A DNA stretch of 64,000 nucleotides from Antedon mediterranea (Eukaryota; Animalia; Echinodermata): assembly GCF_964355755.1 (NCBI RefSeq), contig NC_092673.1, forward strand, positions 28,269,648 to 28,333,647. Direction: 5' to 3'. The notes beneath the pieces are model-generated. The model did not search any database. It was not told the DNA's origin and was given only the letters and a program-made list of their open reading frames with translations. Made by a program: the position numbers and the translations under genes. Shown piece after piece: positions 1 to 64,000 of this stretch (position 1 is its first letter; every line of letters starts with the position of its first letter).

Positions 1-796
1 GACGCACCCCCTAACTGAGAGTAAAATATCGGTATTTTTTATATCGTCGATGTATAAGACGCACCTTATATTTCATCAAAACAATGTTTTTTATATATTG
101 TAATCAATCTTATTGTAATAATATATTTTGTTATATCTACAACGGCGTCCTTTATTTAGGTTTTTTCTTACCTACTAGGCTCGGCCGCGGCCAGCCTCAA
201 CAAGTTGTTTCTAACTTGTTATTCATGAGTTTCGCACCCGCAACATCGAGTGCATGACCGTGTGTGTAACACGCACGTGTGTGGGCTAGCCTCGCTCGAT
301 CATTTCAAGAGGGCGCACGTTTTCACGGACAATCGTATTCGATTAGTATCTATGTATCCAAGAAGTGTGTACGCTAGTCCATGCTATAATCACCTGGAGA
401 ATATACTAGTCGAATACCGTACAACATGTGGCCGCCAAGAAGGGCTTGCGCTGGGGGTACGGCGGTCGGCGATCGTGCGTATAACTATAAATAAATACTA
501 TTCCAATCGTAAACGTTTACAAATGAAATTTTATCGGAGCGCCTAAAACAGCTCCATAATAAACAAATCTTTTCATCATATTTAGTATAACATCACGCTA
601 AAATGCCTTGAAAACTAGGCAGAAGCTGGTTGCCGTTACGTTAGTACACTGTAGCTAGGCCTAGCTTAGCCAACGAGGTGACGATATGTACACTCTGTGT
701 GGTGAAGCATTTATGTTCGGTGTATAAGACGCACCCTTAATTTAGAGGTCAAATTTGCGTGTCAAAAGTGCGACTTATACACCGAAATATACGGTA
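1..796. mobile_element. Right-hand part of a Tc1/mariner (Tc2/Kanga-like) non-autonomous DNA transposon
   Basis: Ends in CGACTTATACACCGAAATATACGG followed by TA. The reverse complement (TACCGTATATTTCGGTGTATAAGTCG) resembles Tc2-type termini. The sub-terminal motif TGTATAAGACGCACC recurs at ~51-65 and ~721-735. The left end lies outside the window. Confidence 0.6.
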
Positions 797-921
797 GTGT
801 TAAATCTAGGTTGTCACAAACCTACAACCTATGCCGACTTTAGATGCGACATTGAGTATAACAATGTGGCATCTAAAGTCGGCATAGGTTGTAGGTTTGT
901 GACAACCTAGATTTAACACTA
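795..921. repeat. Near-perfect 127-bp palindrome (60-bp arms, 7-nt loop)
   Basis: 795-854 is the reverse complement of 862-921 with one mismatch. Loop is AGTATAA. Confidence 0.95.
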
Positions 922-1188
922 AATATAATATATTATGTATGTTAAACCTTGGTATTAACAACTGGTGAGAAGAAGGTTGAGCTCTAGTATCAGATTATTC
1001 AAACTTGCTTATTTAGTAAAAAAAAATATCTTAACTTAAGTCAATGATTTTGCTTAGTCAGTTAAATAACCTAAACACATATTTTTGCATGCAGCAGTTG
1101 TTTCTTAAACCTTAGATGATTAGAACCATCCTATACAGGTGTATTTCTCTCAGTTACCTCCATGGTGTCATACCCATTCAATACCTAC

Positions 1189-1303
1189 CAGAATTAAGGA
1201 CCCCCTGGATCTCCTCTTTGATGTCCTTGACAACCAGAATACTCTCCGATTCCAGCAGATGGAAACAGTCAGCAATATCATAGCTTGCAGGATGGTGCTG
1301 CAT
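1189..1303 (-). CDS. TSC1: Hamartin (TSC1), first coding exon; gene continues beyond the left edge
   Basis: Translates MQHHPASYDIADCFHLLESESILVVKDIKEEIQGVLNS plus 1 nt, followed by a GTAGGT donor. Resembles the human TSC1 N-terminus (…[30 protein letters not shown]), which as recalled also has a phase-1 intron after LNS. Acceptor AG at 1372-1373. Short exon, so moderate confidence. Confidence 0.6.
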
Positions 1304-2049
1304 TATTCAGCTGTTTATAATTTTTCAAGCATGTTGTAAATTTCTGTTCTGACTGGCAGCGGTCATGTAATCTATTATTATGAGTATATAAAAAATGAAG
1401 ATTTATTATACAGTATTTAAATAAAAATATAGCATCGTGATACTTTTAATTAGTTTAAATCTCTCTCTGTCCTACTCCCTAAAAATCAATTTTAAAATTA
1501 AAAAGTTTGCCCCCTATAGTAGACAAGATAATATATAGAAACACGTCGAGGGACACACAAGCTTCGGCTTTATAATAAGTCTCAAAATCAAGTAAAATCA
1601 AGTAAAAAGTAACAAAAATAATTACAATTGCACTTTACTTATTATATTTTTACTAGTTTTATTTCAAAAGTTAGTTTTTAGTTTAATTTATTTACCAAAA
1701 CAATAGAGCCTACATAACTAGCAATAACTATAGACTGAACAACACAAACCAGGCCTTTATTTACTCTAAATATTGGGCCTATCTATACTGTACGCAATGC
1801 CATCAAAGGTCGAAACGACCAAACTCGACTCAATCGGTCATTGCCTCTCAAACATGTACGCACAAGATTGTCAAAACTATAGCTAGGCCTAGGCTAGGCC
1901 TCCTTCTATCTACAGCCTAAAGCTTGAAAAATTATTATTTTTCATTCCTAATTTTTAAGTAAAACTATACAAAAGCTAGCAAAATTGAAACTTATTTAGT
2001 TCTTAGTCCTAAGAAACATTTTATCTTTGAAAAAATAATGTCTCACAAA

Positions 2050-2820
2050 TTGTCACGCAAAAAATTACAAATACGTCGTGTAGGCTGCCATTTTGACTCA
2101 TGTGATTTATAGAGGGGGTAATTTAATACTACTGTATTATTTTACCACAAAAGATAAAAAAGAAGAGTGTATAGTACTGCAGTCTACATTTTTACTTTAT
2201 CTATTTAATAAACTAATATCTATTATTTATCTTTTTACCAATAAGATTAATATGAGTTCAGGAAGATCTAACTATCGGTGACCAGACAGAAATGACATTA
2301 CTCAACATCATTTTGCTGTTTTAATAAAAGTTATCCGTACAAAAAAACCATTTGTCTGACCATAAATAAGAGATATTCACTATATCTCTATGGTCTGACA
2401 CTGAAAGCCAGACACACACAGGCTTTCTTTCTTTGAACATCTTTTGCTTTACAAATTTGTTTTTGACCCGGAATTTGTGGTCAAAAGTGAATCTCAATCA
2501 CTATTTATGTGGACATATATTCAACAACAATTATTTTGTCAGGGGAAAGAGGACGTGCGTGCAGACGACCACGTGCACAAACTTATCTTTGTAACGTACC
2601 TGGATGGTGGTGCTCTTTGACCTCATCACACACTGTACATGTGATTCCTCTCTCGATTCTCGATGTGTTTACAATATCCAGGGTGTGATGCGGACTTTAA
2701 TCAGTCGCTTTGGTCGCTTTACAATGCTTCTTCATTAATTATTAAGTTTTATCAGTATATTATGAAATTGTGTTCATCTCTTTGTCAGTTGTAGTTAGTC
2801 TGGAACGCTATTGTAAGTAT
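2050..2820. promoter_or_regulatory. Putative divergent promoter region for TSC1 (-) and FMO (+)
   Basis: YY1-like AAAATGGCAGCC on the minus strand at ~2083-2094. E-box CACGTG at ~2570. Plus-strand donor GTAAGT at ~2813 could close a non-coding FMO exon 1. Confidence 0.4.
2361..2392. mobile_element. 32-bp P-element-like remnant or excision footprint with a 7-bp TSD
   Basis: GTCTGAC (2354-2360) | CATAAATAAGAGATATTCACTATATCTCTATG | GTCTGAC (2393-2399). Termini are CATA…TATG. Confidence 0.6.
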
Positions 2821-3166
2821 TTTCAACATAAAAAAGTGTTATTTTGTTCATAAACCAGGGAGTTGTTACTACTATACTAAGGAAGCAAGATTAAGAAGGC
2901 TAGTGCAGTACGCCACACTACTACTAGTACTAGTATAGTAGTACAGTACTATCTATCTATAATGATGAGTAAATAAAGACTCCATCTAGTATTAGAATTT
3001 AGTAAGGCTAGTAAGTTCTAGGCTATTGCTAGGCCTGATAGGCCTAGATTAAACTAAATTATGCTAGCACCAAACTTTCACTTCATTCAATCTAACTGAG
3101 AAGACATCTTTGTTTCATTTATAAATTATAGAATACTGAATTAGGCACATGAAATGTTTTATTTTA

Positions 3167-4213
3167 CGCCGTGGCTAAAGATACGGTACCGTTTCCTAAC
3201 TTCCGTCTACTAAAGGTACGGTAAAATTGCATTACGTCATAATCAGCCAATGGGGTGCTGGTACGTGTGTGACGTCATCGTATAAGGACTTTGGATTTTT
3301 TTTTTCACATCGCGAATGCCTATCGACGGATGGATGTGTGCGCTGATGATTCTGTGACTCATTATGTTTAATCCAGAATCGTCGATGCTGTAGTAATAGA
3401 GCAAGATCATGGGTTGGTGGACGTTACATAAAGAGTTTAAAACATGCACTCAATCTCAAATATTATTTCATTATACAACATTATACACTACACTACAGTA
3501 GAAATAAGAAATGTTGATATAGCCAAATTAGAAGTAAAGGAATTATAATTCAATGTGGGAAATTGTGTTGCGCAACCAAAGAATATATATTCTTTGGTTG
3601 CGTCGAGTTCATTCGTCCATAGTTACTATGAGGGTTTTATTTTGATTCCAAATGGCCTATTTAGGCCTATATTTTTTAATAAACTTTGTTTACAGATGGT
3701 GACCATAAACAAAAAGCAAATGCGGACAATAAAGGGACCCTCAAATACTATGATTTAGACAATAGGCCTAGCCCAGGTCTTAATTAGTCACAGAAATCAG
3801 CGCACACATGCAGCTGTCCCCAGCCTGGCAAACAAACTCATATACCGAGGCTATAGGTTATAGCATGGTTATAGTACGTAATAGGCGCCTCTTTTGAAAC
3901 GGTAAATTTCTGTATCCTAGAATTAAAATTAACATGTTTTGGCCTATCAATAATAACAGACGTAGGCCTAGGCTACATTTAGTTGTTGTCACACGACGGG
4001 GATATTTTATAATATAACGCTAAATGAAGCATAAAGAAAATGTTAAGCCGCCGGTTGATCACTGTTTTTATTTCGCGATATGAAAAAAAAATCTTTATAC
4101 GATGACGTCACACACGTACCAGCACCCCATTGACTGATTATGACGTAATGCAATTTTACCGTACCTTTAGCAAACGGAAGTTAGGATACGGTACCGTATC
4201 TTTAGCCACAGCG
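3167..4213. mobile_element. Non-autonomous DNA transposon with ~150-bp TIRs and a 9-bp TSD (Mutator/MULE-like)
   Basis: 3167-~3315 is the inverted copy of ~4072-4213 (CGCCGTGGCTAAAGATACGGTACCGT… / …ACGGTACCGTATCTTTAGCCACAGCG). Flanked by TTTATTTTA at 3158-3166 and 4214-4222. No ORF. Confidence 0.8.
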
Positions 4214-4343
4214 TTTATTTTATTCCTCCTTCCTTATCTACTACTCCTACTACAAGGTAGGTTTATACTGTATTTTGGTTGAAAAATAAGCAAAATGCAT
4301 ATGTCAGTATATATTTTGTGATTTTATTGTGATTCCACAGATC

Positions 4344-6097
4344 ATGTCTAAGCGTGTAGCCGTGATTGGGGCTGGAGCCAGCGGACTCACAGCTATCAAA
4401 TGCTGCCTTGATGAAGAGTTAGTACCTGTATGCTTTGAGAAAACCGATGAAATTGGCGGGTTATGGAATTTTAGAGAATATCGAGATGAACAAGCTGGTG
4501 TCTTTAAGTCAACAATTATTAACACAAACAAAGAGATGATGTGTTACAGTGATTTTCCGATTCCAAAAGACTACCCTAACTTCATGCACAACACGTACGT
4601 ACAGAAGTATTTTGATCTTTATGCAAAGCAATTTAACCTGACTAAATATATTCAGTTTCAGACTAAAGTTGAGCATGTTACTCAGTGTGAAGACTTCAAG
4701 AAGACGGGACAGTGGAAAGTCACCATTACAAACTTGAAAACAAAGACAGTTTCAACAGAAATATTTGATGGTGTTATGGTATGCAACGGTCATCACTGCG
4801 ACCCGCATGTTGCTGTGTTTCCCGGTCAAGACAAGTTTACCGGTAGAATTCTACACACCCATGAGTACATAGACCATCATGGGTTTGAGGGTAAACGAAT
4901 TGTGGTTGTTGGCATTGGGAATTCTGGCGGTGATGCGGCTGTTGAGTTGAGTCGACATGCAGAACAGGTGATTCAAATTACAAAATATAATATTCAGAAA
5001 CAATACATGAATTACAATAAGCAAATCACATGCAATATTTATTTTACAAACATACAAATGTAAAAGGGCATTCACATACAACAACACTTTAGCAGTCTGC
5101 CTTTTAATTTATTTATCAAATTTTATTTCAGGTATTCCTCAGCACCAGAAGGGGTGCATGGGTAATAAATCGTATTTCAGATGATGGTCTGCCTAGTGAT
5201 ATAAACAACATTACCAGATTTCATAATATTGTACCCATCTCAATCGTCAATAGCATTGCAGAATCACAGCTAAATGCAAGGTTTAACCATGCTAATTATG
5301 GTGTTCAACCGGAACACCGATTCTTCTCTCAGCATCCAACAGTAAATGACGACCTTCCAAACAGGATTATATCCGGCTTTTTGAAAATAAAGAGTAATAT
5401 TAAACGCATTAACAAGAAGTCTGTAGAATTTGATGACGGAACTTTTGAGGATAATATCGATGTGATTATCCTGGCTACTGGGTATACATTCAGTTTCCCA
5501 TTCATCGACGAGTCGATAGTGAAAGTGGATAAAAACCAAGCGTCTTTATATAAGTATGTTCTACCTGTTGGAGTGACCCCATCAACACTAGCAGTTATTG
5601 GATTAGCACAGCCTTGGGGTGCTATTATGCCAATATCGGAGATCCAAAGTCGTTGGGTGACACGCTTGATCTCGGGAGCAGTAAAAGCCCCGTCACAAGC
5701 CGCTATGATGAAGGAAATCTCTGCAAAAAAAGAGTTGATGGCAGCACGATACGTGACATCACAACGCCATACTATACAAGTCGATTGGATTACTTATATG
5801 GATGACATTGCTTCAGAGTTTGGAGTTAAACCGAATCTGTTCAAAATCTTTCTACGAAATCCTGCGTTCGCTTTGAGGTGTTTTTTCGGGCCATGTTATC
5901 CCTACCAGTACAGATTAAATGGCCCTGGTAAGTGGGATGGGGCCAAGAACGCTATAAATACAGCAATGGATAGAATTTTATATCCTACAAAATCTAGAGT
6001 TTTAAAGTCAAAGGCCAAACCAGGTAGTTTCACCAAAATATTGAAAATAGTTGCAGTTTTAGCAGTCGTCGCTGCTGTTTTTATGAAATATTTCTAA
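4344..6097 (+). CDS. Flavin-containing monooxygenase, FMO5-like (exons 4344-4967, 5132-6097; ~529 aa)
   Basis: FAD motif GAGASG; GGLW; FMO fingerprint FTGRILHTHEY; NADPH motif GIGNSG; VFLSTRRGAW; LATGY; C-terminal membrane anchor. Phase-0 GT-AG intron at 4968-5131. Confidence 0.95.
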
Positions 6098-6211
6098 TTT
6101 TAATGATGATATACAAATATAATTGAGAATGTTAATGTTGTTCAATTTATAAAGCGCTTTTACAATCAAAAGATTGTCCCAAAGTGCTGAGAGAAAAAAC
6201 AGAAAGAAATT

Positions 6212-6539
6212 AAGTCGATTGGATTCCTTATTTGAACGACATTGCTTCAGAGTTTAGAGTTAAACCGAATCTGTTCAAAATCTTTCTACGAAACCCTGAC
6301 GTGTTCGATTTGAGGTGTTTTTTCGGGCCATGTTATCCCTACCAGTACCGATTAAATGGCCCTGGTAAGTGGGATGGGGCCAAAGGACGCTATAAATACA
6401 GCAATGGATAGAATTTTATATCCTACAAAATCTAGAGTTTTAAAAGTCAAAGGCCAAACCAGGTAGTTTCACCAAAATATTGAAAATAGTTGCAGTTTTA
6501 GCAGTCGTCGCTGCTGTTTTTATGAAATATTTCTAATTT
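6212..6539 (+). pseudogene. Tandem degenerate duplicate of the FMO 3' coding end
   Basis: Matches 5778-6100 with substitutions and small insertions: GCCAAAGGACGC vs GCCAAGAACGC, and TTTTAAAAGTC vs TTTTAAAGTC. Confidence 0.9.
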
Positions 6540-7264
6540 GTATGACATGTGTAACATTGCTAGATTATTATAATAATTTGCATATAATAGAAAAGGTGCT
6601 ATATAATTAATTGCCATAAGTAATTAACTATGTTAATTCAAAGGTTGTTATTTTTGTGGGCAGGCACACCTAGTATAATAAACATTACTAACTAACATAT
6701 TAAATGTGCCAAAATATACTAGCTTTTTATATAGGAGGTTATTAAAATTCTGCGTTTAAAGAATTGTTAGAATGAATTTAATTAAATCATGGGACTAAAT
6801 TATGAGAACATCAATTTTTGCTGATATCAATTATTAGCCCCTTATAGCCTATTCTAATTGGAACAATCTTTTATTAGCCTACATGGGATTTTAAGACCAA
6901 AAAGTAATTTTAATAATATGATCAATGTTTTAAAATCAATTGTTTATACTGTACCATAAAACCCCGCATAACCTACTAATTCCTGTTAAATGTCTTTATA
7001 TTATGATTTTGTGTGTATTTTCTGATGAGTGACTGCTTTATAGACCTAACTAGCCTATATGAAAGAAAATAATATTTTGCTTGATAAAAAGGGATTGATT
7101 GATCAGATTAATTAAAGGCATTATTTTGAAAACTGTATTAACATTTTTAATTTATTTTGCGATCTATTCCATGCGCGCCCCCAACATTTAACGAACTTAA
7201 CACTCCGTTGAAAAAGTAGTAGAGAGAGCGCGCCTAAAATTTGATACACATAAAAAACAAAATC

Positions 7265-7690
7265 ACGTTACATTCCCGAAATGCATTGTGGGCGGTATAA
7301 AGAAGAGCTCCGCCGTACGGAAGTGGGTAGGTTTATGAGAATTATTGCAAAAAAAACAATATAATAAGCTGATGTACATATAAATTTTAAAATTACCGCA
7401 TATGCTACTTAATTATATTATAATAATACATCTCTATTTTAAAAGTCAAATGAAAATCAGTAAAATATTCATAAAACCACTTCGGATGATTCCAAACGTG
7501 AGAGGGCTACCTCCGTGGTATGACGTACTTCCGGAACCAATTTTTCCAATGCGAAAATACAGGAGTGATTTTTAACAATTGGCCGCTGTATCTTTGGTGC
7601 TTGCTGTGCAGGCTCCTCTCTGTGTACGTACGTGTGTGTGTGTGTGTGATCGTCGTCGAGAGAGGAGGATCAGGAGAGAACAAGATGTCG
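7265..7690 (+). promoter_or_regulatory. DAXX promoter / 5' region
   Basis: CpG-richer segment. ZNF143/Staf-like TTACATTCCCGAAATGCATTGTGGG (~7268-7292), ETS-type CGGAAGT (~7318) and ACTTCCGG (~7527), CRE-like TGACGTA. Confidence 0.5.
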
Positions 7691-10600
7691 GGAAACGAAA
7701 ATGTAGAAGGCCAAGAAGGCGATATGTCTACAAAAATATTCGATAAGGTGAATTTTGAAAATATTCCCGGCCTACTCTACTAGGTATAGTTTATGTATGA
7801 GGTCCTGTAACTTAACTTTAGCTAGGCTGTCGAGCTAGCCTAAAATAAAGTACTAGGCCTAGGCTAGGCCTAGGCCTCGCAGACTAGGGCCAGGCTAGGC
7901 CTAATAGGCCTAGCCTAGTACTAGTAGGCTAGTAGGCCTAGTACTTCTAGGCCTAGCTTAGTACTAGTAGTAGTAGGACTATCAGCTGCTATGCCAGTAC
8001 TAGTAGTAGGCCTCCTATATTCTATAGAGTAGGCTAGGCTAACCAGAGAGGGCCTAAATAAAATAGATGCTCCATGATGGGGCCTATCCATGATGGAGGT
8101 AGGCCTAGCTAGGCCTATCTATACATGCTCCATCCCCTCCATCCATCATATTCATGCATGGAGTACTCCATGATTCATGTGGACTAAAAATAGTAATATA
8201 TTATTATTATTAATAATATTATTATGATAGATCTTATTAAAATGTACTAGCTAGGTAAACTAGAGGCCTACTGTCATCTTTATTAAATGTACTACTGAGT
8301 CTACTGCTGTGTTATCGTTGGATAAATTATATTATTTATTTGTAACTGGAATAAAAACTAATTTCTTTAATTTGTTCAGTCTTTCTGTATCTATAAATCT
8401 GTAACAATTATTCACCATAGGGAATCCACCTAATATCCATATTTGGAAAGGTTACCTAAAAAATTATATAGAAATAAAGAGCCATAATATACTATATTAA
8501 CTTGAAAACTGCAATTAATTCTACAGCATGCAGGGCATAGGTGTTTTCCCTTTGTGGCTTAAACATAACGCACTAAACAAAAGAACAAAAGCAACATTAG
8601 TTTAATACATTAGCACACTCAATTAAGAAATGGGACACCCCTATTTTCCTTCTTTTTATAATGGTATAGTCCATACAAGTCGAGGTGGCCGAAAACGGCA
8701 CCTGATCCTTAGTTACTAAGTAGTCTAGGCCTAGTTCCAATAGCTAGCTTCCTATAGCATTTGAGGCTAGAGAGTGTACTACACTAGCTAGACTGGCCTT
8801 CTTTCTTCACAGTCCACGCAACACAGTTTGAAATTGCACGTGACATAAAACACACAAACGCGTAAAAAATGAAAATCTATGTATATAGGCCTAACTAGTA
8901 GCTTTGATGATGATGTGATGTGTAAATTAAAATGAATATTTTTTTTTTTACAGTTTATTGATGATGTTGAAAATCGCATCACTAAAGTCGATCAAAAACT
9001 TTCAATCCTAGCTTTGCTACGTAAAAAGTATAAAAATGCAAATGTGAAATATACAAGTTCAAAAGACTTTCGAAGCATGATGTTTGAGCATTTATCAGAT
9101 ATTAGAAAAAGAAGAGGTTCTATCTACCAACACATTCACGAGGTTTCACGTATGCTTAGTGCTGCAAAACTTAAAAATGGAAATGAAGTTGATTCAGACT
9201 TGAATAACGGAAATGAAGCGTCAATAGAAAATATGGGAGAAACTTCGTCAGCCACAGATGAAGTAAAAACCAAATCTCAACGAAAAAAAGAGAAGAAGAG
9301 AAAACGTAGAATTAAAAAACTTGAACTGCATTTAAAAGATTTATCAAAAGAGATTAAGAGATTAGGAGAAAAGGAGTTGACGCTAGATGATATGGACAAT
9401 GACGAATCAGATTATGTTATGGAAGGAAAACTTAAGTTACGCTTTAATCGTGTTTGGGAAAAATTATGTAAACTTAAAGACGTTTCAACCAGCACGGGTA
9501 GAGTTACGGAACAGTATTTAATATTTGAGGCAACTCGGTTTCAGGAAATCAATGTAAAGCTAGAGAAGTTAATGAACAAACCAGAATTTCCTAATTTTAG
9601 TGATGTTTTGATGGTTGTAAGAAAAGTAAATACCAAAAAAGAACTGCATTTGTCTGAAAGAGAAGTAGATGACATTGCTGAAAAATCTTTTAAAATAATT
9701 GGTAATCGATTACAACATCGAAGAGAAGTTGATCTTGCTTATAACTTTGGATCGCATTTAACAGAAGATTTCAAAGTAACTAATGATCCTTCTAAAATAG
9801 ATCAAGAACTGAATCAAAAACTTCGTGAAAATCGCAAACTCGGGAAAGAAAAACTAGGAACGGTTATAAATAATTTCTCGAAAAAACAAGAAGAGAATGC
9901 AGAAGGCTCAAGCGAAGATAGCCCTCCAATGAAACGAAAAAAAGTTGAAAACAAAAATGATGAGGAATCTGAAAATGGGGACGAAGAGGATGAGGATAAT
10001 GAAATTGAGGAAGAGAATGACGAAATTGAGGAAAATGACTTACAAGATGTAATTGATGAACTTAAACAAAGTGATGATAGCGAAAATGACGACAATGTGG
10101 AGATTTCAACTGGTGAAGATGATGACGATGATGATGATCTTGATGTTGCGAGATCAGTGGCGTCAAGTCTTGATACAGAAGATGACCAATTTTTACCAGA
10201 AGATATCACAATTTTTGAATACCAATCTGAAACAGAGCATGAACCTGAAATAGTAGGAGATTGCCACCAGATAGCTCATTGCAGTAAGGATGATGCCAAG
10301 TCCATTGAAATGGAATGTGTTAGTCTTGATTTAGAAGATGACCACCAGAATGAAATCGTGACTAAGCATGAACCAGGTACGGTAGAACACAATTCCAAGA
10401 CGACCAATTCGAGTAATTCCATTGTAGCGGAGGAGAAGTCTATTGATATAGAAAGTGCTAAACAGGGTTCCAAGCAAAGTACTACCTCTACAGGCAAGTA
10501 TAAGGCAGGTGGCGGCTTATTTCTTGCACATACTAACAATTTTTCACTCTCATGTTCAATGCCATAGAATGATATACTGTGTATATTGTATGTAAAGCTT

Positions 10601-11741
10601 GGTTCCCACTAGTGCAATACATAACGCAAGGATGTAAGCACGACGCAAGCAAGCTGACCAATGACATGCAACAGTGCGAATAAACCATCGCGTGTGATTG
10701 GTCAAATTACATGCGTTGCTCTTGCGTCTTTGCATTACGTCCAAGTAGGATCCAAGGTTAAACAAACTATTGTGTAGCTGGCATTGACAATATAATAAAT
10801 ATTTAACCAATCAGGGCAATAACAATAATTCAATCAGGTCACAGAAGGTTCAGGTGACACTGATTAGTTTGAATAAATGCACAGATATTGGTTGTATAGT
10901 ACACCCAAGTTCATAATCATTGGTCAAAGTACTAAGTTACTCATTTTCTTGGCAGGAGAGACATTTTTGTAGAAGGCATAAAATTGAACATCGTTAAACA
11001 GTGATTAATATTCTTTTCTATTACTGTACTACAGCATTCACAGCCACTGCCTTTGGTGATTTTATCATAATATCCCACTAACAATAATAATATTTATTCA
11101 GGATGTTATCATTCAGCACAATCTTGCCAGGAGCAAGCAATAGGGATAGGGCTGAACAGAATTAACTGCTCTTGCTCCAAAGTTATCAAAACAATAATTT
11201 ATAAACAAAGTTAGCAAATTGTTTTAAAAGTTAAAATCTTTGCTCTCTTCTAAGAAGCACACATAATTTTTGTTTTCATATTAACTCCTAATAACATTTA
11301 ATCCTGAATTATTGTAGCCGCTCATTCAATTGCATATTTCGTGTATAAAGCTCTGTCTACATTATCAAACTTTGTGAAATGTGATGTGCCTATATATGGA
11401 CACGGTGATGTCATATCACTATCATATCACTTGATAATGTAGACAGAGGTTAAGCTCCTTCATTCAGTTTGCACTTTGATTATTTATAATAAGGTAATTA
11501 ATATTCATTTACAGGTGATAATCTCAACGGTGTAAAACAGGACAGTATTATTCCACCTTCTACTAGTTCAACAAGTTCAAACAGCTTCCCCGATATTATC
11601 ATCCTATCCAGCTCCGACGAAAGTCTGGACGATTCACCACCAGTTATTAAGCGGATAAACCATATGGTCGGATTCGTAAAGAATATACTGCCCCCACCTC
11701 TTTCATCCGATGAGGAAGAATGTATCGTTCTATCAGATTAA
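7685..11741 (+). CDS. DAXX: Death domain-associated protein 6 (Daxx); exons 7685-7747, 8954-10493, 11515-11741
   Basis: N-terminal helical bundle (IFDKFID…FRSMMFEHLSDIRKRRGSIYQHIHEV). Histone-binding region (EIKRLGEKELTLDDMD…TGRV…RRE.DL.YNFGSHLT). Acidic tract. C-terminal SIM EEECIVLSD-stop. Exon phases 0 and 1 are consistent. Confidence 0.93.
10596..10760. mobile_element. Harbinger-like MITE, family B (second copy 51642-51758)
   Basis: TIR AGCTTGGTTCCCACT… / …GTGGGAACAAGGCT, degenerate in the first copy. TAA/TTA flanks. Confidence 0.6.
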
Positions 11742-12390
11742 GTTGCCAAAAGTTATTCTTTTTCTGATTATGTAGATAGGTAATTTTTGATACACAACGG
11801 AGCAATATGTTGGCAACAGGGATGAATCTTTTTCAGATTATTACAATCATTTGTGGTTTTTTTGGGGAAACTAAATATATTAGTCTATGAAAACTAGTTC
11901 ATTAATTTTAGCTGTCAAAAGGGGACCACATGTACCCCTGGATTGACCCCTAGATGCCACTTTTCAACCTTCTTGCAATGCCAGTTTTCCTCCCCTTTAA
12001 CTTGTTAACTTGATGTGACAGAAAAAATGTGATCCATATATGGACTTGATGTCGTATCACTACCATATTTTGGAATATCTCTACCATATTTGAGCAAATT
12101 TGTTGTCAAACTAGAGTGTAGACAGACCTTTATGTATCTTTATATGGGTTTTCTATTGTATTTTCAACGCTACAATAATTTATTCTTGTTGAGAAAATAA
12201 AGTTTACTTTTAAATACGATATTACATGACATGATTTTGTAAATAAAAACATTTTGACCTCCAATTGTATTTTTACAAAAGTCTGTTGTGTTTTTTTTAA
12301 CATACAAAATGACAATTATTCTTAATATGACTATAGAATTAATTGGAATTTAAAGCAAGACAACAAAAAAGCCATGTCACTACTGATTAA

Positions 12391-13002
12391 GTAGAGGCTA
12401 TATCAAGGGGACACTTTTGGGACCCATTAGAGGCTATATCAAGGGGACACTTTTGGGACCCATTAGAGGCTATATCAAGGGGACACTTTTGGGACCCATT
12501 AGAGGCTATATCAAGGGGACACTTTTGGGACCCAGTAGAGGCTATATCAAGGGGACACTTTTGGGACCCATTAGAGGCTATATCAAGGGGACACTTTTGG
12601 GACCCATTAGAGGCTATATCAAGGGGACACTTTTGGGACCCATTAGAGGCTATATCAAGGGGACACTTTTGGGACCCATTAGAGGCTATATCAAGGGGAC
12701 ACTTTTGGGACCCATTAGAGGCTATATCAAGGGGACACTTTTGGGACCCATTAGAGGCTATATCAAGGGGACACTTTTGGGACCCAGTAGAGGCTATATC
12801 AAGATGACACTTTTGGGACCCAGTAGAGGCTATATCAAGATGACACTTTTGGGACCAAGTAGAGGCTATATCAAGGGGACACTTTTGGGACCCAGTAGAG
12901 GCTATATCAAGGGGACACTTTTGGGACCCAGTAGAGGCTATATCAAGGGGACACTTTTGGGACCCAGTAGAGGCTATATCAAGGGGACACTTTCGAGACC
13001 CA
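12391..13002. repeat. 33-bp minisatellite, ~18 copies
   Basis: Unit (C)A(G/T)TAGAGGCTATATCAAGGGGACACTTTTGGGACC, head-to-tail with no spacers. Confidence 0.97.
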
Positions 13003-13850
13003 ACAAAAGTAGTAATAGGAATTGGCCGTAGTATTAAAACATGTTTGTCTCACAGAAAAGTGTCCACTCGATGTATAACAGATGTGTGAACACCATTTTC
13101 TACAATATCACCAGAGTAGAACACCCTTCCTCTTCCCCAAGAAGACACTATGAAATTTATAAGATGCAATATGTTTTAACTACCATCACCCCTTTGAAGA
13201 CTATTCCTGAAGAATTCTTTTAATTTAAGGCAACTATATTGTGTCAACTACAACAAAAATACTTTATATCTGTCACTATAGTTAATTTATTGACAAAACA
13301 TTGGTCTGCATCCTGAAGCTCTGTTTACACTATCAAACTTTATGTGACTAAAAAATGTGATGTGCCCATATATAGACATGATGTCATATCATATATAAAA
13401 AAAAAAATAATAATAATAACAATAATAATGATAATTAATAATAATAATTATAAATAAATAAATTCTGTAAAAGAATAACTAAATAGAACAAAAATACAGT
13501 AGAGCTAGCAAAACAGAGTTGGAGGAGCAGAGTCTTCACATATTAAGTTGGCTCCTAATACGAAGAAGAAGAAGAAGATCACTACCATATTTGGGCACAA
13601 TAAACTTTTTTTGTCAAACTAGTTTTTATAGTGTAGATAGAGCTTTAAAAAGCATAGTGTGCATACAAAAAACATAGTAAGGTACTTAGTTTACACATTG
13701 TGTTATCGGAAATAATAGAAACACCAAACATTATTTTTATTGATGAAATTTACAATTTTTCTTTTCGAGATGTTTTCAAATGTGGAATTTATGATGTATA
13801 ATGCGCAAAAGAACACAATGCAAAAGAAAGTGAAATTGAACGAGTAGTAC

Positions 13851-16800
13851 TCAGTCTCGTCTGAGTGGAAACCTTTCTTCTTTCACTCCATCTTTCGTGA
13901 TTACATTAATAACGATTCCATCTCCAGTGTAGATGTCTCTTTCCGCTGCTGAAATGAAGACATCCTTGACGAGAGCAATCGCTTTTTCTTCACTCAGTGG
14001 TACATGTTCAACACCTTCTTGATTCTTGAAACCAATCTAAATTTTGAAGAAAAAAAAAAACGTGGTGAGGATGGTGGAAGAGAAATGGATAAAAATCTTT
14101 TGCTGAAATTTTAATCAGAAAACCCCTTGGGGCATTTTTTGGGGTAAGTATCATGCTATAGCTACAGTATATTATGTGCACATTCTGAGAGAGGAGTACA
14201 ACATTGACAAAAAAGTGTGATATGCCTAAATATGGTAGTGATATGACATCATAATATATGGGCACATCACATTTTTTGTCACATATGGTTTGATAGTGTA
14301 GACAAAGCTTATTGGGCTTTTACTACAGTACTAACTACTACTGAACGACAGTCCATTCCTAGAGAGTACAACATTGAATAAAGTCAGGGGAAAAATGGCA
14401 AAGGCGTTTTATCAGATAATCTATATTGTTTTGGACAACTCATGTAACATGATCAAAGTTACAATTTTGAGTATCTTTTGTAATGTCATGCACTCTACCT
14501 GATTATCTAATAAAGGTTGGAGCATTGAACTGGCTGAGCCACCCGCTCTGTATGTTTCTCGTTCATAGGAGCCAATTGGATCAAAGCTGTACACACAACC
14601 TTTGCCTGTAAATAAAACAACATTTGTATTGGTACAAAGCTATCATGGAACATATTTTGTTCTTAATTTTTGGGTTGTATTTTGTATATACAGTAATACT
14701 GTTTTATTTACCATTTTCATTAAGTTAATTTTTTTTATAGTTTGATGTTTGTTATTTTTGTAACTGTTAATGTTAGAATGCACTGTTTTATAAGCGTGTA
14801 CCGCTGATCCAAAAGCGTTGTTTGAATAAAGTTTGTAAAGAAGAACACTTATCCTTCTGTATGTATTAGATTTTAATAATTCAACCAACGTTGAAACAAA
14901 AATGGAAATGTTCCAATACATAAAACCAGTACCCACCAACAAAGAACAGTTTAAAAATAAAATACTACTAAAATATTAACAAATTAATAATAATGAATTT
15001 TACGATTTTTTATTTTATTTTTAAGTGATAAAAAACTACAGTAGTATTTCTAAATCTACTACTGTATTTGTGTGAAAACAAAACATAAATAAAAAAAAAT
15101 TATTTTAAAATTAATATGAAAGAATGTATACCTTCATCATCAATTCCTGCCAGGATATTATACACATAATATGGAAAAAAACGTCGGTAGTACAGAATGG
15201 TGGAAAGCATAGCAGCTACAGCACTGCAACTCATCTTGGCATGATGTGTGTATTCATACGACTGGTTTAAAGAAAATAACATTTAATGTCACTATAGAAC
15301 GCCTATCTATTTTGTGGATTATTAAACTTAGATGTTGTATTTTGCGATATTTAAATAGATTGGTTAGATAGATTGGTTATCAAAACAGTATAATATTATA
15401 TGTATTTTCAGTTTATTTTGTCACGCATATTTTGATTTACTAGAAACTGGTGATTCATATCACAGTGGTGGATCCAGGATTTCTAGTGGCCTAAAGCTCT
15501 GTCTACACTATCAAACTAGTTTGACAAAAAAAGTGTGATGTGCCAAAATATGGTAATGATATGCCCACATATTTTAGTGATATGACGTCATCATGTTCCT
15601 ATATGGGCACATCACATTTTTTGTCACATAAAGTTTGATAGTGTAAACAGAGCTTATTGGGCTTTTACTATAGTACTCTAGTGAATATGTTTGGTGTTCA
15701 TTTTGATACCTTTAACCTTGATGATAATACTTTGTTTAACGTAAGGCAATCACCATGGAAACCAGCACATCCAAGAACAGTGCTATCGGTTCTGTAAGAA
15801 TAAAATAAGTACTGTACAAGTAAATAAAATAAATTTTACATTAATATTTTTTCATGTAACTTTTATTTGAAGTACTGTATTATTTTTTAGCTAATAATAG
15901 AGTACTGTTCATTAATTTAAAAGAATTCATAATAAAATGGAAGAATCAAATTAAGTAGTTAACATAATTATCTAGAATGGTGTAAAAGAATTAAACGAAT
16001 GAAGATTTAAATGGTATGGACATATAATTAGACTACCGGATGATACGCCAATTAAACAAGCAATGAAGGAAACTGAAATGAAAGGAAAGTTAAAAGACCT
16101 GCCAGGAAGACCAAGGGAAAACTGGATAAACCAAATAAAAAAAGACATTAGTACAATAACTGTCCAAAACAGAAAAATATGGAAACAAATCATGGAAAGC
16201 ATAATGTTGGAATGATGGAAAAAGTTCCAAGAAGGGAAGGGGGCGGGCGGGAAGGGGGGGGGGTGTTAGTGAGAGACGTTCAGGATAATATGAATATGAA
16301 TTTTTTTTAAATAAGAAATGTTTAACTCTAATAATTATATTTAATATTATATATACATAGCACAATAACAAACCATCCTGCCCAAAACAGAAAAATCATG
16401 GAAAGCGTAATGTCTGAATGATGGAAAACATTTCAACAAGAGAGAAGAGGAAGACATTACGAATTAAAAACTAGGCCTACGTACAGTTTGTATGTTTTAG
16501 GTTGATCTCTACTGTGAATGGAGAATCCTTCACTTAGTCTTGTGTCTGATGCTACTACTGCAAAATCCTCACCAGCTATGGCCAGTACGGTTCTGAAAAG
16601 TTAATCAATCAAAATTAATAAATAATACTAAATAGCACAGTATGAATGAATCAGAATAATATGGTACAATTAATTAATGTTGCATTAATTAAGTTCTTTG
16701 AAACCAACAAGTTTTTCTTTTTTTTCCCTTGCTTCCCTCACTCAGTCAGCTCAGACATTCTTCTTCAACATTTTCATCATCATTGAGTTTGTTTTTTTAT

Positions 16801-17172
16801 TCATTCATTGGTTGGTTGGAAATGATTATTGATAATAACAATAATAAAACAATTAGCCTATGTCGGACATCTGCTTTCTCTACCACCCACAGCAGACGAG
16901 GGAGATGAGCTGGAACTTGGCCTATATACAAATAGTATACACAGACCATAAACCTATAATCACACATCCACATCACAGCCAACAATCAAGGCGATGAATC
17001 ATATAGCCTCATCTCAGGTCTGACTAGCTTAGCTCAGGGGGGCCTAAGCTCACCTTTATTTAGGTTACAAAAACAAAATATTTGCTTACCCTCCATTCAT
17101 TGCATAAGGAGAAAATCTATTCTGTTTTCCCCCTGCAGCATATTCTTGTATTGGATTACAAACATTCATCAT
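13851..17172 (-). CDS. PSMB1: Proteasome subunit beta type-1; 6 exons (~17090-17172, 16485-16592, 15709-15790, 15132-15261, 14499-14605, 13851-14036)
   Basis: [10 protein letters not shown]|[29 protein letters not shown]…; [28 protein letters not shown]; [18 protein letters not shown]; ends LRRD-stop. Confidence 0.96.
15975..16215 (+). mobile_element. RTE-clade LINE 3' fragment in a PSMB1 intron (partial second 3' end ~16378-16450)
   Basis: Translates [23 protein letters not shown]…[16 protein letters not shown]…NRKIWK, the typical RTE ORF2 C-terminus (W.GH..R…GRP…W). Confidence 0.75.
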
Positions 17173-17367
17173 TGTTATACAATTATTAACCTAAATTTAT
17201 CTGAGAAAAAAATGTGTGCGAAAAAGTCAGCAAAGTCACTCTCCAAAAAACGCCCTCTATTGATAACACCACAATAAACAAAAATTTAATTTATCAAGAG
17301 AAAACATTTTTCGGTTTGGTGGTCGCACATGTTTTACATTTTATTACATTAAAGTCAATCGTTTGAA
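17173..17367. promoter_or_regulatory. Bidirectional promoter PSMB1/LSM2
   Basis: Only ~195 bp separate the two divergent start codons. Confidence 0.65.
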
Positions 17368-19814
17368 ATGGTAAATACTCATTTTCAGTTATTATATATA
17401 ATAATGCAAGTCTACTCATCCAAGAAATTAGAATACTTTGTATCCGAGCCATGTAAATCGAAGTTTAAGATAGGCTTCCTAGCTAGGCTAGGCCCTAAGA
17501 TAGCTACCTAAGACCTAGGCCTAGTCTTAGGCCAGACGTATGGCGGTAGAGGAGGATATTCTTCTAGTAGGTCAGACCGGACCCAGAGCAATCGTAGAGT
17601 CGATTCGACTCGAACAGATAGTAGAGTGCCGTTGTCTTTTTTGTTGATTTTATTTTTCCGTGATGAAATAAACTACATTTTCTCCATAAAGAATAATGCT
17701 AATATTAATAAAAACAATTTTAAATATTAACTAGATTTAATTCGTCACTATGACGAATTATAGGTTATATGCATTGATTTAAATAAAGATAATTGATTGA
17801 TTTAAGATATTTTGATTGATTGATTTTCTCAGAATCTTTAGTTATTTATAATATATGATAGGATCTTGCTAACGCAAATACAATAGCCGGTATCATAATC
17901 CGATCAAAGATCCTTCTGCGTATATAATGTCATATAAACCACATTTGTGTTTTTATCTAAATTTCATTATAAATCATCTGTATACGGTAATCTATACACT
18001 AAGAAATACAATTGAACAAACAATACGGATAATAAAAAAAAATCTTATTTCGCTTCGTTTCCCAAGGTGAGACTCGAACTCGGTACCTTGAATGCTATAG
18101 ACACGTCACGAGCAAAGACCACCGAGCCATACACAACTGACTAAAAATTATGGAAAGATCCTCCATGTATTTACTATGCAGTAACCACTTTGGTGCAGAT
18201 AGATTATTACATACCGCAATGAATTATAATGTTTTACTATGATGACATCTTTAAAGATTTTTAAAAATGATGCACTGTCAAACTATATACTTTTAACTTT
18301 ATGAACTTCTTAAGGAAGAAAGTTAATGTTATAATTTGTTTGATTGTCGAAATTAATTTTTGTAAATTTAATATGCCATTAATGATGACTTAATCAACTT
18401 TTGTTCTCTTAATTTCATAATAAATCATACATATGATACATACACTTCAAGAAAATGAAATAAAAAATAGCTGTTCCCGAGCATTCTAACGATATATATT
18501 AATTTTAAAATTTAGCATATTTTCACCATTTTGTTAACTTACACGTGCGTAGCCTGTCACTTTTGACGTGCTCGTATAACGCTGTTTCGCGTTGAAAAGT
18601 GAATACAATATGATAATATTGTTAAAGAAAGGTTATATAACAGGAATCGGACAAAAACAGTGCGCAATAACGTTTGACGCGCATAATGCATACTCTTGGT
18701 TTGAAATCTTTGTTTACTTTCGCTCGTGACGATTTTCCAGACAAAATGTAATCAAACTAATTTACCTGTTGATTACGTAAAATTGTTGTTTTTGGCACGA
18801 ATTTTCGACTTAAAGTGAATAACTTTAATTAATATTACTTTGATATGGCCAATTTAAATTTAGAATATTTTGACTTTCATTTTTTTGTGTTTCAAGGGAC
18901 AATGCATATAACCTAATTAATGGATTCTGATGTTAATTATTAATAGGCCTTTTTTTAAATACCATATGTTTTCATCTTCCTTCCAGCTGTTTTACTCTTT
19001 CTTCAAGTCACTGATTGGCAAAGATGTTGTAGTCGAGCTGAAAAATGATTTGAGGTAATCCATAATTCAAAAATCTGTAATCTTGTTAATTTTCTCTTTA
19101 ATTTTAATAAAATCCAACCATGTACTGTACATGTACTGTACAGTTTTGTAATAAACCTGAAATTTATCATTTATCATTTTGTTTATTTAGATAATAAATA
19201 TATTTATATTGAATTTGAATATTATGAGATAATGAACATATGAGACAATAAATAATAAATAATATTTTACCCTGCAAAGTTCTTTATGGTTTAATTTCCT
19301 TTTGTAGCATTTGTGGTACACTGCATTCAGTGGATCAATTTCTGAATATTAAATTGACGGATATTAGCGTTACCGACCCAGAAAAGTACCCACATATGGT
19401 AAGCAACTTATTTACATACCTGGTGTAATAACGTATATTTAAAATTGTGATATTGTTGTATACTAACTCATTACAAATGTTGTGATTTCCTTATCCATTT
19501 CTCGAAATTCTACCCTAGCAAATTGCTTGTAAATTTGTATACAGACTCAGTTGTAATGATCATTAAGAAATATTCTCCTCATGTCTGTCGCTATAGTTTC
19601 CTCAATTACACACAATAGTTATGTACATTTTGTTAAACCTTTATTTAGGGATAGTGATTAATTTAACTGGGTTTATTTGTATTGACAGCTTTCTGTGAAA
19701 AACTGTTTTATTCGTGGTTCTGTTGTGAGATACGTGCAGCTCCCTGCGGACGAGTGCGACACGCAGTTACTGCAAGACGCAGCAAGAAAGGAATCCACAC
19801 AAAGCAAGCAGTGA
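17368..19814 (+). CDS. LSM2: U6 snRNA-associated Sm-like protein LSm2; exons 17368-17370 (ATG only), 18987-19054, 19308-19398, 19689-19814; 95 aa
   Basis: M|LFYSFFKSLIGKDVVVELKNDLS|ICGTLHSVDQFLNIKLTDISVTDPEKYPHM|LSVKNCFIRGSVVRYVQLPADECDTQLLQDAARKE. Exons sum to 288 nt. The ATG-only exon is assigned from GAAATG|GTAAAT. Confidence 0.95.
18052..18135 (-). mobile_element. tRNA-derived SINE head / tRNA pseudogene
   Basis: Minus strand has A-box TGGCTCGGTGG and B-box GAGTTCGAGTC. No intact cloverleaf. Confidence 0.55.
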
Positions 19815-21045
19815 TTGTAAATAAATATGATCAAAAAGAACGATAAAAAGAAGGCGCGAGCCTTAAAAATTACACTACTTGCTTCGCCACGATGGAAAAG
19901 CAAGAAAGGCCAAGATGGGTCAAAGGTCAGAACTGAAACTAAACTCCATAAGCATGGCCAAATTGAATCATAGGCTGCTGCACAATTTGTGTTGAAATGG
20001 GCGTGGTAATAGTTTAACACATTTTCAAAACAAAATGTTATTATGTAGGGAGGGCAGGAAAACATACTGAATGAAGAAAAATAACTTATAAAACAAATTT
20101 ATATAAAAGTCCAACAAACATACATATTTTATCTACAATTTTTAAACAAATTTAAGTACTATTATGTACATAAAGCATTAAATCAACATTCCTTTTGTTT
20201 TTTTGGACAATTATCTTTATTTCTTTTTTAAATATCAAAGTGATACAGAAATCAATTTGTTACAAAAGTATTTGAAATCTTAATTTATAAAGAAGCTTAA
20301 AAAACGAGTGTTAATTTATGTAAATAAACTTTAAACTTGATTTTTAAAATTTAAGTCTAATTGTTTTATTAAGTAGTTAAGTGAGAATTTACACAAAACA
20401 AACATTCTCACTACAAGTTGTGAAATATATAAACATACTATAAAAATAATATCTATTCAGCAAGCTTAGATATGTACACAGTTTACCGGAAGTACATAAT
20501 GGACACAAGTCTAAATTATTAACTGATCATTAACGGCAATAAAATATATACAAAAATATATAAGTACAAAAGCCATGCATCATTTTAAAACCCTAGTAAA
20601 TTCATTCTGCCACTAAAATTACACTGACAATTGATATAATTTACACAACAATAAATGAACAAATTTAGAGTAAATGTAATGACAATATTTAAAAAAACGA
20701 TCAACGTTGCGAATAATACAAAGTAAGAAACATCATCTTACCATACTCTAAATATACTATCAAGATTTTATATAATAAATTTATGTATACAAAATAGTTA
20801 ATTTAGATAAAATTATTAGTCAACATAATATTAATTACAAATAGAAAATCTTAGGCTCAATTAATTACAATACACTTTATATTGATGTGCACCTTGATAT
20901 ACTCTATACAATGATACAAGAAATTTAATAATTAATAGCAAAATTAGATATATATATATATAAATATTTCAAACACAGAATACATTTAAAATATACAAAT
21001 GCGTCTCCTCTGCACCAATACAATAGTTCACAATGGATTTTGAGC

Positions 21046-24000
21046 TTAGCAATCTACATCAGTCATAGGTGTCTGTGGTCTGGAGTTCCCAAGATCCGAT
21101 GCTTCTCGTCTCATCTGACGTTGTTTACGTCTTCGTTCATTCTCAATTTTCATTTGAAACTTCTGAATTTTGTCAGCAATCTCAATGTTTGGGCTCAATG
21201 TCTTGTTTGCCAAAGGCTCCTTCGTTATCGGCGATGTAATCTTGGACTGAAGATAAGCTGTCAATGTAAAACAAAACAGAATTTCCAATTTGTATCAATA
21301 CAATACAAGAAATATCTGTCTGTCTAGTAAATAGTCCTAAATAGCCTAGCTCATTTATTTGATGTTTTTAGGCACATGTGGCCAAGGATTACCAGTAGTA
21401 AATAAATCGCTGGATACAGGGGCTATTTTGTGAACCAGTTCACTGGGGTAATCCCCTACTCGTCTCGAATGATGAACTGGGTTCTTTAATGTGCACACTA
21501 TATAATATAACTGTGTACACCGGACCTACGGTTTAGTCTTTATCTGAGAAGACTTGTTCCACCACCGGAACTGACAGCGGGTCGGCCTAGAACCCATGAT
21601 GATATTGTTTAGGTACAGTAACCTCTCGGCCATTTAACTCTCTTATATGGTGAATATTCATAAAGTGCTTCCAATTGGGTGCACTCTCAGATTTTTTGAT
21701 AAAGTCTTTGGGAAAAAAATGTCACGGCTTTGTCTTGCCCTCTAGTTTGGTTCTTACCATCAATATTTTTAAATTCATAAGTAACTCCGTCAGCAGCCGT
21801 TACTGGTTGGGTCATTATGCTTCTGCTTATTGGACACAGGAAGTCTGATGGCACCGTGACATCGTCAAAAGCACCCCTCTGAAAAATTGTGACAAAATAT
21901 CAATATGTACAATCCCACCAATAAATATAAACATGTTCTGATATTTAGAATTTACTGTACATAGGTTTGGAACTGACTTAAACACTTTTTTCTAAAATCT
22001 AAAAGTCCCCTCGATTCAGTTCATTTATACCAATAAATATATAACATACCATTTTTTGTTTTTTAACCTCTTTTGCGTTTCGAAGAAAACGTTTAATCTC
22101 CGTTTTGTTCAATCCCATATCTTTTAATTCCTCCGCTTCTATATATGGAATGTCATCAAAAACTACGAATGAATCTTTAAATGATTTGGCGTGACGGTCG
22201 AGGTCAATGTTCTTCAAAAATTTAAAAACTTTTTTATCTGAAGAGAATAAAAGATCATGAATACCATTATATTGTCCCCTAAAAAAAATATTTTGTTGAA
22301 ATATACCATTTTAATAAAAAACATAATAGTTATTCACTTTGACCACAAACTAGATAAAAAAAAAACAACTTATTTTCCTGAAAAAATGTAATTTAAAGCA
22401 AAAAATACCTAAATTGTCCGTCAGACAATAGTTTTTGGTTCAAATTAACCATTTCTTTTGTATTTTTATAAGTAAAATGATTATTTTTGTTATTTTTTTT
22501 TCTACAGAAGTGAATAAGTCAAGTATCATTTATTGTCATTTGTTTTTTTAAAAAAACATTGAAAATCCGTTTGCTCTGTTGGCGGATGTGCAGATCCAAT
22601 TATACGCGATGTGGTCTTGACTATTCTATTTAGGTCACGCTTTTCATTTTTCATTTTAACTTTATTATTATACAAAAATGGCCAATTAAAAGTCTAATTT
22701 TATTAATCTTTATTTTTCACACACATCTTTAAACCCTTTTCATATCTGCATATATTGTTACAAGTTTTAACATGGTTTGATCTCCAGACTTATTACATGT
22801 TTTCACACACAGATACATGAACCAGGAGAAAGCATAGTTTGTGCTCTACAGTATTGGATTACTATGATTGGTCAGTTTAACAACTTGGGACATCCCGGAA
22901 CAAAAACTTGTCGGTTTGTGGACCCCTGTGAAATCTCGGGATAAATTGTCTTCACACTATGCAAACCTGGTTACAATTACAACTTGTTACTTTTTGCAGG
23001 TGTGCGAAGATAGTGTCAGTTTAATGATTGTTCAAGGGGCGTTGTACCTACCACCATTGTTCTTTGCTGCTAAAGCCTCATGTCCATGATATGCAAAATT
23101 ATCAAATCCCCTTATTTGAATCTCTTCATACTTAGGAGGTGGTGTGCTGGGAACTAAGTATTCTGGTTCTGCGTGAATGGGTGGTAGTATTGGTCTGTGA
23201 AGGCTCGCCACATTTGGTCCAGAAATAGTCGGCAGTTGTTGTCGATTGATAGAGGGCAACATTTGTGCATACACATTTGTGCCATCCATCTTTACATATT
23301 CATTAGCTAGATAAAAACAATGCAATATTAGTTAGAATTTAGCAGTATAGAATTTAGAAAGATTATCTTTCGTTTTTATTTATTTTATTCAACCTTATTT
23401 ATTCAACCTTATTTATTCAACCTTATTTATTCAACCTTATTGATAGAGGGTAACCCTAAACAGCATATGCTGACAATCAAGGGGCCCTCATGATGAGTTA
23501 TGATAAGTGTGTGACAGTGGCTGTGTGTATACTAGTACACCGGGGTAACCCCTACTCGTCTCGAAAGATGTACTAGGTTCTTTAAAGTACACGTGAGCTA
23601 GATAACACTAGTTTATATACAAAATGGCTGACTGGGTTCATGTTCTATTGAACATGGTGTTTCTATTTTTCTTTTTAATTGTTGATAAGCCTATTTTGGT
23701 AGAAAAGCGTTGTACCTGATATCCTCTTTGAGTTCTTATCATCATCTTTGTTTACATTTGGCAATTCAACATCATATGGGTGTTTAATACAGTCATCATC
23801 AACTAGGTGTTCCGCTGGACCTAGTACATTATATATATCATTATTTTGTACATGCACATTATTGCCATTTTCTGTAAAATTTAAAAAAAACACAAATAAT
23901 AAAATGAATTTATAAAAAGACATTAATTATGTTTTCCTACACAGATAATTTAAGATTAGAGACATATGATCTGGATGTTTAAATAAAATTTAAGTTTAAA

Positions 24001-27000
24001 AATGTTTTATACAGTAGCTTATCCAGGGAGGTATTCTCCCTAGCTCATCTATCTATGCCTGTTAAATTAGGCTCTTGGCTGTTACTAATTTGGAGAATCT
24101 GCCACATGAATATTAAATCACTGTCCACACTATCAAACAAAAAAGTGTGATGTTCCAAAAAATGGTGGTGATATGCTTAAATATGGTAGTGATATGACAT
24201 GATCATGTCTATATATGGGCACATCACATTTTTGTCACAAAAGTTTTATAGTGTAGATAGAACATTTCCACCTTTTAACTTTGATCATTCGTCCATTATT
24301 TTATCAAAATATTTTGTCTAGTTTGGGTGGGCATCAAGTCTATTTTAAGTCTACACTATCAAACTAGTTTGAAAAAAAAATGTGATGTACCCAAACATTG
24401 TAGTGATATGCCCAAATATGGGAGTGATATGACAGAGTTTTAGTACCAGAAAGTACCAACTTTTAATCATTGATTTTAAGATTTTCGATAAAATTAAGTC
24501 TTGAGTTAAATCAAGATGTATTGAGGTATACCATTTATGGATTAAATTAAAACAGACTTACGGTACTGCACAGTCAATCCAGGTTGTCTGTAAAAAATAC
24601 CATTATATCAAATAAATCAGGAATAAGAACATATTAAAATGTCCATACAAAATTATTTCTAGAAAATAAAAAACTGCATTCTCACTCCCGAGGACGATCA
24701 AAGTATATTGATTGAAACGTCGAGAAACTCAACAGTTCTTTTCAGAACTAATACACGGGGTGTACCGCAAACTTAATATCAATATTTTAAATATGCAATG
24801 TTGTTGTTTTCCTTTTTCCATATATAATACAGTGCAGCGTTAAAATGAGTAAATAGTGTAAATAGGCCAGCAATAGTAACCCCCTACACCTACCCCTACC
24901 CCTACCCCCTCCTTCTCCTCAAAACTCACCATTGGCAATAGGACTGACCCTCTACAAAAATACCTGCACCGTTGGACCAGGTGCTTTAAAATGTGCATGC
25001 TATGTCAAGGAGCAAAGAAGGGCATCTAGTCAGACACTTTTTTTTTAAAACTTACCGTTTTCTTTTATTTCCCTTAAATTTTACAATGAGCACTAAAACA
25101 GTGAGAGCTACAACAATGAGTACAATTACAATTATAGCAATTGCAGGTACAGGGAAATTGTGTGGATCATCTTCTATGAGACCTATACAAAATGAAGAAT
25201 AGTAATGGTATTATTTACATTGATGGTTAGAATTTTTTTAGACACAGTTCACTCAAAACAAAACTAAAAGGTCCAAAAACCATGGAGGGAACCTCTAACC
25301 CCCCTCTGACCCACAAAACAAACAAAAAAGGTATGAACCATGGGGGCGGTTGAAGTTTAATTACAATTTCTGTAGAATGTGTAGAAGCAAAGTGTATGTG
25401 TGTATTTTTTTTCCAATAATATAGATGACAGTAAATCATAATGTTCACCTAATTCATGATGCATTTGACCGTTAAAAAAGGAAAAAGCATAAAAAAAAAT
25501 TAAATAAATTACTTTCAATGTCCAACTGATACACAGGCATGTCAACCTCTGTATTTCTTTTCAACCGGTCACTTGTAAGAATGAAAATAACGTTGACGAC
25601 ATTCGTTTTTGATGACCATTCTTTCCTGTCTTTAGTCCATTTAACAGCATTGTCATTGCCTTCATCTTTAACTGTTAACTGGTCATCATCTGCAAGATTC
25701 ATGCCTAACAAAGAAAAAATAATAATATAATTAGGGATAATTAATAATTGATGATAATTATTGAGAGCTTTATTGAATACAAAATCCCAGTACATAAACA
25801 ACAAAAACCCCAAAACATGCATCATGCAAATATACAGTAATAGGTCTACCCTATTTAGAAGACAACCCTATTGCGGGGACACCACTATTTAGGAGACACA
25901 CCTATTGCGGGGACACCCCTATTCAGGAGACACCCCTATTGCGGGGACACCCTTATTCAGGAGACACCCCTATTGCGGGGACACCCTTATTCAGGAGACA
26001 CCCCTATTGCGGGACACCCTTATTCAGGAAACACCCCTATTGCGGGGACACCCTTATTCAGGAGACACCCCTATTGCGGGACACCCTTATTCAGGAGACA
26101 CCCCTATTGCGGGGACACCCTTATTCAAAAGACACACCTATTGAGGGGACACCCTTATTCAGAAGACACACCTATTGAGGGGACACCCTTATTCAGAAGA
26201 CACACCTATTGAGGGGACACCCTTATTCAGAAGACACACCTATTGAGGGGACACCCTTATTCAGGAGACACACCTATTGAGGGGACACCCTTATTCAGGA
26301 GACACACCTATTGCGGGACACCCTTATTCAGGAGACACACCTATTGCGGGACACCCTTATTCAGGAGACACACCTATTGAGGGGACACCCTTATTCAGAA
26401 GACACACACCTATTGTGGGGACACCCCTATTGCGGGGACACCCTTATTCAGGAGACACACCTATTGAGGGGACACCCTTATTCAGAAGACACACCTATTG
26501 AGGGGACACCCTTATTCAGGAGACACACCTATTGAGGGGCACCCTTATTCAGAAGACACACCTATTGAGGGGACACCCTTATTCAGAAGACACACGCCTA
26601 TTAAGACACTTGACTGTGAAGTGAAAAAGGGAGAATATATGTTTTAACACTATTGCCAACCCTTATTTAAGGGACACTCCTATTACATTTTGTTTGGTTT
26701 GAAAGTGTCCCCTTAATATGGATTTTACTGTAACAGAAATAATGAATAAATGGTTTCATAAAGTAGTATGTATTACTATTATAAGAAATATACAGTCAAC
26801 CTAGGAATCGAGTGTTTCATATAAATCCAGCACATTTTGATAAAAGGTTAACAAATTATATCACAAAATTAGGTTAAAAATTGAAACCAAAGTTGATTGG
26901 GGTGACCCCATTTTAGTAGCTATAGTAACAGTGCCATCTCATATAGAACTAAGAAAATTGCATTGCTAGATGAAAAAGTATACATCTCATGTTACATACA

Positions 27001-30000
27001 GTATTTATAGTGTTCTCATGTTACATACAGTATTTATAGTGTTGTAGTCTAATTTGTAATCAACTCATTTAAATTGATTTTCATAATTAAATATTATAAC
27101 ATAAATAAATGCATTCAGTTTTAAATAAAACTAATTAATTTAGGAAATTTCTATTCTGGTTTCTATATTCCTTGACTCTGAATTGTTGTGTCAGTCAGTC
27201 CTGGTAGAATTCAGTTGCAACAGCACAACATAGCCTGTTACCAATTGTTTCAAACAAGTCAACTCCTCGAAATTGTAATACAGCTCAGGGTACTGTGCTA
27301 ATGATTTGTGTGAACAACAACTTGATAATTTCTTGAAGGGAATTCACTCTTGCCTGGTTTCTTTTAAGTTTAAGCTTATTAACAAATGTGATTTGTGATT
27401 TCCAGACAAACTACTCCTGTTGAAAAACCCTGTACATATAAAACTCCACTAATGCTGTTGGTAAGGTTATTGAGATACCCATAAAACTCTAAGAGAACAT
27501 GATGTGAAATACCCATGTAAAGTTACCAGTAAAACGCCAAGAGAGCATTTGTATGGTGAGTTTTACAGAGAAGGGGAAATACTAAGTAAAGATACCAGTA
27601 AGACTGAGTAAGCTTACCAAGTATGAATACAACAAGTTCAACATCAACGTTTAGAGCGCCAACAGAGATCCTTGTAATAATATTCTGTTTAGGATTATAT
27701 GCAATGATTACAAACATAATTGTTGTAATCACTTTTTTATCTACTAAAACACTTTGGAGGAAACAGAATGTGTTTATAATATCACTAGCATTGACTGATG
27801 TCATTTCAAGTGGTTCTTTAGCTGTTGAAATTATTTCAGGATTTGAAGAACAAGTTGAGCCATTTTCATTAGAAATGTTTGATCCAGCTTTGACATTTTT
27901 CTCTTCTGGAACTACCTCTCTATTAACCTTGACTGCGGTTGCTGCAGATAGGTATATCGCTTTAGTCTATGCGCCGTTACAATACGATATCATTGTGACT
28001 ATTAAACGGTGCATTGCTGTGTGCACTTTCCTGTGGATTTTACCTTTTTTTTTTTACTTATATGCTGGACTACAAAGAACGTGTTTAGTGTTTATGACTA
28101 GCTATTTTTTAACTTTCTGCATAGTAAGTTATCTGTACTACAACATCTACAAAAGTATAAAGTATCAACACAATGTAATAGTTCAGCAAAACTCACAAGA
28201 ATTAGAACGTTCTAAAAAACTTCTAAAAACATTTTTGATTCTAATTGGAGTCTTTGCCATTTTTTATTCCCCTGCTTTTGTGATTTGCATTTTATTTGGA
28301 GTGAAGTTTTATTCTGATTTGAACAGTCAAAACGTGAGCTTTGCGTACAGTACATTGGTGTTTGCTACGATCAACACCCTCGCTAATCCACTTGTTTACT
28401 GGTGGCGGCTTAAAGACTTTCGTTCTGTTCTTGTTGGATATTTTCATGCTTGCTCTCAAGTGAACCTTAGGCAGAGGTTTAGACAACAATCGAACACTGT
28501 CATCCCAATTAATTAAGGACAAAGATAATTAAAACCTAACTGTTCAAATTAGAGAGTGAGTGAGTGGCCGAGCAGTTACGACAGTTGAACTGTAATTCCG
28601 TAGCCATAACATCTGCAAGGGTTCGAGGCTCACTCGCTCCATGGTTCTGGTGGTAGAACAAGTCTTCTCAGATCAGGACTATAAACTGTAGGTCCAGTGT
28701 ACACATAGCTCATGTGCACTTTAAAGAACCTAGTACATCTTTCGGAAGAGTAGGGGGTTACCACGGTGTACTAGTCCACACAGACACCCACGGTCACATA
28801 CCGGCGACCAAACCGGTAACCATATCAACTCCTTTAAGAGCATGGAGGGTGATTGGCCACCCACAAGGGCGTCGGTTCAGGAGAACCAACAACAGCATCC
28901 AGCAAAAACTCGTGCCAGGTCCAGAAAAGAGATAGGCACCGCTGGGTTGATATGGTATATGCCTGTGTATCGTATCATGATGAGTACTAATGTATCTCAC
29001 CTGCTACACCTCTACGACCACCCAGGACAACGAACGAACTGTTCAAAGACAAAGTTAACTATCAAAAATATAATTTAAGCAAATATTTTTTTTTTTTACG
29101 TACAACCATCAAACAGATATATGACTGCCATTTTGAAGAACCCCAACCCTGTTGGTATCACTTAATTTAATGTCTAGTGAGTTATTATTAGCCCTTTAAC
29201 TTAAAGATATATTGTCCCCCTAAACATTTTTAATTTTTCACATTTTTTATTCACCTAATAGTTATTCACTTTGACCAAAAACTGGATCGAAAAAACAATT
29301 ATTTACCTAAAAAAAGAAATAACTGAAAACAAAAAATACTTAAATTGTCGGACAATGGTTTTTGGTTAAAATTAACTGTTTATTTTGTCTTTTTATAAGT
29401 GAAATAATTATATTTTGGGTTTTTTTTTTTACAAAAGTGAATAACTGCAAAATGGTCTATTTAAAGTCTGATTTTATTAATCTTCATTTTTCATGTTTTT
29501 GGGGAACAATACATCTTTAGATAATATAAAAGGATAAAGTAAGTACAATACCGTTTAGTTTTATTTGGATTTTGTCACTTTCTGTAAAGCTTCTAATCGT
29601 CCAGGAACAGATCTTATCACCTACTGTAACTGTAATTATCATGTTGAAATCCTTATTGCAACTTATGTCATAGGCTGAAAAAAATATTCAATCAAACAAA
29701 GGTCATGTAAGGTCAAATGGGTAAAACATAAAGCTCTGTCTACACTATCAAACTTTATGTGACAACAAAAATGTGATGTGCCCATATATGGACATGATGA
29801 TGTCATATAACTACCATATTTAAGCATATCACTACCATGTTTGGGCACTCACAGTTTTTTTGTTAAACTAATTTGATAGTGTAGACCGAGCTTAAGGCCC
29901 AGGCAATCCAATAATTCACCTAATGTACAGCAGCCTTTAATATACTGCCAAAAACACTGATAAAAATTAGGCTTAGGTAGGAGCGTATAAGGTGTTATAG

Positions 30001-32041
30001 GCTGCTTATGTACTGGTTACTAAGTGTGTCTGGGACGGTGAACAGTCAGCTTAATATAATCTCTATATATAAATAATAAGTGCACTTGGTTTTGTTATCC
30101 AGCATTTTATTTGTAACATTGGAGAAAAAATTGTTTAGTAAAATTGACACACAAAGCTGCAAAAAGAAATATTGCTATCTTACAAAAAGATTCCTCGGTC
30201 TCAATGTAGAACTTGCACATTGTTTTTGTTATTGTTTTTTTGGTTTTTGAAACACTTGTAGTAAAGCGTTGCTTCTCTGTAGGTTTGGTTGGCCTTACAG
30301 TTGAGGTTGACCGACTCACAGTTGAAGTTGACCGACTCGCAGTTGAGATTGAGGGACTCGCAGTTAAAGTTGACTGACTCGTAGTTGAGGTTAGGAGACT
30401 TACAGTTGTGGTTGACCGACTTGCAGTTGACCAACTTGCAGTTGAGGTTGACGGGCTTGCAGTTGAAGTTGACCGACCTGCAGTTGACATTAATGGAACT
30501 GTAAACATTGTAGAATGTTGTGGGTTTGTTGGTATGTTGGTAGTTGTTGTCAATTTGGTAGTTGTTGGTATTTTGGTAGTTGTTTGTATTTTGGTAGTTG
30601 TTTGTATTTTGGTAGTTGTTGGTATGTTGGTTGTTTTTGGTATGTTGGTAGTTGTTGGTATGTTGGTAGTTGTTGGTATTTTGGTTGTTGTTGGTATGTT
30701 GGTAGTTGTTGGTATTTTGGTTGTTGTTAGTATTTTGGTTGTTATTGGTATTTTGGTTGTTGTTGGTATGTTGGTTGTTGTTGGTATGTTGGTAGTTGTT
30801 GGTATTTTGGTAGTTAAATCTGAAATAAATTACCAAAACCTACAATTATTCCCAGATCTATACAGTAGTGAAATAACAAGAACAAATTTCAATCCGTTTT
30901 CATTATGCCACTGACTAGGTATAAGATAAGGTGCCAGTTTTGTACCCCAATGTGTGTGCTATTTTGTTGGTAACATCAACATTATCACAAGCAGTGCATT
31001 AATCTTTGCTTGTCGTGAATTTGTTTTTTATGCATCATTGATTTTATACATTGTGAGGGAGCGCTGTTTGTATAAAATTTTGTATATGGTGGTATGACTA
31101 CACTACCACGGCATTAATGTGTATGATAGAAATAAATTGATAAAAACATTTTTCTTTTCAAGTTTATAATTATGAAATATGTACTATAAACAGTTGGAAG
31201 AACATTTTGCTGTCAAAAGAGCTAGGCCTACTCACATCACTCGTATATCAACATACCTGGGGCTAAAATGCAGCCTGCTGACAGGGAGATGTCATCAATT
31301 GCAATGTCCCCCATAGGTCCATCTGCTGTCGCCCTGATAATAAACTATAAAAACAACAAAGTCTTAAGCTCTGTCTACACTATCAAACTTATGTGACAAA
31401 AAAATGTGCCTATATATGGACATGATTATCTCATATCACTACCATATTTGAGGCCATCACACTTTTTTTTCAAAACTAGTTTGATAGTGTAGATAGAGCT
31501 TTATAGTAATGTACATGTACAGTTGACTCAACTCTAAAGCCTGTTTAGACCCCGCTTAAATCAGCGCCTGAAAACAGGGAGGTGGGAGGTGGTGGATATT
31601 TGGGTAGTTGTCAGAAAATCAATAAAAAGACAATTTGCACATATTTTTTCCAAGCTTTTAAAACTGCAGCCATTCGCAACCTTTGAAATCATACCTGGAA
31701 GTCTGTATTTATAGGTACATTATTATCTGCAGCAGATAACGAAGTATACCTCCAGAAATTTCTGGAGAATCTCTCTGTTTTAAATGTAGGAGATGCAGAA
31801 GTTCTTGTGGATGTTCCAATTTCTAGATGTTCTACATCTTGTCCTTCCATATGAAAATATAAGCGAAGCTGCAAAGGAAAAGTAACTTTTTAATTTGCAT
31901 ACTTTTTTCTGTTATTTTTATTAAAATTAGATCAACTGCAGTAACTCAACTCTCCCTATTTTCCTTTCTTCTTTTTTTAAAATCAAACAATCAGCAAGGG
32001 TTCGAGGCTCACTCGCTCCATTGTTTCTGGTGGTAGAACAA

Positions 32042-32075
<34 letters not shown>

Positions 32076-35000
32076 AGTGTACATCTAGCTCATGCGCACT
32101 TTAAAGAAGCTAGTAAATTTTTCAAGACAAGTAGGGGGTTACCCCGCTGTACTAGTACATCATAGCCACTGATCATAACTGTGACCTCTGGGAGACAAGT
32201 CTTTTACTGAAAAGGTTACCCAGTATAAATAAATAACAAATTCAAAAACAAATTTAGAATACTAGAATATATCCCTAAAAAACAAGTTTCTAAAAATACA
32301 GTATCTGAATTGGATTTTGTTTATATTGCTGGATGATTCGTGTCTCATTCCTTTAAAATGAAATTATTTTAATATGCTAAATAAAATGGGTGAAATACTT
32401 ACATCACACGAGTCACTATAGTACAACCACGGACTCACAAGGTCTGCATAGTCTCCATCATTTGTGTAAGAAGTCTCAAGATAGGCATATGAACCTTTAA
32501 AAAAATATAATTATTATTGAACATTTTTAATGAGGTCGACTCTAAACACTGACAACCCTTTAAATACAAAAAAAGTATGTAAAAGCAACAAAAAATGTAT
32601 TATTTTTATTTATTTATTTCTGTCTTTATTTTTTTATTTTATGTCTCCTATCAGATAGGTGGTAATCCCCTTGATACAGGGGCTATTTTGTGAACCAGTT
32701 CACCGGGGTATTTCCCTACTCTTCTCCAATAAACTGGGTTCTTTAAAGTGCACACAGGTTATAACTGTGTACACTGGACCTACGGTTTATAGTCCTTATC
32801 CGAGAAGACTTGTTCCTCCACCAGAACCCTTGCCGATATTGGCTCTTTAGGTACGGTAAACGGCGCCCCTGCCTTAACCGCTCGGCCATTTGACTCTTGA
32901 GCACTTTTAGTGGATATCATATTTTTTTTGTCACATAAGTTTGATAGTGTAGACAGAGTTTAAGACTTGTACAACATTTGATCTGTGTATGATGCACTAC
33001 ACAGTAAAATATGAAATCTCACCAAACTGGTTTTCAAGTGTATGGTCTACGGATGGTCCTGTGCCCTGTGACGGTGTACCACCAGAATTCATAATCCATT
33101 CCAAGTCGTCTTCTACACTTTGTTTCCAATCACAAAAACCGTTTTCAAATGTGCAATAGCCAACATCTTAACAAAGAAGAATATATATTTATATTTTTAT
33201 TTATTTATTTAACTTCTCACTAAGATGTACATTAGTGAAGGATGGGACCAACAAGTGGTAAACACCTCTAAAACGATACAGTCCAAATTGCACAATTAGT
33301 GTGACAGTGGCTGTGTGTGTGTGTGGACTACCCCCGGGTAACCCCCTACTTGTCTCGTAAGATGTACTAGGTCTTTTAAAGTGCACATGAGCTAGATGCG
33401 TACACTAGACCTACTGTACGATTTATAGTTAATATCCGAGAAGACTGGTTCTACGACCAAAACTTAATTACGGTTCCACTGTCTTAATTAACCGTTCGGC
33501 CACTCACTCACTTCACAGAGCTTCGAACGACCAATGATAAAAATATGTCATTTTCATTCATTGATTGTTCAGGGATATTGTGACCTTTTACAAAAGTATA
33601 CTACTGTATTGTTTGTATAGTGTATGTGATGTTGAGAAACACAAAATGTAACTTACGGTCTTCGCATAGTGTGGCATTCTCATCCGATGCATCAAAGCAA
33701 TGATGAATATGATCACATATGTAATCATAATGAATACAAAGACCATCATCACATGTAAATATTGGCCCTGTCAATTCACATTCATCCGAAGCTAATGAAC
33801 ATAGAATATAGTACTGTTTTAAACTTTTAATGATTCAATTAATGATAGTTATAGCATTTCACAATCAATTACTGTAATTTGTGTAAACACCCAGCTTTGA
33901 ATAAACCCCACTCAACACCCCCCAGGTTGTAATGGTAACGACTCTGTATTTAATTTTTTTCTTTTCTTTAGGCACATGTAGCCAACGATTACAAATAGTA
34001 ATGATCTGCCCTATTAGATAGGTGGTAATCCCCCTGATTTATTCAAATAAATATGGTATTTCCACTGCAGAAGTCAATTTTTTACATTGTATTGTGGGAT
34101 GCTTTCTAAAGTCCTATTACTGTTTAGGTTTTGTGCCTGTGAGTTGTGTAACAATAGTTACATTAGTAAATTGGTCAACTTATCTCAATTTCAAACATAT
34201 TTCACTGTCATCTAAAGTAATTTATTTTTTTGTTTTTATTGTTATTGATATAAATAACTTCTTATTACCTTATTGTTTTTAAGGGTCTCGGTTTAAAAGC
34301 TTTGATTATTTTTAGTTTCCTTTTCCATAACTTTTTGATGACATATTTGTACACATCCTTAGTTTTATGGAATAAATTAATTAAAACCAAGCTTACCAAT
34401 GATACATCCTGGAGTCAGAGATAAATCGTCCAATCCTAAATAACCATTTTCTGTAGTAGGGATAACAGCCTCAAAACACACATGGAAAGATTCAGAGGCA
34501 TTGATACTAATGTCTTCATAGCCCCATTGGCTGTAAGAAGCAAACGTAGACGAGATTGTCCATAAATCCGATGGTGATGTTGTTCGTAGTATTAAACTAA
34601 TTTCTCCTGCAGTCGCAATGTTTCGATAATAATAAAATCGGACCTTAAAAACAAGTATTTTTAAAATATTGACACAAAATAACTAATATTGGATGATGAT
34701 ACATAATGTAAAAAAAATCCTGACAAATCAACAATAAAAAAAACTTTTATTGAAAGAAATATTTATAGAACAGTACTAGAAAAAATACCCACCCTGTTTG
34801 TGGAGTATCAAAAATGTGTATAACAAACAAATGTATAAACCCTTTTCTTTCATATTATATAAATACTAGTTCTTAGCAATCAAAGTAGTGCCTGTTGTTT
34901 TAAGTTTGAAATGTGTGAACAATATCATAATTGCAAACAAAAAAAATTTAATATTTTCTATGATAAAAAATCAAAGCCTGGATAGAATTTCAAATTGAAC

Positions 35001-38000
35001 ATAGAATATAGTAATGTTTTAAACTTTTAACCTTCAATTAATGATGATTAAAATTCGTAAAACACAACTTACAGAGCAATCTATGGAGTTTGCTTCAAAC
35101 TTTCTTTCGTAACAAAGTTGAGCTTTCTTCCCAACATTCGAAGAAGCATCAAGTAAAAGGAAGTAACCAGCTGTAAAAAAGTAATGTAAAATAAAATGTT
35201 AAAATTGTATTGTTTTCAAGAAAAATGAAGATTAATTAAATCAGACTTTGAATAGATTATTTTGTTTGGAAAGTGGAAGTGGAAAATCGGCTTAAGTTAG
35301 GCCATCAATTTCAAGGAAGTTATAACATGAGGGTATAAATCAACAAGAAAAAGTTAGAGAGGGACTATTCCCGATTGGTTGAATAAATATTAAGAAACAA
35401 TAAAATACTCATACTTGTCTGGTCATTGTGATCTGCAGATGGTCCAACGATGGATGATTGACCATATGTTCTTGACCAATCAATTCCATTTGTAACTACA
35501 TTTGCCCATTCACCAAAATCGGTTTGGAAGCTGTTTCTACCAGGATACATTTCTGGAAAAATATCAAAATAAAATTTAATCAATTAAATTAAATTTCATA
35601 GCATCAGTAGATGATGTTGAAGATGATGTTGACAACTATGATGATGTTGACAACAATGATGATGATGTTGACAACAAGGATGATGATGTTGACAACAATG
35701 ATGATGATGTTGACAACAATGATGATGATGTTGACAACAAGGATGATGATGTTGACAACAATGATGATGATGTTGACAACAATGATGATGATGTTGACAA
35801 CAATGATGATGATGTTGACAACAATGATGATGATGTTGACAACAATGATGATGATGTTGACAACTATGATGATGATGTTGACAACTATGATGATGATGTT
35901 GACAACTATGATGATGATGTTGACAACAAGGATGATGATGTTGACAACAATGATGATGATGTTGACAACTATGATGATGATGTTGACAACTGTGATGATG
36001 TTGTTGACAACAATGATGATGATGTTGACAACTATGATGATGATATTGACAACAATGATGATGATGATGTTGACAACAATGATGATGATGTTGACAACAA
36101 TGATGATGATGTTGACAACAATGATGATGATGTTGACAACTATGATGATGATGTTGACAACAACTATGATGATGATGTTGACAACAATGATGATGATGTT
36201 GACAACTATGATGATGATGTTGACAACAATGATGATGATGTTGACAACTATGATGATGATATTGACAACAATGATGATGATGATGTTGACAACTATGATG
36301 TTGACAACAACGATGATGATGATGTTGACAACAATGATGATGATGTTGACAACAATGATGATGATGTTGACAACAAGGATGATGATGTTGACAACAATGA
36401 TGATGATGTTGACAACAATGATGATGATGTTGACAACAATGATGATGATGTTGACAACAATGATGACGATGTTGACAACAATGATGATGATGTTGACAAC
36501 AATGATGATGATGTTGACAACAATGATGATGATGTTGACAACAATGATGATGATGTTGACAACTATGATGATGATGATGTTGACAACAATGATGATGATG
36601 TTGACAACAATGATGATGTTGACAACTATGATGATGATGTTGACAACTATGATGATGATGTTGACAACAATGATGATGATGTTGACAACAATGATGATGA
36701 TGTTGACAACAATGATGATGATGTTGACAACTATGATGATGATGTTGACAACAATGATGATGATGTTGACAACAATGATAATGATGTTGACAACAATGAT
36801 GATGATGATGTTGACAACAATGATGATGATGTTGACAACAATGATGATGACATTTTTTTAAATGATGACAATTATGATGAAAATAATAAATGATTACAAA
36901 GCCTTGAAAAAAACCAAACAGACTTACCACAAATTGACCGTTCTTCATCTGAATTGTCACCACAATTATTTGCAAAATCACATTTTTCGCCCGAGGGGAC
37001 GCAATGGATGTTGTCACAGGGAAAGGCATCATTACCGATGTCCTCACACCGGTCAATGATATCTAAAAATGTATTACAATCATCAGAAAATTAAAATTTT
37101 TTTACTAACTGTACGTGTAATAAAAATGGGCAAATGCTTGAAATAAATGGAACAACAATAATGTTAGAGGCAGTCGGCCCGGCAACCTCAAGCCTCCTGC
37201 CATTTGGTACAGCACTTCAGTTCACCATTTTTAAACCCTGCAACATTTTCAATTCCCATTGGGGTCAATACAAAAAAGGAAAACAGGTACTGTCTTCAAA
37301 ATAACTAAATTTATGTTTAAATATTAGAGGACAGAGAGAAAAAGAAGAGAATATAACGTACCACTACACTTTAAGTTGACAACAGTAGTAGCATCACAAA
37401 TAGTGTTGATGACTCCCACTCCATCATTCCCACAATCCAACAGACTAGTCTCATTTCCGAAACACTGAATGTTATCAATTATTGGGTCTTGATCATCAAA
37501 AACTAGGTACTCAGTTGGACTTGAATCAGCCTTTCGGTACCCCAGTTGAATACAGGCTACAATTCCATCCGTTTCAAGGTCGAAATTACGATTGCAAATG
37601 GAGCGCCAGTTACCATTAATGTAGACGTCAATACGACCTTGGTTGGTGTATGAAGATTGTTGATGTTTGACAATCCGCAGGCTTCCATTCCCTGTACAAA
37701 TTAAAACATTTATAATGATAATAATCAATTTTTAAAAGAACACAACTTTAGGTATTTTCATTAAGGCTATTCTGGAGAAAAATATAAGTATATGATATGA
37801 CGATAAAGTATGATAAGTATAAACAAAAGTATGTCTTAACTTCAATTAATTGACATGACCTAACTTGACCTACGTCGTCATTAAAATATCTATCTCTATA
37901 TTAATCTTTGTCAGACTGGGAAACCTTATCCTGTGGTGTGCCACAAGGTACTAAGCTTGGAGAAATTGTGTTCCGTGCCGCCATCAATGATGCTGTGAAA

Positions 38001-41000
38001 GAAGCAATCTGTGAAAAGTGGAAGTTCGTTGATGATCTTTCACTGGGCGAGGTAGTTAACTCTAATGCAACGTCTACACTACAACATGATGTTGATGATT
38101 TGGTCGAATGGGCAACCATGAACAAATTTCAATTGAACCCATCAAAATGCAAACAACTTAAATTTTGTTTCATGAAGTCGCCACCCTATATGACACCTAT
38201 CAACATAAATGGCTGTGAATTAGAAACAGTTAACTATGCAAAAATATTCGGTGTTTTCATCCAGGATGATTTAAAATTTGATGTCCAGGTTGACCATATC
38301 CTTAGTAATGGAGGAAGACGTCTACACATGCTTAGCCTTTTAAAACAGTTTGGGATTCCTTTTGAAGACCTTGCCCAAGTTTACACCACATATGTTAGAC
38401 CAATTTTCGAGTATGCAATACCAGTATGGCACTCTAGTCTTACTGTTGCGCAGACAAATGCCATAGAGTCCATGCAAAAACGTGCATGTAAGATAATTTT
38501 GGGTAAAGATTACCAAGACTACAACACTTCCCTTAACATTTTGAATATTAAACGACTAGATGAACGCCGCGAAAATATATGTCGTAAATTTGCTACAGAT
38601 TGTATTACATCTAATAAATTCAAGGATTGGTTTATTAGAAATCCTGAGCTTTCTGTTAGACTTAGGAAAAGAAAAGAATTTGTTGAGCCCCTATGTAAAA
38701 CAAACCGATACTATAATAGCCCTAAGCTTTATCTTACACACCTCCTTAATGAGAGATAGATTTTAACTCAGTAAAACTAAAGACATTTTTGAAGACGTAT
38801 AAATAAATTAAACATAATATGTGAATATGTACAAATAAATATAATACTACTGTAAATAACTTAATAACTCCATAATTTTCACATTTTCTAATTTTATCAA
38901 ATTTCATAATCTTGTAAATAAATAATCAATTTCCATATTTCCCTTATTTAATTAAAATGTTTAAATTTGTAGATAAATTTTAGCTAAATTTGTATTTTTA
39001 TGTATTTTTCTTGTGCAATATATTTGATTCCACTTTTATTTGTTCTTTGATTTCTATGTGAACTTTATATACTGTTTTATGCCTGTTTTAAATGTTTTTA
39101 TATTTGTAAGTATCATGTAATTCAGCCATTGGCTGCGATTTTGATATGCAATAAAATGAAATGAAATGAAATGAAATTAATATTATACGCACCAAACTTT
39201 TCACATGTATTTGAAAATGAAATGTCATCAATTGCTATGTCGCCTGCGTAGCCTGAGCCACGCACAGCCTCGATAATAACCTTTAAAAAAAATTATGATG
39301 GTTTATTCATAACATTATTTTCATGAAGACTTTTGAACGTCCAACATGATGATAAAGAGACCAGCCAACCATTTTAAACAAGTTATTAAACTCTTTTTGC
39401 ACTATCTAATTTATGGAACCTTAGTCTTTTTATGCAATATTGGACGAGGGAAGAGATATTATACATTTTGGCATCTAAAGGCCAACCCAGACAGCGTCGT
39501 ACGACGAGGCCCGACCAGTCGTCTCATCGGGAGGAGAGGATTAAACCTGTTTAAAGTTCTTCCGACGACCTAAAAACAACACCCGGCGCTATCACAATTC
39601 AATTAGCACCAACGAATCAAGACGTTTTGTCTGAGTTGACCCGTTAAATAGTTGATATAGTATGATGTATTGTGGAAGATATGTAGACATGCACTAATAC
39701 AAAGATCAATAATTTGGAATTGACATGTTGGTTTATCATCATTACCCCATCATGAAACGTGCAAGCTTTTCATTGCTATTAGTAAGGGCATGTGGTGCAC
39801 TGTGTTGGACGTTCGACTACTGATCGTGAGATCGAAGTTCGAATCCAACTATCGCCGCATTGCTTGTATCCTTAGGCAAGATACTTTACTTACGTTTGCC
39901 TCTCTCCACCCAGGTGTTTAAATGGGAACCCGGTTAGATCAAGACACAACTTTGCGCTGATTACTAGCATTATGGGAGTATGTTTGCATATGTGTTTGAT
40001 CCAAAAAAATTGACTGGAGTAATAATGTTCAGCGCTTAGAGGTTTCACAACATTAGGCGGTATATAAATCCAGGATATTATTATATTAGCAATCAAATTA
40101 AATGCTTTACCTGGAATTTGTAAGTCACATTAAATATTAAGGTTTGTCCTATCCAAGATGATCCTTTAGTTCCGGCTATGCTCCAGATTTCACTTTCACT
40201 TTGATCACTAGCAACGACTACGTAAACGTGTAAAGACCCTATGTGTTGTCCATACATGTTGTAGTAGTACGTCATCTATAACAGAATATACTTTCTAGCA
40301 TTAGTAGGCCTAAAGCATCTAGAAAATGACACAAAAGTCAGGAGGGGAAAAAAGCAAAAGGCTTCCTACTTTCTAAGAGTTTTGTGTGGTTAAGAATATC
40401 AGATAGTCTATATTGTTTTGACAACTCTTAAAGATGTATTTTCCCCCAAAAACATGAAAAATGAATATTAATAAAATCAGACTTTAAATAGGCAATTTTG
40501 CAGTTTTAATAAAGCTATTCACTTCTGTAAAAAAAAAACCAGAAAATAATTATTTCACTTATAAAAAGCCAAACGAAATGGTTAATTTTAACCAAAAACC
40601 ATTGTCTGATAGACAAGTTAAGTATTTTTTGCTTTAAATACATTTTTTTAGATAATTTAAGAAAGTAGAATTCAAGAAAGTAAATTTGTCTCACTCTCAG
40701 AAAAGGAGTTGGAAGAAAAAAAATCATGCATGCATATGGTTTCGTTTTTGATTGGCTAGAATTAATTTGTAGTGGTGTCACACAGAGGTATGTTGTTATA
40801 TGTACGAAATGAAATTATCAAATTTCTTACGGCACATGTAGAATCCAAAGGATCTATAACAGGACTAATTATACGGGCGTTGGCATTAGGATCGACGTTA
40901 GTTGCTTCAATGTACAGATAGTGGCCAGATGATGAACCGTAAGTGTGGTCTCCATATCGAGGACCAGTGTTTGATGAGGCAGTCTGTCCACTCTGCGGTG

Positions 41001-44000
41001 TCCAATTAAAATCATCTGCAGACATTTGTTGCCATTGACATAGTCGACTGTCTGCACTTTCAAAATTACAGGTCAGTGGTTTGGCAGTGCCTGAAAAAAG
41101 TGCGTTTATATTGTTAAAACTTCAGAAAGATAGTGGGTCAGGATTTTAAATAATATCATGTTTGTGCCAACCTAACTAATGTCTCATATTATTTTTGTCA
41201 GTGATTCTCTTTCAGAGAACATGAAAAATAATATTCACATATACTATGTGGTAGTGCCAGTCTGTACCTACTGTAGGTGGTCCTACTACAGGCCTAGCCT
41301 ACATTTGTTCATCTGTATGCTAAGTTCTATAGGCCTACTTCACTACATAAATACTCTTACTTTTTAGCTAGACATAGTATAGTAAATGTGTTGTACTCAC
41401 ACTGTAAACATACAGACAGCAACCAACTAGCCTAACATAAACTAGGGTCTAGCTTAGTAAAAGGTAGGCCTAGCTAGGTAGGCATAGTTATACCCACCCA
41501 GCATGCAGGGCCTAGCTAATTCATCCACTTGCACAATTTCGGACTTTAGTCGCAATTTGATACAAATTGCATAACCATGGACTAAGTATAAATTATTAAT
41601 TCATGCACTTTATTTCAACACAGAAAATAACACACGGAACGAGCTAGTCAAGTAGCCTAACACCACGCGCACAAACCACCACAACATTAACAACCACCAA
41701 AGATAGTTTGCGCACACACGCCCTTCCAGTTAATTCTGATTGGTTAGTAGTTCATTACGATGACGTCAAAATTGTTGCTACGAAAACTATTTAAAAGAAA
41801 ATTTGTGTTAAAAAATTACGTTCGTATATTAACTCCATTAATAGGCTCTGATAAATATATGAACGTATTTTAACCAATGATTTTCGTCGTAAAACAATTT
41901 TGTGGTGGCACAGGTAAAATCTCCGCCATGGTTGAAAAATGAAGACGATCATTGCAGTCACGAGCCGTAAGACATAAATCAACGGACAAAAGAACGGAAG
42001 AAGACACGGTAAAGGCCTAATTATGATTGGGCATAATTGTATGATAATTGTCGAAAATGAATAGCAAAGCAAATATAAGTTAAAAAGTTCTTATTTCTTC
42101 TTTGTTCTTATTGACGTAACAGTTTTAAAAATTATTGTCCCTCTGAAAAATATTTTTTATTTCAAATTTGTTTTTGAATGTGTCATTTTATTGTCACATA
42201 ATACTAGTTAGTTTACCGGAAAAAATGTAATTAAAAGCAAAAAATACTTCAATTGTCTGTCAGACCATGGATAAAAGAATTAGAAGGATATGCATCGACG
42301 GCGACATCAAACGATTTTACAACGCGCTTGCCTATACTAAAGCACTGCTGCCAATCAAACATTGAACTCCGTGTCTCTAACCGCGGCCCTCTGTAGAACG
42401 CTGCGAATCAACTGCTACATTTTTTTAGACCAAAACGTAACCATGTAGAAATCGTATGCGCAGTCTGAATGTTCTATTGACATGTCTGCGTCGATGATTA
42501 ATTGACAACAAAAATGTATTGCTGACGGCTTACGACTGGTAATTTTAAGTAGTTGGTAATATTAATAAAATATGCAATTTTTATATTTGAATTATCATTA
42601 TTTGCCTGCCATCTTCTGTAAAAATTGCGTTAATCTATAGAATATTAAATTATGCATTTGACCATGTATGTTGTTAGCGTGTCCGGTGTCCACACATAGA
42701 ACAATCGTGTTTTTAATATATGGCTAAGCAGTGGTTTCTTCATAAATCTCCTTAATTATCGATGTAATTATATTTAAATTTTAGTGCCTGGTGATTGGCT
42801 AGTGGTTATGTCATCCACATCACATCCAATCACCGGGCATAATTGAATGAAAACAGCGATCCCTGATCCGGGATTGGCTGGCTATGTATAGTTGCGATAC
42901 GTTACACCTAGCGGTCGTTTTGAAAAGTACACGCATGGCAAACTTAATCACGAACAAACGAAGTACCTATTATTATTCACACAAGAAGTAAGACAACGGT
43001 GAGTATATAGATCATGATTACACGTTGTATCTACTGCACTTAATATTAACCAGGCCTACCTAGGCAGTATCAATGTCGGCAAATCATATGGTTTACTAGT
43101 AAGCCTAGAAGGCCAGGCCTAGTATCCTTGCTGATTTTGTAATTTTACATGTAGGCTGAGGGCTGAGACAACAAATAGTTATTGTCTCAGATGTAGGGCT
43201 ACTACAGGTCATAAAATGCTCCTTTAATGTCATAAAAACATTAGCGTAGATCAATCGCGGCAGAAACCTGTACTAATTATTACAATTATAGCATCTACAA
43301 TTCTAAGCCAAACAATAATATAGTATTTTATCTGGTATATTGATGAAGTAAGCCTACACTAGGGTCTTCACAATAACGTACAATGTAATTTAATAACTGT
43401 TTTCAATAAACATTATACTCAGCAGTGGCGTGAGGCAGAGGCCAACAAGGTTAAATGTCGTTGCACATGTGCAGTAAACAATATATTAGGCACGCGACCG
43501 TTTCGTTGTTACCATGCGGTTAATTAAACTGTAACATTGTGACTCGCTAGCTCTGTCGGCGAGAGTCAAGGAACCCTTGATCTCACGTCGATGCATATCC
43601 TTCTATTCTTTAATCCATGGTCAGACAATGGTTTTTGAGTTATAATTAAACGTTTCTTTTCTCTTTTTATAATGTGAATTTTGTTACAGAAGTGAATAAC
43701 TTTGATATGAAACAGACTCAATTTAGTTTATTTTATTGCTAAGGTCAAGTCTGGGGGTCAATTCATCACGCAAGTGTGAAGTATCATATTACAAACAAAA
43801 ACTTTCATGGACTGTTTTGATAATAATTCAATGATTATCTGACAGCGAAATACAGTATTGTCATGGGACTCATAAATACCAGAAATGCAGCTGGTACCTA
43901 TAAATTATAGTCGAGTTTCCAGTTTAGCAAAAATGTCAAAGTGTAGTACTATAACTGCTGCTTGATTTCATCTATTATAAAGGAGTCATCTCGTGTGACG

Positions 44001-44821
44001 TAGCGGGCTAGAACAGCAGCGTGAAAATCATATCCCGTAGTGAAACAAGATTTATTTGTTTTCCTTTCGGTGCATGCAATTAAAGACTTTTTTGTGGAAC
44101 GCGGAAACGATTTTGAAGAAAATGTGTCGCAAAAGTTTAATTTTCCGCAATACTAAATTTTAAACCATTAGGTTTATTTGACGATTTTTGGTGAATGATG
44201 ATTTCATTCATAAATAATCAATGATAAATAAAATATAATCAACAGGCAATTATTGTCAGACGTACGTGTTTTTTTTACTACAAGAGCACAAAGATATATT
44301 TATTGCTTGTACAGTAGTACAATATTCTATTTTCTGCTAAAGTCGGTTTATCAACAGAGAGTACAAACTCGCCAATTATTACAGGATGGATACATAAACT
44401 ATTTTATAATTATCGTGCTTAAAACTAAGTCTCATTTGAGGCTTAGGGAGTGGAGTTGAAAGAGTCATGAGCTAGTTACAACACTGGGTCAGGATTGAAC
44501 CCGGACCTTGAGATTGAGAGGCAAGCACAGCTCCACGTCTCTATAACGGGGATTCGTATAAAGATAGAGCATGATAAATGTAATACGTATACTAAGAGAT
44601 ATATATATTCCCAGGGGCCTAATATATCCCGATAAAAACTCAATGATAAAATATAAGAGTGATAAAAATAATTTATAATTGACGACGCGAGCTAGCACCG
44701 ATGGATTAATAACGTAACATAAAATGATAATAACGGAATGTTTCTTACCATTGACGATATCTGTGAAATAAGATGATAAAAGAAAACAGATGCCACCGAA
44801 GACAACCCGAAAAGCACCCAT
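21046..44821 (-). CDS. Type-I membrane protein: SP-MAM-SRCR-LDLa-MAM-LDLa-MAM-mucin-CUB-like-TM-Tyr motifs-SAM-U-box (~1400 aa, 24 exons)
   Basis: Exons: 44749-44821 (signal peptide); 40831-41090, 40111-40275, 39193-39280 (MAM1, …GDIAIDDI); 37362-37691 (SRCR, GRIDVYINGNWRSICN…ACIQLGY); 36928-37062 (LDLa, CDFANNCGDNSDE); 35415-35552, 35073-35170, 34397-34643 (MAM2); 33657-33791 (LDLa); 33023-33166, 32403-32494, 31695-31868, 31257-31344 (MAM3); 30184-30819 (Thr/Ser-rich); 29552-29674, 25513-25704 (CUB-like, weak); 25056-25182 (TM); 24562-24587; 23716-23871; 23052-23306; 22050-22237 (SAM); 21758-21878 and 21046-21257 (U-box). All junctions are GT-AG and phase-compatible; total 4203 nt. Confidence 0.8.
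22270..22731. mobile_element. Kolobok-like MITE (degenerate copy)
   Basis: Same body as 29205-29516 (ATTGTCCCC…AATAGTTATTCACTTTGACC…GTCAGACAAT…ACATCTTTAA). Confidence 0.6.
24685..24724 (+). other. Penelope-type minimal hammerhead ribozyme motif, degenerate
   Basis: CTC-CCGAGGA-C-GATCAA-AGTATA-TTGATT-GAAACGTC-GAG gives helix I (CTC/GAG), helix II and a palindromic ACGT helix III. The core CUGANGA is altered to CCGAGGA. Confidence 0.5.
25835..26730. repeat. ~34-bp minisatellite (~25866-26600) expanded inside a TA-flanked Tc1/mariner-type MITE
   Basis: Unit CCTATTG(C/A)GGGGACACCCTTATTCAG(G/A)AGACAC(A/C), with 33-bp variants. The enclosing ends are TA|CAGTAA (25833) and TTACTG|TA (26732). Confidence 0.85.
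27623..28516 (+). CDS. Intronless class A (rhodopsin-like) orphan GPCR, 297 aa, nested antisense in an intron of the MAM/U-box receptor gene
   Basis: Seven hydrophobic segments. SLALTD (TM2), ADRYIAL..PLQY (TM3), LW..P (TM4), FAIFYSP (TM6), NPLVY..R.KDFR (TM7/H8). N-terminal glycosylation sequon NTT. Confidence 0.9.
   Translation: MNTTSSTSTFRAPTEILVIIFCLGLYAMITNIIVVITFLSTKTLWRKQNVFIISLALTDVISSGSLAVEIISGFEEQVEPFSLEMFDPALTFFSSGTTSLLTLTAVAADRYIALVYAPLQYDIIVTIKRCIAVCTFLWILPFFFYLYAGLQRTCLVFMTSYFLTFCIVSYLYYNIYKSIKYQHNVIVQQNSQELERSKKLLKTFLILIGVFAIFYSPAFVICILFGVKFYSDLNSQNVSFAYSTLVFATINTLANPLVYWWRLKDFRSVLVGYFHACSQVNLRQRFRQQSNTVIPIN
28555..28790 (+). mobile_element. tRNA-derived SINE with a Deu/Nin-like core (other copies ~21400-21640 -, 23510-23600 -, 31990-32190 +, 32670-32900 -, 33300-33510 -, 48630-48825 -)
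   Basis: A-box GTGGCCGAGCAGTT, B-box GGGTTCGAG. Core GTCTTCTC.GAT.AGGACTATAAAC.GTAGGTCC…TTAAAGAACC…GAGTAGGGG.TTACC.CGGTGT resembles the DeuSINE/Nin domain. Confidence 0.8.
29205..29516. mobile_element. Kolobok-like MITE (further copies ~40432-40680, ~42134-43700 interrupted, ~46010-46110)
   Basis: TTAA|AGATATATTGTCCCC … GGGGAACAATACATCT|TTAG: TIRs with a TTAA-type target. Confidence 0.65.
29732..29892. mobile_element. Harbinger-like MITE, family A (representative; ~19 full or partial copies in the window)
   Basis: TIR AGCTCTGTCTACACTATCAAACT. TSD is TAA here and TTA at 56616-56776. Other copies near 11349, 12010, 13317, 14200, 15494, 24121, 24349, 31367, 32910, 47630, 51921, 54016, 54130, 55209, 57530, 58138, 59084 and 62008. 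Confidence 0.9.
35605..36852. repeat. Intronic 21-bp minisatellite (GATGATGATGTTGACAAC(A/T)AT)n, ~1.25 kb
   Basis: Direct tandem array with a variable number of GAT triplets. Lies between two phase-matched exons of the receptor gene. Confidence 0.97.
37905..39176 (+). mobile_element. 5'-truncated CR1/L2-group LINE (RT C-terminal half, ORF 37908-38759) with a (GAAAT)n tail
   Basis: GVPQGTKLG…IND…KFVDD RT motifs, LNPSKC, YVRPIFEYAIPVW…IESMQKRA. AT-rich 3' UTR ending AATAAAATGAAATGAAATGAAATGAAAT. Confidence 0.9.
39483..39648. mobile_element. Small MITE with imperfect TIRs
   Basis: CAACCCAGACAGCGTC … GACGTTTTGTCTGAGTTG. GC-rich relative to its flanks. Confidence 0.45.
39785..40088 (+). mobile_element. 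CORE-type SINE with an L2-like tail
   Basis: tRNA head with B-box AGTTCGAATCC. CORE-like TCCTTAGGCAAGATACTT…CTCCACCCAGGTGTTTAAATGGG. Tail AGCGCTTAGAG…GCGGTATATAAAT…(ATT)n. Confidence 0.75.
42266..43619. mobile_element. Non-autonomous P-superfamily-like element (1354 bp) nested in a Kolobok-like MITE
   Basis: ~35-bp TIRs CATGGAT(A/T)AAAGAAT(T)AGAAGGATATGCATCGACG. 7-bp TSD GTCAGAC at 42259-42265 and 43620-43626. The host MITE sequence resumes after the TSD. Confidence 0.8.
44375..44540 (-). mobile_element. tRNA-derived SINE, third family (second copy ~63710-63835)
   Basis: The two copies share TAAACTATTTTATAAT.TATCGTGCTTA.AACTAAG.CTCATTTGAG…CAGGATTGAACCC.GACC…ACAGCTCCAC. B-box GGTTCAATCC on the minus strand. 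Confidence 0.6.
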
Positions 44822-47808
44822 GATACGGTACGGATTCTTTCTGTTCGTCGGCGGTGTACGTAATTCGTTCAATTCGAAATATTAGCCACTGAATATTTAA
44901 AACGAATTGCTTCTCATGAACGTCTGTTTAGCGCTCGAAAAACTTATAAACGTTTAAATAGAACATCGTGATTGTCATATAGGCCTACATTAGTATGCAC
45001 AGACTATGTAATCCAAATATTGATGGAAACACCCGTGGAAACACTAGCTACGAAAGCATTGTTTGCTGTCAATGTTGATTGAACTGCTGTCTCTACGTAC
45101 GAATGAAAAATATCCTAGTCTAGTGAACTACTTTAGTTAGTGTATTTATCCTGAAATTTGAGATACGTCAAAATACTCTCAAATGTGGTAACACACTGCG
45201 CATAGGTAGGCAATGATGTCAGCAGGAGGAAGTTCACATTACAAGCTGGTGAGGTGAGAGCTAGTATCACTCTTTCTTCCCTGAGCTACTATACCTAAAC
45301 CAAACAAACATAAAATTGCCTACGCTCGCTCGTAAAGTTTATCATGGTTCACCGCATTTATAAAATGCGTATTGATTAGACGGACACGGGGAAGTCCCTT
45401 CACGAATCTGAAAAACAATTTAAAATCATCACTCCAAACAACACATGAGTGTTAATATAACACTCATCTTCTTGCTTGGAGTGATGATTTGTATTTAATA
45501 GCTTGAATTTGCTTAAAAAACTAAAAATGAAGTTGTAAATAAAGAGAAATGAAACAAATCAGTGATCAAATTGAAAATAATCTTCAATTATTTCAATAGG
45601 CATACTAATTACTATAAAATGCTTCGTAGTAGGCCTAGTGATTTTCTGAATTAATAGGTATATAATAATCAAAAGGGATTGATGATTGTATATAAATGTT
45701 CACGTTTAGCTTTCAGATACAAATACAGCAGCAGGCTACGTTTACACGTATCACTTACGTAAACATTTATCTGAAATTGAACATTATTTATATACGTTAC
45801 TATAGCAACTGTAGAAGGAAGAATGACGCACACCTGGTAATAATAAGGAAACAGCACAACTCGAAGTACAGTATTTTAAAGTTAAAAATGATTCTTTGGA
45901 ATTTCCGAACGGTGAGTTGACCTGGCATTGTATGGTAATTTTGTCCGATGGGACCGAATGCCATAAATAGGCATAATGCAAGAATACAACAAAACATATA
46001 TCTATTGTTTCCGCCCTGAAAAATTGTTTAGAAATGTTTTGAAAGGAAATGTTAGTTTCACATATGACTAATAGTTATTTTTGACTGAAATTTACCGAAA
46101 AAAAAACGTAATTTAAAGAAAAAATATTAAACTAAAAGTTATTAAATGTCAGGTGCGAGCAAACATTATAATTGTTAATACATTCCAATCAATATCGATC
46201 CATAGCTTCGCCTATGTTTCATAATTTTTTGGTATTTTATTTGTGGTACACGATCTTTTAAAAAATAAGCATTTTCTTATCAGTGGGGGATAGTTAATAA
46301 ACATCAAAATCTCTATTCTTTTGTACACACATGTTGTAAATAGAGGCATTTTTAAAAAAAACTATGAAAAATAAACGATTTGGTAAAATATGTTATCAGA
46401 TGACTAAATATAGGTAATATAACTTGTATTTTACGTTTCTGGTGTTTTTATTCAACTTCAGAATTTTATTTTTATGATGCTATAGCAAAAATTATCCACT
46501 GTATACCCATCATCTTTTTTTCACTTTTTAGGGAGTCATTTCTGGTTTTTATTGCAGAATTTTTCCAAATGTTGTATTTGGCCATTTTAAAGGAAATTCG
46601 TGTTTTTTAGTCATTTTTTTCTGTTACACATATTTGATTTATGTACAATTAACCAGATATTATATTTAAAATTCATGCCTGTAACTGAACTTAAAATACA
46701 TTTTTTGACATGAAACCACATAACACACAAATTAAATACTATTTAATTTATCTCATAATAAATTTAATAATAAAAATTACTTTAATTGTGATTAGAAGTA
46801 GAAAAATAACTTTTAAAAGTTAGAAAATAATATATTAATAATCTAATATTATTTTCAAGAAATAAATATACATATACCAAGCTACAATTGAATACATCAA
46901 CATTCTACATCAACAAAGAAAACACCTAAAAAAACATAAAAATTTATTTTAAAATTTAGAAGTAGATCTTAGATTATTATTAATTGGTACCATACATCAT
47001 TATTTTGGATATGCCCTACAACTGCTGTGAAATCTAAGTTTCCCCCTCCCCCACATTTTGAAGATGATTTATGAGATACAATTTAAGCATTCATTATACT
47101 TTTAAAGTATATTGCCATTAGCACATAACACATTATTGCTAACCTTAATTTAGGACAATCTCACTCTCAGGATCCAGGGGATAGCCCCTCCCATCTCTTG
47201 ACAGTTAAATTAAATTATGCTAATTACTAATTTGATGTCTATTTTTCACAGACTATTATTATATGTTAGCACTTAGACATTTAACAAATTTGAAATCCTT
47301 CTTGGACTCCGCCCCACGTAACTCTTGCCGATACAAACATTAAATTGTCCTATTGGTTTTACATTCATTTGTTTATGTATGTATTATATACACTGTACTC
47401 TTGTATTCTTGTATTCATTTCAGTGGAAATGAACATATTTAATTGATATACTACAAGGAGGTTATAAAGTGACACTGAATAATTAATTTATGATGGTTTT
47501 ATCGTAAGTATAATATGGCTCGATGGATCACTTGAACTGCGGTTTGTGATTGGTCAACTCACTTATGTTTAGCCTGCATTGTTGCGTTGCATCCAAGAGG
47601 AAAGAAAGCTTAAGATAAAGTTGTAAATCCCTGTCTACACTATCAAACTTTATGTGACAAAAAATGTGATGTGCCCATATATGGACATGATGATGTCATA
47701 TCACTACCATATTTGGGCATATCACTACCATATTTGGGCACATTACTACCATATTAGTAAATTAGCTTTCTATTCAGGAATGATAATGTCGATAATTCTA
47801 CAATTATT

Positions 47809-50800
47809 TCAATCCTTCTTTGCTCCTCCTAGTTTCATTGCACCCATTCCTTTCTTCGCTGCGCGTTTTTCCTTTATTTCCTTTTCTCGTTGTTGCCGTC
47901 GCTCCTCCCTTTTTCGTTTTGCTTCATCTGCTTTATTTGTTTCTGAAATATAAAATTAAATATTCAACATTTTGAAATAAAAAACATGAAAGAAAGCAAA
48001 TTGGTAGTTTCAATATAAAGTCTTTATAGTCTCCTGTTTTGTTTGTGTTTTATTAAGTGTTTACATAGTACAGAAAAAAATAAAATCTCTGTCAATATTT
48101 GAGGATATAGTAAAAGGCTATTGTATGAAAATACTAGTTAAACAAAATGGTACTACTACTAATAAACATATTCTATTATAATGTGTGTGTGTATATTACA
48201 AAGTGAATATCAACATCACAGGCACAGAATAAATTCTAAACCGCCCGGTGATATACTGAAATTTAATTATTTAATTTTAAACGATAAAAATGAGGAAATC
48301 TGCAAGAATGAGAAAAACTCGCTTCAACCAAGATTCGAACTCGAAACCTTCTGCTTAATATGCAGATTTCCTAACCATTAGACAACTAGGGCTTTCATGG
48401 TATTGTCCAAATTTGATTGGATGGCGTCTCTTTAACACTCTCGGCGTGGTACGGCAGAATGGAATTCTACGCACACGCCCCAGAAATCAAATTGATAAAT
48501 TGAATATACGGTAATTATGTTTAAGCTGCAGACAGACTTTCTGTTTCGATCTCATTAGTTTGCAGCTCAGGTTTCAAAATAATTATCACCCACCACATAA
48601 CTGGGTCAATATACTATAGCATGGGCCAGCTCGAAAGATGTACTAGGTTCTTTAAAGTGCACATGAGCCAGATGTGTACACTGGACCTCAGTTTATATCC
48701 TTATCTGAGAAGACTCGTTCTACTACCAGAACAATGGAGCGAGTGAGGTTTAAACCCTTGCCAATGTTAATCTGACAAGGTATTACGGTTCCACTGTCTT
48801 AACCCCTTGGCCACTCACCACTCATTGCATTGCAAATTATTTATTATAATGATTTATAATTATTTATATACTATCCATTGTAATAATATATTGATTTGAA
48901 ATACTGTATATTACAACATTGATGTTTACCTGTTTCATTTGATATTCCTGCATCAATTTCTCCCCAGGCTTCAGTTTCCTCACCCCACCCACTGTCACTC
49001 CCCCACTCATCTGGTACTGCCTTGGACACTTTACTGGTAGGCTTTGAATATGATGAGGCCTTGGCAGCTGGTTTGGTGGTTTTGGTCTTTGGCGTTGCTG
49101 GCTTTGACTGTTTCTTTACTCCAAGAGAGCTCAATTTATTCTGAAAGTAATGATAATGACATCCATTACTACACATAATTATTCATTCCATAATCAAGTC
49201 TAGTCTGGGTTCCAGACAGAGTTTTGTCTTAATAAAAAAATAAATATTTTGGCACATATGGCATTTCATACGTATACTACTTGAGCTTGTATTTTCAGAC
49301 AAAAATCGAAATAAAAACAAATAAATAAAAAAAAGTCAATGAATACAGACTTGGGGCAAGTTTGGTCAATATAAATTATGCTACAGTATTTCTGTTTTGA
49401 TCGAGAAACTTGACACTTTTTTCATTGATTTCAAGGAAAATTATATTTTATACATCTTTTGTTTTCTGTAATAAAATACTGCAAAAAAGCTCAATTATTC
49501 ATAAACTCTCACTATAAACAGGAATATTTGGAATTGGATACTGGTTATAATATAATTTGGTTGCAAATGATTATATATTTATGATATTATATTTGGAAAT
49601 AAATTGTTATAATGGTTTTAATTTGGAGGGATATTAAGATTAAGAACGGTCTTTAATTGGAGGGATATTTAGAATGGTCTTTAATTGGAGGGAGATGTGT
49701 ATAATAATTCTGCATAGAACTATATTATTATTGAGATTTTTTATTTGGAATAATATTGGTTTTAATATTCATCTTATATTCAAGATATTGCTGCTGCAAA
49801 GCAACCACAAGATTACAAGATTGCAAGATTGGATTGTAAATTATGCAGATGCAGTTTGTTATGTTATGTTGATCCGTAGCCATGGCTACTGGACTGTTTA
49901 ATTGTATACAATGTATTTAAAAATAGCAACAAATTATCTAGTAGTAGTATAAGAGCAAAAGAAATGTATAGTTTAAGACATGACAACAATAATGGCATGC
50001 TGTTATTGCAATTCAAGCTTATTATTGTCACACTATTGATTTTCAACAGTAATGCTCTCACTGGAAATTTAAGGGGGATTCCCCTTTTATTGTTCATATA
50101 CATACTGTGGGGTTATACAGTGTACCATAATTATAAAAAAAAAATAGAAATGACAGGCAAACAAATAACAATCGGTATGGTTGGTGTAAAGACATTCAAT
50201 GGTACTTAACAATTCCCATGGCAGCAACACACAACATGAACAAAAACACAACAAATGTCTAATTGTTGTAGGGGTCTACTGATTTCTGGAAAATGGGTGT
50301 TAGACTTGTTTGCATGTTGTTCTCAAATTTCAATATACCTCATTACTTTCTAATAATTGTGTTTTATATTCCATGTATGATAATGAAAACAGAGAGAAGA
50401 AAAGCTCCAACAACACTGACTAATTCACAATTTAAATGCATTGAACTCAGGTCTTCTAAAGTCTTATTTGGAGAGAGTGGCCACTGTTAAGTTCTTTCAA
50501 GCTTAGTAAAAGCTTAGTTGGTATTATGAACAAACTTTGGTTGTTATGTAACCAACTTAAGGGTCTTTCACACCTGTTCCGGCACGGTTTCGGAACAGGT
50601 GTGAAAGACCCTTTAACCAGGTAATTTACTAAGCCTGTATACACTTTGTTAACCATGACCAATAACCTGATTGAAATAAATTATAATTAATAAAAGATGC
50701 ACATATTTGATTAGTTTTCTCTAACCCCATAAAGTGTAAGTGATTTGATTCAAAAGCAGAAGATAAATATGAAAAAATGCATTGTTGATATAAATGGCCC

Positions 50801-53800
50801 GAAAAGTAAGAGAGAAAATATTTTAAACTTTTAGAATGAATGAAAAAAGTTTATGGATGTAAAATATGACGTAAATAAAAACGTTGAAAATTGTGCCTAA
50901 GATCATTGTGAAGTAAAAATAATAATTTCTTTTAAAAAGAAACGAAAAACATTGATAATATTAAATTTGTTTTAAACTCTGACATTAATATTATTCATTC
51001 TTCTTGATTTTAGAGAGATGTTGATATCCTTACTTCATCTGAATTTGCCCCTCCAATGGACAAGAAATCCTCATTGACCTCTGATTGACCCCAGTCATAT
51101 GCACTGGCTGGTGCTAAGTCTGAATCCACTTTCTTAAAGTCCAAATCCTCGGTCCAGCCTGGTGGGGGAGTCTAACATTAAAAAGATATTCTTAGAGGGA
51201 GACAGTTCAAATTAGGTTTGTTTTTTTAGCACATAGTTTGGGTTCTTTCCATGCGAATTATTACAGAATTTCAATGCATGCGGTATCAGACCTTGGTTAC
51301 ATTGCGGTTTATGCTAAGATTTTAAACCATGCTTTAATAATCTAATTAGTTTCAATCAAAAGGCTTATACAATTGGTCTGTTTTGTGGAGCTCTATCTCT
51401 TCAGACTCCTTGCTGTTTCTATACGAGCATTGCGACTGCAAGTACGTATTTAGACAGGCGAATACGCCTATTTGTTAAGTCTTAATTTAAATCCTACAAC
51501 ATGCATAATGTATGGTAAATGTTTAGTATGTTTATGAAAAGTGGTAGGTGAGTGGAAGGTGACTGAGATGGTGCACAGATACAAATACATTAAAATGTTA
51601 TTTTGCTTGCTCTATGAAGTCTATAATATATGAATGCATTAAAGCTTGGTTCCCACTTGGATGTAAGTAATTTGACAATAATCCTGACCAGATGGATTGT
51701 CCAAACTGTCACATGTGGTTGTCATCTCATTGCTTGCGTCTAAGTGGGAACAAGGCTTTATGTGTATAAACCACCTGTGCATCTTTTTCTTTTAAAAGTG
51801 TTTTTCCGGAACTAAATTGGCAGTTAACAAACAATTAGGTTTAATATTTATATAAGAAGTGTTAAAGTTCATTCTAAGTTATTGCATTAATTATTTCATG
51901 CATTTGTTGTTAATGAACTAAAGCTCTGTCTACACTATCAAACTAGCTTGACAAAAAAAAGTGTGATGTGGTCAAATACGGTAGTGATGTGCTCACATGG
52001 TAGTGATGACATCATCATGTCCATATATGGGTATATCACATTTTTTTTTCATATAAAGTTTGATAGTGTAGACAGTAAGCATACTGAAAGTGATCACCAA
52101 AGAGAATATAACAAATTTTTAGTCAAGCAATAAAAAATCATCAATTATTAGTCAATATTCAATCAATCAATCAATCAATATCTATCAATTGTATATTCAA
52201 ACGATGTATCAATTAAAAATATATCAATCAATAATCTATCAATAAATAATATAAAAACCATATATCAATTAGTAAGCTATAGTATAATTAAATTTTATTT
52301 GAATGAATGAATGCGCTGCTTGCACAGCATTTATTATCAAATATATAAAATTTGTAGTTTGTACACAACAAATTATTAAAAAAACACGATATTGAAAAAA
52401 CACATCAAAAGATGATATATCAATCAATAATCTATCAATCAATACCTATCAATCAATAACATATGAACTATTAACCTATCAATTTATCAATCAATAATAT
52501 TAAATTAATAATACTGTACATTACAAACTCCCAAACGCTGTAAATGTATATATTTATATTAGATGGGTACAGACATGAAGGCCGAAAAAAATTTAAAAAC
52601 TATCAATTAATATCTCAATCAATGTACTGTATCAAAAAATCTAAATAATCTATCAATCAATATATAAATAAATATAAAATCTAGGTAATCTAACCTTAGG
52701 TTTTGGTTCAATCGGTGCCCAATCATCATCATTACCCCATCCTCCTCCTCCTCCTCCTTCGCTTTCATCAAAATCAAACTTTCCTTTTGTAGTACTTGTC
52801 TCCATACTTCCCCAATCATTATCCTCACCCCATCCAAAATCATCCTTTTCAACTTTCTTCTTCTGTACAGATTTTTTATCTTTTGATTTCGTCATCTTTG
52901 TTGAGTTATTTAAAACATCACCCCATCCATCATCGTCATTATCCCAACCGGTGGTTTCGGAACTTGAAGGTCGACTCGTTATTTTCTTGGCGACATTTTG
53001 TGATTTTTCAGTTCGTTTACTACTGTTTGTTTGCTTTTGTTTTGATGATGATAATCCATCATCCTGCCAATCGCTAAAAAAGTTATCAGGTTGTTTGTTG
53101 CCGCTGTTAAGTTTAATGGGTTTAGTTGATTGTGTTGTTTCAATTGACCCCCATTCTTCATCATCATCATCATTGTTCCAATTGTCATTGTCATCTTCCC
53201 ATTGATTTGATAGATCAGGTTTGTTTTTATTACTTGACGTCTTCTGAAAACAAAGATTCTGTTGTAATTTTACCAATTTTCAATGACTTACAAATACTAA
53301 ATTGGTAACTACTGTACTTCTAATAAAAAATAGTATTTTCCTGTGTAAAATAGATTACTTTTAATTTATATACTTTTTTTTTTAAATGCCTAAATATTGG
53401 AGAATTTCCTAATTATCTAATAATATTACACAAAAAATCCTGTACACCACCACTTAAAAAAGACTAATTTCGTTCGTTCTAATTTACTGCTGATGAAAAA
53501 TATGTAGGGTTATTGCAGATCAATTATCAAACATAATTTTATATGCAAATGACAATAAATGGAAGTAACCTTCCACTGATGAATGAATGTTATTACAAAG
53601 GTTAATATTTTATAATTAATAACAATTTTAAATCTGGAACTACCCTTTAGTAATGTTCATTGACATTTGTTTTACCTCCTTATTACTCCATCCATCTTCC
53701 GATTGTTCTGTATCCTCTCTCTCATAATCTGATGCGGAATCTGCTGTTTCGTATTTATCTTCATCTTTAGTGGGTTTTTCTGACTTTACTGGTTCTTTAC

Positions 53801-56800
53801 CACCGTCAACCGTTTCTTTTTTCTTGACTGTTTAAAAGTAAGATTTTTAGATAATAATAAAGAAGAGCTTGAAATAATTGTTTGTCAATGGTGTATATTT
53901 TAATCATGAGCATTTCTTTAGTTGACCTCTTCAGTACAAGAGAGAGGATTGATGATCAGTGTCAGGAGAAGATCTCCAACTCATACCTCTCACATGCTAG
54001 TCTAATATCTCTTGAACTCTGTCTGCACTATCAAACTTGTATGATAGTGATATGCCCAAATGTGGTAGTGATATGACATCATTAGGTTCATATATGTCAA
54101 ATTTTTTTGTCACATAAACTAGGTCTCCCTATAAAACTAGTTTGACAAAAAAATGTGATGTGTCCATGTATGGACATGATGACATAATATCACTATCATA
54201 TTTGGGCACATCACACTTTTTTGTCAAACTAGTTTAATAGTGTGAACAGAGCTTTAACTGTAGCATGTATTCTACTTTCATTCTATACATAGTAGGGCTT
54301 TCTACATACCTTCTTTGTCTTGTATACGTTCCGCTTGAGCAGGTTGAGGGCCTCCTTTGTAGAACCTTGATGTGAGTGACGTGACCGCCCATCCTGCCCA
54401 TCCAGCTGCATTCTGCTGGCTGTTAGATGCACAGTTTACATCTGCCTCTGAAACAAAGTTTATCAAACAACAATCATCTAACTATAATTTAAGACAATTG
54501 ATTCCTGGTCTACTTGTTAAAGAAAGAAGTCATAATGCCAGATTTCCGAGTACATTTTTTTAAAAAGTAGATTAACTATATACTGTATGTAATTTGTATT
54601 TAGAATTGTCTACTTGTTAAAGAAAGAAAGAAGTCAGTAAATAAAAAATACCAGATTTCCGAGTACATTTTAAAAAGTAGATTAAGTGCAGTGTATAACT
54701 ATATACTGATTTAGAATTGTCCATCGTTTTGTACAATTTAATGTTTTTTTCTACAATAAATTCCTAAATAGTAATAGTAATTTTATAGTTCTTACCCATT
54801 TCTTCTAATTTTTCTGGATTTTCTGAAACATCTTCTAATTTTTTGACAAAATGTTTTATTACACGAAATGTCTAAAAAGAAAAATAATTAATTTAGTGCT
54901 CATTAGGTTTTTGAACACATTACATTTCCGGAGAAACATGAACATACATTTTACAAAAATAAAATATTTTGAAATATTTAAAATGACTTACTTGATCTCT
55001 AACATTTTTATCAGGATCAACGGTGAGAGCGCACATTGCCGGTAGAATTCTAAGTGACGTGTCTTTTAATGAGAAGAAATTGTGTGTGGCGTGCAACGCC
55101 ATGACACCAGCGATGCGCGAAGGCGGGAACGGATCCTTCATTGCCCTAGTGAAAGCTGATAGAAGTATTTTCTGTCTTGTCTGTAAAAAAATCAACATTT
55201 TCTAAAATGCTCTGTCTACACTATCAAACTAGTTTGACAAAAAAAGTGTGATGTGCCCAAATATGGTAGTGATATGACATCATCATGTCCATATATGGGC
55301 ACATCACATTTTTAAAATAAAGATAAAGACATAAAGAATGGCAATAAAAATGTCTGGGAAAAACTCCCAATAGGATGTATTAGTGTTTATGTTAATATTA
55401 TGATTTGAATACTTACTGCTGGGTTTAGATGACCAGCTATTTTGCCAAGGCAAACTGTTGTATTAGTTCGTATACCACCCTAAATGAAAACAGACAGACA
55501 ATTAATATTCAACTGATTGATTAATTAAATTATTGACATTTATTGATTAACTGATTGATTGATTGAATTAATTAGATTGGTTGATTAACGGATTGATTTA
55601 ATTACTGATGAGATTTATTGATTAACTGACTGGCTGATTGATTGATTGATTAACTGAGATTGGTTAATTAACTGATTAATTGATTGAATCACTAAGATTG
55701 ATAGATTGATTGATTAACTGATTTATTGATTAACTGAGATTTATTGAGAAACTGATTTATTGATTAATCGAGATTGGTTGATTAACTGAGATTTGATTAA
55801 CTGATTTATTGATTAATTGAGATTGGTTGCTCAACTGATTTATTGATTAACTGAGATTATTGATTAACTGATTTATTGATTAATTGAGATTGTTTGATTA
55901 ACTGATTTATTGATTAACCAAGATTGGTTGATTATCTGATTTATTGATTAACTGAGATTGGTTGATTATCTGATTTATTGATTAACTGAGATTGGTTGAT
56001 CATCTGATTTATTGATTAACTGAGATTGGTTGATTAACTGAGATTGGTTGATTATCTGATTTATTGATTAACTGAGATTGGTTGATCATCTGATTTATTG
56101 ATTAACTGAGATTGGTTGATTAACTGAGATTGGTTGATTATCTGATTTATTGATTAACTGAGATTGGTTGATTAAATGAGATTGGTTGATTATCTGATTT
56201 ATTGATTAATTGAGATTGGTTGATTAACTGAGATTGGTTGATTATCTGATTTATTGATTAATTGAGATTGGTTGACTAACTGATTAAGTAATGTAACTGA
56301 TTAAATAACTGATAGTTTTACTGTACTAACCTGAGGATCTTTAGATTGAAGTCGGGCAAAATGTTTCATCACCTCAACATTTAAATTATGATCATTCAAT
56401 TTTTCTGAAAGAAGTATCATTGCCTGAAAAAAAAAAAAAATAAAATACTTGAACTTTCTTACAATAATTTGCAAATAGCATACAAAAATGTATCAAAATT
56501 GACAGGAGTTATCAAGACAAGTTGTTTCCAAAAAGTGGGAATTTAAAATACTCAAGTAAACTTATCTTTAAGAGTTAAGACCTGTTATTTGTGTTTGCAA
56601 CATAACAGACCCTTAAGCTCTGTCTACTCTATCAAACTAGTTTAACAACAAAAATGTGATGTGCCCAAATATGGTAGTGATATGCCCAAATATGGTAGTG
56701 ATATGACAACATCATGTCCATTTATGGGCACATCACATTTTTTTCTCACATAAAGTTTGACAGTGAGGACAGAGCTTTAAGTAAATACTGTAAAGAAGTA

Positions 56801-59800
56801 CTTCTCCTACCTTGACAGTGCTCTCTCTGATTGCAGGGTTTGTGTCTGTGAACCCATGACAAATATGAGGGAACACCTGATCATTCACAACTGCCGATTG
56901 TAAATACTCAATGAAATCTTCGAGTTGTTGTAATAACTTGATACGAGTTGCTCTATCGGTCGATGTGAACATCTTGACAACACACGGTAATACTTTTGTC
57001 TGATATTCTGCTGTTTCTAAGAGTTTGCCAAGCTGAGGGAATCAAGTTTATTTACGATTAATATTCACAATAACATTCTCAAGTAAATTTAATTTGGACA
57101 ACGAACGGGTGCCAATTAATGGCAGCACTCGACACGAAGGGACCCTTAAGGGGAGTAGAAAGTTGTGGTATGTGCCAGATGAAGATTAGTTCGCACACGT
57201 ACATATCTATTACTGGTTTAATGTAAAGAATTGTATACAGATATTTCATATAAAACCAGATGAAAAAATGTTTTGAAGATGTATAAAGCATGTTGTTTAC
57301 CTTCAATAAAGGTGTGAGGACCGCTGAGCCAGCATTGCCAAATTCAAATGCCTGCAGAAGTAGTGGAAGGATCTTGAAGCGACAGAACTCTTCTGGAAAA
57401 TCATCAAGACTAGAACTTAAACCAGCTAGAAACTTATTCTTCTCTATTGCATCTTTTATCTGTATCAATCAATAATATATTTTGCTTATCATCAATTACA
57501 GAATAAGATCAAATAGATAAATAGATTCATGGTAGTGATATGACATCATCATGTCCATATATGGGCACATCACATTTTTTTGTCACATAAAGTTTGATAG
57601 TGTAGACACGGCTTTAAAATTTATTTTATTACAAATTTCCATTAAAAACCAAAAATAAAGGCCAAACATAAATTTAGTTGAGTATCAATGAAAAAAGTAA
57701 ATATATATTTTATAGGAACAATAAACCATTATGACTATTGTTGGATTAGATATTGTTTGTATTTATTTATTTATTGTAATTAATAATTTTTATTTGGCAA
57801 GTAATATACATGAGCCTGAACAGATTTTAAACTGGTCTTACTCCGCAGATTAAAATAGGAAAAATGAGTTACCTGTATCTCCTCTAAGAATAAGTTGGTT
57901 TTAACAAAGCTATTGTCCATAAATCCATTTGTTTCTAGACAGAATTGTAAGAATCTTGCTGGGTTAGGTCTGGATATTGGGTTAGCACCGACCAATTCAC
58001 AGTAATTACTAATTAGTGACTTAGGAATCTAGAAAAAAAAAACAAGTTAAGATTATGCAATTTGAATTTTAAAAAGTTTTAAAAAATATTACTAGGATAT
58101 ATTCAGAATTGTAAAAAGCTATCTTTGCACAGATTAGGCCTTGTCTACACTATCAAACTTTATGTGATGTGCCCATATATGGACATAATGATATCATATC
58201 ACTACCATAATTATTTAGGCACATCACACCTTTTTTTGTCAAACTAGTTTGATAGTGTAGACAGAGCTTTAGATTAGATTTTTGATTAGTCTTTTTTTTT
58301 AAATGAAAATGTTAACAAGATTACCTTGCCTAATGACTTAAGTGAGGATGTACGTGGAAGAGGTCCATTAAACACCTCCCACAGAAGACATCCTAACCCC
58401 CACATATCCGCTGACCTGCAATAAAAAAAAAATGGTTACAACATTTGAATCGTTATTTGTATAGGGAAAAAATGTTCTTTTCACTGTCTTTTTACTTTTT
58501 TGTATTTTTGTATGTAGCGAAAAAGTCAAATAAATAAACTTATAATCACCAAATATGTGTTTTCTTCCTCATTCGTCCACTATCAGACATCTCCGGTGGG
58601 TCATAGTTTTGTAGGCCTTGAATACCCTTGTTTGGGGGCGTGCTTCCTTCTCCCTCCGCAGCGCATATGTATGCTACTCCACCCAGCTTCCATTCACCAG
58701 CTTTGCTTACAAACACAGAGCCGATGTGTACATTGTTGTGTTTTAACTTACAATCATTCAGCAAAAATGCAAACGCTTTCTGCAAAAAAATATAAATTTA
58801 AATTAATTTAATATATTTAATATATAAACCTATAGCTTATAAGTTATATGGTTTCATTTTATCTGTTCATTTTTATTAAAATCACAATTGGCAGTGGCAA
58901 CAACTGAATCAAATGCCATGTGATGTTCAGAATAAACAAATTTAAAATTGGAATTTTAATATCAAAGGCTATTTAAGAGATATTTAAACATTTTAAAAAC
59001 AGATATAACCAATTCATTTTGGTGCGTACTATGTATTTCAAATTACACAACTTTTGACAAATTAAACTCATTTTAAAGTTTTAAGCTCTATCTACAGTAT
59101 CAAGTTAGTATGACAAAAAAAGTGTGATGTGACCAAATATGGTAGTGATGACATCATTGTGTCCATATATGGGCACATCACATTTTTTTTATCAAATAAA
59201 GTTTGATAGTGTAGACAGAGCTTAATATTGACGTCACTTACCGTTACTTGATGAAGACCCCAAGAAATGACCAACTCATTTGCTTTCTCTGCATTTTTTA
59301 AATACTTTTCTAGCGGGCAAACTGCTTCAGTCACTACATATATCATAGTTTCTGTCTAAAAAACATTTTAAAAAAGATATTGTTATAAAAAAAAAATTAT
59401 GTGGTAACGGACTATACCATTATCCGACGGGGTGAGATATGTTCTTCTTTTCGTAATGTATTCCTCTCTTAGGAGAGAGAGGCTAATGTTGGTATATCCA
59501 GGTAAGCTAGACACGAAATAGACTGCTGAATTATTCTTCCCCAACATTTTTTTAAAGGGTATTAACACTACAGAAAATAAACATTTCTCTGTAAGATTCC
59601 TGAAATAACAATGTAAATATATATTGCTGAATAAATGTGACTGAATTGAGAGTGTGTGGATCAAGATAAGTCAAACCATTTGAGTAATACTACTAAATTA
59701 GTTTATCTTCTTAATTAGGTTAATTACTTTATTTACCTCAAGACCATCAATGTACTGTAGAATGTTGGGATGCCTCAGTGTCTTGAGTCTCTTGTGTGCG

Positions 59801-60327
59801 TTCTTAGCAGTCTGGGTCTTAGCTTCACTTGTTTCTTTCATATCAAACACAAATACTGATACTTCCTCTCCATTTGACTTTATTTTAAAAATTAAATAAA
59901 AAGGTTTATTTTTATAAGTTAATTATTAATAATAATTAGCAAACAAATTTTCATTTTTCTTAAATACTTTAATAAATAAAATGTATCTATTATTTCACAA
60001 CAACAGTACTGTAATAATCAAACAAATAAAGCACCAAACTACTTATTTCGTGTTTGTTCCTAGGCTGAGTCAATCCATTTCAAACACGACATCCCTCCCC
60101 CTCGATTATGACATTCGAACCCGGGCGGGCAAAACGAAACGTGGTTGTCAACTGATGAATTCAAGGGCCTAGATATTTCATACACAAATTTACGTAAAAC
60201 AAATTGGTCTTACCTTACGTTTACCACTGTGCAGCGACCAAATAGATTTACTTTCGAGAGAATCTATACATTCACCAATTTCAAAAGCAAAATCCTTTGT
60301 AGGATCTCTTGAAAAAAAGGACCACAT
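47809..60327 (-). CDS. SCYL1: N-terminal kinase-like protein (SCYL1), ~18 exons
   Basis: Starts [18 protein letters not shown]. Contains [12 protein letters not shown]; pseudokinase HNNV…[14 protein letters not shown]; [14 protein letters not shown]; [15 protein letters not shown]; [14 protein letters not shown]; [12 protein letters not shown]; [12 protein letters not shown]. Ends [11 protein letters not shown]-stop. Confidence 0.95.
48320..48392 (-). mobile_element. tRNA-like SINE head / pseudo-tRNA
   Basis: Minus strand GCCCTAGTTGTCTAATGGTTAGG…TCTGC-ATATTAA-GCAGA…GAGTTCGAATC. The acceptor stem does not pair. Confidence 0.55.
50560..50612. mobile_element. 53-bp Harbinger-like mini-MITE (perfect hairpin)
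   Basis: TTA|AGGGTCTTTCACACCTGTTCCG-gcacggttt-CGGAACAGGTGTGAAAGACCCT|TTA. Confidence 0.75.
55510..56310. repeat. Complex intronic minisatellite built from GATTAACT / GAGATTGGTT / GATTTATT subunits
   Basis: A degenerate (GATT)n microsatellite grades into ~34-bp higher-order units. Confidence 0.9.
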
Positions 60328-60480
60328 TTCGTACCGTCGATTTGAAAAACTGGACACGTACGTCAGGTCATGACCTATGATGTAATAAAGTGTGTTGACC
60401 TTTTAATGATATGAAACAACATTGTACGTACTACTCTGTGTATAAACTGTTTTGATTTGGTTTTTTTTTTAGTATCGGAA
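60328..60480. promoter_or_regulatory. Bidirectional promoter SCYL1/VAMP4
   Basis: The genes are divergent, with ATGs ~650 bp apart. Contains ACGTACGT and the palindrome AGGTCATGACCT (~60365-60376). Confidence 0.5.
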
Positions 60481-60977
60481 ACATTAGCTTTTGTGAAAGA
60501 CCTTCTTTTATAAAGATAACAATATCATATATATTATGTAACCACTGTTTGAAGCATACGATTGGAAACAGACCGAATCTAAGGACCTCAAACCTAGGCA
60601 TAGGCTAGGCTAGCCGGAGCCCCTAACTAAGGCCATTGATTTCATTAGAATAGAATATACGGTACAGAGTAGTGGTGGAGATACAGAAGTAGCATAGATA
60701 TGTAGGCCTAGGGCAAACAGTGCAAGTTTTACAGTAGCTTACTGATAATACATGCACAAATGTAATGTAACTTGATGATTTAGAATCTTATTAAATCACA
60801 AATACAATAACAAATGAATAATTTTAAATACATAAAATAAAATAGGTTTTAATTTTATCTATTTTACTTTCAGAAATGATTCCAAGAAAGCTGATTAGAT
60901 GAATTTAAAGTTGTCTTAGTTTTATAATGTGAAGACATTTGGCAGTATATTTATTGACCCAAGAAACACCCCCAATA

Positions 60978-63121
60978 ATGCCTCCTAAATTTAAGCGGCA
61001 CCTTAAAGAGAGTGATATGCTTGGATCACGCGAGATTGAGCGAGTATGTTTCAAATTTTATTAGACTTTGATGGAATTAAAGGGGCCAAGCAAGGAGTCG
61101 AAGCCCCTTTTTAAATAAATATATTTATTGTTCAACTACAGTAAATTATTAGTTTTATTCATCATTAATAAAATTATTCTCAATTGAAATTTTTCAGGAA
61201 AATTTACTGGAATATCGTGACGATGATGATGATGATGACGACGATGATTTCTTCCTCAGGAAAAGCCCCTTACCAAATTCATCTAAGTTTGATACTAGTA
61301 TTCAAAGGTACAAGTTTTAAAGCATTTTGCTTGATTATACTGATCAGGATTGTTTAGTCATGTGTAATTCTACTCCACTTTAAAAGACGTGTTTCAAGAC
61401 TTTGTTTTGTGTAGAGCAACTTGTTTTTACTTGCCCGATGGGATGGACTGCCATTTTTGCTCAGGCCAGTCAATTGTTCTTAGCTGTGTGCTGAAAGAAA
61501 TTGTAACAAAGTGGGTGGGAGGGGAGGTGGAGTATTGTGTGGCCTTTAATTGGAGTGCGTGAATATCATTATTGATTCATACTTTTACTAGTCTATTCTT
61601 TGTTTTGCATTTAGGACGCAAAAACAAGTAGATGAAGTAGTAGACGTGATGAGAAATAACGTAGAAAAAGTTCTGGAAAGAGGGGAACAACTTGAAGAAT
61701 TACAAGACAAATCAGGTAAATATTGTAGGATGGCGAAAGTAGAGTATGTATTAACAACAAAAGTAATGAATAATGAATTTATTATATAGTATAAAACTCT
61801 AAATAACGAATCGTGACTTGCCTCTCGTTATTTGGAGTCAGATACTATGTTATTTAAACATTATCAGTGCATCTATTAATTAATTTAATATTACTTTTAA
61901 GTCATTTTAATCCAAATGGTTTTATCTATGCAGGATATTAAAATAAGCTTTAAATGTAAAGTAAATACAATTGCAATGCCTAAAAAGTAAAAAAAAAACC
62001 TCTTTAAAGCTCTGTCTACACTCTCTAACTAGTTTGACAAAAAAAGTTTGATGTGCCCAAATACGAGTGATATGTCATCATCATGTCCATATATGGTCAC
62101 ATCACATTTTATTGTCACATAAAGTTTGATAGTGTAGACAGAGCTTCTTAAATAACCTCTCTTATACAACATCCTCTGTTTTTCTTAACTTTTTCAGATG
62201 ATTTAGCGTTAAGTTCAATGGCCTTCCGTGTCAGTGCTAAAGGGTTACGCTCACACTTTTGGTGGAAGGAATGTAAGGTGGGTTGAACACTGGGATCTAT
62301 TTACTGCATTCCATTTGTTTTCAACTATTCAACTGTGGCCATTTCCCTTAAATATTAAGTATTTAATTTAACTCAATAAATATTTAAGTATTTCTCTTAA
62401 ATTGTATTCACTTAGATAGGAGATTTTTTTTAATTTTAAAGCTAAGTGTTTCCCTTGGCCTAAGTGTGAATGGTGACTACACCCACTGTTTTCTAGTATA
62501 CATACATTTTTTTAATTGTTTATATTTTAAGTGTAAAATCTTCAATTTTCATAAATGTTCATATCTACAGTATGATGAATAAAGTTAATCTACATATATA
62601 CACACTGTTTACAAACAGGATTAAATACTTGTATCATAATTTCTATATGATATAATATATCAATATCATTTTTCTTTCAGACACGCCTTGTGATACTGTT
62701 TGTGGTGTGCATAGTACTATTAGTCATATTTTGTAAGTGTAACACTGAACAAAAAATGTTTTGCTCAACTCATACACAACTTTTTCCAAATACTTATTAC
62801 ATATTTCACCATTGGATAGAGCACCTAAAGATGCCTATCTTATGATAAACATGTTTGCAAACCTCTATCACATAAACAAACATTTCAATCAAATCATTAA
62901 ACGGCGTGTGGATGATATAAATACATTAGTTTGTGGTTGACATGTATGCTTCTAAGGTTCCAGGTTCCAGTCCTTGTCTGTTCACTAAGCTAAAACCACC
63001 ACATTAAGTTATTTTTAGAATGTCTTTTTGTGTATTTGGTATTTAATTGGTTTTTTTTAACTTCTTGATTTTAATTTTTTTTTTTTTCATTTCAGTGCCC
63101 TTGTTTTTGAAGAAGAAATAA
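60978..63121 (+). CDS. VAMP4: Vesicle-associated membrane protein 4; 6 coding exons
   Basis: MPPKFKRHL; dileucine motif EIERENLLE; acidic cluster [10 protein letters not shown]; [36 protein letters not shown]; WWKECK followed by a C-terminal TM. Confidence 0.95.
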
Positions 63122-64000
63122 TTAATCAAGTTTGAAATCTGAACCTTTAATGTCAAATCATACTCAGATCATCAATGTTTAAATTTAAAAACATTTTTCA
63201 AACTTTATTTTTAAGAGAGAATAAATGTACGTATTTGTAAACCATAAAACTAGTATGATCATAATTCATCAAAATAGGTTTTGAATTTATTGTTCCATAT
63301 ATGGAGCAATTGTCAACTTCAACAATGAATTAATTTAAATAAGGAATTAGAAAAGAATGTTGTCTTTATTAATATTTATTTATACTTCTTCTACAGTAAG
63401 TGTAAGGATTAAATGTAGTTTGCTAATTATACTAGTTTTTAATCATTTTTATTTTATTAAGAAAATGCATTCCATAAATTAAAATTTTATTTAGACTTGT
63501 TAATAGACTAAATAAGGGTTTACGGATGTGTGCAAGAGATTTGATATAGGGTTAAGTCAAGCTTAAACAAGAAAGAGTGGTGTTAAAAGCAAGCATATGG
63601 TACTTGAGTCTTCTATTTATTTAGCTTTTGCAAATGTAGACTAAATGGTTCATGTTTGTACAGGATCACTAACTCTATTTATTTCATACGCATCCAACAG
63701 CGAGCACAAATTACAGGGTGGATAAACTATTTTATAATTTATCGTGCTTATAAACTAAGCCTCATTTGAGTGTCATGAGACTAGGCCAGGATTGAACCCA
63801 GACCATTACATTGGAACACCAAGCTACAGCTCCACTACATAAATATGTAAATTATGTACCTTGGAGATTGGTACAGCCATCCTGATTATTGGTTCCAGGT
63901 TAGGATTTGATGTTAAAAAGGCTCTGAAAGAACCCTGTTATATAATGACACTAAGTGACCCATTTGGTAATCCAAATCTACTTAAAACACATACCAAACC

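Follow-up and report, generated by a model that had tools for sequence, protein, structure and literature searches.

A predicted single-pass receptor of the crinoid Antedon mediterranea joins a scavenger receptor-like ectodomain to a cytoplasmic SAM domain and U-box

Structure and surroundings of the gene

The window, by which we mean the whole 64,000-nucleotide stretch of Antedon mediterranea DNA analyzed here, contains a minus-strand gene of 24 exons that runs from an ATG at position 44821 to the end of a stop codon at 21043 and encodes a single frame of 1,400 amino acids with 0 internal stops. When the gene was rebuilt from the window, all 23 introns proved to be GT-AG and phase-compatible, bearing out the 24-exon frame of about 1,400 residues proposed in a preliminary description of this DNA. 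The NCBI model XP_071948078.1 (Antedon mediterranea) agrees with the rebuilt one at 0 mismatches, minus 114 amino acids of the mucin exon; the start of that exon (exon 15) lies 342 nt later, at 30477, in the NCBI X2 model. The NCBI name, MALRD1-like, covers the MAM and LDLa domains and leaves the SAM-U-box tail unmentioned. A donor for exon 21 at 23048 was discarded because it breaks the frame; the donor at 23052 is correct by both frame and RNA. The features of the gene, in order of transcription, are as follows.

44749..44821, minus strand: exon 1, start codon and predicted signal peptide (called on a hydropathy of 1.54 only)
39193..41090, minus strand: exons 2 to 4 (41090-40831, 40275-40111, 39280-39193), MAM domain 1 (Pfam MAM on each exon)
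37362..37691, minus strand: exon 5, SRCR domain with six cysteines (63.8 bits)
36928..37062, minus strand: exon 6, LDLa repeat 1 (23.5 bits, cutoff 24.1; six cysteines and acidic motif)
34397..35552, minus strand: exons 7 to 9 (35552-35415, 35170-35073, 34643-34397), MAM domain 2 (Pfam)
33657..33791, minus strand: exon 10, LDLa repeat 2 (32 bits)
31257..33166, minus strand: exons 11 to 14 (33166-33023, 32494-32403, 31868-31695, 31344-31257), MAM domain 3 (Pfam)
30184..30819, minus strand: exon 15, Thr/Ser-rich mucin stalk and start of a CUB-like domain (3' end joined to exon 16 by RNA)
29552..29674, minus strand: exon 16, middle of the probable degenerate CUB (RNA contig; CUB likeness)
25513..25704, minus strand: exon 17, end of the probable degenerate CUB, with a furin-type RLKR site at 25556-25567 (RNA; CUB likeness)
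25056..25182, minus strand: exon 18, predicted transmembrane (TM) helix and basic stop-transfer residues (Kyte-Doolittle 3.7; RNA)
23052..24587, minus strand: exons 19 to 21 (24587-24562, 23871-23716, 23306-23052), predicted disordered Tyr/Pro-rich tail with PPxY at 23128-23139 (RNA; low pLDDT; motifs)
22050..22237, minus strand: exon 22, SAM domain (Pfam, RNA, structure model)
21758..21878, minus strand: exon 23, first half of the U-box (30.7 bits; 121-letter gap in the RNA contig)
21043..21257, minus strand: coding part of exon 24, second half of the U-box, long basic helix, conserved RPxTPxTDV end, and stop (Pfam, RNA, motifs, model)
19855..21042, minus strand: 3' UTR, at least (X1 contig that also carries exons 18 to 24)

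Other features share the introns and the flanks. An intronless rhodopsin-family GPCR frame (27608-28516, plus strand; 297 amino acids from an ATG at 27623; 7tm_1, 95 bits) is nested on the opposite strand in intron 16, and a reverse-transcriptase remnant (37905-38756, plus strand; RVT_1 at 27.5 bits, below cutoff) lies in intron 4. Two intronic minisatellites occupy 25849-26593 (34-base unit, about 22 copies) and 35618-36850 (21-base unit, about 58 copies), the latter yielding spurious long reading frames. The neighboring genes are a flavin monooxygenase (4290-6094), followed by a short partial copy of its end (6214-6408), a DAXX-like gene (8936-11738), a proteasome subunit (13854-15282), a HEAT-repeat gene (47627-60402) that resembles SCYL1, and a synaptobrevin (61592 onward). 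No functional link of these neighbors with the receptor is evident in the 64-kb window.

Evidence for a single transcript

Five runs cover the 3' part of the gene; none is recorded as RNA, and run X1 was judged to be RNA from its spliced contigs. An X1 contig of 2,290 nt, at a depth of 391, aligns piecewise with exons 18, 20, 21, 22, and 24 and continues into the 3' UTR as far as 19855; gaps within the same record measure 121 letters, equal to exon 23, and 35 letters, equal to exon 19 plus a 9-letter insertion. The length expected for such a transcript, 2,276 letters, comes with the listed indels to 2,290. The TM exon, the SAM domain, the U-box, and the 3' UTR are carried on one spliced contig, which shows the continuity from TM to U-box that the preliminary description had singled out for checking. 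The other place singled out there, the intron at 25705-29551, is crossed by a 182-nt X1 contig over exon 16 (depth 417). One overhang of this contig is identical to the last 30 letters of exon 15 and the other to the first 28 letters of exon 17, lengths just below the 31-letter bridging rule. Because the X1 contigs join exons 18 to 24 and exons 15, 16, and 17, 8 of the 23 introns are backed by RNA, all from one run of one study. Exon 17 has a contig of its own (depth 408) and the contig in intron 17-18 has a depth of 17, a pattern that fits splicing at this joint but falls short of showing it. Run X2 has no contig on exon 16 and is uninformative there.

These contigs bear on the explanation that prediction merged two neighbors, a MALRD1-like receptor and a SAM-U-box gene. 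Such a merge could hide at the 17-18 joint or in introns 1 to 14, which lie outside the 8 introns backed by RNA; it is opposed by the presence of the TM segment and U-box on one spliced contig and by the similar depths of the contigs on exons 15 to 17 and on the tail (391, 408, and 417).

Allelic differences were seen at two places. At the donor of micro-exon 19 (24559), run X3 carries 9 additional bases, a length with which X1 also agrees; in the TM exon, at 25130, runs X1 to X3 carry 3 additional bases and further changes close by. Both insertions keep the frame.

Ectodomain, stalk, and membrane segment

The encoded protein has the order signal peptide, MAM-SRCR-LDLa-MAM-LDLa-MAM, mucin stalk, probable degenerate CUB, one TM segment, disordered tail with PPxY, SAM, and U-box. 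Pfam profiles run on single exons and on the whole protein found the three MAM, one SRCR, two LDLa, SAM, and U-box domains that had been read from the sequence in the preliminary description, LDLa repeat 1 taken alone staying below its cutoff; matches to Drf_FH1, AF1548-like, and TMEM154 all fell under their own cutoffs and were rejected. Phase-1 introns flank every SRCR, LDLa, and MAM module, as expected of shuffled extracellular modules. One strong TM segment (3.7 on the Kyte-Doolittle scale over 19 residues) and a signal peptide called from a modest hydropathy predict type I single-pass topology, with an ectodomain of about 1,050 residues. Among the proteins of solved structure, those closest to this ectodomain include CD163, DMBT1, and an SR-C-like MAM protein. 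No zona pellucida (ZP) domain was found by Pfam, either here or in the related protein of the hemichordate Ptychodera flava described below.

The segment between the stalk and the TM helix has no Pfam match. It aligns with both CUB domains of the Ptychodera protein, which occupy the equivalent place ahead of the TM segment, beating 1,000 of 1,000 shuffles, and it does not align with MAM or SRCR controls. We therefore regard it as probably a degenerate CUB, absent from the preliminary description, which had likewise missed the PPxY motif and the conserved C-terminal motif; AlphaFold leaves the region unfolded, with pLDDT mostly below 50.

A furin-type R-x-K/R-R site lies inside the membrane-proximal CUB in 3 of the 3 family members that have the region and is the sole such site before the TM segment in each. 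It is the first of two observations that would suit cleavage near the membrane, after which the working unit would be a tethered or released SAM-U-box fragment, possibly nuclear; against this, the site falls in different loops in the crinoids and in Ptychodera.

Predicted cytoplasmic tail

The tail ahead of the SAM domain is predicted to be disordered (low pLDDT) and forms a tether of about 150 residues. A PPxY motif occurs in all four family tails, at shuffle rates of 0.07 to 0.22 each and in species that are related in pairs, and each tail contains 8 to 13 tyrosines. Presumably the PPxY and tyrosine motifs have a trafficking or recruitment meaning in these tails. The tyrosines would also suit an immune or adhesion signaling receptor in which the U-box built nondegradative K63-type chains as a scaffold, and did not clear partners. 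TRAF6 and Act1 form K63-type chain scaffolds downstream of other receptors, U-boxes can pair with Ubc13 (a CHIP-UBC13 structure is among the fold matches), and the ectodomain is scavenger receptor-like in its nearest solved relatives; since PPxY and YxxPhi-type motifs suit trafficking at least equally, we consider signaling of this kind unlikely and favor a receptor that marks membrane proteins for uptake.

The SAM exon alone scores 29.9 bits with SAM_2 (cutoff 20.5) and 27.5 with SAM_1 (cutoff 23); in the whole protein SAM_2 passes at 23.7, and SAM_1, at 22.5, is just short. Both crinoid SAM domains lack the glycine ahead of helix 5 that is kept in the hemichordate, WDSUB1, and jellyfish SAMs, a residue to which we ascribe a role in SAM-SAM contact. 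The clustering through SAM suggested in the preliminary description has thus kept its domain but become doubtful as a mechanism.

The U-box scores 58 bits as a whole against a Pfam cutoff of 21.4, and, as first read from the sequence, it is split over two exons. The first half scores 30.7 bits (profile positions 1-31) and the second 22.7 bits (positions 35-70), so that each by itself exceeds the cutoff. In the same whole protein Pfam gave no RING or PA domain at E values up to 10. SAM and U-box are modeled at pLDDT >90, with a 33-residue helix leaving the U-box. The U-box model superposes on an E2-bound plant U-box at 0.6 Å over 67 columns, overlays the U-boxes of OsCIE1, CHIP, and UBE4B at 0.6 to 2.0 Å, and has one cysteine in the domain; the predicted fold is that of a canonical U-box, RING-like without zinc ligands. 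All four family members have the same core residues (C, P, I, M, P, D, T, Y, I, S, P, T, L, P). Across the SAM and U-box, the four differences listed for X1 are all synonymous. The loop-2 proline (SPIT) is invariant in 52 aligned sequences and aligns with the UBE4A proline, which we take to be the one needed in UBE4B and CHIP. A conserved U-box proline is required for activity in both of those enzymes (PMC7010608). The position of the activating Arg of UBE4A is occupied by K, G, G, and K in the four members, and across 145 counted U-boxes by N in 60, G in 30, R in 28, and K in 13 (131 of 145).

The missing Arg, together with a PPxY retained in all four tails, would fit a U-box that is a pseudo-ligase or dimerization module, a NEDD4-family ligase recruited through PPxY doing the ubiquitination. 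A domain of that kind is hard to square with a core and loop-2 proline retained across two phyla and with a fold that closely matches E2-bound U-boxes, and we think it quite improbable; an active U-box ligase remains the reading that we prefer.

The helix after the U-box has 10 to 15 Lys or Arg in 34 to 36 residues in 4 of 4 members, and the protein ends in the conserved motif RPxTPxTDV. So basic a helix is the second observation that would suit a cleaved and possibly nuclear fragment; however, it also contains 6 to 10 acidic residues, in the manner of a charged single helix, and with the furin-type site shifting between loops we judge a cleaved working unit distinctly unlikely next to an intact receptor. 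Weak ubiquitin matches on the last exon (4 to 7 bits per stretch) were rejected as chance.

Distribution and age of the family

When the last 479 residues were used as an HMMER query, 6,148 matches came back, of which the best 150 were listed and 20 of these named. The RPxTPxTDV end occurs in 5 of 158 stored proteins, from four species (Antedon, Anneissia, Glandiceps, and Ptychodera). Anneissia japonica, a second crinoid, has a 415-amino-acid model that is 44% identical and comprises the CUB end, TM, SAM, and U-box, and Glandiceps talaboti, a hemichordate, has tail-only models in two isoforms, so that most or all of the ectodomain is missing from both annotations. The protein of Ptychodera flava, 1,947 amino acids long and named DMBT1-like, has MAM-SRCR-LDLa-MAM-LDLa-MAM, four more SRCR domains, two CUB domains, TM, SAM, and U-box; across 715 columns of the ectodomain it shares 35% identity with the Antedon protein, and its SAM and U-box are above cutoff. 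The U-boxes of the three orthologs score 45.8, 55.5, and 65.8 bits. The SAM-U-box tail is conserved in these four species of two phyla, and because crinoids are echinoderms, and Ptychodera and Glandiceps hemichordates, the gene is older than the split between them; with a second crinoid and two hemichordates, it is both older and wider than one lineage.

The split NCBI models of Anneissia and Glandiceps are what a merge of two neighboring genes in Antedon might lead one to expect, but the Anneissia fragment itself covers the CUB end, TM, and U-box, and the whole order is found in single models of Ptychodera and, as tabulated in a supplement discussed below, of two corals. Together with the spliced contigs, these models make a merge highly improbable, and we treat the gene as one receptor.

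Twenty of the stored proteins have a SAM match; six near-copies were omitted, and the other 14 were used for a tree of the SAM-U-box region (unrooted, 14 rows, 140 columns). In it a 99/99 branch separates the four receptor tails from WDSUB1. A crinoid has its own WDSUB1 (P0090); origin by fusion with WDSUB1 finds no support in this small unrooted tree.

Word-based protein searches gave no ortholog, returning self or unrelated U-box proteins only (1 of 17, 3 of 262, and 1 of 672 candidates), and a metagenome scan with the four-member alignment gave 597 pattern matches, 0 of them confirmed. No coral member was recognized among the best 150 of 6,148 matches or the stored proteins, nor any member from a standard model organism among the 20 named of those best 150.

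Other U-box proteins came to light beside the family. A jellyfish WWE-SAM-U-box protein (Rhopilema esculentum, P0154) is another architecture beyond the seven main animal U-box genes, and two unrelated proteins in JGI and Logan records (P0015 and P0065) combine a long N-terminal region with a TM segment and two U-boxes; they are possibly independent membrane U-box proteins. From Nematostella, an orphan U-box gene, Nv_UBOXa (PMC3087547), and a MAM-SRCR-MAM-LDL-CUBx3 model without the tail (PMC5119243) have each been listed in a different paper; the two could be halves of one ortholog.

A model for the receptor

Our preferred reading, to which we give a probability of roughly 0.55, is a single-pass receptor-type E3 ligase that tags itself and neighboring membrane proteins for uptake when its ectodomain is engaged. 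Anatomy and its conservation are what we observe, and from them we infer every functional step. The ectodomain would bind either a ligand (protein, lipoprotein, or microbial) or a partner receptor, and engagement would bring the tails together in a cluster, to which the long helix that follows the U-box, and perhaps SAM, would contribute. The U-box would then take a ubiquitin-loaded E2 and, on its flexible tether of about 150 residues, tag its own tail and co-clustered membrane proteins, after which the PPxY and tyrosine motifs might bring in the endocytic machinery along with adaptors or WW-domain ligases, and the complex would end up in lysosomes.

Speaking for a receptor-type E3 are the spliced contig from TM through SAM to U-box, the agreement with the NCBI model, and the domain order in Ptychodera, as well as the score, fold, core residues, and synonymous differences of the U-box, the PPxY in 4 of 4 tails, and the RING precedents considered below. 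Speaking against it are the K or G at the activating-Arg position, the divergent crinoid SAM, RNA from one run, the ectodomain-poor annotations of Anneissia and Glandiceps, and a U-box far from the membrane relative to RING E3s.

A broader reading, which we advance tentatively and with some doubt, is that of an ancient unnamed family of "receptor U-box ligases," reaching from corals to hemichordates and crinoids, in which a ligand at the scavenger-type ectodomain directly switches on the fused U-box. If true, the family would be to ubiquitin what receptor kinases are to phosphate, and the names MALRD1-like and DMBT1-like would have concealed a class of single-chain receptor E3s that do without a RING. 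Because ectodomain and enzyme are on one chain, the protein offers a direct test of whether an outside ligand can switch an E3 on.

Comparison with described systems

The architecture is not strictly undescribed, because it has been tabulated once for corals. Neubauer et al. (2016) list Acropora digitifera aug_v2a.03894.t2 and A. millepora c000424 as MAM, SRCR, LDL, CUB, TM, and UBOX (PMC5119243, supplement file 2) and class these proteins as "SRCR + CUB," DMBT-like scavenger receptors, with UBOX mentioned in the text (PMC5119243). In the available portions of that paper the word "ubiquitin" occurs once, as a legend abbreviation, and ligase function draws no comment (PMC5119243). The likeness of the coral proteins to those of Ptychodera and Antedon is one of domain order, on which any orthology would rest; the numbers of SRCR and CUB repeats differ, and no SAM is given for the corals in the accessible material. 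The statement in the preliminary description that no MAM-LDLa receptor with a U-box was known to have been described does not stand as worded, in view of these two proteins. Its related statement, that the well-known animal U-box ligases are soluble and that membrane E3s such as RNF43/ZNRF3 and MARCH use RING domains, agrees with the accessible parts of a review, where receptor-type E3s have RING domains only (PMC12458338), and of the 2010 census of animal U-box genes, where no membrane U-box ligase of animals is named (PMC3087547). That census has seven main genes, and "transmembrane" has 0 occurrences in its available text (PMC3087547). Beyond the coral listing, our literature search, outside of which most subscription papers lay, returned no other description of such a protein and, in the portions of papers available, no naming of this architecture as a family or as a ligase; the accessible parts of PMC10855680 and PMC13228809 added nothing on it.

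Receptor-type E3s have been described, in the available parts of the sources, with RING domains only, and single-chain RING receptor-type E3s that clear surface receptors are established (PMC12458338; bioRxiv 10.1101/2020.05.25.113944). RNF43, ZNRF3, and GRAIL/RNF128 are, like the Antedon protein, type I single-pass proteins with ectodomain and E3 on one chain (PMC12458338). The Antedon protein resembles RNF43 and GRAIL in design and is not a member of their class, having no RING. The ectodomain of RNF43, ZNRF3, and GRAIL is a small PA domain; the Antedon protein differs from all three in its U-box in place of a RING, and in its added SAM, long tether, and multidomain ectodomain of about 1,050 residues. 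The RING of the receptor-type E3s reviewed, as far as the accessible text describes it, sits close under the membrane, whereas the Antedon U-box lies far out on its tether (PMC12458338). In MEGF8-MOSMO-MGRN1 and ATRN-MGRN1 a large multidomain ectodomain is tied to receptor ubiquitination, as it would be here (PMC12458338; bioRxiv 10.1101/2020.05.25.113944), but there the RING ligase is a separate tail-bound protein, and in Antedon the ligase domain is fused.

The tail recalls WDSUB1, in which SAM is directly followed by U-box (PMC3087547); WDSUB1, however, is soluble and has WD40 repeats, none of which Pfam finds in the Antedon protein, and it stands apart in the tree. The ectodomain recalls MALRD1-like and DMBT1-like proteins, with MAM and LDLa repeats in the former and SRCR and CUB in the latter, names that ignore the SAM-U-box tail. 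DMBT1 itself ends in a zona pellucida domain (PMC5119243), the place of which is taken in Antedon by TM, SAM, and U-box. Receptor-type E3s are few, and those named in the available sources are all RING proteins. A U-box receptor retained in two deuterostome phyla, and matched in domain order by the coral listing, would represent a new class of membrane ligase and a further member of the U-box set of animals. The vertebrate scavenger receptors have very short tails, according to the available text of the coral paper (PMC5119243), whereas the crinoid protein would be a scavenger-type receptor that carries its own putative signaling enzyme.
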